This document shows, piece after piece, positions 1-64,000 of a stretch of DNA of 64,000 nucleotides. Origin of the DNA: Candidatus Aldehydirespirator sp. (GTDB lineage: Bacteria; Actinomycetota; Acidimicrobiia; Acidimicrobiales; Aldehydirespiratoraceae). A program made the position numbers and the translations under genes. A model generated the notes under the pieces. The model was not told the origin of the DNA. It made no database searches and was given only the letters and a program-made list of their open reading frames with translations. Where the stretch lies: NCBI GenBank assembly GCA_965203635.1, contig OZ241903.1, positions 3,047,547 to 3,111,546 on the forward strand, written 5' to 3'. Numbering within the stretch: the stretch's first letter is position 1; each line of letters opens with the position of its first letter.

Positions 1-275
1 TGCTGGTGGACCATGCCGATGCCGGCGTCGATGGCGTGGGCGGGGCTGCGGAAGTCCCGCTCGGTCCCGTCCACGATCACCTGGCCGGCATCGGCGCGGT
101 AGATGCCGGCCAGGATGTTGCACAGCGTGGTCTTGCCCGCCCCGTTCTCGCCCACCAGGGCGTGAACCTCGGACCAGCTCACCTCGAAGTCGACCGCGTC
201 GAGGGCGGCCACGCCCCCGAAGGCCTTCGATATGCCCCGCGCCTCTACCGAGGGCCGTTTGCCGTCGCCGGTCAA
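1..275 (-). CDS. ABC transporter ATP-binding protein, N-terminal part (gene runs off the left edge)
   Basis: Minus-strand translation from TTG at 275 reads LTGDGKRPSVEARGISKAFGGVAALDAVDFEVSWSEVHALVGENGAGKTTLCNILAGIYRADAGQVIVDGTERDFRSPAHAIDAGIGMVHQ, with Walker A GENGAGKTT. It lies 31 nt downstream of the BMP binding-protein gene on the same strand. It is absent from the ORF track because it is open at the window edge. Start codon is uncertain. Confidence 0.75.
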   Translation of the reverse strand, partial: MTGDGKRPSVEARGISKAFGGVAALDAVDFEVSWSEVHALVGENGAGKTTLCNILAGIYRADAGQVIVDGTERDFRSPAHAIDAGIGMVHQ

Positions 276-306
276 CTCAGTCGTGGCTGCTGCCTGGTAT
301 CAGGGC

Positions 307-1515
307 TCAGACGGGCGAGATGCCGGTGACGCCGTCGACCGGCCAGTCGATGGCGTAGGCGCCCAGCGAATCGATGGTCTCGCCCGCGGCCAGCCTCTCA
401 TTGCCCTCGTTGTCGTTGAGCGGGCCCTCGTACACGTGGAGTTCGCCGCTGTCGAGCTTGGCTCCGGCGTCATGTACTGCGTCCTGCACGTCCTGGGGCA
501 CGTTGGGGCCGAAGTCGCCGATCGGCGTGTCCAGCAGCCACACCTCGTCCTGGGACACCCAGGTGCCGTCCAGCACCCGCTGGCACTGCTCGGTGTAGAA
601 CGGCCCGAACTCCGACAGGTCGAAGTGGGACACGTACTTGGTGGGCGCAGCGGAACGGAAGTCGAGGTTCCAGTAGCCGGTCCACACGCCGGCCTCCTCC
701 GACAACTGCAGGAAGGTGGGCTCGTCCATCACGCCGAACAGGAAGTCGACGCCGGCATCGAGCAGCGCGTTGGCCGCCTGGGCCGCCTTCTGCGGATCGA
801 AGAACGTGCTGACCAGCACGGTCTCCACCGTCGCGTCGGGATTGACCGACCTGGCACCGAGCAGCAGTCCGTTCACGTCGTTGAACGCGGTAGCGGTGGG
901 GAAGGCGCCGATGTAGCCGATGCGGCCGTTGCCGGCGAGGTGCCCGGCGGCCACGCCCAGCTGGTAGGCGGTCTTCTCGTGGGCCAGGTAGAACGGGAAC
1001 AGGTTGTCGCTGTAGTAGTGCCCGTTGATCTCGCAGAACTTGGTGTCGGGAGCGTTGTCCGACACCTCGGTCAGCAGCCCGGCGTACTCGGTGTTGGCGA
1101 AGATGATGTCGTTGCCGTCGTCCACCAGCTGCTGGAAAGTCTCGGTCGTCCCGGCGTCGAAGCCGATGTTCGGCACGAACGAGGTCTCCAAACGGTCGCC
1201 GAGAGCGGCCTGCGCGGCGAGGCGGCCCCGATCGTGCTCCTGGGTCCAGCCGTTGTCGTCGGGCGGGCCGATGTACACCCACGCGGCCTTGATCGACTCC
1301 TTGCCCGCAGGCGCCGCCGTGGTGGTGGCCGCGGTCGTGGCCGGCGCCGCGGTCGTGGCCGGCGCGGCCTCCTCGTCGTCCCCGCAGGCGGCGAGCAGCG
1401 ATCCGCCGACCGCGAGGCCGCCGATTCCGGCGACACCCATCTTGAGCGCCTGGCGGCGCGAGACGGTTGCGCTTGGCGGGAGGATCAACCCACGATTCCT
1501 CTTGTTGTCAGCCAT
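307..1515 (-). CDS. BMP-family (PnrA/Med-like) ABC transporter substrate-binding lipoprotein, probably nucleoside-binding
   Basis: 402-aa ORF. The N-terminus SRRQALKMGVAGIGGLAVGGSLLAACGDDEE looks like a Tat-like signal plus lipobox Cys. An A/T/P-rich linker follows, then a BMP-like body (GYIGAFP, FDPQKAAQAANALLDAGVDFLFGV). An ABC ATPase gene sits immediately downstream. Confidence 0.85.
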   Translation of the reverse strand: MADNKRNRGLILPPSATVSRRQALKMGVAGIGGLAVGGSLLAACGDDEEAAPATTAAPATTAATTTAAPAGKESIKAAWVYIGPPDDNGWTQEHDRGRLAAQAALGDRLETSFVPNIGFDAGTTETFQQLVDDGNDIIFANTEYAGLLTEVSDNAPDTKFCEINGHYYSDNLFPFYLAHEKTAYQLGVAAGHLAGNGRIGYIGAFPTATAFNDVNGLLLGARSVNPDATVETVLVSTFFDPQKAAQAANALLDAGVDFLFGVMDEPTFLQLSEEAGVWTGYWNLDFRSAAPTKYVSHFDLSEFGPFYTEQCQRVLDGTWVSQDEVWLLDTPIGDFGPNVPQDVQDAVHDAGAKLDSGELHVYEGPLNDNEGNERLAAGETIDSLGAYAIDWPVDGVTGISPV

Positions 1516-1557
1516 GTGAAATGCCTTTCTGGTATCGAGATTCTCTCAGGGTGAGAT

Positions 1558-2580
1558 CTAGTCGAGTTGGGCGGCCAGCTCGTCGAACTCGATGGCCCAC
1601 TCGCGGCGCATGCGGCGCTTCTCGGGCTCGCCGAGCCAGGAGCCGTCGATGCCGTTGAGCATGCACTGGCGGAAGTCCTCCACCTCGAAGCCCATGTGGT
1701 TGTGGGCCATGATGTAGTCCTTGGTGGGGTCGGTCTTGAACATGGGCGGGTCGTCGCAGTCCAGGCTGATCTTGATGCCGAACTCGCGCATCTGCCCGAT
1801 CGGGTGGTTGTCGAAGTCGTCGTTGAAGTAGACCCAGGCGGTCGACACCGGCGTGCACGTGAAGACCACGCCCTCGTCGCGGCAGCGGCGCATGATGGCC
1901 TCGCTCTCGACCACGTGGTAGCCGTGGTCGACCCGCTCGCAGTTGAGCAGGTCGAGGCAGGTCTCGATATTGCGGGGCGGGGCGTCCTCGGACTGGTGGG
2001 CGGTCAGGTGCAGCCCGGCCCGCTCGGCCATGCGGTAGGCCTTCCAGAACCGCTCCGGCGGGTATTCGGCCTCGGCGTAGTCCATCCCGATGCCGATCAC
2101 CTCCTCCCGGGGATGGTCGAGGAGGGTCTCCACCATGGAGACGCCCAGCTCGGGGGTCTCCATGCGGTTGATGGCCGCTATCAGGCGGCACTCGACGCCG
2201 TGGTCGGTGCGGGCTGCATTGATCCCGTCGATGAGGCCGTCGACGCAGGTGTCGTAGTCCACCCCGGCCGCCATGTGGGCGGTGGGATTGAAGAACATCT
2301 CCCGGTAGCGGACGTTGTGGTCGGCCGCCTCGGTGAGGGTCTCGTAGCAGATGCGCTCGAAGTCCTCCCTGTCGATCACGCCCAACGACGTGTTGTCGTA
2401 CATGTGGAGGAACTTGTAGATGTCGGGGTAGTCGTAGAGGTCCTCGGGCTCCTCGTAGTCGGGCAGGGGCACGTCGTGCTTGTTGCACAGCTCGACCGCG
2501 GTCCGGGCCTGAACCGACCCCATAAGGTGCAGATGAAGGCTCACCTTCGGTATCGCCTTCAGGAAGGAATCCATGTCCAT
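1558..2580 (-). CDS. add: adenosine deaminase family protein
   Basis: Metal-binding HxH motif in VSLHLHLMGS. Family motifs LTAHQSED and SLDCDDPPMF (the S-L-x-x-D-D-P signature of adenosine/AMP deaminases). Start placed at ATG 2580 (MDMDSFLKAIPK), which is preceded by AAGGGGG. The ORF-track start at 2649 is an alternative. Confidence 0.85.
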   Translation of the reverse strand: MDMDSFLKAIPKVSLHLHLMGSVQARTAVELCNKHDVPLPDYEEPEDLYDYPDIYKFLHMYDNTSLGVIDREDFERICYETLTEAADHNVRYREMFFNPTAHMAAGVDYDTCVDGLIDGINAARTDHGVECRLIAAINRMETPELGVSMVETLLDHPREEVIGIGMDYAEAEYPPERFWKAYRMAERAGLHLTAHQSEDAPPRNIETCLDLLNCERVDHGYHVVESEAIMRRCRDEGVVFTCTPVSTAWVYFNDDFDNHPIGQMREFGIKISLDCDDPPMFKTDPTKDYIMAHNHMGFEVEDFRQCMLNGIDGSWLGEPEKRRMRREWAIEFDELAAQLD

Positions 2581-2694
2581 GAGCGCGTCAACCCCCTTGC
2601 CTCGCTCCGTCCCGCGGACACTACCACTAGGCGGCTCACCCCTCGCCAATCCTGAGGTGCGAGCGGATCTGTGCGTGCGTGGGCGGCTAGCCGG

Positions 2695-4065
2695 TTACCA
2701 GAGAGGGGTGGCGGGGTTGCCCTTGAGGGCCTCGCGCCGCTCGAACAGCTCCTCGGCCGCGGCTTGGGCCTCCGCGGCCACAGCCGCCACATCGACGGAG
2801 ACCACCTCGCCGTCCTGCACCAGCCGGCGGCCCTGGACCCACACGTCGCTCACGTCGCGGGAATGGGCGGTGAACACCAGATGGGCGGGGGCGTTGAAGT
2901 GCCGGCCGTGCATCACCGGCACGAAGTGCAGGCCGCTGATGTCGACCATGGCGATGTCGGCGTCCTTGCCCACCTCGAGGGTGCCGGTCACGTCGTCGAG
3001 GCCGAGGGCGGCCGCTCCCGAGCGGGTGGCCATGTCGAGCACGTCCCAGGGGTCGGCCGCGACCGGGTCGAGGGTGCTGACCTTGGCCAGCAGCGACGCG
3101 AACTTCATCTCGCCCAGCATGTCGAGGTTGTTGTTCTCCTTCTCGCCGTCGGTGCCGAGCCCGACGGTCATCCCCGACGCCCGGTAGTGGTCGATCCGGG
3201 CCGGGCCGGAGGCGATCTTCATGTTGGAGCAGGGGCAGTGGGTGGCGGCAGTGCCGGTGCGGGCCATCAGCTCCACCTCGCGGTCGTCGAGCCACACGCA
3301 ATGGGCCACGACGGTGCGCTCGCCGAGGATGCCCCGGTTGTAGAACTCCTCGATGGGACGCCGCCCGAACTGGCTCAGGCTCTCCTGCACCTCCCACACC
3401 GTCTCCGAGGAGTGGGTGTGGATGCCGGTGTCGAACTCCTCGGCCAGGGCGGCTGCGCCCCGGAACATCTCGGGCGAGCAGTAGAACATGTGCTCCAGCC
3501 CCACCCAGGACCGCACCCGGCCGTCGGCAGCGGTGCGATGGGTCTCCAGCAGGCGCCGGTTCGATTCGAGGGTCTCGAAGTAGTCGTAGCGGTCGGCGGT
3601 GTAGGGGGCCAGCGTGGCCCGGATGCCTATCTCGGTGGCCGCCTCGGCCGAGCCCTCCATGAACCGCCACATGTCGAGCACCGAGGTGGTGCCGCCCCGC
3701 AGGCACTCGGTGTAGGCCATGTAGGAGGCGGCCCTGGCGATCTCGGGGGTCAGGGCCCGGTGAGCAGGGTCGACGTAGTTCTCCAGCCAGTCGAACAGGG
3801 CGAGCCCTTCGGCCGTGCCCCGCAGCAGCCCGGAGTGCAGGTGGGCGTTGTGCATGCCGGGGATCACCACATGGTTGGCCGCGTCGACTACCGGGGCACC
3901 CTCAGCCGCGGGGTGGGCCGCCACGTCGTCGGGTGCGCCGACCGCCGCGATGGCGCCGTCCACGACGAGCACCGAGCCCGGGTCGTGGCTCACCTTGCGG
4001 CCCTCGAGCGGCAGCACGATGCCGTCCCGGATGAGGAAAGTGGTGTCGTTCGCGGTTCCCCTCAC
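2695..4065 (-). CDS. amidohydrolase-superfamily nucleobase/nucleoside deaminase (MTA/SAH-deaminase or guanine-deaminase-like)
   Basis: 456-aa ORF with GTG start after GGAAGG. Motifs are IPGMHNAHLHSG (HxH), VVAHCVWL and GLGTDGEKENN, typical of the chlorohydrolase/MtaD/GuaD branch. It is in the same operon orientation as add. Confidence 0.8.
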   Translation of the reverse strand: MRGTANDTTFLIRDGIVLPLEGRKVSHDPGSVLVVDGAIAAVGAPDDVAAHPAAEGAPVVDAANHVVIPGMHNAHLHSGLLRGTAEGLALFDWLENYVDPAHRALTPEIARAASYMAYTECLRGGTTSVLDMWRFMEGSAEAATEIGIRATLAPYTADRYDYFETLESNRRLLETHRTAADGRVRSWVGLEHMFYCSPEMFRGAAALAEEFDTGIHTHSSETVWEVQESLSQFGRRPIEEFYNRGILGERTVVAHCVWLDDREVELMARTGTAATHCPCSNMKIASGPARIDHYRASGMTVGLGTDGEKENNNLDMLGEMKFASLLAKVSTLDPVAADPWDVLDMATRSGAAALGLDDVTGTLEVGKDADIAMVDISGLHFVPVMHGRHFNAPAHLVFTAHSRDVSDVWVQGRRLVQDGEVVSVDVAAVAAEAQAAAEELFERREALKGNPATPLW

Positions 4066-4157
4066 TGTTGCCGCCTTCCGCTCGATGGTGCCGACGGGCT
4101 CAGTTTGCTACGCCGCGCCGCGCCGCGCCCCAACCGGGGGCGACTGGCGACCGGTGC

Positions 4158-4583
4158 TCAGTGGGAGGCGACCACCACGTTGTCGAGCACCTCGCTGTCG
4201 CCGGTGCGGACGTACCACTCCCAGCGGGATCCGTCGGGATCGGTGAGCCAGGTCTCGGTCTTGGTGGCGTAGCAGCACAGGGTGTCGTCAACCCCGGTGG
4301 TCTCGAGTCCGGCGCCGGTCAGGCGCTGCTCGGCTTCGATCACCTGGTCGCTGGTTTCCGTCTCAACGCCGAGATGGTTGATGGTCCCTCCCGCCCCGCA
4401 GCATCCGGCGGGGTCCGAGGCACCGTCGGCGGCCTCGAAGAGCACCAGTTTCAGGGGCGGCTCGTCGATGGCGAAGTTGGCGTAGCCGGGCCTGCGACGG
4501 GCCGGCTCCGTTCCGAACATGCGCGAGTAGAACTCAACCGCGGCCTCCAGATCGGCGACGTTCAGGGCAAGTTGCAGTCTCAA
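4158..4583 (-). CDS. ArsI/CadI-family glyoxalase-fold metalloprotein
   Basis: TTG start at 4583 follows AAGGAG. The 141-aa product MRLQLALNVADLEAAVEFYSRMFGTEPARRRPGYANFAIDEPPLKLVLFE...INHLGVETETSDQV...DDTLCCYATKTETWLTDPDGSRWEWYV closely parallels CadI/ArsI proteins as I remember them, including the vicinal Cys pair. Only the 3' end of the 663-aa ORF-track entry (4158..6149) is used. Confidence 0.8.
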   Translation of the reverse strand: MRLQLALNVADLEAAVEFYSRMFGTEPARRRPGYANFAIDEPPLKLVLFEAADGASDPAGCCGAGGTINHLGVETETSDQVIEAEQRLTGAGLETTGVDDTLCCYATKTETWLTDPDGSRWEWYVRTGDSEVLDNVVVASH

Positions 4584-4745
4584 CGGCTCTCCTTGACTTC
4601 GTCTCAACCGTCGATTCCAGTTTGTGAACCGACGAACCTCCCAACCCGGACTTGATCCGGGGTATTCCCGCCGAACGGGGGTCGGGAGCCCGCTCCGCGG
4701 GTGGACCGCGGGTTGGCGGGTCCGTGCCCCGGTTAGCTTCTTGTC

Positions 4746-5789
4746 GTGCGGACCCGATACTCCGAGGATCAGCAGGCCGTCGCTGAGGCCTTCGGTGACC
4801 TGTTCGCCCGCGAGGCGACTTCCGAAGCGGTGCGGGCCGCGGAGGCAGGCTGCGGCTTCGACCCCGGCCTGTGGCGCAAGCTCGTCGCCGCGGGCGCGCC
4901 GCAGATGGCGGTGGGCGTCGCCGACGGGGGCGGCGGGGCGTCGCTCGTCGATCTGGCCGTGGTGGTCCACGAATGGGGCCGGCGGATAGCGCCGGTTCCG
5001 CTGGTGGAGCACGCGGTGTGCGCCCGGCTGCTCTCGGCAGCAGGCGGCACTGACCGTCAGCGGGATCTTGCCGCCTCGGTGATCTCCGGCGAGTCGATCG
5101 CCACGCTCGCTCCCGGGCCGGTCGAAGCCGACGGGACCGCCCGGCTCGTACCCGCCGGCGCGGTGGCCGACGTCGTGGCCGCCGGGCGCGGCGACGACAT
5201 CGTGGTCGCCCGCGGCCGACCCCCGGGCGCGGCCCGCCCCAACACCGCGGATCTGCCCCTCGCCGACCGGGATCTCTCCGACGCTGAGACCGTCGCTTCC
5301 GGGGCGGCGGCCGCAAGGGCATGGGACCGCGCCATGGCCGAGTGGAAGGCGCTCATGGCGGTGGCCTACGCCGGTCTGGCCGGCGAGGTGCTGGCCATGG
5401 GCGTGGCCTACACCAAGCAGCGACACCAGTTCGGTGTGCCGGTCGGGTCGTTCCAGGCGGTGCAGCACGGCCTGGCCGATGCGGCCACCCGTAGCGAGGG
5501 GGCCCGGCTGCTCGCCTTCCGGGCCGTCTGCGCCGTCGATGCCGGCCGGGCCGACGGCGCCCGGCTCGCCTCTATGGCGCTGCTGTTCGGGGCCGAGTCG
5601 GCCCGGTTCGCGGCCGACCGGGTGCTCCAGTACCACGGCGGCTACGGCTACAGCGCCGAGTACGACGTCCAGCTCTACTACCGCCGGGCCGCCGGCTGGC
5701 TGCTGCAGCTCGGCGAGCCCGCAGCCGACATCGCTCGACTCGCCGACGCCGACCTCGGCCCCCAGAGGCCGAGCGGGCGGGTGGCGTGA
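4746..5789 (+). CDS. acyl-CoA dehydrogenase family protein (short subunit type)
   Basis: 347 aa. The C-terminal helical-domain motif is FQAVQHGLADAATRSEGARLL...LQYHGGYGYSAEYDVQLYYRRA. Its stop overlaps the start of the next ACAD gene. Confidence 0.8.
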   Translation: MRTRYSEDQQAVAEAFGDLFAREATSEAVRAAEAGCGFDPGLWRKLVAAGAPQMAVGVADGGGGASLVDLAVVVHEWGRRIAPVPLVEHAVCARLLSAAGGTDRQRDLAASVISGESIATLAPGPVEADGTARLVPAGAVADVVAAGRGDDIVVARGRPPGAARPNTADLPLADRDLSDAETVASGAAAARAWDRAMAEWKALMAVAYAGLAGEVLAMGVAYTKQRHQFGVPVGSFQAVQHGLADAATRSEGARLLAFRAVCAVDAGRADGARLASMALLFGAESARFAADRVLQYHGGYGYSAEYDVQLYYRRAAGWLLQLGEPAADIARLADADLGPQRPSGRVA

Positions 5790-6955
5790 TGGACTTCGCC
5801 ATGCCGGCAGGGGCGGAGGCGTTCCGGGAGGAGGTCCAGCAGTTCCTGGCCGACCACCTGACCGGCGAGATGATCGCGGCGACCCGCGACGGCACCATCC
5901 ACTCCCCCGCTCTGCACCGGGCCATCGCGGATCGGGGCTGGCTGTCGGGCGCGGTGCCGGCCGAACTCGGCGGGGGCGGCATGGACCCGGTCGAGCTGTG
6001 CGTGCTGCTCGAGGAGCTGCAGCTCCACCAGGCGCCCGCCGACGCGTTGGGGGTGGCCGTGGTAGCAGTGTCGATGATCCTCGAGCACGGCCGCGATCAT
6101 CTGCGCAGCACGGTGGCCCCCCGGCTGATGTCGGGCGAGGCTCTGGCATGCCTGGGCTACAGCGAGCCCGAGTCGGGCTCGGACGTGGCCGCGGCCCGCA
6201 CCCGGGCCGTGCGCGACGGCGACCGGTGGATCATCAACGGCTCCAAGATGTGGACGACCCTGGCCCACGTGGCCGACTACGTGCTGCTGCTCACCCGGAC
6301 CGACCCCGAGGTGCCCAAGCACCGAGGGCTGACGTTCTTCGTGGTGCCCCTCGACACGGCCGGCATCGAGATCCAGGCCGTCGAGACGATGGGAAACGAG
6401 AGGTCCAACGCCACCTTCTACGACGACGTGGTGCTCGGCGACGAGTGGCGCCTCGGCGAGGTGAACGACGGCTGGACGGTGATGAAGACCGCCCTGAAGT
6501 ACGAGCGGGGCATCGCCGGCGGCCAGTTCCCGTCGCCTCCGGTGATCGAGGCGGCGGTCGACTGGGCCCGCCGGGCCCGCCGGGCCGACGGCAGCCGCCT
6601 CATCGACGACGACGAGGTGCGCCACAGGCTGGTGCGGGCCATGATCGACGTGGAGGTGTGCCGCAGCTTCGCCTACCACACCGCGGCGCTGGCCTCGGAG
6701 GGGGCCATGTTCGGGGTGGAGGGGTCGATGACCAAGCTGTTCGCGTCGGAGTCCTACAAGAAGCACTGCGCCTGGTTCCTCGACATGATGGGCGCCGAGG
6801 GGCTGCTCACCCACGACGATCCCGGCGCCCACATGGAGGGCCGGATCGAGGAGCACTTCCGCCACGCCCCGGTGACCGCCATCTACGGCGGCACCAGCGA
6901 GATCAACCGCAACCTGGTGGCCGAGGGCTGGCTGGGCCTGCCCCGGTCGCGTTGA
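5786..6955 (+). CDS. acyl-CoA dehydrogenase family protein
   Basis: 389 aa. Motifs are GYSEPESGSDVAAARTRAVRDGDRWIINGSKMWTT (the ACAD middle beta-domain signature) and IYGGTSEINRNLVAE. GTG 5786 and ATG 5789 overlap the upstream TGA (GTGATG). Confidence 0.85.
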   Translation: MMDFAMPAGAEAFREEVQQFLADHLTGEMIAATRDGTIHSPALHRAIADRGWLSGAVPAELGGGGMDPVELCVLLEELQLHQAPADALGVAVVAVSMILEHGRDHLRSTVAPRLMSGEALACLGYSEPESGSDVAAARTRAVRDGDRWIINGSKMWTTLAHVADYVLLLTRTDPEVPKHRGLTFFVVPLDTAGIEIQAVETMGNERSNATFYDDVVLGDEWRLGEVNDGWTVMKTALKYERGIAGGQFPSPPVIEAAVDWARRARRADGSRLIDDDEVRHRLVRAMIDVEVCRSFAYHTAALASEGAMFGVEGSMTKLFASESYKKHCAWFLDMMGAEGLLTHDDPGAHMEGRIEEHFRHAPVTAIYGGTSEINRNLVAEGWLGLPRSR

Positions 6956-7001
6956 GCGAGCTTGGAGCGCATCGCTACACGTCGTAGCCTGATCAGTCGC
7001 A

Positions 7002-7075
7002 CGGGACGTGGCGCAGCCAGGTAGCGCACCTGCTTTGGGAGCAGGGGGTCGCCGGTTCAAATCCGGCCGTCCCGA
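7002..7075 (+). tRNA. tRNA-Pro (anticodon UGG)
   Basis: A hand-folded 74-nt cloverleaf fits. Acceptor stem is CGGGACG/CGTCCCG with discriminator A, and D arm is GCGC-AGCCAGGTA-GCGC. Anticodon arm is CCTGC-TTTGGGA-GCAGG (anticodon TGG), variable loop is GGGTC, and T arm is GCCGG-TTCAAAT-CCGGC. No encoded CCA. Confidence 0.9.
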
Positions 7076-7086
7076 CTCGTACCACC

Positions 7087-8625
7087 ATGAGCCAACTTCA
7101 CGAAGCCCAGCGCCGGGCCGATCCGATCAAGCGATATGTAGCGCCCGAGTCGTTGGAGGACGCCTTGGACGTGCTCGCGGCGCGCGGCCCCTCGGCCCGA
7201 GCGATCGCCGGCGGCACCGACCTGCTGCTGGAACTCAGCCGCGGCGCGAGGACCGGCATCGACACGCTCGTTGATCTGAGCGTGCTCGACGGGCTCGACA
7301 CCATCACCGAGCACCGCGGGCGGGTCGAGTTGGGGCCCCTGGTCACCCACGGCGACATAGTCGGGTGGGAGCGGATGCTGTCGGTCGGGCTCCCGCTCGC
7401 GCAGGCCTGCCTGGAGGTCGGGGGTCCGCAGCTTCGCAACCGGGCCACGATCGTCGGCAACATCGTCACGGCCAGCCCCGCCAACGACACCATCTCCGCG
7501 CTGTACGCGCTGGGTGCCGACGTGACCGTCTCGGCGGCCGGAGGCGGCCACCGGACCATGCCGATCGAGGACTTCTTCACCGGTTTCCGCACCACCGCGC
7601 TGGAGCCGGGCGAACTCGTGACCAGGATCTCCTTCGACGCGCTCGGCGGGGGCCGCCGGGGCGTCTTCGTGAAGCTCGGGCTGCGGAGGGCTCAGGCCAT
7701 CTCGGTGGTCCACGCGGCCGCGGTCGTCACCGAGGGCAGCGACGGAACCGTCGCCGACCTGGTGGTGGCCCTCGGCAGCGTCGGCCCGACCATCGAGCTG
7801 GTGGACGCGGCGGCCGGCATAGCCAGGGGCCGGCTCCTCAACGAGGCAGCCGCCGACGTCGCGGCCGCGTCCCGGGCTGCGGTCACACCCATCGACGACC
7901 TGCGCTCCACCGCCGAGTACCGCAGCCACACGGTCGAGGTGGTGGTGGAGCGGGCGCTGCGCTCCCTGGCCGCCGGCACTGAGGCCGCCACCTGGCCCCA
8001 GAGCCCGCCCCGCCTGGTCGTCGTCCCAGACTTCCCGGCACCATCAGCGCCCGAGGAGCCCTCCCGGCGGGAGATCAACAACTCCAGCACCATCACCGCC
8101 AGCATCAACGGCGTCGAGCGCCGCGCCGCCAACGCTGCGGGCCAGACGCTGCTGGACTGGCTGCGATTCGACCTCGGGCTGACCGGCACCAAGGAGGGCT
8201 GCGCCGAGGGCGAGTGCGGAGCCTGCACCGTCCACCTCGACGGCCGGGCCGTGTTGTCGTGCCTGGTGCCCGCCGCCCGCGCCGACGGCACGAGCATCAC
8301 AACAGTCGAGGGCCTGGCCCCGCCCGACGGGAGCCTGCACCCTGTCCAGCAGGCCCTGGCCGACTGCGGGGGCGTCCAGTGCGGCTTCTGCACCCCCGGG
8401 TTCGTGATGAGCGCGGCCATGCTGGCCGACGAGGAGCCCCACCCGAGCCGGGAACAGGTGGAGCACGGCCTGGCCGGGAACCTGTGCCGCTGCACCGGGT
8501 ACTACTCGATCATCGACGCCCTCGCGGGCAGCGGCGAGGAGGCCACACCGCGAATTGGCAGCCGGGAACACCCGAATCGGACTCCCCCGCTGCCAATTCC
8601 TTCCGGCGAGGCCGCGCTCGGATGA
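7087..8625 (+). CDS. xanthine dehydrogenase-family molybdoenzyme, fused FAD-binding and [2Fe-2S] subunit
   Basis: The N-terminal ~290 aa is a CO-dehydrogenase-flavoprotein-type FAD domain (IAGGTDLLLEL, RNRATIVGNIVTASPANDT, STAEYRSH). A P/S-rich linker follows. The C-terminal ~160 aa carries two Fe-S cluster motifs (GCAEGECGACTV, CGFCTPGF, NLCRCTGY). Confidence 0.85.
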   Translation: MSQLHEAQRRADPIKRYVAPESLEDALDVLAARGPSARAIAGGTDLLLELSRGARTGIDTLVDLSVLDGLDTITEHRGRVELGPLVTHGDIVGWERMLSVGLPLAQACLEVGGPQLRNRATIVGNIVTASPANDTISALYALGADVTVSAAGGGHRTMPIEDFFTGFRTTALEPGELVTRISFDALGGGRRGVFVKLGLRRAQAISVVHAAAVVTEGSDGTVADLVVALGSVGPTIELVDAAAGIARGRLLNEAAADVAAASRAAVTPIDDLRSTAEYRSHTVEVVVERALRSLAAGTEAATWPQSPPRLVVVPDFPAPSAPEEPSRREINNSSTITASINGVERRAANAAGQTLLDWLRFDLGLTGTKEGCAEGECGACTVHLDGRAVLSCLVPAARADGTSITTVEGLAPPDGSLHPVQQALADCGGVQCGFCTPGFVMSAAMLADEEPHPSREQVEHGLAGNLCRCTGYYSIIDALAGSGEEATPRIGSREHPNRTPPLPIPSGEAALG

Positions 8626-10862
8626 GCGTCGGCGCCTCCCCGGCCCGCATCGATGCGCCGGCCAAGCTCACCGGCGCGGCCGAGTACCCGAGCGACAGGA
8701 TCCCGCCCGACGCGCTGTGGGCCATGGCGGTGTTCACCGACCAGCCCCACGCCCGCCTGATCAGCCTCGACCTGGAGGCCGCTCGGGCCGTCGAGGGAGT
8801 GGTGGCGGTGTTCGGCTCGGCCGATGTGCCCGTCAACGAGTTCGGCCTCACCATGGCCGACCATCCCGTGTTCGTCGGCCTCGAGCACACGGGCCGCAGC
8901 CATCTGCCCTGCGACGTTTCCCGCTGGGAGGCGGACCGGCTGGCGCTGGTCGTGGCCGAGACGCCCGACGCGGCCCGGGCGGCGGCGGCCGCCATCGAGG
9001 CCCGGTGGGAGCCGTTGCCGGTGCTGGCCGACATCGACCAGTCGCTGTCGTCGGAGACGATGATCCACCCCGAGAACGGCGAGCCCTCCAACGCCTACTA
9101 CTCGCTGCGCATCCGCAAGGGGGACATGGACCGGGGCTGGGCCGACGCCGACGTGGTGGTGGAGTCGACCTACGAGTTCCCCTACCAGGAGCACGCCTAC
9201 CTGCAGCCCGAGGCGGGCATGGCCTACATCGACGGCGAGGGCCGGGTGACGGTGGAGGTCGCGGGCCAGTGGACGCACGAGGACCAGGAGCAGATCGCTC
9301 ACGCCCTCGACCTGCCGGCCGAGCGGGTCCGGGTGATCTACCCGGCTATCGGCGGCGCCTTCGGCGGCCGCGAGGACATTTCGGTCCAGATCGTGCTGGG
9401 TCTGGCCGCGATGGTGCTCCACGAGCGGGGCATCGATCGCCCGGTGGCCACCGTGTGGTCGCGCGAGGAGTCGATCGTCGGGCACGGCAAGCGCCACCGG
9501 GGCCGCATCACAGCCCGCTGGGGCGCCCGGCGCGACGGCCGCATCACCGCGGTGAGCAGCACGGCCTGGCTCGACGCGGGGGCCTACAACTTCACCTCCA
9601 ACAAGGTGCTGGGCAACTGCCACCTGCACCAGGCGGGGCCCTACGAGGTGCCCAACGCCGAGATCGACAGCGTCGCGGTGTACACCAACGCCACTCCGGC
9701 CGGCGCGTTCCGGGGCTTCGGCGCCCCCCAGGGCGCCTTCGCGGCCGAGAGCCAGATCAACAAGCTGGCTGAGGCGCTGGGTATGGACCCGGTGGAGATC
9801 CGCCGCGTCAACACCCTGCGCGAGGGCAGCGTCGGCATCACCCAGGCGGCCATGCCCGAGGGCGTGACCATGCCCGAGGTGATCGACCGCTGCGCCGAGG
9901 CCGCGGCGGAGCCCGCCTCCAACGGCGACGGCGCGGCCTTCAGCCCGTTCCCCTCGCTGCCGCCCGAGCCGTCGGCCCTTCGCCGGGGCCGGGGGTTCGC
10001 CTGCTCGTTCAAGAACGTCGGATTCTCGTTCGGCTTCCCGGAGCGGAGCGAGGCCGAGATCGTGCTCCACGGCGGCCACGATTCCGACGTGCCTGAATGG
10101 GCCGAGCTCTATCACGCCGGCGCGGAGGTGGGCCAGGGCGCCCACACGGCGCTGGTGCAGATGGCCGCCGAGGCCACCGGGCTTCCCGCGGACCGCATCG
10201 AGCACCGCTTCAGCGACACGGCTACCTCCGGCGACGCGGGCTCGGCGTCGGCGTCGAGGCTCACGTGGATGTCGGGCAACGCGATCCTGGGCGCGGCCGA
10301 GGAGGCCGAGAAGGCCTGGCGGGACGGCCAGCGCCCGGCTGCGGGCCGTTTCCGCTTCGTGCCTCCGCCCACGGAGACGCTCGACCCCGTCGACGGCCAC
10401 TGCGTCCCCAACTTCAGCTACGGCTACGTGGCCCAGCACGTTGAGCTCACGGTGGACACCGGAACGGGTCACATCCGCATCGACCGGGTGGTGAGCGCCC
10501 ACGACGTCGGGCGGGCCATCAACCCGGACCTGGTGGTGGGCCAGATCGAGGGTGCGGTCATCCAGGCCCACGGATACGCGCTGAGCGAGAACCTCCAATC
10601 GGACGGTGGCCGCCTGCAGAACATGCGCCTGAGCACCTACCTGATGCCCGGCATCGGCGACATCCCCACCACCGTCGACAGCGTGGTGCTGGAGCTGGCC
10701 GACCCGCTCGGACCGTGGGGCGCCCGGGGCATGGCCGAGATGGGCATGATCCCCTACGCCCCCGCGGTGACGGCCGCCCTCCACGACGCCACCGGCGTCT
10801 GGTTCGACAGCTTCCCCCTCACCCCCGACCGGGTCCTGGCCGGCCTAGCTGCGGCGCAATAG
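8622..10862 (+). CDS. xanthine dehydrogenase-family molybdopterin-binding large subunit
   Basis: ATG 8622 overlaps the upstream stop (ATGA). Motifs are AIGGAFGGREDIS, FRGFGAPQG and the C-terminal GARGMAEMG (catalytic-Glu region). The 8214 start in the ORF track lies inside the upstream gene. Confidence 0.85.
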   Translation: MSVGASPARIDAPAKLTGAAEYPSDRIPPDALWAMAVFTDQPHARLISLDLEAARAVEGVVAVFGSADVPVNEFGLTMADHPVFVGLEHTGRSHLPCDVSRWEADRLALVVAETPDAARAAAAAIEARWEPLPVLADIDQSLSSETMIHPENGEPSNAYYSLRIRKGDMDRGWADADVVVESTYEFPYQEHAYLQPEAGMAYIDGEGRVTVEVAGQWTHEDQEQIAHALDLPAERVRVIYPAIGGAFGGREDISVQIVLGLAAMVLHERGIDRPVATVWSREESIVGHGKRHRGRITARWGARRDGRITAVSSTAWLDAGAYNFTSNKVLGNCHLHQAGPYEVPNAEIDSVAVYTNATPAGAFRGFGAPQGAFAAESQINKLAEALGMDPVEIRRVNTLREGSVGITQAAMPEGVTMPEVIDRCAEAAAEPASNGDGAAFSPFPSLPPEPSALRRGRGFACSFKNVGFSFGFPERSEAEIVLHGGHDSDVPEWAELYHAGAEVGQGAHTALVQMAAEATGLPADRIEHRFSDTATSGDAGSASASRLTWMSGNAILGAAEEAEKAWRDGQRPAAGRFRFVPPPTETLDPVDGHCVPNFSYGYVAQHVELTVDTGTGHIRIDRVVSAHDVGRAINPDLVVGQIEGAVIQAHGYALSENLQSDGGRLQNMRLSTYLMPGIGDIPTTVDSVVLELADPLGPWGARGMAEMGMIPYAPAVTAALHDATGVWFDSFPLTPDRVLAGLAAAQ
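10572..10837. repeat. direct repeat copy 1 (native 3' end of the xdh large-subunit gene)
   Basis: Aligns without gaps at a constant offset of 1888 nt to 12460..12725, with about eight mismatches counted by eye, mostly third-codon positions. Confidence 0.9.
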
Positions 10863-11081
10863 CCGCGACCTTCATCGGCCCTCGAGGCCGTCCGCAGCCG
10901 CCGCATCCGGTCCCCGGCTCTCGGCCTGATACGAGGCCGCTTCGGCGTCGCTCAGACCGTCGAGTGCACCTCGAACGGACGACCACCACTCGTCGCGGCC
11001 GAGCCGGCGCACTGCGTCGATCACCACATCCACCATAGTTGTGCCCCGCTGCTTCGCAGTGGCGGCCGCAGCACAGTCGTC

Positions 11082-12383
11082 TCAGGGTGCTAGGGCGGTG
11101 AGAGGGGCTACTGCTACGCCGTCGGGGCGCTCGTAGGCGTATCCGCCGGCGGTGACGACGAGCAGTTTGGCCGGCTCGCCCGCCTTGTCGAGGTTCACCT
11201 TGTTGCGCAGCCGCAGCAGCGCGGCTGCGGCGTCGTCAGGGCCGCGGCCGCCCCCGAGCTTGATCTCGGCAGCGATCCATCGCCCGTCGGAGCGCTCCAG
11301 GATGGCGTCCACCTCCAGTCCGGTGTTGTCGCGGTAGTAGTGGATCCGAGCGTCGTTGGCGTCGGCGTACACCCGCAGGTCGCGCACGGCCAGCGCCTCG
11401 AACAGCGCGCCGAAGCCTCTCGGGTCGGCCATGAGCCGGGCCCGGTTGGACCGCAGCGCCGCCACCGCCAGCGAGGGGTCCACGAGATAGCGCTTCGGGG
11501 TGACCGCGATGTGGGCCCGGGACCGCAGGTCCGCGGGCCACGGCGTGAGATGCTCCAGAACGAACAACTGCTCCAGGGCCGACAGATAGGCGGCCACCGT
11601 CCTGGGGTCCGCGGGGCGAATGGTGTCCATGTCGGACGCGAGGACCCGCCGCGAGGCGCTGGTGGCGATGTTGCGGGCCAGCGACTCCAACAGCCGGGCC
11701 ACACCCGCCGGGTCGCGGCGGGCCCGGTCCACGTACTCGATGTCGGCCTTGCAGAGGTCGGACAGGTAGTCGCGCAGCAGCTGCTGGGCACCCGCGCCGT
11801 CGGCGTCCAACAGCGCGGGCCAGCCGCCCCGGCACACCAGCTCGTAGATGTCGGGCTCGTCGCCGGCCGCGGGCGCCGACACCTCCTCGGAGTCGAACAG
11901 GTCCCCCAGCGACACCGCCCCCGACGACTCCTCAGACTCGAGTAGCGTCATGGGCCGCATCCGCACCCTGCGCACCCGCCCGGCCCCGGTGTGGCGGGTG
12001 TGGCTGTCGGGCGGCACCGCCGAGCCGGTCAGGATGAACTGTCCCGGCAGTCCCAGCTCGTCGCAGGCCCGCCGCATCGGGTTCCAGATGCCCGGCGACA
12101 GGTGGTACTCGTCTATGAGCCGAGGCCGCTCGCCCTCCAGCAGCAGCCGCCTCGCCATGGCCGAGGTGACGGCGGCCGACTCCTCGGCGTCGATCAGCAC
12201 CGCGCTGCGGGCGGCGCTGCCGCCGGTCCACGTCTTGCCGCAAGCGCGCGGCCCCTCGATCAGCACCGCCGGCGCCACTCTGAGAGCCCGCTGAAGCAGC
12301 CCGTCCGCGATCCGGGGCCGGTACCGCCCACGGATCGTCTCCAGCAGCGGATGCTCGCGCAGACTGCTCTCCACCACGTCCAA
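11082..12383 (-). CDS. AAA+ ATPase with C-terminal DUF4143 / PD-(D/E)xK-like domain
   Basis: 433 aa. P-loop LIEGPRACGKTW. The C-terminal GLEVDAILERSDGRWIAAEIKLGG fits a D...E-x-K nuclease-fold motif, as in the AAA_14+DUF4143 architecture. The gene is high GC. Confidence 0.8.
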   Translation of the reverse strand: MDVVESSLREHPLLETIRGRYRPRIADGLLQRALRVAPAVLIEGPRACGKTWTGGSAARSAVLIDAEESAAVTSAMARRLLLEGERPRLIDEYHLSPGIWNPMRRACDELGLPGQFILTGSAVPPDSHTRHTGAGRVRRVRMRPMTLLESEESSGAVSLGDLFDSEEVSAPAAGDEPDIYELVCRGGWPALLDADGAGAQQLLRDYLSDLCKADIEYVDRARRDPAGVARLLESLARNIATSASRRVLASDMDTIRPADPRTVAAYLSALEQLFVLEHLTPWPADLRSRAHIAVTPKRYLVDPSLAVAALRSNRARLMADPRGFGALFEALAVRDLRVYADANDARIHYYRDNTGLEVDAILERSDGRWIAAEIKLGGGRGPDDAAAALLRLRNKVNLDKAGEPAKLLVVTAGGYAYERPDGVAVAPLTALAP

Positions 12384-12397
12384 TGTATCAGATCAAA

Positions 12398-12425
12398 GCC
12401 ATCCAATGCATCAATATTGGATGGC
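12398..12425. repeat. perfect 10-bp inverted repeat GCCATCCAAT-N8-ATTGGATGGC
   Basis: Read directly from the sequence. It lies in an AT-rich patch 15 nt upstream of the ATPase start (12383) and about 35 nt before repeat copy 2. It could be an operator or a recombination site. Confidence 0.5.
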
Positions 12426-12459
12426 GCGATGCATGAATGTACACTTGACTCTCTATCTT

Positions 12460-12725
12460 GGCTACGCGCTCAGCGAGAACCTCCAATCAGACGGTGGCCG
12501 CCTGCAGAACATGCGCCTGAGCACCTACCTGATGCCCGGCATCGGCGACATCCCCACCACCGTCGACAGCGTCGTGCTGGAGCTGGCCGACCCGCTCGGC
12601 CCCTGGGGCGCCCGGGGCATGGCCGAGATGGGCATGATCCCCTACGCCCCCGCGGTGACGGCCGCCCTTCACGACGCCACCGGCGTCTGGTTCGACAGCT
12701 TCCCCCTCGCCCCCGACCGGGTCCT
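12460..12725. repeat. direct repeat copy 2 (duplicated xdh 3' end)
   Basis: See copy 1. It encodes GYALSENLQSDGGRLQNMRLSTYLMPGIGDIPTTVDSVVLELADPLGPWGARGMAEMGMIPYAPAVTAALHDATGVWFDSFPLAPDRVL, almost identical to the C-terminus of the intact xdh product. Confidence 0.9.
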
Positions 12726-12771
12726 TCGAGGGCTCTACGACTCCGCATCGCAACAGCCCGAATCCCCATGA
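12460..12771 (+). pseudogene. orphan 3' fragment of an xdh large-subunit gene
   Basis: It covers only the last ~90 codons of the ~746-codon gene, with a divergent tail (LRGLYDSASQQPESP). The upstream part of ORF 12406..12771 (MHQYWMARCMNVHLTLYL) is AT-rich junction sequence, not xdh. Confidence 0.7.
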
Positions 12772-12994
12772 CATTCCGCGATCCAGCGATTATCAACTCA
12801 CCCCCAGCCACAGCTTCTAGGCGACCAAAGCGACCCCTATCAGGACACCCTTCACCACGAATTCCCGAACTCCCATTGGAGCCAGCCCGCCGCGGTACTA
12901 TGTCACAGCCAGCGCGTGCCCATCGATCTTCGGATCGAAGAGGCGCTAGTTGGGGGCCTAACCGTCCTTCGATCACCAGAGAATCCAATACGCG

Positions 12995-14509
12995 ATGTTC
13001 TCCTTCTACAGATCGACTTTCAAGGCGTACTTGACGGTCGTCAAGGCTTCCAGTCGAGTTCTCCAAAGCGCAATCAACAACGCACGCTTTCAACATCCGC
13101 GATCGGGCGCAGCCCCTATCGTCCTAGGACCGTCACACAGCGCTCCAGCTCCGAATTCCTCAAGCCGAAACGTCTGGGACTATCGAGGGGTCGCAGCGCC
13201 GAGGGATATCAACCCTCACGAGGTCGATTTTCCACTGGGCAGGTATCGAGAGCCCAAACGTTGGAAAGCAACGGCTCCCATAGGTGTATCTCGTCGCATT
13301 GCGAACCATCACACGGCTGTCTTCGGGCCAACGCGTTCTGGAAAGACCATGTCAATCATCGTTCCTTGGATATATCACGCTCTGAAGCAAGGGTTTACAG
13401 TACTGGCTATCGATGTTAAGGGAAATGATGATCTACTCAGCGCTGTCCGTCAGTATGCCAAGCATTGCGGACCATTGAACATACCGTCATTCAAGTGGGA
13501 CTACACGGACGCCGCCAATTCCTTTTCCTGGAATTGGATACGAGATGCCATTACTCCCGGAGAAATCAATAGCGCCATAGATGCCATATGTGGTATGCCC
13601 TCACCTAACGATCCAAATCAGTTCTTCCATGATTGTGCTACCCGATATTTGCGATCTCTTCTAGAACTCTCAGCTGTCATTCCCCACTCGTTGTCAGCAC
13701 AAGATCTCTTCGTTCTGGTGAACGACCAAGAAAAGATGATTCCTCTTGTTCACGCCTACCAGGGCCATAGAGCATCGGCTGCTCTCCTCGAGCTAACGCG
13801 TCTCGATCCGACAGATTATGCCAATCGAGTTGCAGTGCTCGTCAACCATTTGACTCCATTGATCGCGACTGAGTTCTTAAGCGTGACGACGAACGACAGC
13901 CAGAATATCACCATAGACTGGCTCTGGAGTACCGATCCGAAGTTAACCATTGTAACCGCTCCATTAGCAGATGGAAAGTTAGCCACATCCGCTTCGGCAC
14001 TATTCTTGGGACAATTTCTCCAAAATGTGAAGGCACGCTTGGGTACTGGATCCGCAAACAGGCCAGTCCTGTTGGTGCTCGATGAGGCACCGCGACTACA
14101 AGATAGAATAGACCTCGGTGCGATCCTCTCGACAGTCGCCCAAGCAAACGTGAGCGTATTGCTAGCATTACAGGATGTGTCGCAACTCAGTGATACTGTA
14201 AGAGATGAGATCTTGTCGAACTGCGCCACGAAGATCTGCCTTCCAAGGGTCTCTGAAGCGACGACCCGCTACTTCACTAGCCAATTGGGGGAAATCTATC
14301 TTGATTCAAAGTCGGTGAACACCGGCGACAGTAGCCGTACGGTTCGGTCAAGTTCCTGGACTCATACTACTGAACTACGGCCGGTTTTGAGCCACCGTGA
14401 AATCGCTCATCCGCCGACCCGATTTGGAAATTGGACGGGAACAGTGCATTCTCCAGATCTATCACATGCACCGATAGTTACAGATCTGACGAGAACGGAT
14501 CTGTTATGA
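12995..14509 (+). CDS. soluble type IV coupling protein-like (TraD/TraG/VirD4 family) P-loop ATPase
   Basis: 504 aa. Walker A HHTAVFGPTRSGKT, Walker B PVLLVLDEAPRL. Downstream T4CP-like blocks are AQANVSVLLALQDVSQLSD and ILSNCATKICLPRVSEATTRYFTSQLGE. No N-terminal transmembrane helices are evident. Start is uncertain. Confidence 0.7.
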   Translation: MFSFYRSTFKAYLTVVKASSRVLQSAINNARFQHPRSGAAPIVLGPSHSAPAPNSSSRNVWDYRGVAAPRDINPHEVDFPLGRYREPKRWKATAPIGVSRRIANHHTAVFGPTRSGKTMSIIVPWIYHALKQGFTVLAIDVKGNDDLLSAVRQYAKHCGPLNIPSFKWDYTDAANSFSWNWIRDAITPGEINSAIDAICGMPSPNDPNQFFHDCATRYLRSLLELSAVIPHSLSAQDLFVLVNDQEKMIPLVHAYQGHRASAALLELTRLDPTDYANRVAVLVNHLTPLIATEFLSVTTNDSQNITIDWLWSTDPKLTIVTAPLADGKLATSASALFLGQFLQNVKARLGTGSANRPVLLVLDEAPRLQDRIDLGAILSTVAQANVSVLLALQDVSQLSDTVRDEILSNCATKICLPRVSEATTRYFTSQLGEIYLDSKSVNTGDSSRTVRSSSWTHTTELRPVLSHREIAHPPTRFGNWTGTVHSPDLSHAPIVTDLTRTDLL

Positions 14510-14546
14510 TATGTGCCCCCTAGTCAGGCCGACCTAAGTCACTTCA

Positions 14547-16886
14547 TTATGTCGTGTCTGTTGACAGCAGTCCTTCGATTGTGGAAATCGGGAATCCCAA
14601 CGCAAGCAAGGCCGCTACCGGATCTTCGACATCGGCAGGAATCTCGACAGAAAGTTGCAACGGACTCGTAAAGAGCACATACACTGTCTCGCCCGATCCA
14701 ACGAGGCAGATCTCATCTTCCCCGCACGATATCCATCCCGGAGCAATGAATGCCGCCCCTAGGTATGCGATGACGGCTGGCCTAACTGAATCATGGCGAT
14801 CCTTCGGCCATACACGAGTCGCATCAAAAAATGATGGCTTAGCGTCGCGCAGTGAACCATCTGGTGACCATCTTGCGTGCATATCTTGGAAGTCACTGTC
14901 TGTCTCTTGGCGCAGATTTGAACCGTCTGCAGCGAGAGTAAAGATCTCCGAATCCCCATCGTGCACGCTGCTGTAGCTGATCCGTCCGCCATCAGGCAGC
15001 CACGTTGGGAAGAAGTCTCGTATTTCATTGTGAGTCAGTTGCTCGAGAGAAGAGCCGTCGCTATCGATCAGAAAGATCTCAGAATCCCCATCTCTATCGC
15101 TCTCGAAGACCAGGCGAGAGCCATCCGGTGAGAACTGGGCATTGCTGTCGGAGCTATCGTTGTGGGTCAACTGTCGGAGATTGCGGCCATACAGATCCAT
15201 GATAAAGAGTTCAAAATCACCATCGCGATCACTGTAGAACGCAAAGTCTACGCCATTCGGCGACCAAGATGTAGGTATATCAGTCGATTCACTATTAGTT
15301 AGACGGCGTTGGAACCTCCCCTCGGGATCGGAAACATATATCTCAAGCTGTCCGTCCCGATTGCTTGAGAATAGTATCAGATTGCTGGAATATGACCATA
15401 CAGGGAAGATGTCACTAAACTCATTAGTCGTAAGTTGATGCATCGTCAAACCGTCTACATTTCTTACAAAAATCTCCAAGTCGCCATCCGTAGAGCTTGC
15501 ATATGCAATGCGCTCTGCGTCCGGAGCCCATGTTGGCCACAACTCGTCATCCGATTCCCCCGACAAAACCCTTTCAGTTCCACGGTCGAGATTCCTTACG
15601 ACGATACGCGGGTGTTCTTCCCGCCAGGATATGTAGGCCATCTGTCGATCTGGGAAGGTGGAGACATTCGACTGCGGCACCTCCGCCTCTCCATCTGCGC
15701 CTTCTGCGCTCAACATGCCGGAAGGCGTCTCTGGCAGCGGCGCCGGCGCCTCGCCTACGATAGATCGCGACGTTGTCTCATCTCCGTCTTGCCCAAGCAG
15801 TCCGGCAATGATGAGCAGTATCACTGCGAGCACGCCAGCCGCGACCAGCCATCGGGGGGCCCGCCTTGACCGGGAAGGTCCAGGTCTTACCCCACCGGCG
15901 AGCTGGCCGATACGAGCGACGGCCGCCGGCTGTCCAGTCCCATGCGTCCCAACCACTGGTCGTGTCCCATAAACAGGAGCGACACGCAACTGCCCCGGGG
16001 CCTTAGTCGAGGCCTTCGCCTTTGCTCTCCGTACGGGCGAAAGCCATTCCGTCGGTTGAGGACGATCCGTCTGGTCGGGCGACAGGCTCCGTTCGATGAG
16101 CCTCTGGATTTCGGACGGGACGCGACCGCGAACCCGCGATGCATCTCTCGAGGCCTGTTCTCCTGCAAAGAGACGGAGCGCTACAAGGCCCAACTTGTAG
16201 ACATCCGTATACCGGGTGCCGAGTTTCTCTCGTGGAAACACTGCCTCGATAGACCAGTCCGGTGTCTCGTTCTGGGATTCGACACCCCGACCCTCCAACG
16301 CCATGGAATCACAGTCAATCAAGTAGACACGTGACCTTGGCACAAACGAAAACAGCAGATTGCGTGCCGAAAGATCTCCCACAACAATACCACGAGAGTG
16401 CATCCACTCTAGGGATTCTCCCAACTTCTCGATGACTTCATATCGTTGACGGTCGCTTACCCGTAGTCCGATACGGTTCAGATACTCTGGCGGCTTCAGG
16501 AGTAGTTGCAAATCACCAATGTGCTCCATCGGTTGTCCTGAAATGCCCCGCAGTGTCAAGAAGAAGGGTCGAGGAACCTTCGGCATAATAAACCCCGACA
16601 GCATGCCTCCCCGTTCTACTAACTGACAGGGCCAAGCAGCGAAATTCAGAAGCGTTTCCCTATCTTCAATGCTCAGCTCTGAAAAATACTGCTGTCTCGC
16701 TTCCAGTGCTTCAATATCGCCGGTCGATGGGCGCTGTGTGTAGTGCTTATAGACCGTCTCCGCAGTGAAACCGCCTGTATCCAGCTCAATCAAGCCACCC
16801 GGTGCTTCGTAGACCGTCCCCTCTCCGCCGCTTGCGATGACCTTTAGCCCATCCAAATCGAGACTAGTAGCATCTAGACGCGACAC
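14547..16886 (-). CDS. membrane Ser/Thr protein kinase with extracytoplasmic PD40/TolB-like beta-propeller (TerY-P kinase component)
   Basis: 779 aa. Glycine loop ASGGEGTVY, catalytic loop VVGDLSARNLL, DFG-equivalent LIDCDS. One TM helix WLVAAGVLAVILLIIAGLLG (about nt 15792-15851). Then 5-6 repeats of the type WSPDG/WAPDA..I.F.S.RDGD.EI. (about nt 14850-15640). Confidence 0.85.
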   Translation of the reverse strand: MSRLDATSLDLDGLKVIASGGEGTVYEAPGGLIELDTGGFTAETVYKHYTQRPSTGDIEALEARQQYFSELSIEDRETLLNFAAWPCQLVERGGMLSGFIMPKVPRPFFLTLRGISGQPMEHIGDLQLLLKPPEYLNRIGLRVSDRQRYEVIEKLGESLEWMHSRGIVVGDLSARNLLFSFVPRSRVYLIDCDSMALEGRGVESQNETPDWSIEAVFPREKLGTRYTDVYKLGLVALRLFAGEQASRDASRVRGRVPSEIQRLIERSLSPDQTDRPQPTEWLSPVRRAKAKASTKAPGQLRVAPVYGTRPVVGTHGTGQPAAVARIGQLAGGVRPGPSRSRRAPRWLVAAGVLAVILLIIAGLLGQDGDETTSRSIVGEAPAPLPETPSGMLSAEGADGEAEVPQSNVSTFPDRQMAYISWREEHPRIVVRNLDRGTERVLSGESDDELWPTWAPDAERIAYASSTDGDLEIFVRNVDGLTMHQLTTNEFSDIFPVWSYSSNLILFSSNRDGQLEIYVSDPEGRFQRRLTNSESTDIPTSWSPNGVDFAFYSDRDGDFELFIMDLYGRNLRQLTHNDSSDSNAQFSPDGSRLVFESDRDGDSEIFLIDSDGSSLEQLTHNEIRDFFPTWLPDGGRISYSSVHDGDSEIFTLAADGSNLRQETDSDFQDMHARWSPDGSLRDAKPSFFDATRVWPKDRHDSVRPAVIAYLGAAFIAPGWISCGEDEICLVGSGETVYVLFTSPLQLSVEIPADVEDPVAALLALGFPISTIEGLLSTDTT

Positions 16887-16994
16887 ATGCGCCCCATTCC
16901 TATTACTGTACCTGCTTCAGCACGCACACCATCGAAGCTAGCAACCAGTTCAGACTCCACGCTACCGATCAATTGGGCGCTTCCGCATCCGAGA

Positions 16995-18164
16995 TCATCC
17001 CCAAGTAATCGACCATTGGTTCACTTCCAAGTACCCGAGAATAGCCGCAGCGATTAATACTCCAACGATACCCGCCAAGACGATGCCAGTAAAGAGCCAA
17101 GGCCATCGACGCTTCCGCCTTGATGGCTGTCGCCTATCAGTCATGTCATCGGTGATTTCAACCTCGGCGCAAGTTTCTGCCGCCTCCAGACTCTCAGTTA
17201 TGCTCTTCGAGCTGGCGCTTACCTGAGTCAGATTCATATCACTGCAAGCGCCATCATCTGACGCATTTAGCCACACCGCGACCAGCGTCCGGTCGTCATC
17301 ATATGTGTCTCTTGAGAAGTCAAGCTTATGGGCGAATTCGTATATCGAGGGAACTCGATCCATTAGCGTCTCTGCAAACAGTCGCCCGACCTCGCCACTA
17401 CCATCGCCGAGAGGATCCCCGAATCCATCCGTTCCTAGAAGGAGAGCACTCCGACGATTCAACGTTATCTTGGAAACACTAGGCACTTTTGGAACACGTG
17501 GCAATGGAATCACACTAGACATGATGACGCCCTGGAGCGTATCTGGTACGTGTCCTACAATCGCTGCAATATTGTCACCGTCAAGAATCCAGGCACCAGA
17601 ATCCCCGACGCTGACGACTTCAACTACAGCAGTCCTATCCTCTTGAGCGTCGATGACTGCACATATGAGCGTCGTAGCAAGGAGCGACTCGGCACTCTCA
17701 GCATCCTCGGTGCCAAAAACATCAGTCGCCTTCTGGATCATCCCCCACGCGATTTGTTCAATGATGTTCGCCCAATCAATGCAGTCCAGGTCTTCGACCT
17801 CTCGCCCCATCACATGAACTGCATATTGAACTGCTGTCGTGCTTCCTACATGCGACTGAGGAGATTGCGATACACCATCGGCCACAGCTACCAGAAGACG
17901 GCTACCGCCATTATGCACTGTGATAGCAAAATCATCCTGTCGCGGTGTCCCAAAGTATCGGTGGGCATGTCCTCTTAGGGATGCAGCCCTAATCACAAAA
18001 TGGTCATTTTCCCATCCATCGAGAACGGAATCAGCGCGATACGGGTATGGGTGGAAGCGTTCCTCAACGGCACGGGGTTCAATGGAGGGGCCGGGATTGC
18101 CAATCACTACGGGTTCTGACGAAAGCCACTGTCTGGGTTTTGGCACGACGAAATCCTTACCCAA
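16995..18164 (-). CDS. PP2C-family protein phosphatase with C-terminal membrane anchor (TerY-P phosphatase component)
   Basis: 389 aa with TTG start after GGGGAG. PP2C blocks are LLVAVADGVSQS, VVSVGDSGAWIL, LLLGTDGFGDPL and DDRTLVAVWL. The C-terminal hydrophobic helix is WPWLFTGIVLAGIVGVLIAAAILGYL. Confidence 0.8.
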   Translation of the reverse strand: MGKDFVVPKPRQWLSSEPVVIGNPGPSIEPRAVEERFHPYPYRADSVLDGWENDHFVIRAASLRGHAHRYFGTPRQDDFAITVHNGGSRLLVAVADGVSQSPQSHVGSTTAVQYAVHVMGREVEDLDCIDWANIIEQIAWGMIQKATDVFGTEDAESAESLLATTLICAVIDAQEDRTAVVEVVSVGDSGAWILDGDNIAAIVGHVPDTLQGVIMSSVIPLPRVPKVPSVSKITLNRRSALLLGTDGFGDPLGDGSGEVGRLFAETLMDRVPSIYEFAHKLDFSRDTYDDDRTLVAVWLNASDDGACSDMNLTQVSASSKSITESLEAAETCAEVEITDDMTDRRQPSRRKRRWPWLFTGIVLAGIVGVLIAAAILGYLEVNQWSITWG

Positions 18165-18235
18165 GCGGGAGTGACTCCCCTCAAATGAGGGTCAAAGCCG
18201 ACGATATTGCGAGCGTGTCGTGGTCTTTACTGAAT

Positions 18236-18922
18236 CTATACTAGGCCCGTGTCAATCGGGATGAATCCAGTCGGCTCCTTTAGCAGAATATCCGTATTTC
18301 CTTTCTCTGCGGCACGAGCCGATACTATGATCGTATGCGTCAGAATTTCAATAAACTCGGTTATAGCGGCGGCCGGATCCATCTGCTCAGATGCTGTCCA
18401 GGCGTATTTCGTTCCGTCCGGTGCTTCAGTCGCTACATGCTCGATCACGGCTGGAACTGCGTCTCCGAACCCAAACGCGAAGATGTTCGGTCGTGCGCGC
18501 AGGTCGTTGAGCCGATCAAGAATCGACTCCCACCGATCACCAGTATTAGGTTGACCATCAGAAAGAAAGAACACGGCGGGACGAAACACAGCAAATCCGC
18601 CGTCGTTTAGGCGCTTCACATGGTCAGGTATCCTCGATTCAAGCGACTCAAATGCGGCAGCGTAGGACGTAGAGTTTCGGGCATGCAGCTTGGGAACATG
18701 TTCCAAGTCACTGACGTCCTCCAACTCCAGATGCCAGATCCCATCATTGGAAAAGCCAAGCACCGACAAGCGCGCCTTGGAACTGGCAAACGGTTCTAGT
18801 CGTATCTTCTCAATGAGATCTTCTAAGGCACTATTGAGGCGATCTATCACTGCTGACATCGAATAGGACTCGTCTATCACGATATATATTGGAAGCACAC
18901 GTGCTTGCTCTTCATTCGTCAA
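18236..18922 (-). CDS. TerY-like von Willebrand factor A domain protein (TerY-P vWA component)
   Basis: 228 aa. MIDAS motif in IYIVIDESYSMS, with FLSDGQPNTG and IFAFGFGD blocks typical of TerY-type vWA proteins. It is first in a co-directional vWA-PP2C-kinase series. Confidence 0.8.
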   Translation of the reverse strand: MTNEEQARVLPIYIVIDESYSMSAVIDRLNSALEDLIEKIRLEPFASSKARLSVLGFSNDGIWHLELEDVSDLEHVPKLHARNSTSYAAAFESLESRIPDHVKRLNDGGFAVFRPAVFFLSDGQPNTGDRWESILDRLNDLRARPNIFAFGFGDAVPAVIEHVATEAPDGTKYAWTASEQMDPAAAITEFIEILTHTIIVSARAAEKGNTDILLKEPTGFIPIDTGLV

Positions 18923-19021
18923 CTCAGCAATCCTTTCACGTCGAACCGTCCCAGCTATCTATCAGACTACATGATCTTCCCAAGCACATGCAATGGAGTG
19001 GGCCGTGCTCGTCGACAGCCC

Positions 19022-19279
19022 TTACGGCTTGTGGCGATACTTCGGAGGGTCGGGCTTCTTGCCGCGTAGAATCAGCCTTCCCCTTTCGGTCAACTCAGGA
19101 GGCGGGGGGCGACCGGTAACAAACTGTTTGGCCGCTTCCTTGAGATTCTGCTTGAAAGTTGGTCGCCTGACGACCCCCAAGTCCACAGCCGCGTTGTATT
19201 CCTCAGTCGACAGTTTGCCATCCGCCGCCCTCTGTGCCAGATAGGTCTCCTCGGGCGACACTTCGTTGCTATGCGACAT
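19022..19279 (-). CDS. hypothetical small basic protein
   Basis: 85-aa ATG ORF upstream of, and co-directional with, the vWA gene, with island-like composition. No recognisable motif. Confidence 0.4.
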   Translation of the reverse strand: MSHSNEVSPEETYLAQRAADGKLSTEEYNAAVDLGVVRRPTFKQNLKEAAKQFVTGRPPPPELTERGRLILRGKKPDPPKYRHKP

Positions 19280-19420
19280 GCTCTTCGCTCTCTGCCTTGA
19301 CGGATCCTCTGGGTTGTCTCCGAGGATACCTCCTCTATGGCTTGTTGGCGGCGAATGCAGTGACTCCGAGCCGACTCCGAGCCATCTGCAACGTCAATCA
19401 GCGGGTGCCTGCGCCGTCGA

Positions 19421-19996
19421 CTAGTTGTTCTGGGGCCAGGTGGCGGTTAGGCGTTCCCAGCAGTCTTGGAGGCTCTGGGGGAGGACTCTCACATCGGCTA
19501 TGGCGGTCATGAAGTTGGTGTCGGAGCGCCAGCGGGGAAGCACGTGGATGTGGACGTGGTCGAACACGCTGGGGCCGGCGCCCTCGCCCAGGTTGACGCC
19601 TACGTTCACCCCGTCGGGCGAGAAGGCGGCCTTCACCGCGGTGACGGCGTCGTGGACGGTGTCCCACAGCTCGCGGCGCTCGTCCGGGTCGAGGCCCTCA
19701 AGGTCGGGAACAGCCCGGTAGGGCAGGATCAGCAGGTGGCCCGTGGAGTACGGGTAGCGGTTCAGGATGGCGAACACCCGCTCGCCGCGGTGCACGATGT
19801 GTGTCTTGTCGTCGGGCAGGCCCGAGTTGAGGATGGCCTCGAAGAGGCTCTGGCCGTGCCCGCCGTCGGGGCCGGTGCCGGCTCCGGGGACGGTGCCCGG
19901 AATGGTGCCGGAAGAGTCCGCGATCCCGGCGGCGGCCGCCTCCCGGTCCTCCATCATGGCGGGGATCCGCCAGCCGGCCCAGAGGCGCTCGACCAT
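19421..19996 (-). CDS. HIT-family nucleotide hydrolase/phosphorylase (Ap4A-phosphorylase-like)
   Basis: Histidine triad HVHIHVLPRW. The N-terminal ERLWAGWRIPAM motif and the position directly downstream of thrS match the arrangement I recall for mycobacterial Rv2613c/thrS. Confidence 0.85.
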   Translation of the reverse strand: MVERLWAGWRIPAMMEDREAAAAGIADSSGTIPGTVPGAGTGPDGGHGQSLFEAILNSGLPDDKTHIVHRGERVFAILNRYPYSTGHLLILPYRAVPDLEGLDPDERRELWDTVHDAVTAVKAAFSPDGVNVGVNLGEGAGPSVFDHVHIHVLPRWRSDTNFMTAIADVRVLPQSLQDCWERLTATWPQNN

Positions 19997-20061
19997 GTCA
20001 GGACTCCCCCGGCGTACGGGCCGGCACTGTGGGCCGGGGCCGCGTTCGGCGCTCGACCATG

Positions 20062-22050
20062 TCAGCTCCGGGCCTCGACCTCGGCTGCCAGGCGGGCCGC
20101 GAAGGCTTCCAGCGGCACGTCGCGCTCGGGCTTCTTCGTGCCGCGGGCGTTGACCCCGACCGTGCCGCCGGCGACGTCGTCGTCTCCCACCACCAGTACG
20201 TAGGGGACCTTGGCCACCTTGGCGTTGCGGACCCGCTTGCCCAGGGGCTCCTCCGCCGGGCTGGTCTCCACCCTGAAGCCGTGGGAACGCAGGGTCCCGG
20301 CCACCTCGATGGCGTAGTCGGCGTGAGCCGCGGCCACCGGGAGCACTGCGGCCTGCACCGGCGCCAGCCAGGCCGGGAACGCGCCCGCATAGTGCTCGAC
20401 CAGCAAGCCGAAGAAGCGCTCCACCGCACCGAACAGCGCTCGATGGATCATCACGGGACGAGGTCGGGAGCCGTCAGCGGCCACATACTCCAGCCCGAAA
20501 CGCTCGGGCAGGTTGAAGTCGAGCTGGATGGTCGACAGCTGCCACGACCGGCCGATGGCGTCGCGCACGTCGACGTCGATCTTGGGGCCGTAGAAGGCGC
20601 CGGCTCCCTCGTCGATCTTGTAGGCGAGCCCGTTGGTGTCCAGCGCGGCGCGCAGCCCGGCGGTGGCCTCGTCCCACAGCGCCGGCTCCCCCACGGACTT
20701 TTCCGCGGGGCGGGTGGAGAGCTTGGCCACGAAGTCCGTGAAACCGAAGGCCCGAAGCACGCTCAACACGAACTCGAGCAGCGAGGCCAACTCCGCGGCG
20801 ATGTCGTCGCGGGTGCAGAAGATGTGGCTGTCGTCCTGGGTGAATCCCCGGCTGCGGAGCAGGCCGTGCACCGCGCCCGACAGCTCGTAGCGGTAGACCG
20901 TCCCCAACTCGAACAGCCGCATGGGCAGGTCCCGGTAGCTGCGCTGCGACGACCGGTAGATCATCACGTGGAACGGGCAGTTCATCGGCTTGGGGTAGTA
21001 GTTGGTGCCGTCGACCTCCATGGGCGGGTACATGCTCTCGGCGTAGAAGTCGAGGTGCCCGGAGGTCTCCCACAGCACCGACTTGGCGATGTGGGGCGAG
21101 AACACAGACTCGTAGCCGCCTTCGGCGTGGCGCTGGCGGGAGTAGTCCTCCATGAGCGTGCGCACCAGGGCGCCCTTGGGATGCCACACCGCCAGTCCCG
21201 GTCCCAGCTCGGTGGGCCACGACACCAGGTCGAGCTCGGCAGCGAGCCGCCGGTGGTCGCGCCGCTCGGCCTCGGCCAGGCGGTGCAGGTGGGCTTTGAG
21301 GTCTTTGCGGGTGGCCCAGGCGGTGCCGTAGATGCGCTGCAGCATGGGGTTGCGCTCGCTGCCCCGCCAGTAGGCCCCGCTGACCCGCTGCAGGGCGAAG
21401 TGTCCCAGCCGCCCGGTCGAGGGGACGTGGGGTCCCAGGCACAGGTCCACGAATCCGGCCGGGTCGCCGTTGCCGGCGTCGTTGCGGTAGCAGCTGACGC
21501 TGCCGCCCCCCGACACCTCCGAGGCGAGGTCGCCGTCGGCGCCCGCGCCCATGGCCACCGCCTCGATGATGGCCCGCTTGTAGGGGTGCTCCGCGAAGAG
21601 CTCCAAGGCGTCCTCGGCCGCCATCTCGACCCGCCGGAACGGCTGGTCGGCGTCGATGATCTCCCGCATCCGGCCCTCGATGCGCTCCAGGTCGGCGTCG
21701 GTGAAGGTGCCTCCGTCGGGCAGCTCGAAGTCGTAGTAGAAGCCGTGCTCGATGGGCGGCCCGATCGCGAAGGTGGCCCCCGGGTAGAGGTCCAGCACCG
21801 CCTGGGCCAGCACGTGCGCGGTGGAGTGGCGGATGGTGTGCAGCCCCCGGTCCGTCGACGCGGTCACGATCTCCACCGACTCCCCGTCGGCCAGCGGAGC
21901 GACCAGGTCTCTCTCATCGCCGTCCACCACCGCCACCACGGCGTCGGCGGCCAGCCGGGGGCCGATGTCGGCGGCCAGATCGGCCGCGCTGGCACCCTCG
22001 GCCAGCTCACGCTCCGAGCCGTCGGGCAGCGACACCGAGATGACAGACAT
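20062..22050 (-). CDS. thrS: threonine--tRNA ligase
   Basis: 662 aa. It has an N-terminal TGS-like segment (ISVSLPDGSERELAEG), the editing-domain motif HSTAHVLAQAV, class II core motifs (FRRVEM..., YRYELSGAVHGLLRSRGFTQDDSHIF, GAFYGPKID) and a C-terminal anticodon-binding domain. Confidence 0.95.
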   Translation of the reverse strand: MSVISVSLPDGSERELAEGASAADLAADIGPRLAADAVVAVVDGDERDLVAPLADGESVEIVTASTDRGLHTIRHSTAHVLAQAVLDLYPGATFAIGPPIEHGFYYDFELPDGGTFTDADLERIEGRMREIIDADQPFRRVEMAAEDALELFAEHPYKRAIIEAVAMGAGADGDLASEVSGGGSVSCYRNDAGNGDPAGFVDLCLGPHVPSTGRLGHFALQRVSGAYWRGSERNPMLQRIYGTAWATRKDLKAHLHRLAEAERRDHRRLAAELDLVSWPTELGPGLAVWHPKGALVRTLMEDYSRQRHAEGGYESVFSPHIAKSVLWETSGHLDFYAESMYPPMEVDGTNYYPKPMNCPFHVMIYRSSQRSYRDLPMRLFELGTVYRYELSGAVHGLLRSRGFTQDDSHIFCTRDDIAAELASLLEFVLSVLRAFGFTDFVAKLSTRPAEKSVGEPALWDEATAGLRAALDTNGLAYKIDEGAGAFYGPKIDVDVRDAIGRSWQLSTIQLDFNLPERFGLEYVAADGSRPRPVMIHRALFGAVERFFGLLVEHYAGAFPAWLAPVQAAVLPVAAAHADYAIEVAGTLRSHGFRVETSPAEEPLGKRVRNAKVAKVPYVLVVGDDDVAGGTVGVNARGTKKPERDVPLEAFAARLAAEVEARS

Positions 22051-22112
22051 CGACTCCGAGGCTACCGCTGCCCCCTAGTCTGCGGGCTACGCCGATCTGG
22101 TGGGACATGATG

Positions 22113-22137
22113 CGGGGAGCGGCTCAGCCGCTCCCCG
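22113..22137 (-). promoter_or_regulatory. stable 11-bp stem/3-nt loop hairpin in the thrS leader
   Basis: CGGGGAGCGGC-TCA-GCCGCTCCCCG lies 63-87 nt upstream of the thrS start. There is no U-tract on either strand, so it is not a canonical intrinsic terminator. Function unknown. Confidence 0.25.
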
Positions 22138-22347
22138 GGGGTCTCATGCGGACAGAGCCTCGCGGCAGGCTGTCCGGGGCCGAATCTTGTGTCAAGTGTC
22201 TCGTGCAGGGGCGGTCGTACGGGTATCGGCAGCGGGGCGGGGCGAGGCCTCCGAATCCATGTGCGTCCTCGATCCATACATGAGGTCACATAGCCTTTCC
22301 CCTGGCTAATTCGAATACCATAGGTATCAGTCGCCTAGCATATATCC

Positions 22348-24618
22348 ATGTGGTCGGTTCTTGGGAGCGCTCTGGGCCTGCGGCGGATCCGGTGTGTGCA
22401 CACTCGGGGTGCCAGCCGGGGAGCGTCGCGGCTGCTCATCACGGCGGTGACGGCTGCCGCGGTCGTGTCGCTGCTGGCGGCCGCGGCCGCGGCTGAGGAG
22501 ATCAAGCCCGGCGACGACAACAAGGCCGAGCCCAGCTATGGGACCGGCCAGAGCGCGTGCGTGGGCGACGCCGCCAACGATCAGGGCTTCGTCGACGTGC
22601 CCGCCGAGCACACCTTCAAGGTTGCCATCAACTGCTTCGCGTACTACGGCATCACCTCAGGCACCGGCGACGGCACCACGTTCTCGCCGGACGCGGCCGT
22701 CACGGGCGCCCAGATGGCCACGTTCATCGGGCGGGCGGCGCGATTGGTCGGCGTCGATCCCGACGACGTCATCGGCAGCTTCGACACGGCCGCCGCGACA
22801 GTGACCCGCGCCGAGGTGGCCGTGCTGGTCTCGCGGCTGCTGGTTGCGCTGACCGACAAGGAATCCGATCCCAACCTCGAGATAGGCGACTTCGGCGCGG
22901 TGACGATCAACGGGAAGCTGCCCGAGGACTTCTTCAGGGACTCGCGCGACACCCAGCCCCTGCCGATCGACAGCGCGGTCAGCGCGCTGTACGAGCTGGG
23001 CGTCACCAAGGGGCGGCCCGACGGCGGCTTCGCGCCGAACGACGCCGCGACCCGCGCCGACGCGGCCGCGTTGATCACCGGGGCCCTGACCCACAGCCGG
23101 GTCCGCCCCGAGGGGGTCTCGATCCAGCAGGGCATGGGCGACGAGATAGTGATCTCGGTCCGCGACTCGGACTTCGCGCCGGTGGAGGGAGTGGCGATCG
23201 ACGCGTTCAGCGTCTCGACGAGACTCCTCAGCACCACCGCGTTCAAGTCCGACGGCACCTGCGGGACCGTCAAGGTGCCCACCGGCGGCGACGCGGGCTC
23301 GAGATGCAGGATCAGCACCCTCGACCCGGTCACGAACTTCGACGGCGAAGTCGTGCTGCGGGTGGACATCGACGAGCGGGGCGGCACCACTGTGTGGGCC
23401 TGGACCGGCGAGGAGGACGACCGTGTGACCGGCGGCGGGGCGGGACTCGCCCGGATCGACCTCACCGACATCGGCCCGGTCGTCGCGGAGGGCGCCAAGG
23501 TGACCAACGACATCCCCGGGGGGGCGGGCCAGGCCCGTTTCGGCGACACCGTCACCGTCACTGTCCAGCTCACCGGCGCGGGCGACAAGGACGCCCCGCG
23601 TCCCCGCGACGGCGCCTCGTACCGGGTGACGATCTCTGCGGCGGCACCCCCCGGATCGTCCGCCCCGCCGATCGGCTACATACTGCGCGACGACAGCACC
23701 GACACTGCCCGGTTCACCAGCTCCGGCCATTCCACCGATAGACCCACATTCTGGAGCGGAGAAGTGGACAGCACCGGCAAGCTCACATTCACCATCACCG
23801 CTCTGGATCCCCGCTTCGAGGAACCCGACCCCGACGTGCAGATCACCTACCGGGTGGAGAACGGGACCGACAACACCTTGGACCCCCCGACGGGCGCAAC
23901 ATGCACGCTGGATGAAGCGGCCTCCTCGACGATGACGAGGTGTCCCGTCTTCTCCGACGAGGAATCGATGCCCGGCAAGGTTGAGGTCAAGACCTCGGGC
24001 ACGTACCTGTCAGCCAGCGCCTCCACACCCAACACAGCCATAATCACGGCGACCGACCAGTACGGAAAGCCACTGAGCGGTCACAGGGTGATGTTGACGT
24101 CCTCCCTGGGGGAGGGGGTTGAGATCCCCGACCGGCCCGCGTGCACGGGAGGGAACGGTCAAGCCCGGATCACATACCTCTACAAGTCGAATAATGCAGC
24201 GACGGAGACGCTGACGGCCCGGCTCGTGGGCGAGGACGTCGGGGACGGCACGACCCCTAGATGTCGTAATTCACCGCCCTCGGATCCGGACGTGGATGCG
24301 GACACCGCGACCGTCTTCTGGTTGACGGCGCCTGGGCAGCGCGGCCAGGGGAATGTGGGGCTGTCCAGAGTGGATGAGAACATCGTCATCGTGGAGACCG
24401 ATTCCGGGCCGGTCCAGATCTCCTACGATGCGCGGGACTACCTCTATTGGGGAGGCAGTCCGGTCACCCTGGCGATTTTCCAGGATCAGCTAGCCGGGTG
24501 GGAGAAGGACATCGCCGACGGGGAAGCGAACGAAGAAGTCCCCCGCTTCAGGCTCGCGTGGGAACACCTCGGCAGTGCCAGCGGGATCACCGAACTGAAG
24601 CTCACGCGCGCTAGTTAG
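22348..24618 (+). CDS. secreted SLH-domain cell-surface protein with Ig-like domains
   Basis: 756 aa. Signal-like N-terminus (LLITAVTAAAVVSLLAAAAAAEE). Two S-layer-homology-type segments (FVDVPAEHTFKVAINCFAYYGITSGTGDGTTFSPDAAVTGAQMATFIGRAA; IDSAVSALYELGVTKGRPDGGFAPNDAATRADAAALI). A later Big-like segment reads ITATDQYGKPLSGHRVMLTSS. Confidence 0.8.
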   Translation: MWSVLGSALGLRRIRCVHTRGASRGASRLLITAVTAAAVVSLLAAAAAAEEIKPGDDNKAEPSYGTGQSACVGDAANDQGFVDVPAEHTFKVAINCFAYYGITSGTGDGTTFSPDAAVTGAQMATFIGRAARLVGVDPDDVIGSFDTAAATVTRAEVAVLVSRLLVALTDKESDPNLEIGDFGAVTINGKLPEDFFRDSRDTQPLPIDSAVSALYELGVTKGRPDGGFAPNDAATRADAAALITGALTHSRVRPEGVSIQQGMGDEIVISVRDSDFAPVEGVAIDAFSVSTRLLSTTAFKSDGTCGTVKVPTGGDAGSRCRISTLDPVTNFDGEVVLRVDIDERGGTTVWAWTGEEDDRVTGGGAGLARIDLTDIGPVVAEGAKVTNDIPGGAGQARFGDTVTVTVQLTGAGDKDAPRPRDGASYRVTISAAAPPGSSAPPIGYILRDDSTDTARFTSSGHSTDRPTFWSGEVDSTGKLTFTITALDPRFEEPDPDVQITYRVENGTDNTLDPPTGATCTLDEAASSTMTRCPVFSDEESMPGKVEVKTSGTYLSASASTPNTAIITATDQYGKPLSGHRVMLTSSLGEGVEIPDRPACTGGNGQARITYLYKSNNAATETLTARLVGEDVGDGTTPRCRNSPPSDPDVDADTATVFWLTAPGQRGQGNVGLSRVDENIVIVETDSGPVQISYDARDYLYWGGSPVTLAIFQDQLAGWEKDIADGEANEEVPRFRLAWEHLGSASGITELKLTRAS

Positions 24619-24706
24619 GCGGCCCGTGACCGCGCCCGGGGGCTGGCAGCCGGGCGGTGGTCGCCGCCCGACGGCCCGGGCCCCGGGCATGACCGGCTGA
24701 GGCAGA

Positions 24707-26227
24707 TCAGGCCGAGATCTCGACGGTCACCGCCTTGATGATGGTGATCAGGGTCGGCTGGAACAATTTGGTGAAGTCGACGACGCCGACCGCGGCGATG
24801 ATGATCACCCCGCCCGCGGGGACGTTGACCGGCATGTCCAGGCGGAACGACCCGTTGTCGGCCACGTTCACCGCGACGAGGGTCTTGTTGATGTTGTCCC
24901 GCGCGCTGTCTCGCAGGAGGTCGTCGGACGCGTACACGGTCGACAGGTCCTGGGAGCCCTCGTCGGCGGTCGATATGCCGGCTTGGGCGTGCAGGCCGTC
25001 GGAGTCGCACTGACGGAAGAACTCCAGCTCTCCCTGGCTGGGCACGAGGCAGCTGGTCACGAGCAGCACGGGATTGTTGGCGACGCCGGCCGGGGTGGTG
25101 TGCAGGCCGGTCCAGTTCGTGCCGACCAACGTGAACGTCTGCGGTCCGGCCCCGTCGACCGAGGTGACCGGTGCCGACGTGTCTCCCTGGAGGTAGACGG
25201 TGAGCGTGGGCCTCCAGGGGTCGACGGTGACGGTTACCTCGATGGTGTCGTCGGTCTGCGCGGGCTGCTCGGTGTTGCCGTCGGCGTCCTTGCCGTCGGA
25301 GACCTCGACGGTGAGCGTGTAGGTGGCCTTGGTGGCGTAGTCCAGCGCGGCCCTCGTCTGGATCTGGCCCGTGAAGAGGTCGATCGCGAAGGACGCGGCG
25401 TCGGCGCCGGAGATGCTGTAGATCAGCAGGTCGCCGTCGGCATCGCCGGCCGTCACCGGGTCGCCCACCGGGTCGCCCGTCGATGCGTTCTCGACGACGC
25501 GGCGGGCCGCCGAGTCGCCCTCATCGAAGGCCGGCGCCTGGTTGACCGCCGGATCGCCGCCGTCGCCGGTACCGCCGCTGTCGTCGGTGCCGCCGCTGTC
25601 GTCGCCATCGGGCTCGGGCACCTCAACCTCCGGCTCAGGCTCAGGCTCGGCCACTTCCGGCTCAGGCTCGGGCTCGGTCACTTCCGGCTCAGGCTCGGGC
25701 TCAGCTACCTCGGGCTCCGGGGCAGGATCAGGCTCGACCACCTCAGGCTCCGGCTCGACCACCTCAGGCTCCGGCTCCGGCTCAGCCACCTCAGGCTCAG
25801 CTACCTCGGTCTCCGGCTCCGGCTCAGCCACCTCAGGCTCAGCTACCTCGGTCTCCGGCTCCGGCTCAGCCACCTCAGGCTCCGGCTCAGCCACCTCAGG
25901 CTCGGGCTCCAGCTCCGGCTCGGCCGCCTCAGGCTCAGGCTCGGGCTCGGGCTCCGGCTCGACCGCCTCAGGCTCGGGCTCCGGCTCGGCCGCCTCAGGC
26001 TCGGGGTCCGGCTCGGGGACCTCGGGCTCGGACTCCGCTTCGGGCTCGACCGCCTCTGGATCGGGCTGCTGGGCCGTCGTCTGCCCTCCGCCGGCCGGGT
26101 CCGGCGAGTCGCCGCCGCATGCTGCCGCGATCAACGCCAGCGCAAGGAACACGGCCAGTAGGCCGCGCCGCGGCAGCGGTGCCGCCGGGCGGGCCCCGGG
26201 GCGACGGAGCGTGTCTACGGTGTTCAT
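24707..26227 (-). CDS. lipoprotein with PE-rich linker, one cadherin-like domain and a Cys-pair C-terminal domain paralogous to part of the giant protein
   Basis: ATG 26227 follows AGGAGG. Signal plus lipobox [17 protein letters not shown]. About 160 aa of (E-P-E-P-E-V/A) repeats follow. The cadherin-like segment is [71 protein letters not shown]. The C-terminal ~170 aa matches giant-protein residues encoded at about 35.9-36.4 kb. Confidence 0.8.
25590..26060 (-). repeat. coding low-complexity tandem repeats (EPEPEV-type), including an exact 42-bp tandem duplication at 25781..25864
   Basis: GGCTCNGGCTC periodicity is visible directly. The unit ctcagccacctcaggctcagctacctcggtctccggctccgg occurs twice in tandem, followed by an 18-nt partial third copy (to 25882). 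Confidence 0.9.
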
Positions 26228-26286
26228 GTCATTCCTCCTGGGAGACGGTTCTCGGATGGTCGAGCAGGGCCGTGCCGGTAGGGCTG

Positions 26287-29200
26287 CTAGGGCTCGGCGG
26301 GGATCACCACCAGAACGGCGGACTCGATCTGGGCGGAGTCGCCGACCAGGATGGCCACACCGGCGGCGGGAGGACCGCCTGCGGGCACGGTGTAGGCCAG
26401 GGTGGCGGAGATGGTGCCGTCGCTGTTCGGGGTGATGGACGTCCGGTTGATGATGTCGCAGTCGGTCGGCGAGATGGAGTCCGCGCCGGCGGCGGGGACT
26501 GTGCAGAACAGCGCGAGGAGCCCCAGCGTCCAGTTGCCGCCGGTCAGCTGGAACTCGTGGCGGCTGCCCGCCGCGGCGTCGGCGCGGTCGACGGACTCGG
26601 GCTCCACCTCGAACCAGGGCCCGGTGCGGATCACGGGCTCGGTCCCGGGCTCCGCGGCGGCGATCACTGCGGCCTCGGCGGTCTCGATCTGGGCGGGGTC
26701 GCCCACCGCGACGGCCACGCCGTAGGCGGGCGGGCCTGACGGCGGGACGGTGTAGGTCAGCGTGGCGGTGATGGTGCCGTCGCTGCCGGGGGTGATGGGC
26801 GTGAGGTTGGAGATGTCGCAGTCGGTCTGGCCCATCACCTCGATGCCGCCGGCGGGGATCGCGCAGAACAGGCCGAACAAGTCGAGGCTCCAGTTCCCGC
26901 CGGTCACGGTGAACTCGTACTTGCCGCCGGGGGCCGCCGCGGCCCGGTCGACCGACTTGGGCGTCACCGTGATCCACGGCCCCGACGGCGGCTCGGGCGC
27001 GATCACCACCGCCGCCGCGGACTCGGCGCCGTCTGAGCTGGTGAATCTGATGGCCACCCCGCCCTCGGGGGGTCCCCCAGAGGGCACGGTGTAGGTCATG
27101 GTGGCGGTGAACCCGCCTTCGGCCACGGTCACGTCCACGCCGCCGGGGCCGTCGCAGCCGGCGTCGGCGATGGCGTCGATGCCGTCTTCGGTCAGTTCGC
27201 AGAACACGCCCGACAGCGACGCCGCGCTCCAGTTGGCGCCGGTCACGGTGAACTCGACGGTCTGGCGGGCGCGCAGCGTGTCGCGGTCCACCTCAGGCGA
27301 CGCCGAGACGGCAGGCCGCGGGGCTGCCTCGATCACCACCGCGGCGGCGGATTCCTCGCCGTCGCTGCCGGTGACCAGCACAGCAACGCCCGACTCGGGC
27401 AGACCCCCGGCGGGCACCGTGTAGGACACGCGGACCGCGAAGGCGCCCGCCGACGGCGCCGCGGTTACTTCGCCGCCGGTGCAGGACCCCGCGTTGACCG
27501 AGCCGAGCCCGCCGGCGGGGGTCTCACACAACACCAGCGACACCGACTCGCTGGCCCAGTTGGTGCCCGACACCACCACGAGCTGCCGGTCGCCGGGCGC
27601 CAGCGTGCTCCGGTCGATCGGCGCGGGCGACACCGCCGCCACCGACACGGTCGGGGCTGCGAACGCCCGCACGATCGGTGTCGCGATGAGCGGCTTGAGG
27701 GTCTTCGGCAGCAGCGATTCCATTACCTCGACGGTCACCGCACCGTCGGCGCTGCTGGCCCGCAGAGCGACGCCGTAGGGCGGGACGCCTTCCTCGGGCG
27801 CCCGGTAGAGGACCCCCACCGAGAACGCTCCGCCAGCATCGGGGGTCGCCGAGCCGACGGGCTCGTCGCAGCCGTCGGCGCCGATCTCGCCCACGCCGCC
27901 GGCCCCCATCTCGCAGAACGCCACCGACACCGGCTCGGGGGTCCAGCCCGAGCCCGACACCGTGAAAGTCCACCACTTGCGGGTGGCGCGCTCGCTGCGC
28001 TCCACCCCAGGGGGCGACACCGAGATCACCGGCTGAACCGCGGGCGGGATCGCCACGACGGTCGCGGCCTCGGCCCCCAGCGACGCGGCCGTCTCGACCC
28101 CGAGCGTCCCGGCCGCCTCGGCCACGTCAGCGGGAACACCCAGCGCGGACACGGTCACGCCGTCGGCGGGCACGCCGCCCGAGGGCACCACATAGGCCAT
28201 CCGCACGGTGAAGCTGCCGTCCGACGGCGCGACCGGCACGGCCGCCCCCCAGTCGCAGCCGTCGCCGCCGGAGCTGTCCTCGCCGGAGTCCTCGCCGCCG
28301 GAGCCGTCCTCGCCGCCGGGGTCCTCGCCGCTGCTTGCGGGAGTCGCGCAGAACGCCAACAACACCGACTCGCTGGTCCAGTGAGTGCCCGACACCATGA
28401 ACACCTGCCGGTCGCCGGGCGCCAGCATGCTCCGGTCCACCGTGGAGGGCGACACCGGCGAGATCGACAGCGCAGGCGCCGGAGCGGGCGGTGACGCCTG
28501 AGCGTCGGGATCGAACACGACCACGGCCACACCGCCGCGGGGGACCCCGTCCTCGGGCACCTCGTGCATCACCGACACCGAGGCGTTGCCGCCGGTCACC
28601 GACTCGGTCACCGAGGTCACCAGGTCGCAGTCGGCCGCGGTTATCTCCTCCACCCCTCCCGGCGGGATGCGGCACACCGCCACCACCACGGTCTCGGTGT
28701 TCAAGCCCGACACCGACACCTCGATGTCCTGCTCCTCGCCGGGCTTGAGATCGGTCCGGTCCACCTCCGGCGTCGGCACCCACACCTCCGGCGGCTGCAC
28801 CTCGGCGCCGGGCACCGCGGAGATGACCAGCTGGAAGGCGATCTCGGTCTCGGTCGGGTCGCCGAACCCGATGACCACGCCCCGCTCGGGGATGCCGTCG
28901 GCGGGCACCGTGTAGGTGATGGAGATCGTGAACGTGCCGCCCGGGCCGAGCTCGAGCACCTGCACGGTGTAGGTGATGTCGCAGTCGGACCGGCTGGCCG
29001 CGTCGATGCCCCCGGGCGGGATCACGCAGAACGCCCCGAACGGCGCCAGCGTCCAGCCCGAGCCTCGCACCGTGAACGTCTTCTTCTCGCCCACGCTCAG
29101 CGAGTTGCGGTCCACGAACCCCGGCGACACCGTGATCTGCGGCCCGCCCTCGGGCGGAGCGGCCGGGATCACCACCGCCACCGCCGACTCGTCGCCGGCG

Positions 29201-30990
29201 GGGTCGCTGTCGCTGACCCTGATGGCCACCCCGCCGGCCGGCACGCCCTCGGGGGGAACGGTGTAGGTCATCGACTCGCCGCTGAAGCTGCCGCCGGTGG
29301 GCGTTATCGTCACCCTGCCGTCGGCGGAGCACTCGGCGTCGGTGATCGAGCCGGCGCCGGCCGGGGGCACGGTGCAGAACTCCGCCAACAGTTCCGCCGC
29401 GGTCCAGCTCGACCCCGACACGGTGAACGGCTGCGTGTCGCCCGCGTCGAGCGTGTCGCGGCCCACCGTCGCCGGCGTCACCTCGATGGTGGCCCCGCCG
29501 GCTGGGATCACCACCGCGGTGTCGGTCTCGGTGCCGTCGCTGTTGGCGACCCTGATGGCCACCCCCCGGGCGGGGACGCCCTCCGCGGGCACGGGGTACC
29601 TCATGTCGACGTTGAAGCTGCCTCCGCTGACAGTGATGGTCTGCTGGTTGGCGGTGTCGCAGTCGCTGTCCTCGATAGCCCCCGCGCCGGCGGCGGGGAT
29701 CGTGCAGAACACTGCTGTCAGCGACCCGTCCGTCCAGTTCTGGCCGGTCACGCGGAAGGCCTGGGCGCTGCCGGGGCTCAGCGTGTCGCGGTCGACCGGC
29801 ACCACCGTTATGAGCGGCTTGGTCTCGGCCGGCACCGCCAGGGCCACCGCCGACTCGAGGGTGTGGGGCTGGGCGAGGGTGAGGTCGTTGACGTCGCGTC
29901 TGACCCTGATGGCCAGGCCCCGGTCGGGGACGCCGCCGTCGGGAACGGCGTAGGTCATGGTGACGCCGCTGAACGTGCCCAGGGGCGAGCCTGAGGCGGG
30001 CACCGTGATGGTGACCCTGCCGTCGGCGGAGCAGTCGGCGGCGGTGATCGCTTCAAGGCCGCCCGAGCCGACGGTGCAGAACTCGCCGTACACCGATCCC
30101 ATGGACCAGACCGTCGTGGACGGCCCCGCCGTCCAGTTCGCGCCCGACACGGTGAAGGTGTGGGTGCCGCCTGCGCTCAGCGAGTCCCGGTCGGCGGGGG
30201 TCACCGACACCGACGGCGCCGTGCCCGGCCCGATGATCGAGACCGCCTGACCCTGGATGCGGGGCTGGTCGCCGGCCGAGATGAACACGCCGTAGGGCGG
30301 CAGGCCCCCGGTCGGCACGGTGTAGGTCATCGTGCGCTGCCACCTGCCGTTGGCCACCGCCTGGTTGATGGTGCCGGAGCTCTCGCCGATAGACGCGATG
30401 CGGCAGAAGTTGGCGGCGTTGCCCAGGCCGATCTGTCTCAGCTCGCCTTGGGGCGACCGGCAGAACAGCACCGCGACAATCGGCACCGTCGAGATCCACT
30501 TCGAGCTGGTGAAGTTGAACGTGACCGTGTCGCCGGGGTTCAGCGCGGTGAGGTCCTCGGACTGCGGCGCGGCCACCGCGGTGCCGCCCTTCACCACCGC
30601 CGTCACCGTGAACTCGATGACCGCCGGCGCGTGGATGGCCAGGATCGTGGCCGACTCGGTGGGGGCCTGGCTGCCGTCGGAGTTGCTGACCCTGATGGCC
30701 ACGCCGTCGGCGGGGACGCCGGAGGCGGGCGTCCGGTAGGTCATCGCCACCGACGAGAACGAGCCGCCCGACGCGGGGATCGCCACCCGGCGGGTGTTGT
30801 CGCAGTCGCTGTTGGTGATCGCGCCCACGCCTCCGGAGGGCACGGCGCAGAACACGCCGTACAGCGACGTCGATGTCCAGTCCTGGCCCGACACCGCGAA
30901 GTTGGCGGTGTTGCCGGGGTACAGCCCGCCCCCGTCCCTGGTGGGGTGGCTGACGTTCGCCTCGGTGGTCCACGGGGCGATCGAGATCGA
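26287..30990 (-). repeat. C-terminal array of 13 Cys-pair domains (~105-125 aa each)
   Basis: The recurrent pattern is V.P..VDR..L..G....F.V.G..W......FC..P.GG...I...DCD ... Y.VP..G.P..GVAI.V, counted 13 times by eye between [10 protein letters not shown] and the C-terminus VVIPAEP. Confidence 0.8.
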
Positions 30991-33900
30991 CGCGTCGACC
31001 TCGGTGACGTTGATGGTGACGGTGACGCTGGCGTCGACGGTGTTGTCGGTCCCGCCGGACGCGTTCTTGCCGTCGGACACGTTGACCGTGACCTCGTAGC
31101 TGGACTTGGTGCTGGAGTCGAGCGCGGCCTTGGTCTTGATCTGGCCGCCGGAGGCGCCGGACTCGAAGTCGAAGCTGGCGGCGTCGGTGCCGGTCATGGT
31201 GTAGGTGAGCGTGTCGTTGTCGGCGTCGGTGGCCGCCAGCGGGGCGCCCACGTTGCTGCCCGCGGAGGCGGTCTCGGCCACGCTGCGCGTCGCGGTCGCC
31301 GACGGGAACGCCGGGACCCGGTTGGCGCCGGTGATGGTGATGGTGACGGTGATGGTGTCGTCGGTGTCGGTGTCGGCCTCCCCGGACGAGTCCTTGCTGT
31401 CGCGCACCGTCACGGTCACCTCGTAGGACTGCTGGGTTCCCGCCGGCAGGTTCGAGGTTCCGACGCTGATCTGGCCGCTGGAGCTGACCGTGAACTTCGA
31501 GGCGTCGGTCCCGCCGATCCCGAACGTGAGCGTGTCGCCGGTGTCGGGGTGGGTCACTCCCAGCGCCGCGCCCACCGCGCTGTTGGCGGTGGAGCCGGCC
31601 ACGGTGATGCTGCGGGTCGTGGTGGCGCCCTCGCTGAACACCGGGTCGTCGTTGACGGCGTTGATGGTGATCGACACCGTCGCGGCCGCGCTGTCGAGGC
31701 TGCCGTCGTTCACCTTGTAGGTGAAGCTGTCCGAGCCGTTGGCGTTGGCGTTGGGGGTGTACTCGATCACCGTGCTGCTGCCGGACTTGAGCGCGGCGGT
31801 GCCCTTGGTGGGGTTGGTCACGATCGACGCGGTCAGGCTGTCGTTCTCGGGGTCGGTGTCGTTGGAGGTCACCGCGATCTCCGTCGTGCCGGAGTCCTCG
31901 TTGACGGTCACCGAGTCGGCGACCGCGGTGGGGGCCTCGTTCACGTCGGTCACGTTGATGGTCACCGAGATCTCGTCGTCGATGGTGGTGTCGGCGTTGC
32001 CGGCCGCGTTCTTGCTGTCGGTGACCTTCACCGTCACCGAGTAGCTCGACTTGGTCTCGCGGTCCAACGACGTCTTGGTCTGGATCTGGCCGGTGGTCCC
32101 CGAGATGGTGAACGACGAGGCGTCGGTGCCGGTCATCGTGTAGGTGAGCGTGTCGCTGCCGTCGGCGTCGGTGGCGGCCACCGGGCTGCCCACGTTGACG
32201 ACCGCGGCGGAGTTCTCGGCCACGCTGCGGGTCGTGGACGTGCCGTCGTCGAAGGTGGGCTGGCTGTTGGTGTCGCTGACGGTGATGGTGACGGTGATGG
32301 TGTCGTCGGTGGTGGTGTCGGCGGTCCCCGAAGCGTTCTTGCTGTCGCGCACCGTCACCGTCACCGTGTAGGACTGCTGGGTCGCCACCGGCAGATTCGT
32401 CGTTCCGACGCTGATCTGGCCGCTGGAGCTCACCACGAACTTCGAGCCGTCGGTCCCGCCGATCGCGAACGTCAACGACTCGGTCTCGTCGGAGGGATGG
32501 GTCACCCCCAGCGCCGAGCCCACCTTGCTGTTCGCGACGGAGCCCGCCACCGTCACGCTGCGCTTCGCGGTGGTGCCGTCGCTGAACTCGGGGTCGTCGT
32601 TCAGCGCGGTGATCGTGATCGTCAACGTGCCGCTGTCGGTGCCGCCCGACCCGTCGGACACCGTGTACACGATGGTGTCCTCGCCGTTGGCGTTGGCCTT
32701 GGGGGTGTACTCGATCACCTTGCTGTCGGTCGCCTTGATCGCGGCGGTTCCCTTGGTCGGCGCGGTCGTGATCGCGGAGACCGACAGCGTCGTGCTGTCG
32801 ATGTCGGTGTCGTTGGTGATCACGTTGATCTCCACCTTGGCCGAGTCCTCGTTGATCGTCTTGGTGTCGTCGGTGGCCACCGGCGGGTCGTTCACCGCGT
32901 TGATCGTGATCGACACCGTGGCCGCGCTGCTGGTGATGGAGCCGTCGGACACCGTGTAGGTGAAGCTGTCAGAGCCGTTGGCGTTGGCATTCGGGGTGTA
33001 CTCGATCACGCCGGCGTCGCCGGTCTTGACCGCCGCGGTGCCCTTGGTGGGGCTGGTCACGATCGACGCGGTCAGGGTGTCGCCCTCGGGGTCGGTGTCG
33101 TTGGCGGTCACGTCGATCTCGACCTTGCCGGAGTCCTCGTTGATGGTCTTGGAGTCGTTGACCGCGGTGGGGCCCTCGTTCACGTTGGTCACGTTGATCG
33201 TCACCGAGATCTCGTCGTCGATGGCGGTGTCGGCGCTGCCGGTCGCGGTCTTCTTGTCGGTGACCTTCACCGTCACCGAGTAGCTCGACTTGGCCTCGCG
33301 GTTCAACGACGTCTTGGTCTTGATCTGGCCCGTGGTCGCCACGATCGTGAAGCTCGACTTGTCGGTGCCGTCGAGGGTGTACGTCAACGCGTCGTTGTCG
33401 GCGTCGCTGGCGGCCACCGCCGCGCCCACGTTGACGACCGCGGCGGCGTTCTCGGCCACGCTGCGCGTCGTAGAGGTGCCGTCGTCGAAGGTCGGCTTGC
33501 GGTTGCTGTCGCTGATGGTGATGGTCACCGTGATGGTGTCGTCGGTGGTGGTGTCGGCGGTCCCCGACGCGTTCTTGCTGTCCCGCACCGTCACCGTCAC
33601 CGTGTAGGACTGCTGGGTCGCCACCGGCAGGTTCGTGGTTCCGACGCTGATCTGGCCGCTGGAGCTCACCACGAACTTCGAGCCGTCGGTCCCGCCGATC
33701 GCGAACGTCAGCGTGTCGCCGGTGTCGGGATGGGTCACCCCCAGCGCCGCGCCCACCGCGCTGTTCGCGACGGCACCCGCCAGCGTGATGCTGCGCGTCG
33801 CGGTCGCGCCCTCGCTGAACACCGGGTCGTCGTTGACCGCGGTGATAGTGATCGTCAAGGTGCCGCTGGCGGTGTCGGTCCCGTCGGACACCGTGTACAC

Positions 33901-36900
33901 GATCCTGTCCTCGCCGTTGGCGTTGGCGTTCGGGGTGTACTCGATCACCGTGGTGCTGCCGTTCTTGATCGCGGCGGTGCCCTTGGTCGGGCTGGTCGTG
34001 ATCGCGGTGACCGACAGCGTGTCGCCCTCCACGTCGGTGTCGTTGGCGATCACGTTGATCTCGACCTTGGCCGAGTCCTCGTTGATGGTCTTGGTGTCGG
34101 CGACCCCCACCGGCGCGTCGTTCACCGCGTTGATCGTGATCGACACCGTCACCGTGTCGCTGTCGACGGTGCCGTCGTTCACCTTGTAGGTGAAGCTGTC
34201 CGAGCCGTTGGCGTTGGCGTTGGGCGTGTACTCGATCACGCCGGCGTCGCCGGACTTCACCGCCGCGGTGCCCTTGGTGGGGTTGGTCACGATCGACGCG
34301 GTCAGGGTGTCGCCGTCGGCGTCGGTGTCGTTGGCGGTCACGTCGATCTCGACCTTGCCGGAGTCCTCGTTGATCGTCTTGGAGTCGGCGACCGCCACCG
34401 GCTTGTCGTTGATCCCGGTGATCGTGATCGTCAGAGTGCCGCTGCCGGTGGCCGACCCGTCGGAGACCGTGTACACGATCTTGTCCTTGCCGAAGGCGTC
34501 AGCCTTGGGGGTGTACTCGATCACCGTGGTGCTGCCGTTCTTGATCGCGGCGGTGCCCTTGGTCGGCGCGGTCGTGATCGCGGTGACCGACAGCGTGTCA
34601 CCCTCCACGTCGGTGTCGTTGGCGATCACATTGACCTCTGTCTTACCGGAGTCCTCGTTGATGGTCTTGGTGTCGGCGACCCCCACCGGCGCGTCGTTCA
34701 CCGCGTTGATGGTGATCGACACCGTCACCGCAGTGCTGTCGACGGTGCCGTCGTTCACCTTGTAGGTGAAGCTGTCGGAGCCGTTGGCGTTGGCGTTGGG
34801 GGTGTACTCGATCACGCCGGCGTCGCCGGTCTTCACCGCCGCGGTGCCCTTGGTGGGGTTGGTCACGATCGACGCGGTCAGGTCGTCGTTGTCGGCGTCG
34901 GTGTCGTTGGCGGTGACGTCGATCTCGACTTTGCCGGAGTCCTCGTTGATCGTCTTGGAGTCGGCGACCGCCACCGGCTTGTCGTTGATCCCGGTGATGG
35001 TGATGGTGACGGTGGCCGCCGCGCTCTGGAGGGTGCCGTCGGAGGCCTTGTAGGTGAAGCTGTCCTTGCCGAAGGCGTTGGCGTTGGGGGTGTACTCGAT
35101 CACCGTGGTGCTGCCGGACTTGAGCGCGGCGGTGCCCTTGGTGGGGTTGGTCGCGATCACCGCGGACAGGGTGTCGTCCTCGGGGTCGGTGTCGTTGGCG
35201 ATGACGTTGATCTCGGTCTTGCCGGAGTCCTCGTTGATGGTCTTGGCGTCGTTGGTGGCGGTGGGGGCCTCGTTGACGTCGGTCACGTTGATGGTGACCG
35301 CGATGGTGTCGTCGGTGGTGGTGTCGGTGGCGCCGGCCGCGTTCTTGCCGTCGGTGACCTTCACCGTGACCGAGTAGCTGTCCTTGGTCTCGTGGTTCAG
35401 CGCGGCGCTGGTCCTGATCTGGCCCGACGAGGTGTCGATGGTGAAGCTCGAGGCGTCGGTGCCGGTCATCGAGTAGGTGAGCGTGTCGCCGCTGTCGGAG
35501 TCCGACGCGGCCACCGGGCTGCCCACGTTGGTGGACGTCGGCGAGTTCTCGGCCACGCTGCGGGTCGCCGAGGTGCCGTCGTCGAAGGTCGGCTTGCGGT
35601 TGGAGGCCTTGGTGCTGGCCGTCACCGAGCCCTCGTTGACGACGACCTGGCTGTTGCCGGTCCCCTCCCGGCGCTGCAGCTCGAAGTCGTAGCTGGTGTT
35701 CTCGTCGAGGCTGGACACGGTGTGGGCGGGCGCTCCCGAGGTCCAGCCCGTGTTGGCCCAGCTCGACCATTCGCTGTCGGCGCTCTTCTTGTGGCGCACC
35801 CAGTAGGAGCAGGCCGGAGCGGTGGAGGTGCAGAAGCTGGCGTTGGTCCACGTCAGCTTCACCGAGCTGGTCGTCGTCGCGGCGCTGAGCCCGGCTATCG
35901 AGTCCACCGCGACCTTGTGTTTGGTGGTGGACGTCAGATCGACCGTCCCCGCCAGGAGCTTGTTGATGTCGAAGGGGCCGGTCACGGCCGTGATGATCGT
36001 GCCGCCGGCTGGGACCGCGATCGTCATGTCCTGGGTGAAGGTCCCGTCGGTTGCGACGGTGAACGTCGGCCAGGACCGGCTGATCAGGTTGAGCGCGGTC
36101 AGAGCCTCCGATGCCGTCCCATACATGGTCGTCAGGTCCTGCGAGCCCTCCCTCGCGGTGACCCCGATCACTTCGGCCAGCCCGTCGGAGTCGCAGTCCG
36201 TGAGCAGGTTCAGGTCCGCGTCGCCGGCCGGCAAGAAACAGGCGGTCAGCAGCACTCCGAGGTCGCCCACGACGCTGCTCGTCCAGCCGGTGCCCTTGAC
36301 GGTGAACGTGTAGGAGCCGGACTTCGTGAGCGAGGTCACCTCGGTGCTGGTGTCCGACTTCAGGAACACCGTGATCGCAGGCCCGGTCGTGATGTTGATG
36401 GTGACGGTGATGGTGTCGTCGGTGGTGGGGGTCTGCTCGGGGTCGCCGTCGGCGTCTATGCCGTCTGTGACGGTGACGGTGACGGTGTAGGACTGCTGGG
36501 TCTCGACGGGCAGGGCGTTCGACCCGACGCTGATCTGGCCGCTGGAGCTCACCACGAACTTCGAGCCGTCGGTGCCGCCGATGGTGTAGGTCAGCGTCTC
36601 GGACTCGTTGTCGGGGTGGTCCACCGCGAGGGCGTCGCCCACCTTCGCGTTCGCCGTCGCGGCCGCCGGGGTGATGCTGCGGGTCGTGGTGCGGACCTCG
36701 TTGGCGACGGTGCCCTCGTCGAAGGCGGGGTTGTCGTTGACGGCGGTGATGGTGATCGTCACCGTGGCTGCGCTGCTGTTGTGGGTGCCGTCGTTCACCT
36801 TGTAGGTGAAACTGTCCGAGCCGTTGGCGTTGGCATTCGGGGTGTACTCGATCACCGTGCTGCTGCCGGACTTGAGCGCCGCGGTGCCCTTGGTGGGGTT

Positions 36901-39900
36901 GGTCACGATCGACGCGGTCAGGCTGGCGCTCTCGGGGTCGGTGTCGTTGGAGGTCACCGCGATCTCGGTCGTGGCGGAGTCCTCGTTGATGGTCACCGAG
37001 TCATCGGTTGCGGTGGGGGCCTCGTTCACGTCGGTCACGTTGATCGTCACCGAGATCTCGTCGTCGATGGCGGTGTCGGCGTTGCCGGATGCGTTCTTGC
37101 TGTCGGTGACCTTCACCGTCACCGAATAGCTCGACTTGGTCTCGCGGTTCAAAGACGTCTTGGTCTTGATCTGGCCCGTGGTCCCCACGATCGTGAACGA
37201 CGCCGCGTCGGTGCCGGTCATCGTGTAGGTGAGGGTGTCGCTGCTGTCGGCGTCGGTGGCGGCCACCGGGGCGCCGACGTTGGTGACCGCCGCGGCGTTC
37301 TCAGCCACGCTGCGCGTCGTGGAGTCTCCGTCGTCGAAGGTGGGCTTGCTGTTGGCGTCGCTGATGGTGATCGTCACCGTGATGGTGTCGTCTGTGGTGG
37401 TGTCGGCGGTCCCCGAGGAGTTCTTGCTGTCCCTGACGGTGACGGTCACGGTGTAGGACTGCTGGGTCGACACCGGCAGATTCGAGGTCCCGACGCTGAT
37501 CTGGCCGCTGTTGCTCACCACGAACTTCGAGCCGTCGGTCCCGCCGATCGTGAACGTCAACGCCTCCGTCTCATCTGAGGGATGGGTCACCCCCAGCGGC
37601 GAGCCCACGTTGCTGTTCGCGGTGGAGCCCGCCAGCGTGACGCTGCGCTTCGCGGTGTCGCCGTCACTGAACACCGGATCGTCGTTCACCGCGGTGATCG
37701 TGACCGTCAAGGTGCCGCTGGCGGTGTCGGTCCCGTCAGAGACCGTGTACACCACCGTGTCTTCGCCGTTGGCGTTGGCGTTGGGGGTGTACTCGATCAC
37801 CTTGTTGCCGGTCTTGATGGCGGCGGTGCCCTTGGTCGGCGCGGTCGTGATCGCTGTGACCGTCAGCGAGTCACCCTCCACGTCGGTGTCGTTGGCCACC
37901 ACGTTGATCTCGGTCTTGGCGGAGTCCTCGACGATGGTCACCGCGTCGTCCACCGCCACCGGCGCATCGTTCACCGCGTTGATCGTGATCGACACCGTCG
38001 CCGTGCCGCTGTCGTGGGTGCCGTCGTTCACCTTGTAGGTGAAACTGTCCGAGCCGTTGACGTTGGCGTTCGGGGTGTACTCGATCACCGTGCTGCTGCC
38101 GGACTTGAGCGCCGCGGTGCCCTTGGTCGGGTTGGTCACGATCGACGCGGTCAGGGTGCCGCCCTCGGGGTCGGTGTCGTTGGAGGTGACGTTGATCTCG
38201 GTCTTGCCGGCGTCCTCGTTGATGGTCACCGAGTCGTTGACCGCGGTGGGGGCCTCGTTCACGTCGGTGACGTTGATCGTGACTGAGATCTCGTCGTCGA
38301 TGGTGGTGTCCGCGTTGCCGGATGCGTTCTTGCTGTCGGTGACCTTCACCGTCACCGAATAGCTGGCTTTGGTCTCGCGGTCCAGAGACGTCTTGGTCTT
38401 GATCTGGCCCGTGGTCCCCACGATCGTGAAGCTCGCCGCGTCGGTGCCGGTCATCGTGTAGGTCAACGTGTCGCTGCTGTCGGCGTCGGTGGCGGCCACC
38501 GGGGCGCCGACGTTGGTGACCGCCGCGGAGTTCTCGGCCACCTCCCGCGTCGCGGAGGTTCCGTCGTCGAAGGTGGGCTTGCTGTTGGCGTCGCTGATGG
38601 TGATCGTCACCGTGATGGTGTCGTCTGTGGTGGTGTCGGCGGTCCCCGAGGAGTTCTTGCTGTCCCTGACGGTGACGGTCACGGTGTAGGACTGCTGGGT
38701 CGACACCGGCAGATTCGAGGTCCCGACGCTGATCTGGCCGCTGTTGCTCACCACGAACTTCGAGCCGTCGGTCCCGCCGATCGTGAACGTCAACGCCTCC
38801 GTCTCATCTGAGGGATGGGTCACCCCCAGCGGCGAGCCCACGTTGCTGTTCGCGGTGGAGCCCGCCAGCGTGACGCTGCGCTTCGCGGTGTCGCCGTCAC
38901 TGAACACCGGATCGTCGTTCACCGCGGTGATCGTGACCGTCAAGGTGCCGCTGGCGGTGTCGGTCCCGTCAGAGACCGTGTACACCACCGTGTCTTCGCC
39001 GTTGGCGTTGGCGTTGGGGGTGTACTCGATCACCTTGCTGTCGGTCGCCTTGACCGTGGCGGTGCCCTTGGTCGGCGCGGTCGTGATCGCGGTGACCGTC
39101 AGCGAGTCACCCTCCACGTCGGTGTCGTTGGCCACCACGTTGATCTCGGTCTTGGCCGAGTCCTCGACGATCGTCTTGGCGTCGTCCACCGCCACCGGCG
39201 CATCGTTCACCGCGTTGATGGTGATCGACACCGTCGCCGTGCCGCTGTCGTGGGTGCCGTCAGACACCTTGTAGGTGAAGCTGTCCGAGCCGTTGGCGTT
39301 GGCGTTCGGGGTGTACTCGATCACCGTGCTGCTGCCGGACTTGAGCGCCGCGGTGCCCTTGGTCGGGTTGGTCACGATCGACGCGGTCAGGGTGCCGCCC
39401 TCGGGGTCGGTGTCGTTGGAGGTGACGTTGATCTCGGTCTTGCCGGCGTCCTCGTTGATGGTCACCGAGTCGTTGACCGCGGTGGGGGCCTCGTTCACGT
39501 CGGTGACGTTGATCGTGACTGAGATCTCGTCGTCGATGGTGGTGTCCGCGTTGCCGGATGCGTTCTTGCTGTCGGTGACCTTCACCGTCACCGAATAGCT
39601 GGCTTTGGTCTCACGGTCCAGAGACGTCTTGGTCTTGATCTGGCCCGTCGTCCCCACAATCGTGAACGACGCCGCGTCGGTGCCGGTCATCGTGTAGGTC
39701 AACGTGTCGCTGCTGTCGGCGTCGGTGGCGGCCACCGGGGCGCCGACGTTGACGACCGCCGCGGAGTTCTCGGCCACCTCCCGCGTCGCGGAGGTTCCGT
39801 CGTCGAAGGTGGGCTTGCTGTTGGCGTCGCTGATGGTGATCGTCACCGTGATGGTGTCGTCTGTGGTGGTGTCGGCGGTCCCCGAGGAGTTCTTGCTGTC

Positions 39901-42900
39901 CCTGACGGTGACGGTCACGGTGTAGGACTGCTGGGTCGACACCGGCAGATTCGAGGTCCCGACGCTGATCTGGCCGGTGGAGCTCACCACGAACTTCGAG
40001 CCGTCGGTCCCGCCGATCGCGAACGTCAACGCCTCCGTCTCATCTGAGGGATGGGTCACCCCCAGCGGCGAGCCCACGTTGCTGTTCGCGGTGGAGCCCG
40101 CCAGCGTGACGCTGCGCTTCGCGGTGTCGCCGTCACTGAACACCGGATCGTCGTTCACCGCGGTGATCGTGACCGTCAAGGTGCCGCTGGCGGTGCCCCC
40201 CGAACCGTCAGACACCGTGTACACGATCGTGTCTTCGCCGTTGGCGTTGGCGTTGGGGGTGTACTCGATCACCTTGCTGTCGGTCGCCTTGACCGTGGCG
40301 GTGCCCTTGGTCGGCGCGGTCGTGATCGCCGACACCGACAAAGACGTGCTGTCGATGTCGGTGTCGTTGGCGATCACATTGATCTCGACTTTGGCGGAGT
40401 CCTCGATGATCGTCTTGGCGTCGTCGACCGCGACCGGGTCGTCGTTGACGGCATTAATGGTGATCGACACCGTCGCCGTGCCGCTGTCGTGGGTGCCGTC
40501 GTTCACCTTGTAGGTGAAACTGTCAGACCCGTTGACGTTCGCGTTGGGGGTGTACTCGATCACCGTCGCGTCGCCCGTCTTGACCGCCGCGGTGCCCTTG
40601 GTCGGGTTGGTCACGATCGACGCGGTCAGGGTGCCGCTCTCGGGGTCGGTGTCGTTGGAGGTCACCGCGATCTCGGTCTTGCCGGAGTCCTCGTCGATGG
40701 TCACCGAATCATCGGTTGCAGTCGGGGCCTCGTTCACGTCGGTGACGTTGATCGTCACCGCGATCTCATCATCGATGGTGGTGTCGGCGTTGCCGGATGC
40801 GTTCTTGCTGTCGGTGACCTTCACCGTCACCGAATAGCTGGCTTTGGACTCGCGGTCCAAAGACGTCCTGGTCTTGATCTGGCCGGTGGTCCCCACGATC
40901 GTGAAGCTCGACTTGTCGGTGCCGTCGAGGGTGTAGGTCAACGTGTCGCTGCTGTCGGCGTCGGTGGCGGCCACCGGGGCGCCGACGTTGACGACCGCCG
41001 CGGAGTTCTCAGCCACCTCCCGCGTGGCGGAGGTTCCGTCGTCGAAAGTGGGCTTGCTGTTGGCGTCGCTGATGGTGATCGTCACCGTGATGGTGTCATC
41101 GGTGGTGGCCTCGGTCTCGTCACCGGTGCTGTCCTTGCCGTCAGACACCGTCACCGTCACTGTGTAGGTCTGCTGGGTCGACACCGGCAGATCAGTGGTC
41201 CCGACGCTGATCTGGCCGCTGTTGCTCACCACGAACTTCGAGCCGTCGGTCCCGCCGATCCCGAACGTCAACGCCTCGGTCTCGTCGGTGGGGTGGTCCA
41301 CCGCCAGCACCGCGCCCACGGCGCTGTTCATCGTGGAGCCCGCCAACGTCACGCTGCGCGTCGTGGAGCGGACCCCGTCGCTAACGGTCCCCTCGCTGAA
41401 GGCAGGGTCGTCGTTCACCGCGGTGATCGTGACCGTCAAGGTGCCGCTGGCGGTGCCCCCCGACCCGTCAGACACCGTGTACACCACCGTGTCCTCGCCG
41501 ACCGCATCGGCGTTGGGGGTGTACTCGATCACCTTGCTGTCGGTCGCCTTGACCGCGGCGGTGCCCTTGGTGGGGGCGGTCGTGATCGCCGACACCGACA
41601 GCGTCGTGCTGTCGATGTCGGTGTCGTTGGTGATCACGTTGATCTCGACTTTGGCGGAGTCCTCGACGATGGTCTTGGCGTCGTCGACCGCGACCGGGTC
41701 GTCGTTGACGGCATTAATGGTGATCGACACCGTCGCCGTGCCGCTGTCGTGGGTGCCGTCGTTCACTTTGTAGGTGAAACTGTCAGAGCCGTTGACGTTG
41801 GCGTTCGGGGTGTACTCGATCACCGTCGCGTCGCCCGACTTGACCGCCGCGGTGCCCTTGGTCGGGTTGGTCACGATCGACGCGGTCAGGGTGCCGCTCT
41901 CGGGGTCGGTGTCGTTGGAGGTCACCGCGATCTCGGTCTTGCCGGAGTCCTCGTTGATGGTCACCGAGTCGTTGACCGCGGTGGGGGCCTCGTTCACGTC
42001 GGTGACGTTGATCGTGACTGAGATCTCATCGTCGATGGTGGTGTCCGCGTTGCCGGATGCGTTCTTGCTGTCGGTGACCTTCACCGTCACCGAATAGCTG
42101 GCTTTGGTCTCGCGGTCCAAAGACGTCCTGGTCTTGATCTGGCCCGTCGTCCCCACAATCGTGAACGACGCCGCGTCGGTGCCCGCCAGCGTGTATGTGA
42201 GCGTGTCTCCGTTGTCGGCATCGGTGGCGGCCACCGGGGCGCCGACGTTGACGACCGCCGCGGAGTTCTCGGCCACCTCCCGCGTCGCGGAGTCGCCGTC
42301 GTCGAAGGTGGGCTTGCTGTTGGCGTCGCTGATCGTGATCGTCACCGTGATGGTGTCATCGGTGGTGGCCTCGGTCTCGTCACCGGAGCTGTCCTTGCCG
42401 TCAGACACCGTCACCGTGACCTCATAGGACTGCTGGGCCAACACCGGCAAGTCGGTGGACCCGACGCTGATCTGGCCGCTGGAGCTCACCACGAACTTCG
42501 AGCCGTCGGTCCCGCCGATCCCGAACGTCAACGCCTCGGTCTCGTCGGTGGGGTGGTCCACCGCCAGCACCGCGCCCACGGCGCTGTTCATCGTGGAGCC
42601 CGCCAACGTCACGCTGCGCGTCGTGGAGCGGACCCCGTCGCTGACGGTCCCCTCGCTGAAGGCAGGGTCGTCGTTGACCGCGGTGATCGTGATCGTCAAG
42701 GTGCCGCTGTCGGTGTCGGTCCCGTCAGAGACCGTGTACACCACCGTGTCTTCGCCGACCGCGTCGGCGTTGGGGGTGTACTCGATCACCTTGCTGTCGG
42801 TCGCCTTGATGGTGGCGGTGCCCTTGGTGGGGGCGGTCGTGATCGCGGAGACCGACAGCGAGTCACCCTCCACGTCGGTGTCGTTGGCGACCACGTTGAT

Positions 42901-45900
42901 CTCGGTCTTGGCCGAGTCCTCGACAATGGTCTTGGCGTCGTCCACCGCCACCGGCGCATCGTTGACGGCGTTGATCGTGATCGACACCGTCGCCGTGCTG
43001 CTGTCGTGGGTGCCGTCGTTCACCTTGTAGGTGAAGCTGTCGGAGCCGTTGGCGTTGGCGTTGGGGGTGTACTCGATCACCGTGCTGCTGCCGGACTTGA
43101 GCGCCGCGGTGCCCTTGGTGGGGTTGGTCACGATCGACGCGGTCAGGCTGCCGTTTTCGGGGTCGGTGTCGTTGGAGGTCACCGCGATCTCGGTCTTGCC
43201 GGAGTCCTCGTTGATGGTCACCGAGTCGTTGACCGCGGTGGGGGCCTCGTTCACGTCGGTGACGTTGATCGTGACTGAGATCTCATCGTCGATGGTGGTG
43301 TCCGCGTTGCCGGCCGCGTTCTTGCTGTCGGTGACCTTCACCGTCACCGAATAGCTGGCCTTGGTCTCGCGGTCCAGAGACGTCTTGGTCTTGATCTGGC
43401 CGCTCGTCCCCACAATCGTGAACGACGCCGCGTCGGTGCCCGCCAGCGTGTAGGTCAGCGTGTCGCGGTCGGCGTCGGACGCGGCCACCGGAGCGCCGAC
43501 GTTGACGACCGCCGCGGAGTTCTCGGCCACCTCCCGTGTTGCCGAGTCGCCGTCATCGAAAGCCGGCGCACGGTTGGTGCCGCTGATCGTGATCGTCACC
43601 GTGATGGTGTCATCGGTGGTGGCCTCGGTCTCGTCACCGGAGCTGTCTTTGCCGTCGGACACCGTCACGGTGACCTCATAGGACTGCTGGGTCGCCACCG
43701 GCAGGTCGGTGGACCCGACGCTGATCTGGCCGCTGGAGCTCACCGTGAACTTCGAGCCGTCGGTCCCGCCGATCGCGAACGTCAGCGTCTCGGTCTCGTC
43801 GGTGGGGTGGTCCACCGCCAGCACCGCGCCCACGGCGCTGTTCATCGTGGAGCCCGCCAGCGTCACGCTGCGCGTCGTGGAGCGGACTCCGTCGCTGACG
43901 GTCCCCTCGCTGAAGGCAGGGTCGTCGTTGACCGCGGTGATCGTGATCGTCAAGGTGCCGCTGTCGGTGTCGGTCCCGTCAGAGACCGTGTACACCACCG
44001 TGTCTTCGCCGACCGCGTCGGCGTTGGGGGTGTACTCGATCACCTTGCTGTCGGTCGTCTTGATGGTGGCGGTGCCCTTGGTGGGGGCGGTCGTGATCGC
44101 CGACACCGACAGCGTCGTGCTGTCGATGTCGGTGTCGTTGGTGATCACGTTGATCTCGGTCTTGGCCGAGTCCTCGACGATGGTCTTGGCGTCGTCCACG
44201 GCAACCGGCGCATCGTTGACGGCGTTGATCGTGATCGACACGGTGGCTGTGCTGCTGTCGTGGGTGCCGTCGTTCACTTTGTAGGTGAAACTGTCCGAGC
44301 CGTTGACGTTGGCGTTCGGGGTGTACTCGATCACCGTCGCATCGCCGGTCTTGACCGCGGCGGTGCCCTTGGTGGGGTTGGTCACGATCGACGCGGTCAG
44401 GGTGCCGCCCTCAGGGTCGGTGTCGTTGGCGGTGACGTTGATCTCGGTCTTGGCGGCGTCCTCGTTGATGGTCACCGAGTCGTTGACCGCGGTCGGGGCC
44501 TCGTTGACATCGGTGACGTTGATCGTGACTGAGATCTCATCGTCGATGGTGGTGTCGGCGTTGCCGGATGCGTTCTTGCTGTCGGTGACCTTCACCGTCA
44601 CCGAATAGCTGGCTTTGGTCTCACGGTCCAAAGACGTCTTGGTCTTGATCTGGCCCGTGGTCCCCACGATCGTGAAGCTCGAGGCGTCGGTGCCGTCGAG
44701 GGTGTAGGTCAACGTGTCGCTGTTGTCGGCGTCGGTGGCGGCCACCGGGCTGCCCACGTTGGTGACCGCCGCGGCGTTCTCAGCCACCTCCCGCGTCGCG
44801 GAGGTTCCGTCGTCGAAGGTGGGCTTGCTGTTGGCGTCGCTGATAGTGATCGTCACCGTGATGGTGTCGTCTGTGGTGGTGTCGGCGGTCCCCGAGGAGT
44901 TCTTGCTGTCGCGCACCGTCACGGTCACGGTGTAGGTCTGCTGGGTCAGCACCGGCAGATCGGTTGACCCGACGCTGATCTGGCCGGTGTTGCTGACCGT
45001 GAACTTCGATCCGTCGGTCCCGCCGATCGCGAACGTCAACGCCTCGGTCTCGTCGGTGGGGTGGTCCACCGCCAGCACCGCGCCCACATCGCTGTTCATC
45101 GTGGAGCCCGCCAACGTCACGCTGCGCGTCGTGGAGCGGACCCCGTCGGCGACGGTGCCCTCGCTGAAGGCAGGGTCGTCGTTGACCGCGGTGATCGTGA
45201 CCGTCAGAGTGCCGCTGGCGGTGTCGGTCCCGTCAGACACCGTGTACACGATGGTGTCTTCGCCGACCGCGTCCGCGTCGGGGGTGTACTCGATCACCTT
45301 GTTGCCGGTCTTGATCGCGGCGGTGCCCTTGGTCGGGCTCGTCGTGATCGCGGTGACCGTCAGCGAGTCACCCTCCACGTCGGTGTCGTTGGTGATCACG
45401 TTGATCTCGGTCTTGGCCGAGTCCTCGACAATGGTCACCGCGTCGTCCACCGCCACCGGCGCATCGTTCACCGCGTTGATCGTGATCGACACCGTCGCCG
45501 TGCCGCTGTCGTGGGTGCCGTCAGACACCTTGTAGGTGAAACTGTCCGAGCCGTTGACGTTCGCATTCGGGGTGTACTCGATCACCGTGCTGCTGCCGGA
45601 CTTGAGCGCCGCGGTGCCCTTGGACGGGTTGGTCACGATCGACGCGGTCAGGGTGCCGCTCTCGGGGTCGGTGTCGTTGGAGGTCACCGCGATCTCGGTC
45701 TTGCCCGAGTCCTCGTCGATCGTCACCGAGTCGTTGACCGCGGTCGGGGCCTCGTTCACGTCGGTCACGTTGATCGTGACTGAGATCTCATCATCGATAG
45801 TGGTGTCCGCGTTGCCGGCCGCGTTCTTGCTGTCGGTGACCTTCACCGTCACCGAATAACTGGCTTTGGACTCGCGGTCCAAAGACGTCCTGGTCTTGAT

Positions 45901-48900
45901 CTGACCCGTCGTACCCACAATCGTGAAGCTCGACTTGTCGGTGCCGTCCAGGGTGTAAGTCAACGTGTCTCCGTTGTCGGCGTCGGTGGCCGCCACCGCC
46001 GCACCCACATTGACGACCGCCGCGGAGTTCTCAGCCACCTCCCGCGTCGCCGACTCTCCGTCATCGAAAGTCGGCTTGCTGTTGGCGTCGCTGATCGTGA
46101 TCGTCACCGTGATGGTGTCATCGATGACGGTGTCGGCGGTCCCCGAGGAGTTCTTGCTGTCCCTGACGGTGACCGTCACGGTGTAGGACTGCTGGGTCAA
46201 CACCGGCAGATCGGTGGACCCGACGCTGATCTGGCCGCTGGAGCTCACCGTGAACTTCGAGCCGTCGGTCCCGCCGATCGCGAACGTCAACGACTCCGTC
46301 TCATCTGAGGGATGGTCCACCGCCAGCACCGCACCCACATCGCTGTTCATCGTGGAGCCCGCCAACGTCACGCTGCGCGTCGTGGAGCGAACCCCGTCGC
46401 TGACGGTGCCCTCACTGAACGCAGGATCGTCGTTCACCGCGGTGATCGTCACCGTCAAAGTGCCGCTGTCGGTGTCGGTCCCATCAGACACCGTGTACAC
46501 CACCGTGTCCTCGCCGACCGCGTCCGCGTTCGGGGTGTACTCGATCACCTTGCTGCCGGTCTTGATCGCGGCGGTGCCCTTCGTCGGGCTCGTCGTGATC
46601 GCCGACACCGACAGGTCGTCGCCCTCCACATCGGTGTCGTTGGTGATCACGTTGACCTCGGTCTTGGCCGAGTCCTCGACGATCGTCACCGCGTCATCCA
46701 CCGCCACCGGCGCATCGTTCACCGCGTTGATCGTGATCGACACCGTCGCCGTGCCGCTGTCGTGGGTGCCGTCGTTCACCTTGTAGGTGAAACTGTCCGA
46801 GCCGTTGACGTTGGCATTCGGGGTGTACTCGATCACCGTGCTGCTGCCGGACTTGAGCGCCGCGGTGCCCTTGGTGGGGTTGGTCACGATCGACGCGGTC
46901 AGGGTGCCGCCCTCAGGGTCGGTGTCGTTGGCGGTGACGTTGATCTCGGTCTTGGCGGCGTCCTCGTTGATGGTCACCGAGTCGTTGACCGCGGTCGGGG
47001 CCTCGTTGACATCGGTCACGTTGATCGTCACTGAGATCTCATCATCGATGGCGGTGCTGGTCCCGCCGGCGCCGTCCTTGCCGTCGGTGACCTTCACCGT
47101 CACCGAATAGCTGTCTTTGGCCTCGTGGTCCAAAGAGGTCCTGGTCTTGATCTGGCCCGTCGTCCCCACAATCGTGAACGACGCCGCGTCGGTGCCCGCC
47201 AGCGTGTAGGCCAACGTGTCGCTGCCGTCGGAGTCCGACGCGGCCACCGGAGCGCCGACGTTGGTGACCGCCGCGGAGTTCTCGGCCACCTCCCGCGTCG
47301 CGGAGTCTCCGTCGTCGAAAGTCGGCTTGCTGTTAGCGTCGCTGATAGTGATCGTCACCGTGATGGTGTCGTCTGTGGTGGTGTCGGCGGTCCCCGAGGA
47401 GTTCTTGCTGTCGCGCACCGTCACGGTCACCGTGTAGGACTGCTGGGTCGCCACCGGCAGATCGGTGGACCCGACGCTGATCTGGCCGCTGGAGCTCACC
47501 GTGAACTTCGAGCCGTCGGTCCCGCCGATCGCGAACGTCAACGCCTCCGTCTCGTCGGTGGGATGGTCCACCGCCAGCACCGCACCCACGGCGCTGTTCA
47601 TCGTGGAGCCCGCCAACGTCACGCTGCGCGTCGTGGAGCGGACCCCGTCGCTGACAGTCCCCTCGCTGAAGGCAGGATCGTCATTCACCGCGGTGATCGT
47701 GACCGTCAAAGTGCCGCTGGCGGTACCGCCCGACCCGTCAGACACCGTGTACACGATCTCGTCCTCGCCGACCGCGTCCGCGTTCGGGGTGTACTCGATC
47801 ACCTTGCTGTCGGTCGCCTTGACCGTGGCGGTGCCCTTGGTCGGCGCGGTCGTGATCGCCGACACCGACAAAGACGTGCTGTCGATGTCGGTGTCGTTGG
47901 CGATGACGTTGACCTCGGTCTTGGCCGAGTCCTCGACGATGGTCACCGCGTCGTCAACCGCCACCGGGTTGTCGTTGACGGCGTTGATGGTGACCGTCAC
48001 GGTGGCTGTGCTGCTGTCGTGGGTGCCGTCGTTCACCTTGTAGGTGAAGCTGTCTTCGCCGTTGGCGTTGGCATTCGGGGTGTACTCGATCACCGTCGCA
48101 TCGCCCGACTTGACCGCCGCGGTGCCCTTGGTCGGGTTCGTCACGATCGACGCGGTCAGGGTGCCGCTCTCGGGGTCGGTGTCGTTGGAGGTCACCGCGA
48201 TCTCCGTCTTGGCGGCGTCCTCGTTGATGGTCACCGAGTCATCGGTTGCGGTCGGGGCCTCGTTCACGTCGGTGACGTTGATCGTCACCGCGATCTCGTC
48301 GTCGATGGCGGTGCTGGCCCCGCCGGCGCCGTCTTTGCTGTCAGTGACCTTCACCGTCACCGAATAGCTCGACTTGGACTCCCGGTCCAACGACGACCTG
48401 GTCTTGATCTGGCCCGTGGTCCCCACAATCGTGAAGCTCGACGCGTCGGTGCCCGCCAGCGTGTAGGTCAACGTGTCGTCGCTGTCGGAGTCCGACGCGG
48501 CGACCGGGGCGCCGACGTTGGTGACCGCGGCGGCGTTCTCGGCCACCTCCCGCGTCGTCGACTCTCCGTCGTCGAAGGTCGGCTTGCTGTTGGCGTCGCT
48601 GATCGTGATCGTCACCGTGATGGTGTCATCGGTGGTGGCCTCGGTCTCGTCTCCGGTGCTGTCCTTGCCGTCAGACACCGTCACCGTCACCTCATAGGAC
48701 TGCTGGGTCGCCACCGGCAGGTCGGTGGACCCGACGCTGATCTGGCCGCTGGAGCTCACCACGAACTTCGATCCGTCGGTCCCGCCGATCCCGAACGTCA
48801 GCGTCTCGGTCTCGTCTGAGGGGTGGTCCACCGCCAGCACCGCTCCCACGGCGCTGTTCATCGTGGAGCCCGCCAGCGTGACGCTGCGCGTCGTGGAGCG

Positions 48901-51900
48901 GACCCCGTCGCTGACGGTGCCCTCGCTGAACGCAGGGTCGTCGTTGACTGCGGTGATCGTGACCGTCAAAGTGCCGCTGGCGGTGTCGGTCCCGTCAGAG
49001 ACCGTGTACACCACCGTGTCCTCGCCGACCGCGTCGGCATTCGGGGTGTACTCGATCACCTTGTCGTCGGTCGCCTTGACCGCGGCGGTGCCCTTGGTCG
49101 GCGCCGTCGTGATCGCGGAGACCGACAGCGAGTCACCCTCCACGTCGGTGTCGTTGGCGATCACGTTGATCTCGGTCTTGGCCGAGTCCTCGACGATCGT
49201 CACCGCGTCGTCGACCGCCACCGGCGCGTCGTTGACGGCGGTGACGGTCACGGTGACGGTGGCCGTGGCGGCGCTCTTGAGAGTGCCGTCGGACACCTTG
49301 TAGGTGAAGGTGTCGGTGCCGGAGAAGTTGGCGTCGGGGGTGTACTCGATCACCCCGCCGTCGCCCGTCTTCACCGCGGCGGTGCCGTTGGCCGGGTCCG
49401 ACACGTCCACCGCGGTCAAGTCGTCGCCCTCGGGGTCGGTGTCGTTGGAGGTCACCGCGATCTCGGTCTTGCCGGAGTCCTCGTCGATCGTCACCGAGTC
49501 GTCGACCGCGGTCGGGGCCTCGTTCACGTCGGTCACGTTGATCGTCACCGCGATCTCGTCGTCGATGGCGGTGTCGGTTTCGCCGGCGGCGTTCTTGCTG
49601 TCGGTGACCTTCACCGTCACCGAGTAGCTGGACTTGGTCTCGCGGTCCAGAGACGTCTTGGTCTTGATCTGGCCGCTGGTCCCCACGATCGTGAACGACG
49701 CCGCGTCGTCGCCCGCCAGCGTGTAGGTCAACGTGTCGCTGCTGTCGGCATCGGTGGCGGCCACCGGGGCGCCCACATCGACGACCGCCGCCGCGTTCTC
49801 GGCCACCTCCCGCGTCGCCGAGTCGCCGTCGTCGAATGTCGGCGCGGAGTTCTCGACGGTCACGGCCACGCTGCCGATGCCCATGCCGACCGGGTACCGG
49901 GGGTCTGCGCTGGCCGTCACCGCGTGGGCGACGGTGGCTGTGCCGACCTGCTTCCCGGTGACGGTCACCTGCTGGGGCACGCTCCAGTCCGTCGGCGTGA
50001 ACGTCAGCGCCCCGCCGACGGTGGCCTTGGCCGTCGCCGAGCTGGTCGGGGCGATCACCACGTTGCCTGAGGGCTCGACCCCCAGGACCACCGTGTAGGT
50101 CGCCGTACCGTCGGCCGCGGCCACGCTCACCTTGTCCTTGCTCACGGTCACCGCGGCGGGGATCGCCAACGCAACCGCGGACTCCATGGTGTGCGGCGCC
50201 GGCAGCGCCACATTGCCGATGCCTCCGACGGTGGCGCCCACCTCCCTTCTGACCCTGATGGCCACCCCTCCGGCGGGGATGCCGCCCGCGGGCGGCGTGT
50301 ATGTGGTCTTGTGGCCGCTGAACGAGCCCAGGGGCGTGTTCGTTGTGGGCAGGCTGATCGTGGCCGCGTTGTCGCCGTCGCAGTGGTCGTCGGTGATCGC
50401 CTCGAGGCCGCCGTCGGGGATGGTGCAGAACTCGCTCTTCAGCGCCCCGATGTTCCATCGCTGGAAGAACTGGTAGGTCACCTTGGGGCCGGCGGTCCAG
50501 TCCGAGCCCGACACGGTGAACTCCTTCGAGCCGTCCCCGACCACGTCGGCCCGGTTGGCCGGCTGCACCGAGACCGACGGCGCGGTCCCGGCGCCGATCA
50601 CCACCGCCGCGTTGCCCTGGACGCCGTTGGCGTCACCCGCCGAGACGGCCAGACCGTAGGGGGGCAGGCCCCCCGCGGGCACCGTGTAGGTCGCCGTGTG
50701 GGTCCATCCATCGTCGGTGACGGTGATGGGGCTGAGGGCGAGGAAGCAGAAGTTCGACGAGTTCGCGAAATTGATCTGCCTCAGGCCGCCCTGGGGCAGC
50801 CGGCACACAATCGGCACCACCAGCCCCACGATCCACTTGGATCCCTGCACCGCGAAGGCCACCGTGTCGCCGGGCGCCAGCGCGGTCAGGTCCACGTCGC
50901 CCGGGTTGGCCTCGACGGTGCCGTCGTTGCGGGTCACCGACGACACCTCCCACTCGATCACCCCCGGCGCGTGGACCACCCGCAGCGTCGCGGACTGCGA
51001 GCCCCCGGCGGAACGGACCCTGATCGCCACGCCGTCGGCGGGGATGCCGCTGTCGGGCACCGTGTAGGTCATGGTCGCCGACAGCGCCCCGTCGCTGCCG
51101 ACGGTGATGTCCACCGCGTTGGCGGTGTCGCAGCCGGTCACCGCGACCGACTCGACCCCCTTGTAGGACGCCGTCTCGCAGAATTCTCCCTTGTAGGCGC
51201 CCGCCGTCCAGCCCGTCCCCGTCAGCATGAACTCGACCGAGGTGCCCTCATACAGGAGCCCCCCGTCCTTGGTCGGGTGCTTCGTGGGGAACTGCCCGAT
51301 CGTGTCGAACTCCCCCACCGACAGCGTCGGCGTCACCGTCGCCGCCACCGAGGCGATGCTCAAGCCGGTCGGGTACTTGGCGTCGCCGCTCGAGGTCACC
51401 GTGTGGGTGATCGTCGACGCGCCCGCCGCGACGCCGGTGACGGTCACCTCCTGGGGCTGGTCCCAGTCCGCCGGCGTGAACGTCTTGGCCTGGCCGGTCA
51501 CCGTGGCGGCCGCCGCGGTGCCGCTGGCCGGCGTGATCACCACATTGGCCGCGGGCTTGGTGTCGAGCACCAGCGTGTAGGTCGTCGTCGAGCCCGCGAA
51601 CACGCTCACAGACGCCGCGCCCACCGTCACGCCCGCAGTGTCGTTGTCGTTGATGGTGACCGTGGCGGTGCCCGACCCCATCGACAGCTCCACCCAGCCC
51701 GGGGAGTTGGTGCCGGTCGGGGTGACCGTCACCGTGAAGGTCTCGGCGCCCTCGGCGATATTGTCGTCCACGGTGGGCACCGTCACCGTTAGGGTGCGGG
51801 TCCCGCCGGTCACCGTCACCGGGGTGGTGATCGTGCCCACGTCGCCCGAGGACGCCTTGCCCGCCGCCGGGGAGGCGTAGCCGGCGGTGACGGTGAACCC

Positions 51901-54900
51901 GAGCCCGCCGCTGGGCGCGTCCTCGCCCAGCGTGATGACCAGTCCCGCGCCGGCGCCCTCCACCACCGTGGCCCCCGCCAGCGAGTAGGTCGTCGTGGCC
52001 ATGGTGGTGGCCGACACCGACGCCAGCGCCAGCAGGTCCTCGCTGCCGACGGTCCCTTGGATGACCCGCAGCTGGAAGTCGTAGGCCGTTCCCGCCTTCA
52101 GCCCCGTCACTGTGTGGGCCGCCGTCCCCGAGGCGGTCGTCCACGACGACGGCCAGCTCTGGCCGGATTCCCGGTAGCGGAACTGGTAGATGCACGCCGG
52201 GCTCGCCGAAGCGCACGCCGACGGCTCGGTCCAGCTCAGCGCGGCCGACTTCGCCGCCGTCGTGGCCGCCGCCAGCCCGGCGACGGAGGCGACGGTGACG
52301 GTGATGGTGACGGTGATGGTGTCGTCGGTGGTGGCCTCGGTCTCGTCGCCGGTGCTGTCCTTGCCGTCGGAGACGGTGACGGTGACCTCATAGGACTGCT
52401 GGTCCTCGACGGGCAGGTCGGTGGACCCGACGCTGATCTGGCCGCTGGAGCTGACCGCGAACTTCGAGCCGTCGGTCCCGCCGATGTCGAAGGTCAGCGT
52501 CTCGGTCTCGTCTGAGGGATGGGTCACCGCCAGCACCGCACCCACATCGCTGTTCATCGTGGAGCCCGCCACCGTGATGCTGCGCGTCGCGGTGTCGCCG
52601 TCGGTGAAGGAGGGGTCGTCGTTGACCGCGGTGATCGTGATCGTCAGAGTGCCGCTGTCGGTGCCGCCCGACCCGTCAGACACCGTGTACACGATCTCGT
52701 CTTCGCCGTTGGCGTTGGCGTTGGGGGTGTACTCGATCACCTTGTTGTTGCCGGTCTTGATGGCGGCGGTGCCCTTGGTGGGGCTCGTCGTGATCGCCGA
52801 CACCGACAGCGTCGTGCTGTCGATGTCGGTGTCGTTGGTGATCACGTTGATCTCGGTCTTGGCCGAGTCCTCGACGATGGTCTTGGCGTCGTCGTTGGCG
52901 ACCGGGTTGTCGTTGACGGCGTTGATGGTGATCGACACGGTGGCTGTGCTGCTGTCGTGGGTGCCGTCGTTCACCTTGTAGGTGAAGCTGTCCGAGCCGT
53001 TGGCGTTCGCATTGGGGGTGTACTCGATCACCGTGCTGCTGCCGGACTTGAGCGCCGCGGTGCCCTTGGTCGGGTTGGTCACGATCGACGCGGTGAGGGT
53101 GCCGCCCTCGGGGTCGCTGTCGTTGGAGGTGACGTTGATCTCGGTCTTGGCGGCGTCCTCGTTGATGGTCACCGAGTCGTTGACCGCGGTGGGGGCCTCG
53201 TTCACGTCGGTGACGTTGATGGTGACCGAGATCTCGTCGTCGATGGTGGTGTCGGCGTTGCCGGATGCGTTCTTGCTGTCGGTGACCTTCACCGTCACCG
53301 AGTAGCTGGCTTTGGTCTCACGGTCCAAAGACGTCCTGGTCTTGATCTGACCCGTCGTCCCCACAATCGTGAAGCTCGCCGCGTCGGTGCCGTCCAGGGT
53401 GTAGGTCAACGTGTCTCCGTTGTCGGCGTCGGTGGCGGCCACCGGGGCACCCACATTGACGACCGCCGCGGCGTTCTCAGCCACCTCCCGCGTCGCCGAC
53501 TCTCCGTCGTCGAAAGTGGGCTTGCTGTTGGCGTCGCTGATAGTGATCGTCACCGTGATGGTGTCGTCGGTGGTGGTGTCGGCGGTCCCCGAGGAGTTCT
53601 TGCTGTCCCTGACGGTGACCGTCACCGTGTAGGACTGCTGGGTCAGCACCGGCAGATCGGTGGACCCGACGCTGATCTGGCCGCTGGAGCTCACCACGAA
53701 CTTCGAGCCGTCGGTCCCGCCGATCGCGAACGTCAACGACTCGGTCTCGTCTGAGGGATGGTCCACCGCCAGCACCGCACCCACGTCGCTGTTCATCGTG
53801 GAGCCCGCCAACGTGACGCTGCGCGTCGTGGAGCGAACCCCGTCGGCGACGGTGCCCTCACTGAACGCAGGATCGTCGTTCACCGCGGTGATCGTGACCG
53901 TCAACGTGCCGCTGTCGGTGTCGGTCCCGTCAGACACCGTGTACACCACCGTGTCCTCGCCGACCGCGTCCGCGTTCGGGGTGTACTCGATCACCTTGTT
54001 GCCGGCCTTGATCGCCGCGGTGCCCTTGGACGGCGCCGTCGTGATCGCGGAGACCGACAGCGAGTCACCCTCCACGTCGGTGTCGTTGGCAACCACGTTG
54101 ACCTCGGTCTTGGCCGAGTCCTCGACAATGGTCACCGCGTCATCCACCGCCACCGGCGCATCGTTCACCGCGTTGATCGTGATCGACACCGTCGCCGTGC
54201 CGCTGTCGTGGGTGCCGTCAGACACCTTGTAGGTGAAACTGTCCGAACCGTTGACGTTGGCATTCGGGGTGTACTCGATCACCGTCGCGTCGCCGGTCTT
54301 GAGCGCCGCGGTGCCCTTGGTCGGGTTGGTCACGATCGACGCGGTCAGGGTGCCGCCCTCGGGGTCGGTGTCGTTGGAGGTGACGTTGATCTCGGTCTTG
54401 GCGGCGTCCTCGTTGATGGTCACCGAGTCGTTGACCGCAGTCGGGGCCTCGTTCACGTCGGTCACGTTGATCGTCACCGCGATCTCGTCATCGATAGTGG
54501 TGTCGGCGTTGCCGGCCGCGTTCTTGCTGTCGGTGACCTTCACCGTCACCGAATAGCTGGCTTTGGTCTCACGATCCAAAGACGTCCTGGTCTTGATCTG
54601 ACCCGTAGTCCCCACAATCGTGAACGACGAGGCGTCGGTGCCCGCCAGCGTGTAGGTCAACGTGTCTCCGTTGTCGGAGTCGGTGGCCGCCACCGCCGCG
54701 CCCACGTTGGTGACCGCCGCCGCGTTCTCGGCCACCTCCCGGGTCGCGGAGGTTCCGTCATCGAAAGTGGGCTTGCTGTTGGCGTCGCTGATAGTGATCG
54801 TCACCGTGATGGTGTCGTCTGTGACGGTGTCGGCGGTCCCCGAGGAGTTCTTGCTGTCGCGCACCGTCACGGTCACCGTGTAGGACTGCTGGGTCAACAC

Positions 54901-57900
54901 CGGCAGATCAGTGGACCCGACGCTGATCTGGCCGCTGGAGCTCACCGTGAACTTCGAGCCGTCGGTCCCGCCGATCGCGAACGTCAACGCCTCCGTCTCG
55001 TCGGTGGGATGGTCCACCGCCAGCACCGCACCCACAGCGCTGTTCATCGTGGAGCCCGCCAACGTGACGCTGCGCGTCGTGGAGCGGACCCCGTCGGCGA
55101 CGGTGCCCTCACTGAACGCAGGATCGTCGTTCACCGCGGTGATCGTCACCGTCAAAGTGCCGCTGTCGGTGTCGGTCCCATCAGACACCGTGTACACCAC
55201 CGTGTCCTCGCCGACCGCGTCCGCGTCGGGGGTGTACTCGATCACCTTGTTGCCGGTCTTGATCGCCGCGGTGCCCTTGGTCGGGCTCGTCGTGATCGCC
55301 GACACCGACAGCGAGTCACCCTCCACGTCGGTGTCATTCGCCACCACGTTGACCTCGGTCTTGGCCGAGTCCTCGACAATGGTCACCGCGTCGTCCACCG
55401 CCACCGGCGCATCGTTCACCGCGTTGATCGTGATCGACACCGTCGCCGTGCCGCTGTCGTGGGTGCCGTCAGACACCTTGTAGGTGAAACTGTCCGAACC
55501 GTTGACGTTCGCGTTCGGGGTGTACTCGATCACCGTGCTGCTGCCGGACTTGAGCGCCGCGGTGCCCTTGGTGGGGTTGGTCACGATCGACGCGGTCAGG
55601 GTGCCGCCCTCGGGGTCGCTGTCGTTGGCCGTGACGTTGATCTCGGTCTTGGCGGCGTCCTCGTTGATGGTCACCGAGTCGTTGACCGCGGTCGGGGCCT
55701 CGTTCACGTCGGTCACGTTGATCGTCACCGCGATCTCATCATCGATAGTGGTGTCGGCGTTGCCGGCCGCGTTCTTGCTGTCGGTGACCTTCACCGTCAC
55801 CGAATAGCTGGCTTTGGTCTCGCGGTCCAACGACGTCTTGGTCTTGATCTGGCCCGTCGTCCCCACAATCGTGAACGACGACGCGTCGGTGCCCGCCAGC
55901 GTGTAAGTCAACGTGTCTCCGTTGTCGGAGTCGGTGGCCGCCACCGCCGCGCCGACGTTGGTGACCGCGGCGGAGTTCTCAGCCACCTCCCGCGTCGCCG
56001 ACTCTCCGTCATCGAAAGTCGGCTTGCTGTTGGCGTCGCTGATCGTGATCGTCACCGTGATGGTGTCATCTGTGGTGGTGTCGGCGGTCCCCGAGGAGTT
56101 CTTGCTGTCGCGCACCGTCACGGTCACCGTGTAGGACTGCTGGGTCAACACCGGCAGATCAGTGGACCCGACGCTGATCTGGCCGCTGGAGCTCACCACG
56201 AACTTCGAGCCGTCGGTCCCGCCGATCGCGAACGTCAACGCCTCCGTCTCGTCTGAGGGATGGTCCACCGCCAGCACCGCACCCACGGCGCTGTTCATCG
56301 TGGAGCCCGCCAACGTCACGCTGCGCGTCGTGGAACGGACCCCGTCGCTGACGGTGCCCTCACTGAACGCAGGATCGTCATTCACCGCGGTGATCGTCAC
56401 CGTCAACGTGCCGCTGGCGGTGTCGGTCCCGTCAGACACCGTGTACACCACCGTGTCCTCGCCGACCGCGTCCGCGTTCGGGGTGTACTCGATCACCTTG
56501 TTGCCGGCCTTGATCGCGGCGGTGCCCTTCGTCGGCGCCGTCGTGATCGCCGACACCGACAGGTCGTCGCCCTCGATGTCGGTGTCGTTGGTGATCACGT
56601 TGACCTCGGTCTTGGCCGAGTCCTCGACAATGGTCACCGCGTCATCCACCGCCACCGGCGCATCGTTCACCGCGTTGATCGTGATCGACACCGTCGCCGT
56701 GCCGCTGTCGTGGGTGCCGTCAGACACCTTGTAGGTGAAACTGTCCGAACCGTTGACGTTCGCGTTCGGGGTGTACTCGATCACCGTCGCGTCGCCGGTC
56801 TTGAGCGCCGCGGTGCCCTTGGTCGGGTTGGTCACGATCGACGCGGTCAGGGTGCCGCCCTCGGGGTCGGTGTCGTTGGAGGTGACGTTGATCTCGGTCT
56901 TGGCGGCGTCCTCGTTGATGGTCACCGAGTCGTTGACCGCAGTCGGGGCCTCGTTCACGTCGGTCACGTTGATCGTCACCGCGATCTCATCATCGATAGT
57001 GGTGTCGGCGTTGCCGGCCGCGTTCTTGCTGTCGGTGACCTTCACCGTCACCGAATAGCTGGCTTTGGTCTCACGATCCAAAGACGTCCTGGTCTTGATC
57101 TGACCCGTAGTCCCCACAATCGTGAACGACGAGGCGTCGGTGCCCGCCAGCGTGTAGGTCAACGTGTCTCCGTTGTCGGAGTCGGTGGCCGCCACCGCCG
57201 CGCCCACGTTGGTGACCGCCGCCGCGTTCTCGGCCACCTCCCGGGTCGCGGAGGTTCCGTCATCGAAAGTGGGCTTGCTGTTGGCGTCGCTGATAGTGAT
57301 CGTCACCGTGATGGTGTCGTCTGTGACGGTGTCGGCGGTCCCCGAGGAGTTCTTGCTGTCGCGCACCGTCACGGTCACCGTGTAGGACTGCTGGGTCAAC
57401 ACCGGCAGATCAGTGGACCCGACGCTGATCTGGCCGCTGGAGCTCACCACGAACTTCGAGCCGTCGGTCCCGCCGATCGCGAACGTCAACGCCTCCGTCT
57501 CGTCGGTGGGATGGTCCACCGCCAGCACCGCACCCACAGCGCTGTTCATCGTGGAGCCCGCCAACGTGACGCTGCGCGTCGTGGAGCGGACCCCGTCGGC
57601 GACGGTGCCCTCACTGAACGCAGGATCGTCGTTCACCGCGGTGATCGTCACCGTCAAAGTGCCGCTGGCGGTGTCGGTCCCATCAGACACCGTGTACACG
57701 ATGGTGTCCTCGCCGACCGCGTCCGCGTTCGGGGTGTACTCGATCACCTTGCTGCCGGCCTTGATCGCGGCGGTGCCCTTCGTCGGCGCGGTCGTGATCG
57801 CCGACACCGACAGGTCGTCGCCCTCCACATCGGTGTCATTCGCCACCACGTTGACCTCGGTCTTGGCCGAGTCCTCGACAATGGTCACCGCGTCGTCCAC

Positions 57901-60900
57901 CGCCACCGGCGCATCGTTCACCGCGTTGATCGTGATCGACACCGTCGCCGTGCCGCTGTCGTGGGTGCCGTCAGACACCTTGTAGGTGAAACTGTCCGAA
58001 CCGTTGACGTTCGCATTCGGCGTGTACTCGATCACCGTCGCATCGCCCGACTTCACCGCCGCGGTGCCCTTGGTCGGATTCGTCACGATCGACGCAGTCA
58101 GGCTGCCGCCCTCGGGGTCGCTGTCGTTGGAGGTGACGTTGATCTCGGTCTTGGCGGCGTCCTCGTTGATGGTCACCGAGTCGGCGACCGCGGTCGGGGC
58201 CTCGTTCACGTCGGTCACGTTGATCGTCACCGAGATCTCATCATCGATGGCGTTGCTGGAGCCTCCGGCGGCGTCCTTGCTGTCGGTGACCTTCACCGTC
58301 ACCGAATAGCTCGACTTGGCCTCGCGGTCCAACGACGTCCTGGTCTTGATCTGGCCCGTAGTCCCCACAATCGTGAACGACGAGGCGTCGGTGCCCGACA
58401 GCGTGTAGGTCAGTCCGTCGCGGTCGGCATCGGTGGCGGCCACCGGGGCACCCACGTTGGTGACCGCCGCGGCGTTCTCGGCCACATCCCGCGTCGTGGA
58501 GTCGCCGTCGTCGAAAGTCGGCGCACGGTTGGTGCCGCTGATGGTGATCGTCACCGTGATTGTGTCGTCGGTGGTGGCCTCGGTCTCGTCTCCGGTGCTG
58601 TCCTTGCCGTCGGACACCGTCACCGTCACCTCATAGGACTGCTGGGTCACCACCGGCAGGTCGGTGGACCCGACGCTGATCTGGCCGCTGGAGCTCACCA
58701 CGAACTTCGAGCCGTCGGTCCCGCCAATCTTGAACGTCAACGACTCGGTCTCGTCTGAGGGATGCGTCACCGCCAGCACCGCGCCCACGTCGCTGTTCTT
58801 CGTGGAGCCCGCCACCGTCACGCTGCGCGTCGCGGTCGCGCCCGCAGTGAAGGACGGGTCGTCGTTGACTGCGGTGATCGTCACCGTCAAGGTGCCGCTG
58901 TCGGTGCCCCCCGACCCGTCAGACACCGTGTACACGATCGTGTCCTCGCCGTTGGCGTCGGCATTCGGGGTGTACTCGATCACCTTGCTGTCGGTCGCCT
59001 TGATCGCCGCGGTGCCCTTGGTCGGGCTCGTCGTGATCGCCGACACCGACAAAGACGTGCTGTCGATGTCGGTGTCGTTGGCGATCACGTTGACCTCGAC
59101 TTTGGCGGAGTCCTCGACGATGGTCACCGCGTCGTCGTTCGCCACCGGGTCGTCGTTCACCGCGTTGATCGTGATCGACACCGTCGCCGTGCCGCTGTCG
59201 TGGGTGCCGTCGTTCACCTTGTAGGTGAAGCTGTCCGAGCCGTTGGCGTTGGCGTTCGGGGTGTACTCGATCACCGTCGCGTCGCCGGTCTTGACCGCCG
59301 CGGTTCCCTTGGTGGGGTTCGTCACGATCGACGCGGCCAGGCTGCCGCCCTCGGGGTCGGTGTCGTTGGCGGTCACCGCGATCTCGACCTTGCCCGAGTC
59401 CTCGTTGATGGTCTTGGAGTCGTTGTTGGCGGTGGGGGCCTCGTTCACGTCGGTCACGTTGATCGTCACCGAGATCTCGTCGTCGATGGTGGTGTCGGCG
59501 TTGCCGGCCGCGTTCTTGCTGTCGGTGACCTTCACCGTCACCGAATAGCTGGCTTTGGTCTCACGGTCCAAAGACGTCCTGGTCTTGATCTGGCCCGTCG
59601 TCCCCACAATCGTGAAGCTCGAGGCGTCGGTGCCGTCGAGGGTGTAGGTCAACGTGTCGCTGCCGTCAGCGTCCGACGCCGCCACCGGGGCGCCCACGTC
59701 GGTGACCGCCGCCGCGTTCTCCGCCACCTCCCGCGTCGCCGACTCGCCGTCGTCGAAAGTCGGCTTGCTGTTGGCGTCGCTGATAGTGATCGTCACCGTG
59801 ATGGTGTCGTCGATGGTGGTGTCGGCGGTCCCCGACGAGTTCTTGCTGTCGCGCACCGTCACGGTCACCGTGTAGGTCTGCTGGGTCACCACCGGCAGGT
59901 TCGAGGACCCGACCTTGATCTGGCCGGTGTTGCTGACCGTGAACTTCGAGCCGTCGGTCCCGCCGATGGCGAACGTCAACGTGTCGCCCGTGTCGGGATG
60001 GGTCACCCCCAGCGGCGAGCCCACATTGCTGTTCGCGACGGAGCCCGCCACCGTCACACTGCGCTTCGCGGTGTCGCCGTCGCTGAACACCGGATCGTCG
60101 TTCACCGCGGTGATCGTGATCGTCAAGGTGCCGCTGTCGGTGCCCCCCGACCCGTCAGACACCGTGTACACGATGGTGTCCCTGCCGTTGGCGTTGGCGT
60201 TGGGCGTGTACTCGATCACCTTGCTGTCGGTCGCCTTGACCACGGCGGTGCCTTTGGTCGGCGCGGTCGTGATCGCGGTGACCGACAGCGAGTCACCCTC
60301 CACGTCGGTGTCGTTGGCGACCACGTTGATCTCGGTCTTGGCCGAGTCCTCGACAATGGTCACCGCGTCGTCCACCGCCACCGGCGCATCGTTCACCGCG
60401 TTGATCGTGATCGACACCGTCGCCGTGCCGCTGTCGTGGGTGCCGTCAGACACCTTGTAGGTGAAACTGTCAGAACCGTTGGCGTTGGCGTTGGGGGTGT
60501 ACTCGATCACCGTCGCATCGCCCGACTTGACCGCCGCGGTGCCCTTGGACGGGTTACTCACGATCGACGCAGTCAGGCTGCCACCCTCGGGGTCGCTGTC
60601 GTTGGAGGTGACGTTGATCTCGGTCTTGGCGGCGTCCTCGTTGATGGTCACCGAGTCGTCGGTTGCGGTGGGGGCCTCGTTGACGTCGGTCACGTTGATC
60701 GTCACCGAGATCTCATCATCGATAGTCGTGTCCGCGTTGTCGGCCGCGTTCTTGCTGTCGGTGACCTTCACCGTCACCGAATAGCTGGCTTTGGTCTCAC
60801 GGTCCAACGACGTCTTGGTCTTGATCTGGCCCGTCGTCCCCACAATCGTGAAACTCGACTTGTCGGTGCCGTCGAGGGTGTACGTGAGGGTGTCTCCGTT

Positions 60901-63900
60901 GTCGGCGTCGGTGGCGGCCACCGGGCTGCCCACGTTGGTGACCGCGGCGGAGTTCTCAGCCACCTCCCGCGTCGCCGACTCTCCGTCGTCGAAAGTGGGC
61001 TTGCTGTTGGCGTCGCTGATCGTGATCGTCACGGTGATGGTGTCGTCTGTGACGGTGTCGGCGGTCCCCGAGGAGTTCTTGCTGTCGCGCACCGTCACGG
61101 TCACGGTGTAGGACTGCTGGGTCAACACCGGCAGATCGGTCGACCCGACGCTGATCTGGCCGCTGGAGCTCACCACGAACTTCGATCCGTCGGTCCCGCC
61201 GATCGCGAACGTCAACGACTCCGTCTCGTCGGTGGGATGGACCACCGCCAGCACCGCACCCACGGCGCTGTTCATCGTGGAGCCCGCCAACGTCACGCTG
61301 CGCGTCGTGGAGCGGACCCCGTCGCTGACGGTGCCCTCACTGAACGCAGGATCGTCGTTCACCGCGGTGATCGTCACCGTCAAGGTGCCGCTGGCGGTAT
61401 CGGTCCCATCAGACACCGTGTACACCACCGTGTCCTCGCCGACCGCGTCCGCGTTCGGGGTGTACTCGATCACCTTGTTACCGGCCTTGATCGCCGCGGT
61501 GCCCTTGGTCGGCACCGTCGTGATCGCCGACACCGACAGGTCGTCGCCCTCCACGTCGGTGTCATTCGCCACCACGTTGACCTCGGTCTTGGCCGAGTCC
61601 TCCACAATGGTCACCGCGTCGTCCACCGCCACCGGCGCATCGTTCACCGCGTTGATCGTGATCGACACCGTCGCCGCGCCGCTGTCGTGGGTGCCGTCAG
61701 ACACCTTGTAGGTGAAACTGTCCGAGCCGTTGACGTTCGCGTTCGGCGTGTACTCGATCACCGTGCTGCTGCCGGACTTGAGCGCCGCGGTGCCCTTGGA
61801 CGGGTTACTCACGATCGACGCGGTCAGGCTGCCACCCTCAGGGTCGCTGTCGTTGGCGGTCACCGCGATCTCCGTCTTGGCGGCGTCCTCGTCGATGGTC
61901 ACCGAGTCGTTGACCGCAGTCGGGGCCTCGTTCACGTCGGTCACGTTGATCGTGACGGTGATCTCGTCGTCGATGGTGGTGTCCGCGTTGCCGGCGGCGT
62001 TCTTGCTGTCGGTGACTCTCACTTTGACGGTGTAGCTGGCTTTGGTCTCACGGTCCAAAGACGTCCTGGTCTTGATCTGGCCCGTCGTCCCCACAATCGT
62101 GAACGACGACGCGTCGGTGCCCGCCAGCGTGTAAGTGAGGGTGTCTCGGTTGTCGGCGTCGGTGGCGGCCACCGCCGCGCCCACGTTGACGACCGTCGCC
62201 GAGTTCTCGGCCACCTCCCGCGTCGTCGACTCGCCGTCGTCGAAGGTGGGCTTGCTGTTGGCGTCACTGATCGTGATCGTGACGGTGATGGTGTCGTCTG
62301 TGGTGGTGTCGGCGGTCCCGGACGAGTTCTTGCTGTCGCGCACCGTGACGGTCACCGTGTAGGTCTGCTGGGTCACCACCGGCAGGTTCGAGGACCCGAC
62401 CTTGATCTGGCCGCTGCTGTCCACCGTGAACTTCGAGCCGTCGGTCCCGCCGATGGCGAACGTCAACGTGTCGCCCGTGTCGGGATGCGTCACCCCCAGC
62501 GGCGAGCCCACATTGCTGTTCGCGGTGGAGCCCGCCACCGTCACACTGCGCGACGCGGTCGCGCCGTCGCTGAACACCGGGTCGTCGTTGACCGCGGTGA
62601 TCGTGATCGTCAAAGTGCCGCTGTCGGTGCCCCCCGACCCGTCAGACACCGTGTACACGATCGTGTCTTCGCCGTTGGCGTTCGCATTCGGCGTGTACTC
62701 GATCACCTTGTCGTCGGTCGCCTTGACCGCCGCGGTGCCCTTGGTCGGAGCGGTCGTGATCGCCGACACCGACAGAGACGTGCTGTCGATGTCGGTGTCG
62801 TTGGCGATCACGTTGACCTCGACTTTGGCAGAGTCCTCGTTGATGGTCACCGCGTCGTCGACCGCCACCGGGTTGTCGTTGACCGCGTTGATGGTGATCG
62901 ACACCGTGGCCGCGCTGCTCTCAAGGCTGCCGTCGGACACCTTGTAGGTGAAGCTGTCCGAGCCGTTGGCGTTGGCGTTCGGGGTGTACTCGATCACCTT
63001 GTTGCCGGTCTTGAGCGCCGCGGTTCCCTTGGACGGGTTACTCACGATCGACGCAGTCAGGGTGCCACCCTCGGGGTCGCTGTCGTTGGCCGTCACCGCG
63101 ATCTCGACCTTGCCCGAGTCCTCGTTGATGGTCACCGAGTCGGCGACCGCGGTGGGAGCCTCGTTGACGTCGGTCACGTTGATCGTCACCGAGATCTCAT
63201 CGTCGATGGCGGTGCTGGAGCCGCCGGCCGCGTTCTTGCTGTCGGTGACTCTCACTTTGACGGTGTAGCTGGCTTTGGTCTCGCGGTCCAGAGACGTCTT
63301 GGTCTTGATCTGGCCCGTGGTCCCCACAATCGTGAACGACGCCGCGTCGGTGCCCGCCAGCGTGTAGGCCAACGTGTCGCTGCCGTCAGCGTCCGACGCC
63401 GCCACCGGGGCGCCGACATCGGTGACCGCCGCCTCGTTCTCCGCCACCTCCCGCGTCGCCGACTCTCCGTCGTCGAAGGTGGGCTTGCTGTTGGCGTCGC
63501 TGATCGTGATCGTGACGGTGATGGTGTCGTCGATGACGGTGTCGGCGTTCCCCGACGAGTTCTTGCTGTCCCGCACCGTCACGGTCACCTCATAGGACTG
63601 CTGGGTCACCACCGGCAGGTCGGTTGACCCGACAGTGATCTGGCCGCTGGAGCTCACCGCGAACTTCGAGCCGTCGGTCCCGCCGATCGCGAACGTCAAC
63701 GACTCCGTCTCGTCTGAGGGGTGGTCCACCGCCAGCACCGCGCCCACGTTGCTGTTCATCGTGGAGCCCGCCACCGTCACGCTGCGCGTCGTGGAGCGGA
63801 CCCCGTCGGCGACGGTGCCCTCGGTGAAGGCGGGGTCGTCGTTCACCGCGGTGATGGTCACCGTCACGGTGCCGTCGGCGGTGCCGCCCGAGCCGTCAGA

Positions 63901-64000
63901 GACCGTGTACACGATGGTGTCCTCGCCGACCGCGTCGGCGTTGGGGGTGTACTCGATCACCTTGTTGCCGGCCTTGATCGCGGCGGTGCCCTTGGTGGGG
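26287..64000 (-). CDS. giant repetitive cell-surface protein (cadherin-like, tandem-95/VCBS-type Ig-like, FN3, Calx-beta-like and Cys-pair domains); C-terminal >12,557 aa, N-terminus outside the window
   Basis: One uninterrupted minus-strand frame runs from the right edge to TAG at 26287. The frame is still open upstream of the ORF-track GTG at 63960 (…[14 protein letters not shown]). Cadherin motifs recur (VAEN, DADxGD, LDRE, DVNEAP). Tandem-95-type units recur (INEDxxKTEINVxxNDTDPEGxxL...[22 protein letters not shown]...AVNDAP). The lipoprotein gene follows after a 59-nt gap. Confidence 0.9.
31000..35590 (-). repeat. divergent repeat block III (irregular units, including five consecutive T95 domains)
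   Basis: These are cadherin/T95 units with altered stoichiometry (1 Cad + 5 T95 + Cad; Cad + 2 T95 + Cad; Cad + 1 T95 + Cad + Cad). A 576-nt sub-period is visible at 34190/34766. Confidence 0.8.
36400..49850 (-). repeat. super-repeat block II (about 11 units of ~1.25 kb)
   Basis: Same four-domain unit. For example, antisense ORFs start at 38039, 39275, 40514, 41774, 43031, 44285, 45536, 46787, 48044 and 49304. Confidence 0.9.
52300..64000 (-). repeat. super-repeat block I (about 9.4 units of ~1.25 kb)
   Basis: Each unit encodes cadherin-A, T95-1, T95-2 and cadherin-B (~417 aa). The periodicity also shows as identical antisense ORFs in the track every 1236-1260 nt. Confidence 0.9.

Follow-up and report, generated by a model that had tools for sequence, protein, structure and literature searches.

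Phage 21 and the element e14 are inserted in the icd gene of E. coli, where a different icd 3' end is brought in by the prophage and an icd pseudogene is found at the far end; both elements have a tyrosine integrase gene, and their crossover takes place in a fixed core. Chromosomal hotspots and defence islands located between core genes turn over by flanking homologous recombination, and a clean flank-to-flank exchange leaves no duplicated flank. The C-terminal or sequential displacement of gene ends in Rhs and T6SS loci was reportedly described by Jackson and colleagues in 2009, and homology-facilitated illegitimate recombination is said to have been described by de Vries and Wackernagel and by Prudhomme and colleagues, both in 2002. 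The latter process has been used to explain the orphaned 3' ends of Rhs/T6SS effector-immunity arrays (Kirchberger et al. 2017, PMC5361080). DUF4143 (COG1373, AAA_14 + DUF4143) is one of the PD-(D/E)XK families in the list of Steczkiewicz et al. 2012 (PMC3424549). In the literature found, neither function nor mobility is described for the PDC-S01/COG1373 family, and there is no experimental paper on its anti-phage activity.

The window, i.e. the whole stretch of 64,000 nucleotides that was analysed (GCA_965203635.1 OZ241903.1:3047547-3111546), comes from a genome of the genus Candidatus Aldehydirespirator (Acidimicrobiales). The features of the locus, as given by Pfam, PADLOC, composition and comparison with related genomes (here called G008, G011 and so on), are as follows:

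7087-8625, plus strand: fused FAD and 2Fe-2S subunit of the xdh family (FAD_binding_5, CO_deh_flav_C, Fer2, Fer2_2), upstream partner of the Mo subunit
8619-10862, plus strand: intact xdh-family molybdopterin subunit of 747 codons, the target gene (Ald_Xan_dh_C, MoCoBD_1, MoCoBD_2)
10572-10837, plus strand: repeat copy 1, last 266 nt of the conserved xdh body (codons 652-740)
10838-10876, plus strand: tail 1 (AGLAAAQ*) and about 14 nt of a mazF 5'-end remnant; the entire stretch is common to the full-length xdh of G011
10881-11054, minus strand: mazE-like antitoxin remnant of 58 codons (residues 28-85 of 87), 84% identical to the MazE of G011 by tblastn
11082-12383, minus strand: AAA_14 + DUF4143 (PD-(D/E)xK) ATPase-nuclease gene, candidate defence system PDC-S01 (Pfam, PADLOC)
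12384-12459, minus strand: AT-rich region upstream of the DUF4143 gene, 5' edge of the cassette, with the palindrome CCATCCAAT..ATTGGATGG at about 12399-12424 and ATGCAT motifs
12460-12725, plus strand: repeat copy 2, orphan xdh 3' fragment (codons 652-740), with a putative illegitimate junction as left edge
12726-12771, plus strand: tail 2 of the orphan (RGLYDSASQQPESP*), with weak likeness to natural xdh tails, e.g. that of G017
12772-19431, no strand assigned: low-GC island (about 51% versus 72% GC)
12995-14509, plus strand: T4CP-like ATPase in the low-GC island
14547-16886, minus strand: kinase with PD40 propeller in the low-GC island
16995-18164, minus strand: PP2C in the low-GC island
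18236-18922, minus strand: vWA protein in the low-GC island
19421-19996, minus strand: HIT-family gene, right-hand core flank (Pfam HIT)
20062-22050, minus strand: threonyl-tRNA synthetase (Pfam), core gene adjoining HIT in all relatives

The sequence inserted between xdh and HIT measures 8.6 kb (10847-19431) and is made up of the mazE remnant, the DUF4143/AAA_14 gene, the orphan xdh end and the 51%-GC TerY-P-like island, the orphan copy being located exactly between the DUF4143 block and this island. A first, sequence-only reading had taken the insert to be one bracketed ATPase gene, a scope that has to be widened to a composite island at a hotspot; it had rightly found no recombinase in the bracketed 1.6 kb, but the ATPase gene is not the only content, as the mazE remnant lies there too. 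This remnant has lost its N-terminus and mazF; intact mazEF pairs are present in G011 and G047. The product of the DUF4143 gene has the PDC-S01/COG1373 architecture, an AAA_14 P-loop domain (2.3e-9) followed by a DUF4143 PD-(D/E)xK domain (2.3e-32), it matches the PADLOC PDC-S01 model (1.3e-61), and the motifs GPRACGKT (Walker A), LIDEYH (Walker B) and D...EIK are found in the translation. Homology to the orthologous cassette of G024 extends to 12439, and the DUF4143 paralogues carry comparable iterated motifs upstream. Of 400 other genomes belonging to the order, only 2 have the T4CP-like gene of the low-GC island.

Positions 10572-10837 and 12460-12725 form a direct repeat of 266 nt (97% identity, eight mismatches, no gaps; repeat search and MAFFT) with a start-to-start spacing of 1888 nt, bracketing 1622 nt. 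It is far above chance level, and only two copies exist in the 3.54-Mb genome (blastn, E 1e-125; next matches E 1e-4), so that the gap-free 266-nt repeat with about eight mismatches of the sequence-only reading is borne out by both alignment and genome-wide search. The mismatches had also been described as mostly synonymous, and seven of the eight are indeed synonymous third-position changes (P about 0.003 if placed at random), T735A being the sole exception. As had been proposed, the first copy completes the intact 747-codon Mo-subunit gene and the second is an orphan with another tail (RGLYDSASQQPESP instead of AGLAAAQ); both contain the segment GARGMAEMG, whose Glu we take to be the catalytic residue from what is known of the XDH/CoxL family. 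At the tails identity drops sharply, 97% giving way to about 36%. Tail 1 is of canonical length, and its GCTGCGGCGC core recurs in the tail of the G011 orphan. Besides, each copy matches near-clade xdh genes at 95-96.7% identity, neither appears chimeric, and both ends look like natural xdh ends of related lineages. Because seven of the eight differences are synonymous third-codon changes, the two copies are alleles which drifted apart when both still belonged to functional xdh genes, and not a duplication decayed within this genome.

Orthologues of the xdh Mo subunit are present in 24 genomes of the same genus (84-97% amino acid identity). The records of the relatives are without exception MAGs, and several consist of a single contig. 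Most of the genus has an empty site: xdh and HIT are convergent and 18-41 bp apart in 14 genus loci (G008, G016, G018 and 11 others), including the nearest relatives, which are about 3-4% diverged. In these relatives homology to the window extends past copy 1, ends at 10846 and restarts at 19432; the last three codons of HIT are thus derived from the island. The site is occupied in at least 10 genus loci by 0.75 to more than 10 kb of cargo which differs in every genome and includes MazEF, Phd/HicB-like genes, HEPN/MNT, HNH, an IS110 fragment, SLH proteins and AAA_16. The convergent xdh-HIT junction is therefore a much-used insertion hotspot between core genes.

Orphan xdh pieces have been found in six genomes in all, including the source genome (G000). 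G011 shows the order xdh, 2.3 kb, a HIT fragment (503 bp, 99.4% identity) fused to an xdh fragment (336 bp, 95.5%), mazFE and further genes, and HIT, i.e. a scar of the same type in a site with no DUF4143 gene. In G047 the order is xdh, a toxin-antitoxin module, an xdh fragment, DUF4143, mazFE and HIT, and the scar is degraded by an internal deletion. Smaller xdh pieces are present in G024 (59 bp), G049 (32 bp) and G013 (163 bp), and the metagenome contig L055 carries a HIT fragment of 111 bp. Third codon positions account for 7/8 of the copy differences here, 10/11 in G011 and 5/7 in G047 (22/26 in the three genomes). The left breakpoints of three independent orphans (10530, 10566 and 10572) fall within 42 bp. 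At the joint 12459|12460 the bases GG are the only ones shared with xdh, and the orphan junctions of G047 and G011 show 0-1 nt of microhomology. Since tail 1 and the mazF remnant are shared with G011 at allele-level divergence, the allele with copy 1 circulates among lineages. Repeats of 102-185 bp (96-97% identity) bracket at least one further island of the source genome and perhaps three, the repeat of the clearest one being the 3' end of a short-chain dehydrogenase gene; as these islands have no DUF4143 gene, this type of scar is general.

In the ORFs of at least 50 aa between about 10.7 and 19.4 kb, Pfam detected no domain of an integrase, a serine recombinase or a transposase, and the three PF00589 tyrosine recombinases of the genome lie more than 400 kb away. 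A transposon or insertion sequence was discarded: there is no transposase in the island ORFs, the repeat search revealed no terminal inverted repeats, and the duplications around DUF4143 genes vary from 35 to about 330 bp instead of having a fixed length. Neither a fixed crossover core nor a conserved element-side arm was found among G000, G047 and G011, where the edges differ and the adjoining sequences are unrelated. Nothing points to a site-specific integrating element. The footprint of an insertion at the 3' end of xdh, recognised in the sequence-only reading, holds (the gene is intact, a second end lies downstream and relatives have empty sites); a site-specific element behind it finds no support, given the missing recombinase, the 0-2 nt of microhomology and the differing junctions. 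Its idea of a replacement end brought by the element is only one of the two polarities that the locus allows, both ends being like natural ones.

The explanation that we prefer, with a probability of about 0.55, is that a second hotspot allele was added to the first by integration anchored in homology, either through Campbell-type recombination or through one-ended recombination plus end joining, the agent being most likely the recombination of the cell itself and not a dedicated mobile-element enzyme. Accessory modules, mostly of defence and toxin-antitoxin type, would be gained, swapped and lost at the xdh-HIT hotspot among related Ca. Aldehydirespirator lineages, and the source genome would carry two hotspot alleles in tandem: allele 1 would comprise an xdh end (copy 1 and tail 1), the mazF/mazE remnant and the DUF4143 cassette, and allele 2 an xdh end from codon 652 (copy 2 and tail 2) followed by the low-GC TerY-P-like island and HIT. 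The incoming DNA, which stems from a related lineage in this view and had that lineage's xdh 3' end as homology at its flank, would have been added without replacing the resident sequence. This could occur if a circularised fragment entered by one RecA-dependent crossover (Campbell type). The insert would then be the 1888-bp unit 10572-12459, and the crossover would have to be placed at the very margin of the homology, given that neither copy has a chimeric look. Alternatively, a one-ended homologous invasion would be closed at its far end by illegitimate or Ku-dependent end joining, i.e. homology-facilitated illegitimate recombination, and the left edge of copy 2 would be the illegitimate joint. 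DNA uptake or transfer, a RecA anchor and end joining make a plausible combination, Ku being encoded in the genome. We infer the pathway, as well as the role of the DUF4143 gene as cargo rather than agent.

The locus shares with Rhs/T6SS displacement a conserved 5' body with a new 3' end, the old end being kept downstream of the working one as an orphan (also in G011 and G047); orphans which match the working alleles of other strains; the absence of a recombinase; and a model with one homologous anchor and one illegitimate joint. It differs in that the target is a metabolic xdh-family enzyme and not a polymorphic toxin, and in that the two xdh ends encode nearly the same protein, so that there is no new function at the gene end and the gain is cargo beyond the gene (DUF4143 and the TerY-P-like island); pieces of HIT, the gene on the other flank, have been orphaned too, in G011 and L055. 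As in defence-island hotspots, highly variable cargo with many defence and toxin-antitoxin genes lies between two conserved core genes and many lineages are empty, but, unlike a clean flank-to-flank exchange, additive events have left tandem alleles and orphan flank pieces in six genomes, the source genome among them. The bracketed gene agrees with the PADLOC candidate PDC-S01/COG1373 in its HMM and both Pfam domains, but the description of that candidate includes neither host duplications around the gene nor iterated motifs upstream of it.

The resemblance to phage 21/e14 in icd is close in the intact target, the 3'-end direct repeats with mostly synonymous differences at both borders, the orphan end across the insert and the empty sites of relatives; an integrase-dependent element of that kind, which brought a replacement xdh 3' end and whose integrase was later deleted or acted in trans, would also suit the clustering of the orphan left edges. 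Nevertheless, it is improbable, since Pfam detects no integrase in the island ORFs of at least 50 aa and the PF00589 genes of the genome all lie far away, the breakpoints lie 6-42 bp apart with no fixed core, the element-side junctions share nothing and the cargo is different in each genome. An assembly artefact, in which two strain alleles of the hotspot were misplaced in series in a probable metagenome-assembled chromosome, would account for the tandem order of two allelic versions of the hotspot, and for a copy divergence (about 3%) typical of distances between strains or species, in a group where all records of relatives are MAGs. This is very improbable: the joint 12459|12460 offers no shared sequence at which an overlap or graph assembler could switch path, similar scars occur in independent assemblies, including the short-read metagenome contigs L055 and L064, and degraded scars such as the G047 deletion and the 59-bp and 32-bp remnants are not expected from mis-joins. 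Tandem duplication of the xdh end within the genome, followed by decay of the orphan, is disfavoured and hardly credible. It would explain the C at 10709 in both copies, where the nearest relatives have G, but not the synonymous third-position changes, which are unlike neutral decay, the abrupt drop at the tails or the empty site of the nearest relatives.

Less remote, though still unlikely, is that the DUF4143/PDC-S01 cassette is an undescribed mobile unit without recombinase, whose nuclease-ATPase makes or exploits breaks and which is captured by host HR/NHEJ with a variable target duplication of 35-330 bp, the xdh repeat being one of its footprints. The proposed cassette would consist of the AAA/PD-(D/E)xK gene, some 10 bp past its end, and an AT-rich region in which a motif of 16-20 bp is iterated 2-5 times; it would move as a discrete unit between unrelated sites, entering gene ends or the sequence next to them. 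Up to 18 copies of the family are present per genome. The survey of DUF4143 genes which the sequence-only reading had suggested is positive: 9-10 of about 60 DUF4143 paralogue loci are bracketed by high-identity direct repeats of host DNA, compared with about 10 of 400 random windows; as these repeats differ between loci, they are host-derived. In four loci the downstream copy begins 1-36 bp past the DUF4143 stop codon, in L064 the insert (empty site in relatives) is exactly the DUF4143 cassette with a 58-67-bp duplication, and between cassettes 80-96% identical the homology ends about 100-220 bp upstream on one side and 1-19 bp after the stop on the other, their flanks being unrelated. At xdh, copy 2 abuts the AT-rich 5' edge, and the PD-(D/E)xK and Walker motifs are intact. 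However, the paralogues are only about 50% identical, so that there are no recent bursts within a genome, and eight others in the source genome have no bracketing repeat. The unit bracketed at xdh also holds the mazE remnant and a genuine xdh tail, so that the insert is not the cassette alone, and both the G011 scar and the other bracketed islands of the source genome lack a DUF4143 gene. Tight module boundaries could also stem from selection and deletion bias in shuffled defence islands.

Against the integration of a second allele by host recombination, it has to be considered that 266 bp of homology normally favours two-sided replacement, so additive outcomes should be rare, yet they recur here. 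The breakpoints within 42 bp hint at a preferred break site which plain host recombination does not predict, and the excess of bracketed DUF4143 genes fits passive cargo only via recent exchange of such genes. With this arrangement xdh stays intact and neither defence module is lost, and host recombination between the direct repeats of 266 bp could loop the DUF4143 block back out.

The 3' end of the xdh gene is present twice in this region. Between positions 9000 and 14500 the repeat search detected one strong family, composed of 10572-10837 (copy 1) and 12460-12725 (copy 2), which are 266 nt long, 97% identical and spaced by 1888 nt. Alignment with MAFFT gave 8 mismatches and no gaps, with identity collapsing on either side, and blastn against the whole genome (one contig of 3,536,242 bp, 69% GC, in which the window spans 3047547-3111546) found these two copies only (E 1e-125), so that no third copy exists at the far end of the neighbouring low-GC island or anywhere else in the genome. 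Seven of the eight differences are synonymous third-codon changes (P about 0.003 under random placement) and the remaining one is T735A; they are spread evenly along the repeat, and neither copy is chimeric when tested for a mid-repeat crossover. The gap-free direct duplication with about eight mostly synonymous mismatches described by the sequence-only reading was thus recovered by repeat search, alignment, blastn and codon positions, and it was also seen that the first copy completes an intact xdh whereas the second is an orphan with a different tail. The genes of the region are as follows:

8619-10862, plus strand: intact xdh-family Mo-subunit gene, ended by copy 1 (Ald_Xan_dh_C, MoCoBD_1, MoCoBD_2)
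10881-11054, minus strand: remnant of a mazE-like antitoxin gene (residues 28-85 of 87, 84% to the protein of the related genome G011)
11082-12383, minus strand: bracketed AAA_14 + DUF4143 gene (PADLOC candidate family PDC-S01, 1.3e-61)
Copy 2 to ~19.3 kb: low-GC island with genes for a T4CP-like ATPase, a kinase with PD40 repeats, a PP2C phosphatase and a vWA protein
Past the low-GC island, minus strand: HIT-family gene, then thrS

A gene for a fused FAD/2Fe-2S subunit lies upstream of the Mo-subunit gene, and the mazE-like remnant is a detail that the sequence-only reading did not contain. DUF4143 belongs to the PD-(D/E)XK family (PMC3424549); a sequence search found no homologue of solved structure for this protein, and no exact match to the DUF4143 or HIT proteins is on record in other assemblies. 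Directly after copy 2 the G+C content drops from ~72% to ~51%, as far as ~19.3 kb. Against the PADLOC library the T4CP-like ATPase and the kinase/PD40 protein of this island match other families, weakly only, and the PP2C and vWA proteins match none. Within the order the T4CP-like protein has two distant relatives only (28-37% identity), and a metagenome query with it returned nothing.

The site without the insertion is preserved in relatives. Among the 24 same-genus genomes with an xdh orthologue, the closest (G008, G016 and G018) show homology to the window up to 10846 and again from 19432, with convergent xdh and HIT genes ~34 bp apart. This break means that 8.6 kb (10847-19431) were inserted in the source genome, and the empty site bears out the proposed insertion footprint at the xdh 3' end with a second gene end present. 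Across the genus the xdh-HIT gap measures 18-41 bp in 14 loci, 120-180 bp in 4 and from 0.75 to >10 kb in at least 10, and the cargo found there is never the same (MazEF, Phd/HicB-like antitoxins, an HTH protein, HEPN/MNT, DUF222-HNH, an IS110 fragment, SLH proteins, an AAA_16 ATPase). This spread of lengths and contents identifies the convergent xdh-HIT junction as a hotspot for accessory genes, largely of defence and toxin-antitoxin (TA) type. Orthologues of the DUF4143 gene of the window (87-92% at the amino acid level) were found at this hotspot only, beside xdh in the source genome and G003, beside HIT in two metagenome contigs (L055, L056) and in the middle of the island in G024 and G047. 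At the right-hand side, the final three codons and stop of HIT (19421-19432) are unlike those of all empty-site relatives (...PGPQNN* vs ...PGPAD*), which places the right edge of the island inside the extreme 3' end of this gene.

The two gene ends differ in their tails. The tail following copy 1, AGLAAAQ*, has the canonical length for xdh tails of the genus (cf. AGLQAAR* in G005, AGLQAAALG* in the orphan of G011), and its core GCTGCGGCGC is common to the G011 orphan tail. The ~14 nt after it are a 5' remnant of mazF, and this tail together with the mazF remnant recurs in the full-length G011 xdh, diverged at the level of alleles; the first allele (copy 1, its tail, the mazF/mazE remnant and the DUF4143 cassette) therefore descends from an xdh-mazFE arrangement, and this allele circulates among lineages. 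The tail of copy 2, RGLYDSASQQPESP*, is longer and bears a weak likeness to natural xdh tails, for example the one in G017, with blastn homology to that genome reaching 12745. A fixed-length target-site duplication was considered and discarded, as copy 1 runs on into genuine xdh (to 10846) and a canonical tail; for the same reason the insert did not start at 10838. It was also proposed that copy 1 is imported, as it differs from G008 at 3 positions and copy 2 at 9, and this was withdrawn when more relatives proved both copies equally distant from the near clade: each is 95-96.7% identical to all near-clade xdh genes, and G008 alone stands out. Over its last ~340 nt (10509-10846) xdh differs from G008 at just 3 positions, compared with ~4% divergence in the remainder of the gene, which points to a recent homologous exchange of this end between the two lineages, in one direction or the other.

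Orphan pieces of the flanking genes (xdh' and HIT') have been found in other genomes as well. The order of genes in two of them is:

G011: xdh, 2.3 kb, HIT' joined directly to xdh', mazF mazE ..., HIT
G047: xdh, TA module, xdh' (from window position 10566, with an internal deletion), DUF4143, mazF mazE, HIT

In G011, HIT' is 503 bp long and 99.4% identical to the full HIT, and xdh' is 336 bp long (95.5%, from window position 10530). Shorter xdh remnants lie inside the islands of G024 (59 bp), G049 (32 bp) and G013 (163 bp). Substitutions between full xdh and orphan fall at third codon positions in 10/11 cases in G011 and 5/7 in G047, and this bias, seen in three genomes with the source, shows that the copies diverged as parts of working genes in separate lineages and have come together recently. 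On metagenome contig Ga0209021_1002869 (L055), a 111-bp orphan HIT 3' end (reverse-complement 1394-1503) separates the DUF4143 cassette from the full HIT, so the right-hand flank of the hotspot is displaced the way the left one is. Orphan breakpoints cluster around xdh codons 638-652. The Mo-subunit gene of G013 (L026/L142) carries an in-frame insertion of ~500 bp (codons 425 to 429) within one open frame of 980 aa, with a separate orphan xdh piece (codons 603-660) 3.7 kb downstream.

At the joint 12459|12460 the AT-rich upstream region of DUF4143 meets codon 652 of xdh, with only GG in common. The equivalent joints of G047 (toxin-gene stop codon | xdh 10566) and G011 (HIT codon 23 | xdh 10530) have 0-1 nt in common, and their element-side sequences are unrelated. 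All three are illegitimate joints, not attachment-site cores. Ku is encoded in the genome. Pfam searches of the region gave no integrase, resolvase or transposase domain, the only three PF00589 matches of the genome being hundreds of kilobases off; there is no tRNA attachment site at the insert (the sole tRNA, tRNA-Pro at 7002-7076, is outside it) and no Rfam match in the stretch from 10 to 20 kb of the window. Regarding the suggestion that an element integrated and supplied a replacement end, the footprint, the second gene end and the empty site uphold it, but a self-contained integrating element does not agree with the missing integrase and the varying junctions.

Scars, empty sites, allelic copies and a region devoid of recombinase genes coincide at this hotspot. 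The reading preferred here, with a probability of about 55%, is that at this defence-island hotspot host recombination, anchored by homology, displaced the xdh end in an additive manner and so left the repeat. The structure consists of two hotspot alleles in tandem overlapping in the 266-bp xdh end, the second made up of copy 2, its tail, the low-GC TerY-P-like island and HIT. Two routes driven by the host would give exactly such an arrangement. In route (a), of Campbell type, a fragment from inside xdh to just before HIT would be circularised by end joining and integrate through one RecA-mediated crossover within the homologous xdh sequence; the insert would be the 1888-bp unit 10572-12459 and the circle joint 12459|12460, and the HIT'|xdh' joint of G011 is what would be expected where the fragment also held part of HIT. 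In route (b), a homology-facilitated illegitimate recombination, one-ended homologous invasion would start from a break, the donor DNA would be copied as far as it extends, and end joining would complete the process. Under route (a) the DUF4143 block must be the latest arrival; route (b) is compatible with either order. The orphaned 3' gene ends resemble those of Rhs genes and T6SS effector-immunity arrays, for which the same recombination logic has been proposed (PMC5361080). The locus would then offer a sequence-level picture of defence-island growth without a mobile-element enzyme in uncultured Ca. Aldehydirespirator (Acidimicrobiales), where each incoming module brings along part of the adjacent core gene and is stacked onto those already present; the orphan gene ends left behind are datable scars that could be used for ordering acquisitions and locating hotspots in MAGs.

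A survey of direct repeats bracketing DUF4143 genes within 4 kb was carried out to follow the sequence-only reading's question about flanking target-gene duplications. The genomes of the genus hold up to 18 DUF4143 genes each, ~50% identical to one another. Bracketing repeats were present in 0/8 other paralogues of the source genome, 2 or 3/20 in G047, G024 and G052 (L035, L037; the L035 repeat is ~330 bp of host gene 3' end and downstream DNA) and 7/~31 distinct metagenome loci (L064, L065, L069, L079, L080, L085, L092; 35-193 bp, 83-97% identical). The repeats are unrelated between loci and hence derived from the host, and in four loci the downstream copy starts 1-36 bp past the stop codon. 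As a control, 21/400 random 1.25-kb windows of the source genome were bracketed, only ~10 of them by short high-identity repeats; the enrichment at DUF4143 genes is therefore real. For L064 five relatives have the empty site, and the inserted DNA corresponds exactly to the cassette (upstream region of 106 bp, ORF and 9 bp), accompanied by a duplication of 58-67 bp; when an empty site was sought for L065, a second clean cassette, its flanking gene had no match in the genus. Where cassettes of different genomes are 80-96% identical, their homology covers only the stretch from ~100-220 bp upstream of the gene to 1-19 bp beyond the stop codon, and the flanks are unrelated. Their upstream regions (loci L056-L095; window 12384-12459) are AT-rich with 2-5 iterated 16-20-bp motifs that differ between subfamilies, for instance ACTGCCACTTTATTGGC three times in L074 and AATAATGTAGGATAG five times in L082; the motif of the window is a palindrome near 12399-12424, inside the part conserved with the G024 orthologue. 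These motifs look like autoregulatory operators or iterons for the DNA-binding part of the DUF4143 protein itself. COG1373/PDC-S01, a very abundant candidate defence family, behaves as a compact cassette unusually often flanked by duplicated host DNA.

That the cassette itself generates the flanking host duplications would, if true, be a new mode of gene mobility, and the enrichment speaks for it. As the explanation of the xdh locus this reading is nevertheless unlikely, considering that the insert at xdh is not the cassette alone, that G011 has a scar of the same kind without a DUF4143 gene, that around at least one other island of the source genome, with other cargo, a host gene 3' end is duplicated at 96-97% identity, and that recently exchanged island genes of whatever kind would be expected near such scars. 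An integrase-dependent element whose integrase was lost or acted in trans is very improbable, given the variable breakpoints and unrelated junction sequences. Even less credit is given to an assembly artefact: the source genome is probably a MAG and the structure equals two strain-level alleles in series, but the joint has no common sequence for an assembler path switch, and like scars, some degraded, occur in independent assemblies including short-read contigs. Duplication of the xdh end within the genome followed by decay, the least probable of all, is rejected, since neither the pattern of codon positions nor the empty sites fit it.

Outside the window, three further pairs of bracketing direct repeats (102-185-bp, 96-97% identity) surround 6-9-kb segments on contig C1 of the source genome:

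2821320-2821504 / 2828734-2828917
1406526-1406648 / 1412490-1412612
825248-825349 / 833938-834039

In one pair the repeat is a short-chain dehydrogenase 3' end; it encloses a gene for a 1941-aa adhesin and a Uma2 (PD-(D/E)xK) gene, and is a scar of the type found at xdh. The other two pairs, perhaps scars of this type too, enclose HipA, OpuAC, Uma2 and metabolic genes, one of them with HipA and an OpuAC fusion beside the Uma2 gene. Within the window, a giant minus-strand gene (31500-63200) is built from ~25-32 repeat units, nearly identical and ~1.25 kb long, with sub-repeats of 288 bp.

Follow-up and report, generated by a model that had tools for sequence, protein, structure and literature searches.

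Does the cluster of vWA, PP2C, and kinase genes in this 64,000-nucleotide stretch of a Candidatus Aldehydirespirator genome (the window) represent the TerY-P (TerY-phosphorylation) triad, reportedly described by Anantharaman, Iyer, and Aravind in 2012, in a form that is anchored in the membrane and faces outward? The initial annotation read it so from motifs and gene order. The three ORFs are intact on the minus strand and all of the motifs it quoted are found (Table 1); our analysis makes its reading of the identity and topology of the module very probable.

Table 1. Features of the module and of the island that carries it (positions in the window; residue numbers are those of the encoded protein)
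Feature	Position	Strand	Description
Low-GC island	12800-19400	.	Four genes and an 85-aa ORF only; ~6.6 kb
T4CP/VirD4/TraD-like P-loop ATPase gene	12995-14509	plus	504 aa, predicted soluble; convergent with kinase gene
Divergent ePK-like kinase gene	14547-16886	minus	779 aa
Kinase C-terminal tail, ~100 residues	14550-14849	minus	Predicted extracytoplasmic; AlphaFold2 pLDDT 40-76
Six-blade PD40/TolB-like beta-propeller of kinase, residues ~414-679	14850-15647	minus	Predicted extracytoplasmic
Kinase membrane helix, residues ~346-368	15783-15851	minus	Single helix
Cytoplasmic ePK-like kinase domain, residues 1-298	15993-16886	minus	G-loop GGEGTV, K47, catalytic D171/N176, IDCDS
PP2C_2-type Ser/Thr phosphatase gene	16995-18164	minus	389 aa
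PP2C C-terminal membrane helix, residues ~353-379	17028-17108	minus	RRQPSRRKRR before, 10-residue tail after
PP2C catalytic domain, ~residues 45-298	17271-18032	minus	Followed by ~55-residue acidic linker, then C-terminal tail anchor
TerY-type vWA gene	18236-18922	minus	228 aa; predicted cytoplasmic, without hydrophobic helix; complete MIDAS site
85-aa ORF	19022-19279	minus	Inside island

The canonical reference for TerY-P was the ter locus of the IncHI2 plasmid NZ_KY270852, in which the order vWA-PP2C-kinase is identical to that in the window. Profile comparison with this locus supports the proposed TerY-P identity for each protein: for the vWA family profile, the match to IncHI2 TerY has a probability of 99.4% (E=7e-22), the PP2C profile matches the TerY-P PP2C at 98% (hhalign, E=2.4e-13) over the entire catalytic domain, and the kinase profile matches the TerY-P kinase at 97% (hhalign, E=9e-11, 256 columns), a match that takes in the idiosyncratic motifs W-P, ID[CV]D, and TPD[WF]. 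The vWA protein (Pfam VWA, E=1e-6) carries DESYS at residue 17 and LSDG at 120; its MIDAS residues (D17, S19, S21, T85, and D122) are invariant in 26 homologs, and TerY genes on the ter plasmids of enterobacteria are among its tblastn matches, with 23-29% identity and E-values as low as 2e-9. The phosphatase (Pfam PP2C_2, E=4e-18) has ADGVS at 95, GDSG at 187, TDGF at 245, and DDRT at 290, with metal-binding Asp motifs that are invariant across 21 homologs, and is 27% identical to the IncHI2 PP2C over 318 residues (BLASTP, E=6e-9). The kinase motifs are GGEGTV at 20, DLSARN at 171, and IDCDS at 190; K47, D171, N176, and D191-C-D193-S are invariant in 26 homologs. PADLOC-DB profiles give no TerY-P-type match for the vWA or PP2C protein even at E=10, and the canonical IncHI2 triad, used as a control, is likewise unmatched, so the result is uninformative, not negative; both the window kinase and the canonical TerY-P kinase weakly match MADS mad6. 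Comparison at the sequence level indicates homology of all three proteins with their canonical TerY-P counterparts, with all catalytic and MIDAS residues kept.

The kinase has the composition first proposed for it: 779 aa, with a TM helix, a PD40/TolB-like propeller (six blades in our model), and a further C-terminal part of about 100 residues. The public gene call (P0030, 660 aa) starts at Met120; alignments with homologs begin at residues ~3-14 and so favor the GTG start at 16886 over Met120. The Pfam Pkinase score of 24.5 bits, under the 31.7-bit cut-off, marks the kinase as divergent, and in a PDB sequence search most matches (PknB among them) have their best-scoring stretch confined to the C-lobe or catalytic-loop part of the profile (positions ~97-296). 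AlphaFold2 models the domain as a bilobal kinase fold (mean pLDDT 85.9, pTM 0.83), that matches eukaryotic-type kinases in Foldseek (E~5e-12, TM-scores 0.5-0.56). Residues 347-365 reach a KD19 of 2.89, with five K/R in the 15 residues before and one K/R and three D/E after. The propeller is matched by Pfam PD40 in five stretches (E=2.5e-36) and by the NCBIfam TolB propeller (E=1.4e-54, yet under the curated cut-off). From a 37-sequence alignment AlphaFold2 builds its six blades at pLDDT >90, and the model fits E. coli TolB at 2.2-2.3 Å rmsd over 267 columns, TolB also being the best PDB match (E=1.7e-21). The C-terminal tail has no Pfam family match and no homolog among 356 fetched proteins besides the window's own copy.

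PknH_C and LppP/LprE are domains known to be extracellular in actinobacteria; homologous kinases carry these, or YNCE/NHL propeller domains, where the window kinase has PD40. With a single helix after the catalytic domain, charges that obey the positive-inside rule, and relatives that carry extracellular domains at this place, the suggestion that the propeller lies outside the cytoplasm holds. Sequence and model together predict that the kinase crosses the membrane once, with its catalytic domain inside and its propeller and tail outside. The phosphatase, as the initial annotation claimed, ends in a TM helix: residues 361-379 have a KD19 of 2.66, and six K/R before and none after likewise satisfy the positive-inside rule. 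It is predicted to be tail-anchored to the same membrane as the kinase, an arrangement that is rare (1 of 82 homologous PP2Cs; the remainder end right after LVAVWPR).

The receptor-like variant stands as an architecture, but it is not peculiar to this locus: a membrane helix is found at the matching position in about 95 of 105 homologous kinases (78 genomes, mostly actinobacterial). Across a large actinobacterial clade, a membrane-anchored kinase is the rule; fusion to PD40 is rare, with one other case found. Of 85 further loci retrieved by means of the kinase domain only, 76 carry vWA and PP2C homologs, nearly always directly upstream and with the order kept, which puts the gene order far from chance. 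The ectodomains behind the helix are interchangeable across homologs. In Nocardia they are 58-78% identical, versus 85-95% for the vWA protein and 73-89% for the kinase domain; Mycobacterium fragae has paralogs with kinase domains 100% identical and ectodomains 29% identical; and at one locus (L087) a perfect 1317-nt inverted repeat has two alternative C-termini behind it. These comparisons indicate that ectodomains are swapped and that their divergence outpaces that of the cytoplasmic parts.

A fourth gene, which the initial annotation missed, encodes a T4CP-like ATPase whose Walker A motif is GPTRSGKT (111) and whose Walker B motif is LLVLDE (359). It matches Pfam T4SS-DNA_transf (E=2.8e-17) and TraG-D_C (E=2.8e-15), both over threshold, and PADLOC mad8 (E=1.2e-11); its NCBIfam scores are far under every curated cut-off. 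Hydropathy reveals no N-terminal membrane helix, and the sole 19-residue segment above KD 1.6 (374-392, 1.77) falls within the ATPase domain. The protein belongs to a tight family of 60 proteins of ~500 aa that recurrently neighbors the triad. In all six contexts examined it adjoins a vWA gene, and in five of them (L005, L006, L087, L088, and L090, the sixth being L089) also the PP2C and kinase of the window's family; for the four contexts retrieved through the ATPase, the corresponding counts are four and three. The gene sits between the PP2C and kinase genes in L005 and L006, and ATPase-linked loci lie near the window in the kinase tree, one of them as the deepest branch. In most of the 78 genome loci no ATPase of this family accompanies the triad. 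The ATPase gene of the window converges with the triad instead of sharing its orientation. A small ParB-like gene that separates the PP2C gene from the ATPase gene in L006, L087, and L088 is missing from the window, so that the arrangement here may be a rearranged or partly decayed one. We favor the ATPase as a functional partner of the triad and propose it as a fourth component, with fair confidence.

The four genes lie in an island, which the initial annotation also missed, of about 47-55% GC (mean ~52%), against 69-75% on either side in composition profiles and ~71% for the genome. Its remaining ORF (85 aa) has no family match and does not resemble the small gene that precedes vWA in L001, and no relaxase, integrase, or mating-pore genes are found among its five ORFs. 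A 266-nt duplication of the 3' end of a gene lies just left of the island, the repeat flanking a DUF4143 ATPase gene. The flanks of the module are conserved in close relatives; in more distant species within a genus the module aligns and the flanks do not. One copy is on a Streptomyces plasmid amid transposases, and the nearest relative lies between transposases. The module is probably horizontally acquired. No homolog of it was found in 50,697 phage records, and scans of the locus for promoters and terminators gave chance-level results only, which lend no support to co-transcription. No TerD/TerZ, McrBC, or helicase-nuclease genes are found near the window triad. The window neighbors include the PADLOC candidate PDC-S01, and those of L088 include PDC-S39; among 10 neighbor genes compared with PADLOC, eight had no match, one matched PDC-S39, and one weakly matched mad8 (E=7.6e-4). 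The PDC-S01 and PDC-S39 neighbors, the fast ectodomains, and the L087 inverted repeat were the conflict-like signatures counted for a defense reading.

The explanation that we consider the probable one is a horizontally acquired four-gene signaling module, a membrane-receptor branch of TerY-P coupled to a soluble T4CP-like ATPase. The propeller would bind a ligand outside the cytoplasm, which may be an envelope fragment, a phage attached to the surface, or some other antagonist, and binding would activate the kinase, probably through an altered oligomeric state. The kinase may then phosphorylate the cytoplasmic TerY-like vWA protein, the ATPase, or both, and the membrane-tethered PP2C would reset the switch. 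Through its MIDAS site the vWA protein would gate the ATPase, a member of the FtsK/HerA superfamily, whose output may be translocation of nucleic acid or protein. That the module serves conflict or defense, not housekeeping, is a tentative reading that falls slightly short of an even chance.

A rather unlikely alternative makes the module an ordinary envelope-sensing pair of the PknD/PknH-PstP type that regulates physiology (cell wall, nutrient, development), with the vWA protein as substrate or scaffold, no defense role, and the ATPase as an unrelated neighbor. The kinase-helix-propeller/PknH_C layout mirrors that of Mycobacterium tuberculosis PknD (NHL propeller) and PknH (PknH_C) (PMC1262709), which with PstP likewise combine a cytoplasmic kinase, one helix, an extracellular sensor, and a membrane PP2C; YNCE/NHL propellers and PknH_C domains also occur in kinases related to that of the window. 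However, the window kinase, under the Pkinase cut-off, is not a canonical Hanks kinase and is TerY-P-like along the whole domain; its fixed partners are a TerY-type vWA protein and a PP2C_2 phosphatase, not the FHA proteins typical of housekeeping kinases. Conserved flanks in close relatives fit stable chromosomal residence, whereas the window copy is in a foreign low-GC island and the module changes genomic context and is found near transposases. Recognizable defense neighbors are missing at most loci, and the phage genomes yielded no homolog, as this alternative would have it; ectodomains that act as swapped cassettes behind identical kinase domains and an ATPase family that recurs beside the triad count against it.

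It is improbable that the island is a decayed integrative/conjugative element, the T4CP-like gene a leftover coupling protein, and the triad unlinked passenger cargo. Pfam and NCBIfam do put the ATPase among the VirD4/TraD/TraG coupling proteins, but it lacks their N-terminal membrane anchor, and its family stands beside vWA genes in six of six contexts (five with PP2C and kinase), not beside conjugation genes. The foreign composition of the island and the convergent ATPase gene would suit such an element; the lack of relaxase, integrase, and mating-pore genes among five ORFs would not. The 266-nt duplication is of a kind that integration sites often leave, but it flanks the DUF4143 ATPase gene, not the island. 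The matches to T4SS-DNA_transf and TraG-D_C recall type IV coupling proteins, and those of the ATPase to mad8 and, weakly, of the kinase to mad6 recall MADS, of which no other component (e.g., a methyltransferase) is found at the window locus. Chance adjacency, or a pseudogenized, non-functional leftover, is extremely improbable: the gene order is unlike that of the closest ATPase-containing relatives and the ParB-like gene is missing, yet all four ORFs are full length with catalytic motifs intact, and the triad order is kept in 76 of 85 loci.

The favored four-gene signaling module has counterparts of similar design. In Pseudomonas aeruginosa, the H1 type VI secretion system is served by the PpkA-PppA-Fha1 threonine-phosphorylation pathway, which also joins a membrane Ser/Thr kinase, vWA, and PP2C in passing an envelope signal to an ATPase-driven export machine. 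Its vWA domain lies outside the cytoplasm, and its output runs through an FHA protein to the type VI apparatus; no FHA or type VI genes are found at the window locus. In PpkA, vWA is fused to the kinase (PMC1262709). The Esr (epibiont sensing and response) pathway of Actinomycetales (Wang et al., bioRxiv 2026, PMC13622651) likewise has a surface beta-propeller sensor, a vWA protein, and a Ser/Thr kinase/phosphatase pair; its sensor domain is the most diversified part, and EccC, an FtsK-family ATPase, is in some cases fused to its output. In contrast, the island contains neither a separate, secreted filamentous sensor such as the EsrA of that pathway nor its MoxR ATPase, transglutaminase, or FHA output protein; the window propeller is fused straight to the kinase, and the window vWA is of the TerY type. 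The likeness, by the description of Esr, is an analogy of design.

For TerY-P itself, activity against T7-like phages has been reported (Gao et al. 2020, in the summaries of PMC7699616 and PMC11090510), as has association with FtsK-like and VirB4-like ATPases (PMC11090510, PMC4978471); TerY-P modules also occur in CoCoNuT type II/III-A loci (PMC11090510). The window module resembles TerY-P in its TerY-like MIDAS vWA protein, PP2C_2 phosphatase, divergent ePK-like kinase, gene order, and association with an FtsK/HerA-superfamily ATPase, which here is T4CP-like and not EssC/FtsK- or VirB4-like. The described kinases are cytoplasmic and end in a zinc ribbon/TerY-C or OB fold; the window kinase has neither, and has a helix, PD40 propeller, and tail instead. 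The window phosphatase differs in being tail-anchored, the locus differs in its lack of nearby TerD/TerZ, McrBC, and helicase-nuclease genes, and the proteins are just 24-29% identical to the canonical ones. An anti-phage function for the window module is an extrapolation. The membrane-receptor branch of TerY-P, of which we found no description in the literature, is widespread in Actinomycetota.

Three intact minus-strand ORFs fill positions 14547-18922 of the window and encode, in this order, a TerY-type vWA protein, a PP2C phosphatase, and a kinase, with intergenic gaps of 71 nt (vWA/PP2C) and 108 nt (PP2C/kinase). The initial annotation had described this triad, and all of the motifs that it quoted are present in the three ORFs. 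Pfam identifies the first protein as VWA (E=1e-6) and the second as PP2C_2 (E=4e-18). The MIDAS residues of the vWA protein (D17, S19, S21, T85, and D122) are invariant across 26 vWA homologues, and K47, D171, N176, and D191/D193 of the kinase are invariant across 26 kinase homologues. Against Pfam Pkinase the kinase reaches 24.5 bits, under the 31.7-bit cut-off, and NCBIfam kinase models (LanL/LanKC, Bud32, and Kdo kinase) give weak, sub-threshold matches; its ectodomain contains five PD40 stretches (Pfam, E=2.5e-36) and matches a TolB-type propeller (NCBIfam, E=1.4e-54). The public product of this gene (P0030) has 660 aa and starts at Met120, so it lacks the G-loop and catalytic lysine, and database searches with the N-terminal domain therefore miss the window's own protein. 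Scans for promoters, terminators, and hairpins between the genes stayed at chance level. An 85-aa ORF upstream of the vWA gene has no family matches and is unrelated to the small gene at the equivalent position of comparison locus L001.

Features of the window and of comparison loci carrying relatives of its genes
Feature	Location	Strand	Description
vWA gene	window 18236-18922	minus	228 aa, intact ORF
PP2C gene	window 16995-18164	minus	389 aa, intact ORF
Kinase gene	window 14547-16886	minus	779 aa, intact ORF
T4CP/VirD4/TraD-like ATPase gene	window 12995-14509	plus	504 aa, convergent neighbour
DUF4143/AAA_14 ATPase gene	window 11082-12383	minus	sole gene between the 266-nt repeat copies; PDC-S01 (PADLOC), E=1.3e-61
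Direct repeat, 266 nt	window 10572-10837 and 12460-12725		97% identical; copies 3' end of molybdopterin-dehydrogenase-like gene (8214-10862)
Small gene between PP2C and ATPase	L006 2664-3212; L087 7542-7985; L088 1438-1998		conserved, 147-186 aa, GNHRIRAA motif
Inverted repeat, 1317 nt	L087 (ENA ERZ25072384, 4.39-Mb contig) 9236-10552 and 12772-14088		perfect; T4CP-like gene 3' end and kinase N-domain
Gene order	L005		vWA, PP2C, ATPase, kinase
Gene order	L006		vWA, PP2C, small gene, ATPase, kinase
Gene order	L087		as L006
Gene order	L088		as L006
Gene order	L090 (Amycolatopsis)		vWA, PP2C, kinase, two unknown genes, ATPase
Gene order	L089		vWA adjoins ATPase, within DO-GTPase/GAP1/HSP70 cluster

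Sequence comparison supports the earlier assignment to TerY-P. A tblastn search of plasmids with the window vWA protein matches the TerY genes of enterobacterial ter loci (2279 records). The ter locus of IncHI2 plasmid NZ_KY270852, which has the textbook arrangement, was used as a positive control; its order is TerY, TerX (annotated as a TerD-family protein), TerY, TerY with TerY_C, PP2C, and kinase, TerY_C being carried here by a vWA protein. Profile alignment (hhalign) matched 26 vWA homologues to the IncHI2 TerY (99.4% probability, E=7e-22, 191 columns), 21 PP2C homologues to its PP2C (98%, E=2.4e-13, 250 columns), and 26 kinase homologues to its kinase (97%, E=9e-11, 256 columns). Pairwise, the window PP2C is 27% identical to the TerY-P PP2C over 318 residues and the kinases are 24% identical over 209 residues (BLASTP); the kinases also share the idiosyncratic motifs W-P, ID[CV]D, TPD[WF], and RP..EW, and they agree in their weak NCBIfam and PADLOC matches. 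When solved kinases were compared with the kinase profile, the best-scoring stretch mostly covered only the C-lobe or the catalytic-loop part. Since direct comparison was positive for all three proteins, which have 24-29% identity to TerY-P proteins in an identical gene order, the triad is, on this evidence, a distant but genuine TerY-P relative.

PADLOC-DB v2.0.0 has no match for the window vWA protein or PP2C, even at E=10, and gives generic matches only for the kinase (MkoA, PD-T4-6, and mad6). This negative carries no information, because the vWA protein and PP2C of the canonical IncHI2 triad are equally without a match; its kinase gives the same weak matches. The window resembles TerY-P loci in having a TerY-like vWA protein with an intact MIDAS, an adjoining PP2C, and then a divergent homologous kinase. 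It differs at the kinase C-terminus, which is a zinc ribbon/TerY-C in Ter and CoCoNuT loci and an OB fold in the system of Gao et al. (PMC11090510); the window kinase matches neither TerY_C nor OB fold.

The structure model of kinase residues 1-298 is a bilobal protein-kinase fold (mean pLDDT 85.9, pTM 0.83), for which Foldseek retrieves eukaryotic-type kinases (E~5e-12, TM-scores 0.5-0.56). A Pro/Ala/Arg-rich linker leads to a single strongly hydrophobic helix (residues 347-365), closely preceded by five K/R residues and followed by an acidic stretch. The kinase domain depends on ATP and so has to be cytoplasmic, which places the C-terminal 414 residues on the outer side of the membrane. Residues ~414-679 are modelled as a six-blade propeller (pLDDT >90), whose superposition on TolB gives 2.2-2.3 A over 267 columns; for the last ~100 residues, which have a low-confidence model, no family or homologue was found. 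The PP2C has a C-terminal extension of ~90 residues ending in a helix (361-379), preceded by RRQPSRRKRR and followed by 10 residues, and this position near the end with a short tail marks it as a tail anchor. The vWA protein has no membrane helix. Two proposals of the initial annotation, an extracytoplasmic propeller and a phosphatase ending in a transmembrane helix, are thus borne out, the former by the single helix with basic residues before it and the TolB-like model.

The triad does not stand alone. The convergent T4CP-like ATPase gene encodes intact Walker A and B motifs and exceeds the Pfam cut-offs for T4SS-DNA_transf (E=2.8e-17, 63.2 bits) and TraG-D_C (E=2.8e-15, 56.8 bits); it also matches PADLOC mad8 (E=1.2e-11), and its NCBIfam equivalog scores are all far under the cut-offs. 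Its family is tight (60 proteins of ~500 aa). The ATPase accompanies relatives of the triad, or in L089 of its vWA gene, in six other loci, in varying order (see the table), and the genes of four of these (L087-L090) are homologous to the window proteins by BLASTP. Neighbour joining of 116 kinase domains places the window with L001, near the other ATPase-linked loci, and the Amycolatopsis locus forms the deepest branch. The ATPase is likely a fourth component of the module. The window arrangement is atypical, with the ATPase gene inverted and the small ParB-like gene absent; in the three loci where it lies between PP2C and ATPase, this small gene has sub-threshold matches to the ParB N-terminal domain (E about 0.01) and no PDB relative, and the window has no counterpart.

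Two other affiliations were considered. Type IV coupling proteins share its ATPase domain but have an N-terminal anchor and accompany a conjugation/T4SS gene set with relaxase; the window protein has no membrane helix or anchor, N-terminal or otherwise, and the genes around it are those of the triad, a fragment of a duplicated gene, and one for a DUF4143 ATPase, so a remnant of a conjugative element is unlikely. Membership in MADS came into question through the mad8 match and a weak mad6 match of the kinase (E=2.7e-4), but the six genes scanned give no other mad match and so fall short of the full mad1-mad8 set, including a methyltransferase, of that system.

The four genes, from 12995 to 18922, form an island with sharp borders, whose GC content is 47-55% against 69-75% in the flanks, a contrast that indicates recent horizontal acquisition. 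The 266-nt direct repeat resembles a scar left when something inserted into the molybdopterin-dehydrogenase-like gene at its 3' end, and it directly abuts the low-GC island. A phage origin was rejected, as 50,697 phage records contain no homologue of the kinase domain. Elsewhere in the window, a single minus-strand ORF of 12,557 aa (26287-63960) accounts for the strong AT skew seen in the right half; its N-terminal and middle slices are packed with Big_9, Cadherin_4/5, and Cadherin repeats, its C-terminal 1600 residues contain no strong family, and its sequence suggests a giant surface adhesin.

When one genome per species was scanned, 138 relatives came to light, from which 78 distinct loci were retained. 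These are almost entirely from Actinomycetota (Nocardia, Mycobacterium, Corynebacterium, Tsukamurella, Micromonospora, Actinoplanes, Streptomyces, Catenulispora, Acidimicrobiia, and Solirubrobacterales). Both vWA and PP2C are also present in 76 of 85 kinase-bearing loci. Upstream of the triad, 17 loci (including L003, L002, L021, L053-L055, L059, L063, L066, L067, L073, L075, L078, and L081) carry two further genes: one encodes a ~775-aa P-loop protein in which a weak P-loop ATPase signature spans aa 137-181, the other a ~608-aa protein that has a second, TerY-like vWA domain as its C-terminal third; the ~775-aa protein may be an alternative NTPase partner in place of the T4CP-like ATPase.

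A membrane helix follows the kinase domain by 40-80 residues in about 95 of 105 kinases. The tail beyond it ranges from 0 to 329 residues in the other kinases, and the window's, at 414, is the longest. The ectodomains are interchangeable within the family: they include YNCE/NHL-type propellers in Nocardia kinases, PknH_C, LppP/LprE, Cys-rich domains of unknown type, DUF6273 (L006), SH3_3 (L088), and weak, sub-threshold SnoaL-like matches. One other PD40 fusion is seen, an uncalled 680-aa ORF in L087 comprising a family kinase, membrane helix, and PD40 repeats; gene calling had broken this kinase up, and it came to light only when the ORFs themselves were read. To count kinase-PD40 fusions, 1.84 billion representative proteins were searched with the full-length kinase, but multi-propeller proteins swamped the best 150 matches; local re-screening gave no called PD40 fusion of the kinase family and only two weak, generic kinase-PD40 proteins. 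A tail-anchored PP2C occurs in the window alone (1 of 82 homologues). The receptor-like kinase is thus a property of the clade, and the PD40 propeller with its tail and the anchored phosphatase are what sets the window apart. The observation of the initial annotation holds and its interpretation has support, with three corrections: it had identified the triad but not the ATPase as fourth gene, nor the foreign island, and the receptor layout that it presented as a variant is clade-wide.

Several loci show signs of mobility and rapid diversification. Flanks align between close relatives, and between distant species of one genus the module alone aligns. One triad copy lies on a Streptomyces plasmid among transposases, near a restriction endonuclease, and the window's closest relative sits between transposases. 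Among Nocardia, identity falls from the vWA protein (85-95%) through kinase and PP2C (73-89%) to the ectodomain (58-78%). Two or three membrane kinases accompany one vWA-PP2C pair in several loci (L023, L027, L032, and L038); in that of Mycobacterium fragae (L023; kinases at 10001, 13915, and 6430-7203) two of the paralogues have kinase domains that are 100% identical and ectodomains that are 29% identical, as if sensor cassettes had been exchanged behind a homogenised kinase domain.

In L087, the 2219-nt segment between the arms of the perfect inverted repeat encodes two alternative kinase C-termini, a transmembrane helix with PD40 on one strand and four transmembrane helices on the other. 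Inversion would exchange the sensor portion of whichever kinase is expressed; the arrangement may be a genuine switch or an artefact of assembly. The PD40 blades of this locus (10722-11593) are 132-nt tandem repeats with 98-100% identical DNA, and a frameshift leads into an ORF at 11408-12265; recent repeat expansion or long-read error may account for both. Public gene calls cut this kinase into fragments.

TerY-P has been proposed to act as a phosphorylation switch and is reported to protect against T7-like phages (PMC7699616, PMC11090510). Its genes, and those for TerY-like vWA proteins, are also reported in association with ATPases of the FtsK/EssC- and VirB4-like kinds (PMC11090510, PMC4978471). 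This literature makes the following scheme plausible: binding of an external ligand by the ectodomain would activate the kinase, which would phosphorylate the vWA protein, the ATPase, or both; the co-localised PP2C would reverse the phosphorylation, and the vWA/ATPase pair would carry out the response.

We consider it possible, though rather improbable, that the clade is a surface-surveillance immune system in which receptor kinases with fast-evolving, cassette-like ectodomains detect an envelope antagonist (phage adsorption, an epibiont, or an effector being injected, for example) and switch a TerY-type vWA/T4CP-like ATPase effector by reversible phosphorylation. The window sensor would be the TolB-like propeller, and this TerY-P-type defence would be triggered from outside the cell, not by intracellular phage components; some loci (L087 and L023) may in addition switch the sensor domain in a programmed way, by DNA inversion or gene conversion. 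Mobility and diversification of the kind described above are typical of sensors involved in conflict but are not proof, and known defence neighbours are sparse: a PDC-S01 candidate beside the window island and a PDC-S39 candidate in L088, with no PADLOC match for eight of nine other neighbours and one weak mad8 match (E=7.6e-4). The main rival to the scheme as a whole is an ordinary envelope-sensing pair of the PknD/PknH-PstP type (PMC1262709). The single helix and extracellular sensor are common to the window kinase and the Hanks-type receptor kinases PknD and PknH, and PknH_C, LppP/LprE, and YNCE/NHL domains occur in its family; the window kinase, however, falls below the Pfam Pkinase threshold, although it has the protein-kinase fold. 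In the newly reported Esr pathway, epibionts are sensed by actinobacteria through a propeller at the surface together with a vWA protein and a kinase/phosphatase pair (PMC13622651), but this likeness to the window module is one of design principle only, as the MoxR ATPase, FHA output protein, transglutaminase, and separate secreted Ig-repeat/beta-propeller sensor of Esr are all absent from the island.

TerY-P is an experimentally supported anti-phage system, and its described forms are cytoplasmic; the literature searched, which excluded the 2012 founding paper (Anantharaman), describes no transmembrane, ectodomain-bearing branch. The membrane-receptor kinases would point to a concrete input, something at the cell surface, read by ectodomains that are interchangeable and quick to diverge (PD40, YNCE/NHL, PknH_C, LppP/LprE, and SH3), and the recurrent T4CP-like ATPase is a candidate output. 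The receptor branch, of which the window is not a unique case, offers both an external input open to testing and this candidate output for a defence module that has received little study. Members of the clade occur in at least 78 species-level genomes, those of Nocardia, Mycobacterium, Corynebacterium, Streptomyces, and Micromonospora among them, so that a function established for it would apply broadly.

Follow-up and report, generated by a model that had tools for sequence, protein, structure and literature searches.

The giant gene and its neighbours

The window, here the entire 64-kb stretch of DNA that was analysed, comes from a sponge-associated member of the Acidimicrobiia and carries one giant open reading frame on the minus strand (26287–63960, stop codon at 26287–26289). 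There are 12,557 codons in the window; the frame is open to the window end and continues beyond base 64000, so that the N-terminus lies outside. Big_9, Cadherin_4 and Cadherin_5 each match the frame at E = 0. The encoded protein is made up of a cadherin-like/Big_9 repeat body and of a second, Cys-pair type of domain, and its 38 Cys residues occur in pairs throughout. The body has ∼100 Big_9/Cadherin_4/Cadherin_5 domains, which form ∼25 homogenised super-repeats of ∼417 aa with nucleotide identities of 80–96%. The C-terminus, which ends in VVIPAEP, shows no LPXTG or other sorting motif and no RTX/T1SS signal, and lacks the sortase-anchor signature of a C-terminal pentapeptide, a hydrophobic span and a basic tail.

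In body type and in its sponge-associated source, the protein resembles known giant bacterial cadherin-like/Big_9 adhesins, including the 'eukaryotic-like' cadherins of sponge symbionts. Sponge-symbiotic Actinobacteriota are enriched in cadherin-type proteins (PMC11706023). The present protein differs in that it ends in a non-homogenised array of disulfide domains that are like neocarzinostatin (NCS), and a literature search found no description of such a terminal array in giant cadherin proteins.

The gene immediately downstream of the giant gene (24707–26227, minus strand) encodes a predicted 506-aa lipoprotein. A signal peptide (LIAAAC|GGDS at the cleavage site) is accompanied by a Pro/Glu-rich linker of ∼170 aa, a single cadherin domain and a single variant Cys-pair domain (24710–25210), the latter being a fifth copy beyond the array. 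Only 59 nt separate the stop codon of the giant gene from the lipoprotein gene start, and no terminator or promoter motif was found in this gap; the two genes are probably co-transcribed. The convergent neighbour (22348–24618, plus strand) encodes an envelope protein with SLH and Big_1 domains and is syntenic in relatives. The order of the giant, lipoprotein and SLH genes is kept in three relatives, and the contig of a fourth stops inside the lipoprotein gene. The neighbours in the window are genes for ThrRS, the SLH protein, the lipoprotein, a molybdopterin oxidoreductase and a T4SS coupling protein.

The C-terminal array and the dispersed copies

The array occupies positions 26290–30996 (minus strand; aa 10989–12557, 1,569 aa) and consists of 13 NCS-like Cys-pair Ig-like domains of ∼115 aa, with envelopes of 115–139 aa. 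The initial annotation had proposed 13 tandem units at the C-terminus, and the units are now resolved by HMM. When each unit was scored with an HMM trained on the 12 remaining units, the scores were 51–129 bits, as against ≤7.3 bits for reversed or shuffled copies. The consensus, PxxxVxPxxVDRxxLxxGxxxxFxVxGxxWTxxxxxxxFCxxPxGGxxxIxxxxCDxxxxVxITxxxGxFxxxMTYTVPxGGxPxxGVAIxV, agrees with the unit pattern of the initial annotation. The motifs NWT, the Cys loop and VPxGGxPxxG are common to all units. Identity among units is 21–58%, and no DNA-level repeats were found in 26287–31480.

Each unit has exactly two Cys residues. The spacing of 12–16 residues given earlier holds for 11 units, where it is 15, but does not hold for units 2 (19) and 8 (31). 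All units are on the minus strand. Unit 1 (30634–30996) scores 131.6 bits, or 111.7 bits in the leave-one-out comparison. Unit 2 (30226–30615) is the most divergent, at 50.9 bits leave-one-out, and unit 3 (29854–30246) has an extra insert in the B–C region. Unit 8 (28090–28506) has an acidic Gly/Glu/Asp/Ser low-complexity insertion in the Cys–Cys loop. Units 5 (29161–29520), 6 (28816–29172), 7 (28462–28821), 9 (27703–28062), 10 (27325–27675), 11 (26995–27342) and 13 (26296–26646) were likewise delimited by HMM and leave-one-out scoring. The remaining two, units 4 (29497–29847) and 12 (26656–27009), served for structural modelling.

In public sponge and marine metagenome assemblies, the array is represented colinearly and at the depth of a single copy, for example by a 3,371-nt contig that spans 25874–29233. 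An assembly artefact as the source of the array is excluded by these independent assemblies.

Four further copies within the giant protein had been counted, and their places are now fixed. Three form an internal triad (50221–51327, minus strand; aa 4212–4580) that parallels C-terminal units 1–3 unit for unit, and cadherin, fn3 and Calx-beta-like domains lie upstream of it within the protein. The fourth (35989–36411, minus strand; aa 9184–9324) is divergent, has an insertion of ∼35 aa, and sits between domains of the cadherin and fn3 types.

Conservation of the array in relatives

Four orthologues, from Candidatus Aldehydirespirator and Acidimicrobiaceae metagenome-assembled genomes, keep all 13 units in the same order, with 26 Cys residues in the 13 units and a Cys spacing of 9 to 71. 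Same-numbered units have 44–86% identity across orthologues, as against 16–63% (mostly 20–50%) to other units. Thus, the 13 units are in positional orthology, unlike the homogenised cadherin body. The dN/dS of the tail is high, 0.66–0.73 (NG86), an estimate made unreliable by extreme GC3 bias.

Fold of the unit

No named model covers the unit, as had been anticipated. Scans of the whole tail against Pfam and NCBIfam gave scattered marginal matches only, with neither PF00960 nor NF040680 at E ≤ 1. When 17 units were scanned singly, one matched PF00960 (E = 0.0075) and none NF040680. TIG reached E = 0.77 with the tail and 0.04 with one unit of the 17, Big_9 gave 0.034 for one of the 17, fn3 had no match in the units, and weak CooC_C and PGS-Ig matches were also seen. 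An identity with IPT/TIG, Big_x or fn3 domains was rejected, no HMM of these families covering the unit. Sequence and profile searches of the PDB with the units found no matches.

AF2 models of units 4 and 12 (pLDDT 95.3 and 93.9) have the same seven-strand topology, and the unit is accordingly modelled as a seven-stranded Ig-like beta-sandwich, in keeping with the beta-sandwich proposed at the outset. A seven-stranded antiparallel Ig-like barrel is also the fold of the NCS family. Foldseek searches returned Ig-like sandwiches exclusively. For unit 4, the top match is NCS (2cbq; E = 3.6e-4, TM 0.57–0.62), which is the sole match at E ≤ 1e-3. This match was not reproduced with the second modelled unit: for unit 12, NCS is absent among the best 50 matches, which are generic Ig matches. 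Based on Cys conservation and alignment, the two Cys residues of each unit most probably form one disulfide, which would close the loop after strand C.

A family of small wall proteins

A search of 1.84 billion proteins with the unit profile yielded 86 representatives only. Many are ∼170–210 aa in length and combine a signal peptide and a single domain with an acidic linker plus an LAxTG/LPxTG motif. In hhalign, the units match this small LPXTG/LAxTG family with a probability of 99.5% (E = 4e-22). The small proteins, which are from Acidimicrobiia and other Actinomycetota and are unnamed in databases, share with the units the two invariant Cys residues, GxGW(T), VPxEG and an extracellular location; the two Cys are the sole invariant columns among 46 members. 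They differ in that each combines one domain with an acidic linker and a sortase signal, where the giant protein has 13 tandem and four dispersed copies and no sortase signal, and the units have a 5-residue insertion after VPxGG. Both forms are found in the same genomes, P0204 being located on a contig of 3,930,525 nt. The family is centred on Acidimicrobiia and largely unannotated, and its usual form is a small secreted, sortase-anchored protein displayed at the wall. CwpG of Actinoplanes missouriensis (AMIS_57330) appears to be of this kind; it has no reported ligand, and deletion of cwpG gave no phenotype (PMC13251363).

Large relatives also occur. P0002-type proteins (3,592 aa) have a signal peptide and ∼13 NCS-like domains that alternate with fn3 domains, and P0011 combines NCS-like domains with RTX repeats. 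Like the giant protein, these are large secreted proteins with multiple copies of the superfamily domain and paired Cys. Their domains, however, are nearer to PF00960, scoring above its threshold, and they alternate with fn3 rather than being in tandem, with no cadherin body.

Relationship to neocarzinostatin

The initial annotation had suggested a link to the NCS-type apoproteins. The sequence comparisons indicate that the units are remote homologues of the NCS/enediyne apoprotein family; the part of the link that rests on fold comparison is divided, with unit 4 for it and unit 12 against. The homology rests mainly on a two-step transitive chain, from the units to the small family and from there to the apoproteins, because the units do not match NCS family profiles significantly when the two are compared directly by hhalign (E = 0.19). 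At the second step, NF040680, the 'enediyne antibiotic chromoprotein' model, is matched by 33 of the 46 small-family members (best E = 1.1e-20) and PF00960 by nine. Hhalign of the small family with 12 true apoproteins gives E = 1.3e-5 and a probability of 81%, with both Cys on NCS C37 and C47. Three bridging proteins, P0009, P0002 and P0011, match the unit profile at E = 2.4e-18, 8e-61 and 2e-16, respectively, and PF00960 at 45, 87 and 30 bits, the gathering score being 25. A second-iteration HMM scores true apoproteins at 8–21 bits in one consistent register, and the NCS hairpin is an 18-residue insertion relative to it. All profile alignments share this register, in which the unit Cys coincide with C37/C47 and the strands with NCS strands V and VI. 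The strand register offered earlier was off by one: unit GVAIRV aligns with NCS CQVGLS, and the terminal GVAISF of NCS with the last strand of the unit.

It might be argued that the link is spurious and that the unit is a lineage-specific generic Ig-like domain of the E-set/TIG/Big type with a chance Cys pair, sub-threshold NCS matches arising from the Ala/Gly/Thr/Val-rich composition shared by actinobacterial proteins. The non-significant direct comparison, the Foldseek result for unit 12 and the weak TIG, Big_9, CooC_C and PGS-Ig matches are all in line with this. Yet each step of the chain reaches significance even at the scale of whole databases (for P0009, E = 2.4e-18 and 45 bits against 25), small-family members converge on one NCBIfam model with E values as low as 1e-20 and at most five of the 46 match TIG (E ≥ 0.023), and a single register superposes both Cys on C37/C47 and the strands on V and VI. 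Chance similarity is thus a very improbable explanation. The units belong with the wide NCS-like superfamily (IPR002186-type, 'neocarzinostatin-like') by a homology chain of consistent register, and fall below the curated thresholds of the strict family (PF00960/NF040680).

The known apoproteins, NcsA, CagA (C-1027), macromomycin, actinoxanthin and the kedarcidin apoprotein, are, like the units, secreted actinobacterial seven-stranded Ig-like barrels, and share with them the strand register and the motifs TVxP...G, G.G..., C...C and ...DG.F...... An apoprotein is one free domain of ∼110 aa; here 13–17 copies are found within a protein of >12,500 aa. The Cys loop is 15 residues in the units and 10 in the apoproteins, the units have an extra VPxxG loop, and the cleft residues are not conserved in them. 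In NCS, the Phe76–Ala92 hairpin with the second disulfide bounds the chromophore cleft on one side. The units lack this insertion of 17–18 residues, which includes the small two-stranded sheet, Phe78 and Cys88, and have only VPxGGxPxxG in its place; they have no further Cys and hence no second disulfide (C88–C93 in NCS). The Phe52-equivalent column is variable across units, and the Leu45-equivalent residue, a position read by eye in unit 4 only, is polar or acidic there. NCS itself is described as a barrel plus a small two-stranded sheet, with the C37–C47 disulfide located under the enediyne ring (PMC2694159).

Proposed role of the array

The explanation that we consider the more probable is that the array is a rod of 13 disulfide-bearing Ig-like domains, relatives of NCS, which serves as a structural or attachment segment at the fibre end. 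The units would keep the barrel and the first disulfide, equivalent to Cys37–Cys47, without the hairpin subdomain and second disulfide. On this view, a wall-displayed module has multiplied within a giant cadherin-repeat protein and each copy has become individually fixed; four divergent relatives share all 13 units in unchanged order. The array would form a stable, oxidation-hardened segment that terminates the fibre, and its docking partners might be the lipoprotein, itself a carrier of the domain, and the SLH protein encoded nearby.

Two observations count against such a role. The C-terminus has no sorting motif. Conservation of units that are not interchangeable could equally mean unit-specific binding.

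The initial annotation had raised a tandem ligand-binding array as a hypothesis. Here an NCS-type pocket over the disulfide floor would bind hydrophobic small molecules, such as a secondary metabolite of host or symbiont, on a 13–17-valent surface. The only characterised members of the homologous family are indeed small-molecule carriers, the Cys pair of the floor disulfide is conserved, the units are individually conserved and not homogenised, and the source is sponge-associated, sponges being rich in secondary metabolites. The pocket, however, would lack the hairpin, and the alignment shows no conserved hydrophobic residues at the Phe52 and Leu45 equivalents. Enediyne apoproteins are encoded in PKSE clusters; the 64-kb window has no open reading frame of >900 aa besides the giant one, and therefore no enediyne PKS (PKSE) and no such cluster around the giant gene. 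CwpG, apparently the sole studied surface protein with the domain, also offers no reported ligand and no deletion phenotype in support. With no hairpin or second disulfide, a Foldseek match that was not reproduced and no enediyne cluster, a ligand-binding array is therefore not supported; it is improbable, and a small-molecule carrier role is less likely than a structural or attachment role.

A broader version holds that the enediyne carriers are a specialised offshoot of a much larger, unannotated family of actinobacterial surface domains. In sponge-associated Acidimicrobiia, the 13–17 copies on the giant fibre would act as a multivalent surface for the capture of small molecules or glycans of host or microbial origin, with a specificity of its own for every positionally conserved unit. 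The carriers would have gained the hairpin insertion and second disulfide, and the ancestral type of domain would keep a shallow face over its disulfide. This, too, we regard as unlikely.

Somewhat less unlikely is that the fibre adheres through the array at its cell-distal end, with the cadherin body as spacer and with units whose specificities differ one by one, binding sponge matrix proteins, glycans or other cells. Positional orthology without homogenisation suggests specialised units, and the fast protein evolution (from the dN/dS made unreliable by GC3 bias), the C-terminus free of an anchor motif, the enrichment of cadherin-type proteins in sponge-symbiotic Actinobacteriota (PMC11706023) and the presence of the domain, alongside fn3 or RTX repeats, in further large secreted proteins point the same way. 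But the domain adjoins the wall anchor in the small paralogues, the motifs shared by all units are not unit-specific, and the neighbouring lipoprotein and SLH protein, both encoded in conserved synteny, suggest a link with the envelope. A structural or attachment segment remains the preferred reading.

Significance

The Cys-pair unit adds a new variant to an established fold superfamily, and the architecture in which it stands is new as well. The NCS carrier fold, functionally known only from enediyne chromoproteins, is thereby tied to a broad, essentially unannotated family of wall domains in Acidimicrobiia. A plausible evolutionary route starts from the barrel and first disulfide, the carriers gaining the hairpin and second disulfide later. 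The analysis also puts forward a candidate surface module of three genes, which encode the giant protein, a lipoprotein that shares its Cys-pair domain and an SLH protein. With a Pfam or NCBIfam model made from the units, hundreds of proteins now listed as 'hypothetical' or merely as 'LPXTG anchor' would receive an annotation. For the giant cadherin-type proteins characteristic of sponge symbionts, the domain is a new building block, whose copies are positionally fixed, unlike those of the cadherin body.

The C-terminal array of Cys-pair units

The giant minus-strand open reading frame at 26287..63960 runs for 12,557 codons without a stop and is still open at base 64000, and the N-terminus therefore lies beyond the window, more than 38 kb upstream. 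Its last 1,569 amino acids (26290-30996, minus strand) comprise a tandem row of 13 units, whose envelopes measure 115-139 aa and whose consensus is PxxxVxPxxVDRxxLxxGxxxxFxVxGxxWTxxxxxxxFCxxPxGGxxxIxxxxCDxxxxVxITxxxGxFxxxMTYTVPxGGxPxxGVAIxV. As a guard against circularity, each unit was scored with an HMM built from the other twelve; scores are 51-129 bits per unit, and reversed or shuffled copies reach at most 7.3 bits. Every unit has exactly two Cys residues, which are spaced by 19 residues in unit 2, by 31 in unit 8 and by 15 in the other eleven. Unit 8 (28090-28506) owes its spacing to a Gly/Glu/Asp/Ser-rich insert in the Cys-Cys loop, where TRF reports a repeat of period 15 (28262-28331). 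The 38 Cys residues of the giant protein all come in pairs, and the conserved pair of each unit presumably forms a disulfide. Public assemblies of sponge and marine metagenomes, which are independent of this one, span the array colinearly and at single-copy depth; one of their contigs, 3,371 nt in length, covers 25874-29233.

The body of the protein is composed of Big_9, Cadherin_4, Cadherin_5 and Cadherin domains (all E = 0 in the Pfam scan). It is organized at 31484-63162 (minus strand) in about 25 super-repeats of ∼1,251 nt (417 aa) that share 80-96% nucleotide identity. K-mer depth over this region is raised 10-50-fold in public runs, so how many copies the body truly has, and whether it is correctly assembled, is uncertain. 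The super-repeat is broken at two places only, and both hold internal Cys-pair units. At the first, the order is cadherin, fn3, a Calx-beta-like domain and then three units (aa 4212-4580), which match C-terminal units 1-3 one for one. At the second, a cadherin domain is followed by a divergent variant unit with a large insertion (aa 9184-9324) and then by fn3. The '13+4' tally of the initial annotation is thus confirmed.

Two extra Cys pairs with a 7-residue spacing (aa 3916/3923 and 9377/9384; 52192-52215 and 35809-35832, minus strand) sit in the two fn3 domains that flank the internal units, and represent a disulfide motif distinct from that of the units. Plus-strand open reading frames antisense to the giant gene are very long, up to 2,472 aa (e.g. 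30160..37578), and were rejected as genes; they look like shadow reading frames of a GC-rich repetitive gene.

Relationship to neocarzinostatin

Judged by database searches, the units have no direct named-domain identity, in keeping with their initial description as apparently uncharacterised. Pfam and NCBIfam models give scattered marginal matches on the tail with no recurrence: CooC_C at 29.1 bits (cutoff 29), LSDAT_prok at 26.9 (25.4) and PGS-Ig at 19.8 (45). Those to CooC_C and LSDAT_prok are spurious: neither reaches beyond parts of single units or a linker, and neither recurs across units. When the 17 units are scanned singly, PF00960, the family of the enediyne chromoprotein apoproteins, matches one (E 0.0075), and NF040680 ('enediyne antibiotic chromoprotein') matches none. 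PDB searches by sequence and by profile, with the tail and with the 17-unit alignment, returned noise only and no neocarzinostatin (NCS).

The link to NCS is found through an intermediate family. Among 1.84 billion representative proteins, the unit profile has 86 matches only (E <= 1e-3). Many of these are proteins of 160-210 aa with a signal peptide, one Cys-pair domain, an acidic low-complexity linker, an LAxTG/LPxTG motif, a hydrophobic span and a basic tail, and are sortase substrates. A profile of this small family retrieves more than 110 clusters, which come from Acidimicrobiales, Acidimicrobiia or Actinomycetota MAGs and are named, where at all, 'hypothetical protein' or 'LPXTG cell wall anchor domain-containing protein'. 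Precomputed annotation assigns PF00960 to none of 113 clusters, and the sole Pfam match there is the LPXTG anchor PF00746, on three of them. P0204 (189 aa), one of the small LPXTG-anchored paralogues with a single domain, is encoded on a contig of 3,930,525 nt.

Alignment of the units with the small family by hhalign gives a probability of 99.5% (E 4e-22). The small family in turn matches the apoprotein models: NF040680 is found in 33 of 46 members (best E 1.1e-20), the one member displayed scoring 40 bits, far under the equivalog cut-off of 86 bits, and PF00960 in 9 of the 46 (best E 1.1e-11). Multidomain proteins found by the unit profile exceed the PF00960 gathering score of 25 bits, with 45 bits for P0009, which has three tandem units, 87 bits for P0002 (3,592 aa), a secreted protein in which 13 units alternate with fn3, and 30 bits for P0011, also secreted, which combines units with RTX repeats. 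Bona fide apoproteins (n = 12) were gathered with an NCS query identical to 1nco_A at 113/113 residues, and hhalign of the small family against these 12 gives E 1.3e-5 and a probability of 81%.

The units compared directly with the 12-member apoprotein alignment give no significant match (E 0.19), yet in the same register; against the single NCS sequence hhalign is likewise not significant, and the small-family profile reaches macromomycin among PDB sequences no better than at E 0.51. With a local second-iteration HMM, the apoproteins score 8-21 bits and share one register. That the units are truly unrelated to NCS, as these direct comparisons might be read by themselves, is very improbable when they are set beside the profile chain. 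These comparisons show the units to be remote, hairpin-less relatives of NCS within a family of domains that is centred on Acidimicrobiia and displayed on the cell wall.

Every alignment places the two invariant Cys residues on NCS Cys37 and Cys47, and the next strands on NCS strands V and VI (strand numbering as in PMC2694159). Unit GVAIRV aligns with NCS CQVGLS, and the terminal GVAISF of NCS with the last strand of the unit. The initial annotation had proposed the NCS link from the motif layout; the family it suggested is upheld by the profile chain, and its motif match is off by one strand. A full-length alignment of the apoprotein P0100 reveals an 18-residue insertion in the apoproteins, equivalent to NCS Phe76-Ala92. 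The segment holds Phe78 and Cys88 and forms a small sheet of two strands; with the surface-domain family as reference, it is an insertion that lies after 'VPxEG' and ahead of the next strand.

Predicted fold

AlphaFold2 models of units 4 and 12, computed with the 17-unit alignment as input, have pLDDT values of 95.3 and 93.9, respectively. Both display one common all-beta topology of seven strands with a short helical turn within the Cys-Cys loop, and Foldseek against the PDB returns Ig-like sandwiches only. Unit 4 has a single match at E <= 1e-3, to neocarzinostatin (E 3.6e-4 with 2cbq_B; chains A and B give TM 0.57-0.62). With unit 12, NCS is absent among the top 50, and the best matches are TRAP subunits, complement MG domains and Fabs (E >= 8e-3). 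Because the NCS match was not replicated with unit 12, the structural evidence is downgraded and homology rests on the sequence profiles. The models suggest an Ig-like sandwich to which NCS is nearest, though not robustly so.

Conservation of the array

Close relatives of the tail are present in three Candidatus Aldehydirespirator sp. MAGs and one Acidimicrobiaceae MAG (class Acidimicrobiia), at 70-78% identity; the genome with the giant orthologue at locus L002 is OZ241894.1. The window sequence is present in sponge and marine metagenome runs; a search for RNA data yielded no run that is clearly RNA. Family UBA11606 includes sponge-symbiotic lineages enriched in cadherin-domain proteins (PMC11706023).

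All four relatives have exactly 13 terminal units and 26 Cys residues. In a unit-by-unit comparison with one relative (locus L005), each unit is 44-86% identical to the unit at the same position and 16-63% (mostly 20-50%) identical to units at other positions. This excess of same-position identity, together with the 13 units in all relatives, shows the array to be old and positionally fixed, and it stands outside the concerted evolution that homogenizes the cadherin body. An adhesive distal tip with specificities differing by unit is a rather unlikely alternative to a stable structural or attachment segment. The dN/dS of the tail (NG86) is 0.66-0.73, an estimate that is unreliable owing to extreme GC3 bias.

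Indels concentrate in the Cys-Cys loop. Across species (loci L002-L005), the spacing in units 8 and 9 takes values from 9 to 71 residues, and both Cys residues are always retained; such variable spacing with persisting Cys residues is what a disulfide-closed surface loop would show.

Neighbouring genes

A predicted lipoprotein gene (506 aa; 24707-26227, minus strand) starts 59 nt past the stop codon of the giant gene, and this gap contains neither a terminator nor a promoter motif. Besides its signal peptide (...LIAAAC|GGDS), the product has a repeat linker of ∼170 aa rich in Pro and Glu (TRF arrays at 25626-26067), a single cadherin domain and a single Cys-pair domain of variant type that carries a large insertion. 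Its paralogue within the giant protein is aa 9107-9324, and exact look-up finds no record of the lipoprotein. Convergent with it is a gene for an SLH + Big_1 protein (22348-24618, plus strand), whose position is conserved in L002, L003 and L005 (49-54% identity). The arrangement of giant gene, lipoprotein gene and SLH gene is kept in relatives, the lipoprotein gene being syntenic in three. The lipoprotein is a possible docking or anchor partner of the giant protein.

The locus adjoins a threonyl-tRNA synthetase gene (20062-22050, minus strand); a 693-aa plus-strand reading frame over this gene has no family match and is probably spurious. Further away, a low-GC island (∼12000-19500; 53-59% GC vs about 70%) is probably an integrated mobile element. 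It encodes an AAA+DUF4143 ATPase (11082-12383), a TraG/VirD4-type T4SS coupling protein (12995-14509), a PD40-repeat/kinase-like protein (14547-16886) and a PP2C phosphatase (16995-18164).

Functional considerations

NCS consists of a barrel and a small two-stranded sheet, with the C37-C47 disulfide and Phe52 directly beneath the enediyne ring (PMC2694159). The units retain the barrel and, presumably, the floor disulfide, but have neither the inserted sheet nor the second disulfide (C88-C93). Their Cys loop is longer, polar and acidic, and the column equivalent to Phe52 is variable. No enediyne PKS-sized gene is found within the 64-kb window. In the absence of the inserted sheet, the second disulfide, a constant Phe52 column and a PKS-sized gene, an NCS-type carrier function is unsupported. 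The tandem array of small-ligand-binding domains raised initially as a hypothesis, multivalent by its copy number, has the presumed floor disulfide on its side; set against these losses, it is improbable. The units may carry a different, shallower binding face.

CwpG of Actinoplanes missouriensis is a surface protein with the same kind of domain, and the sole mention of such a domain on a surface protein found in the literature. It carries the IPR002186 annotation and is a substrate of class E sortase; deleting it gives no phenotype (PMC13251363). As regards the giant protein, we infer that the array would be a stable, position-specific structural or attachment segment that ends the giant cadherin fibre C-terminally. 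It might dock to the lipoprotein, whose gene is probably co-transcribed, and possibly to the SLH protein.

The fold superfamily is already known, and single-domain anchored forms are flagged by InterPro in at least one actinomycete. What is new is a divergent subfamily invisible to current Pfam and NCBIfam models, and its use, in a cadherin-type protein exceeding 12,500 aa, as a positionally conserved array of 13 units; the giant protein has 17 copies overall, and the neighbouring gene adds one. Also new is the implied evolutionary relationship of these surface domains with the enediyne carriers.
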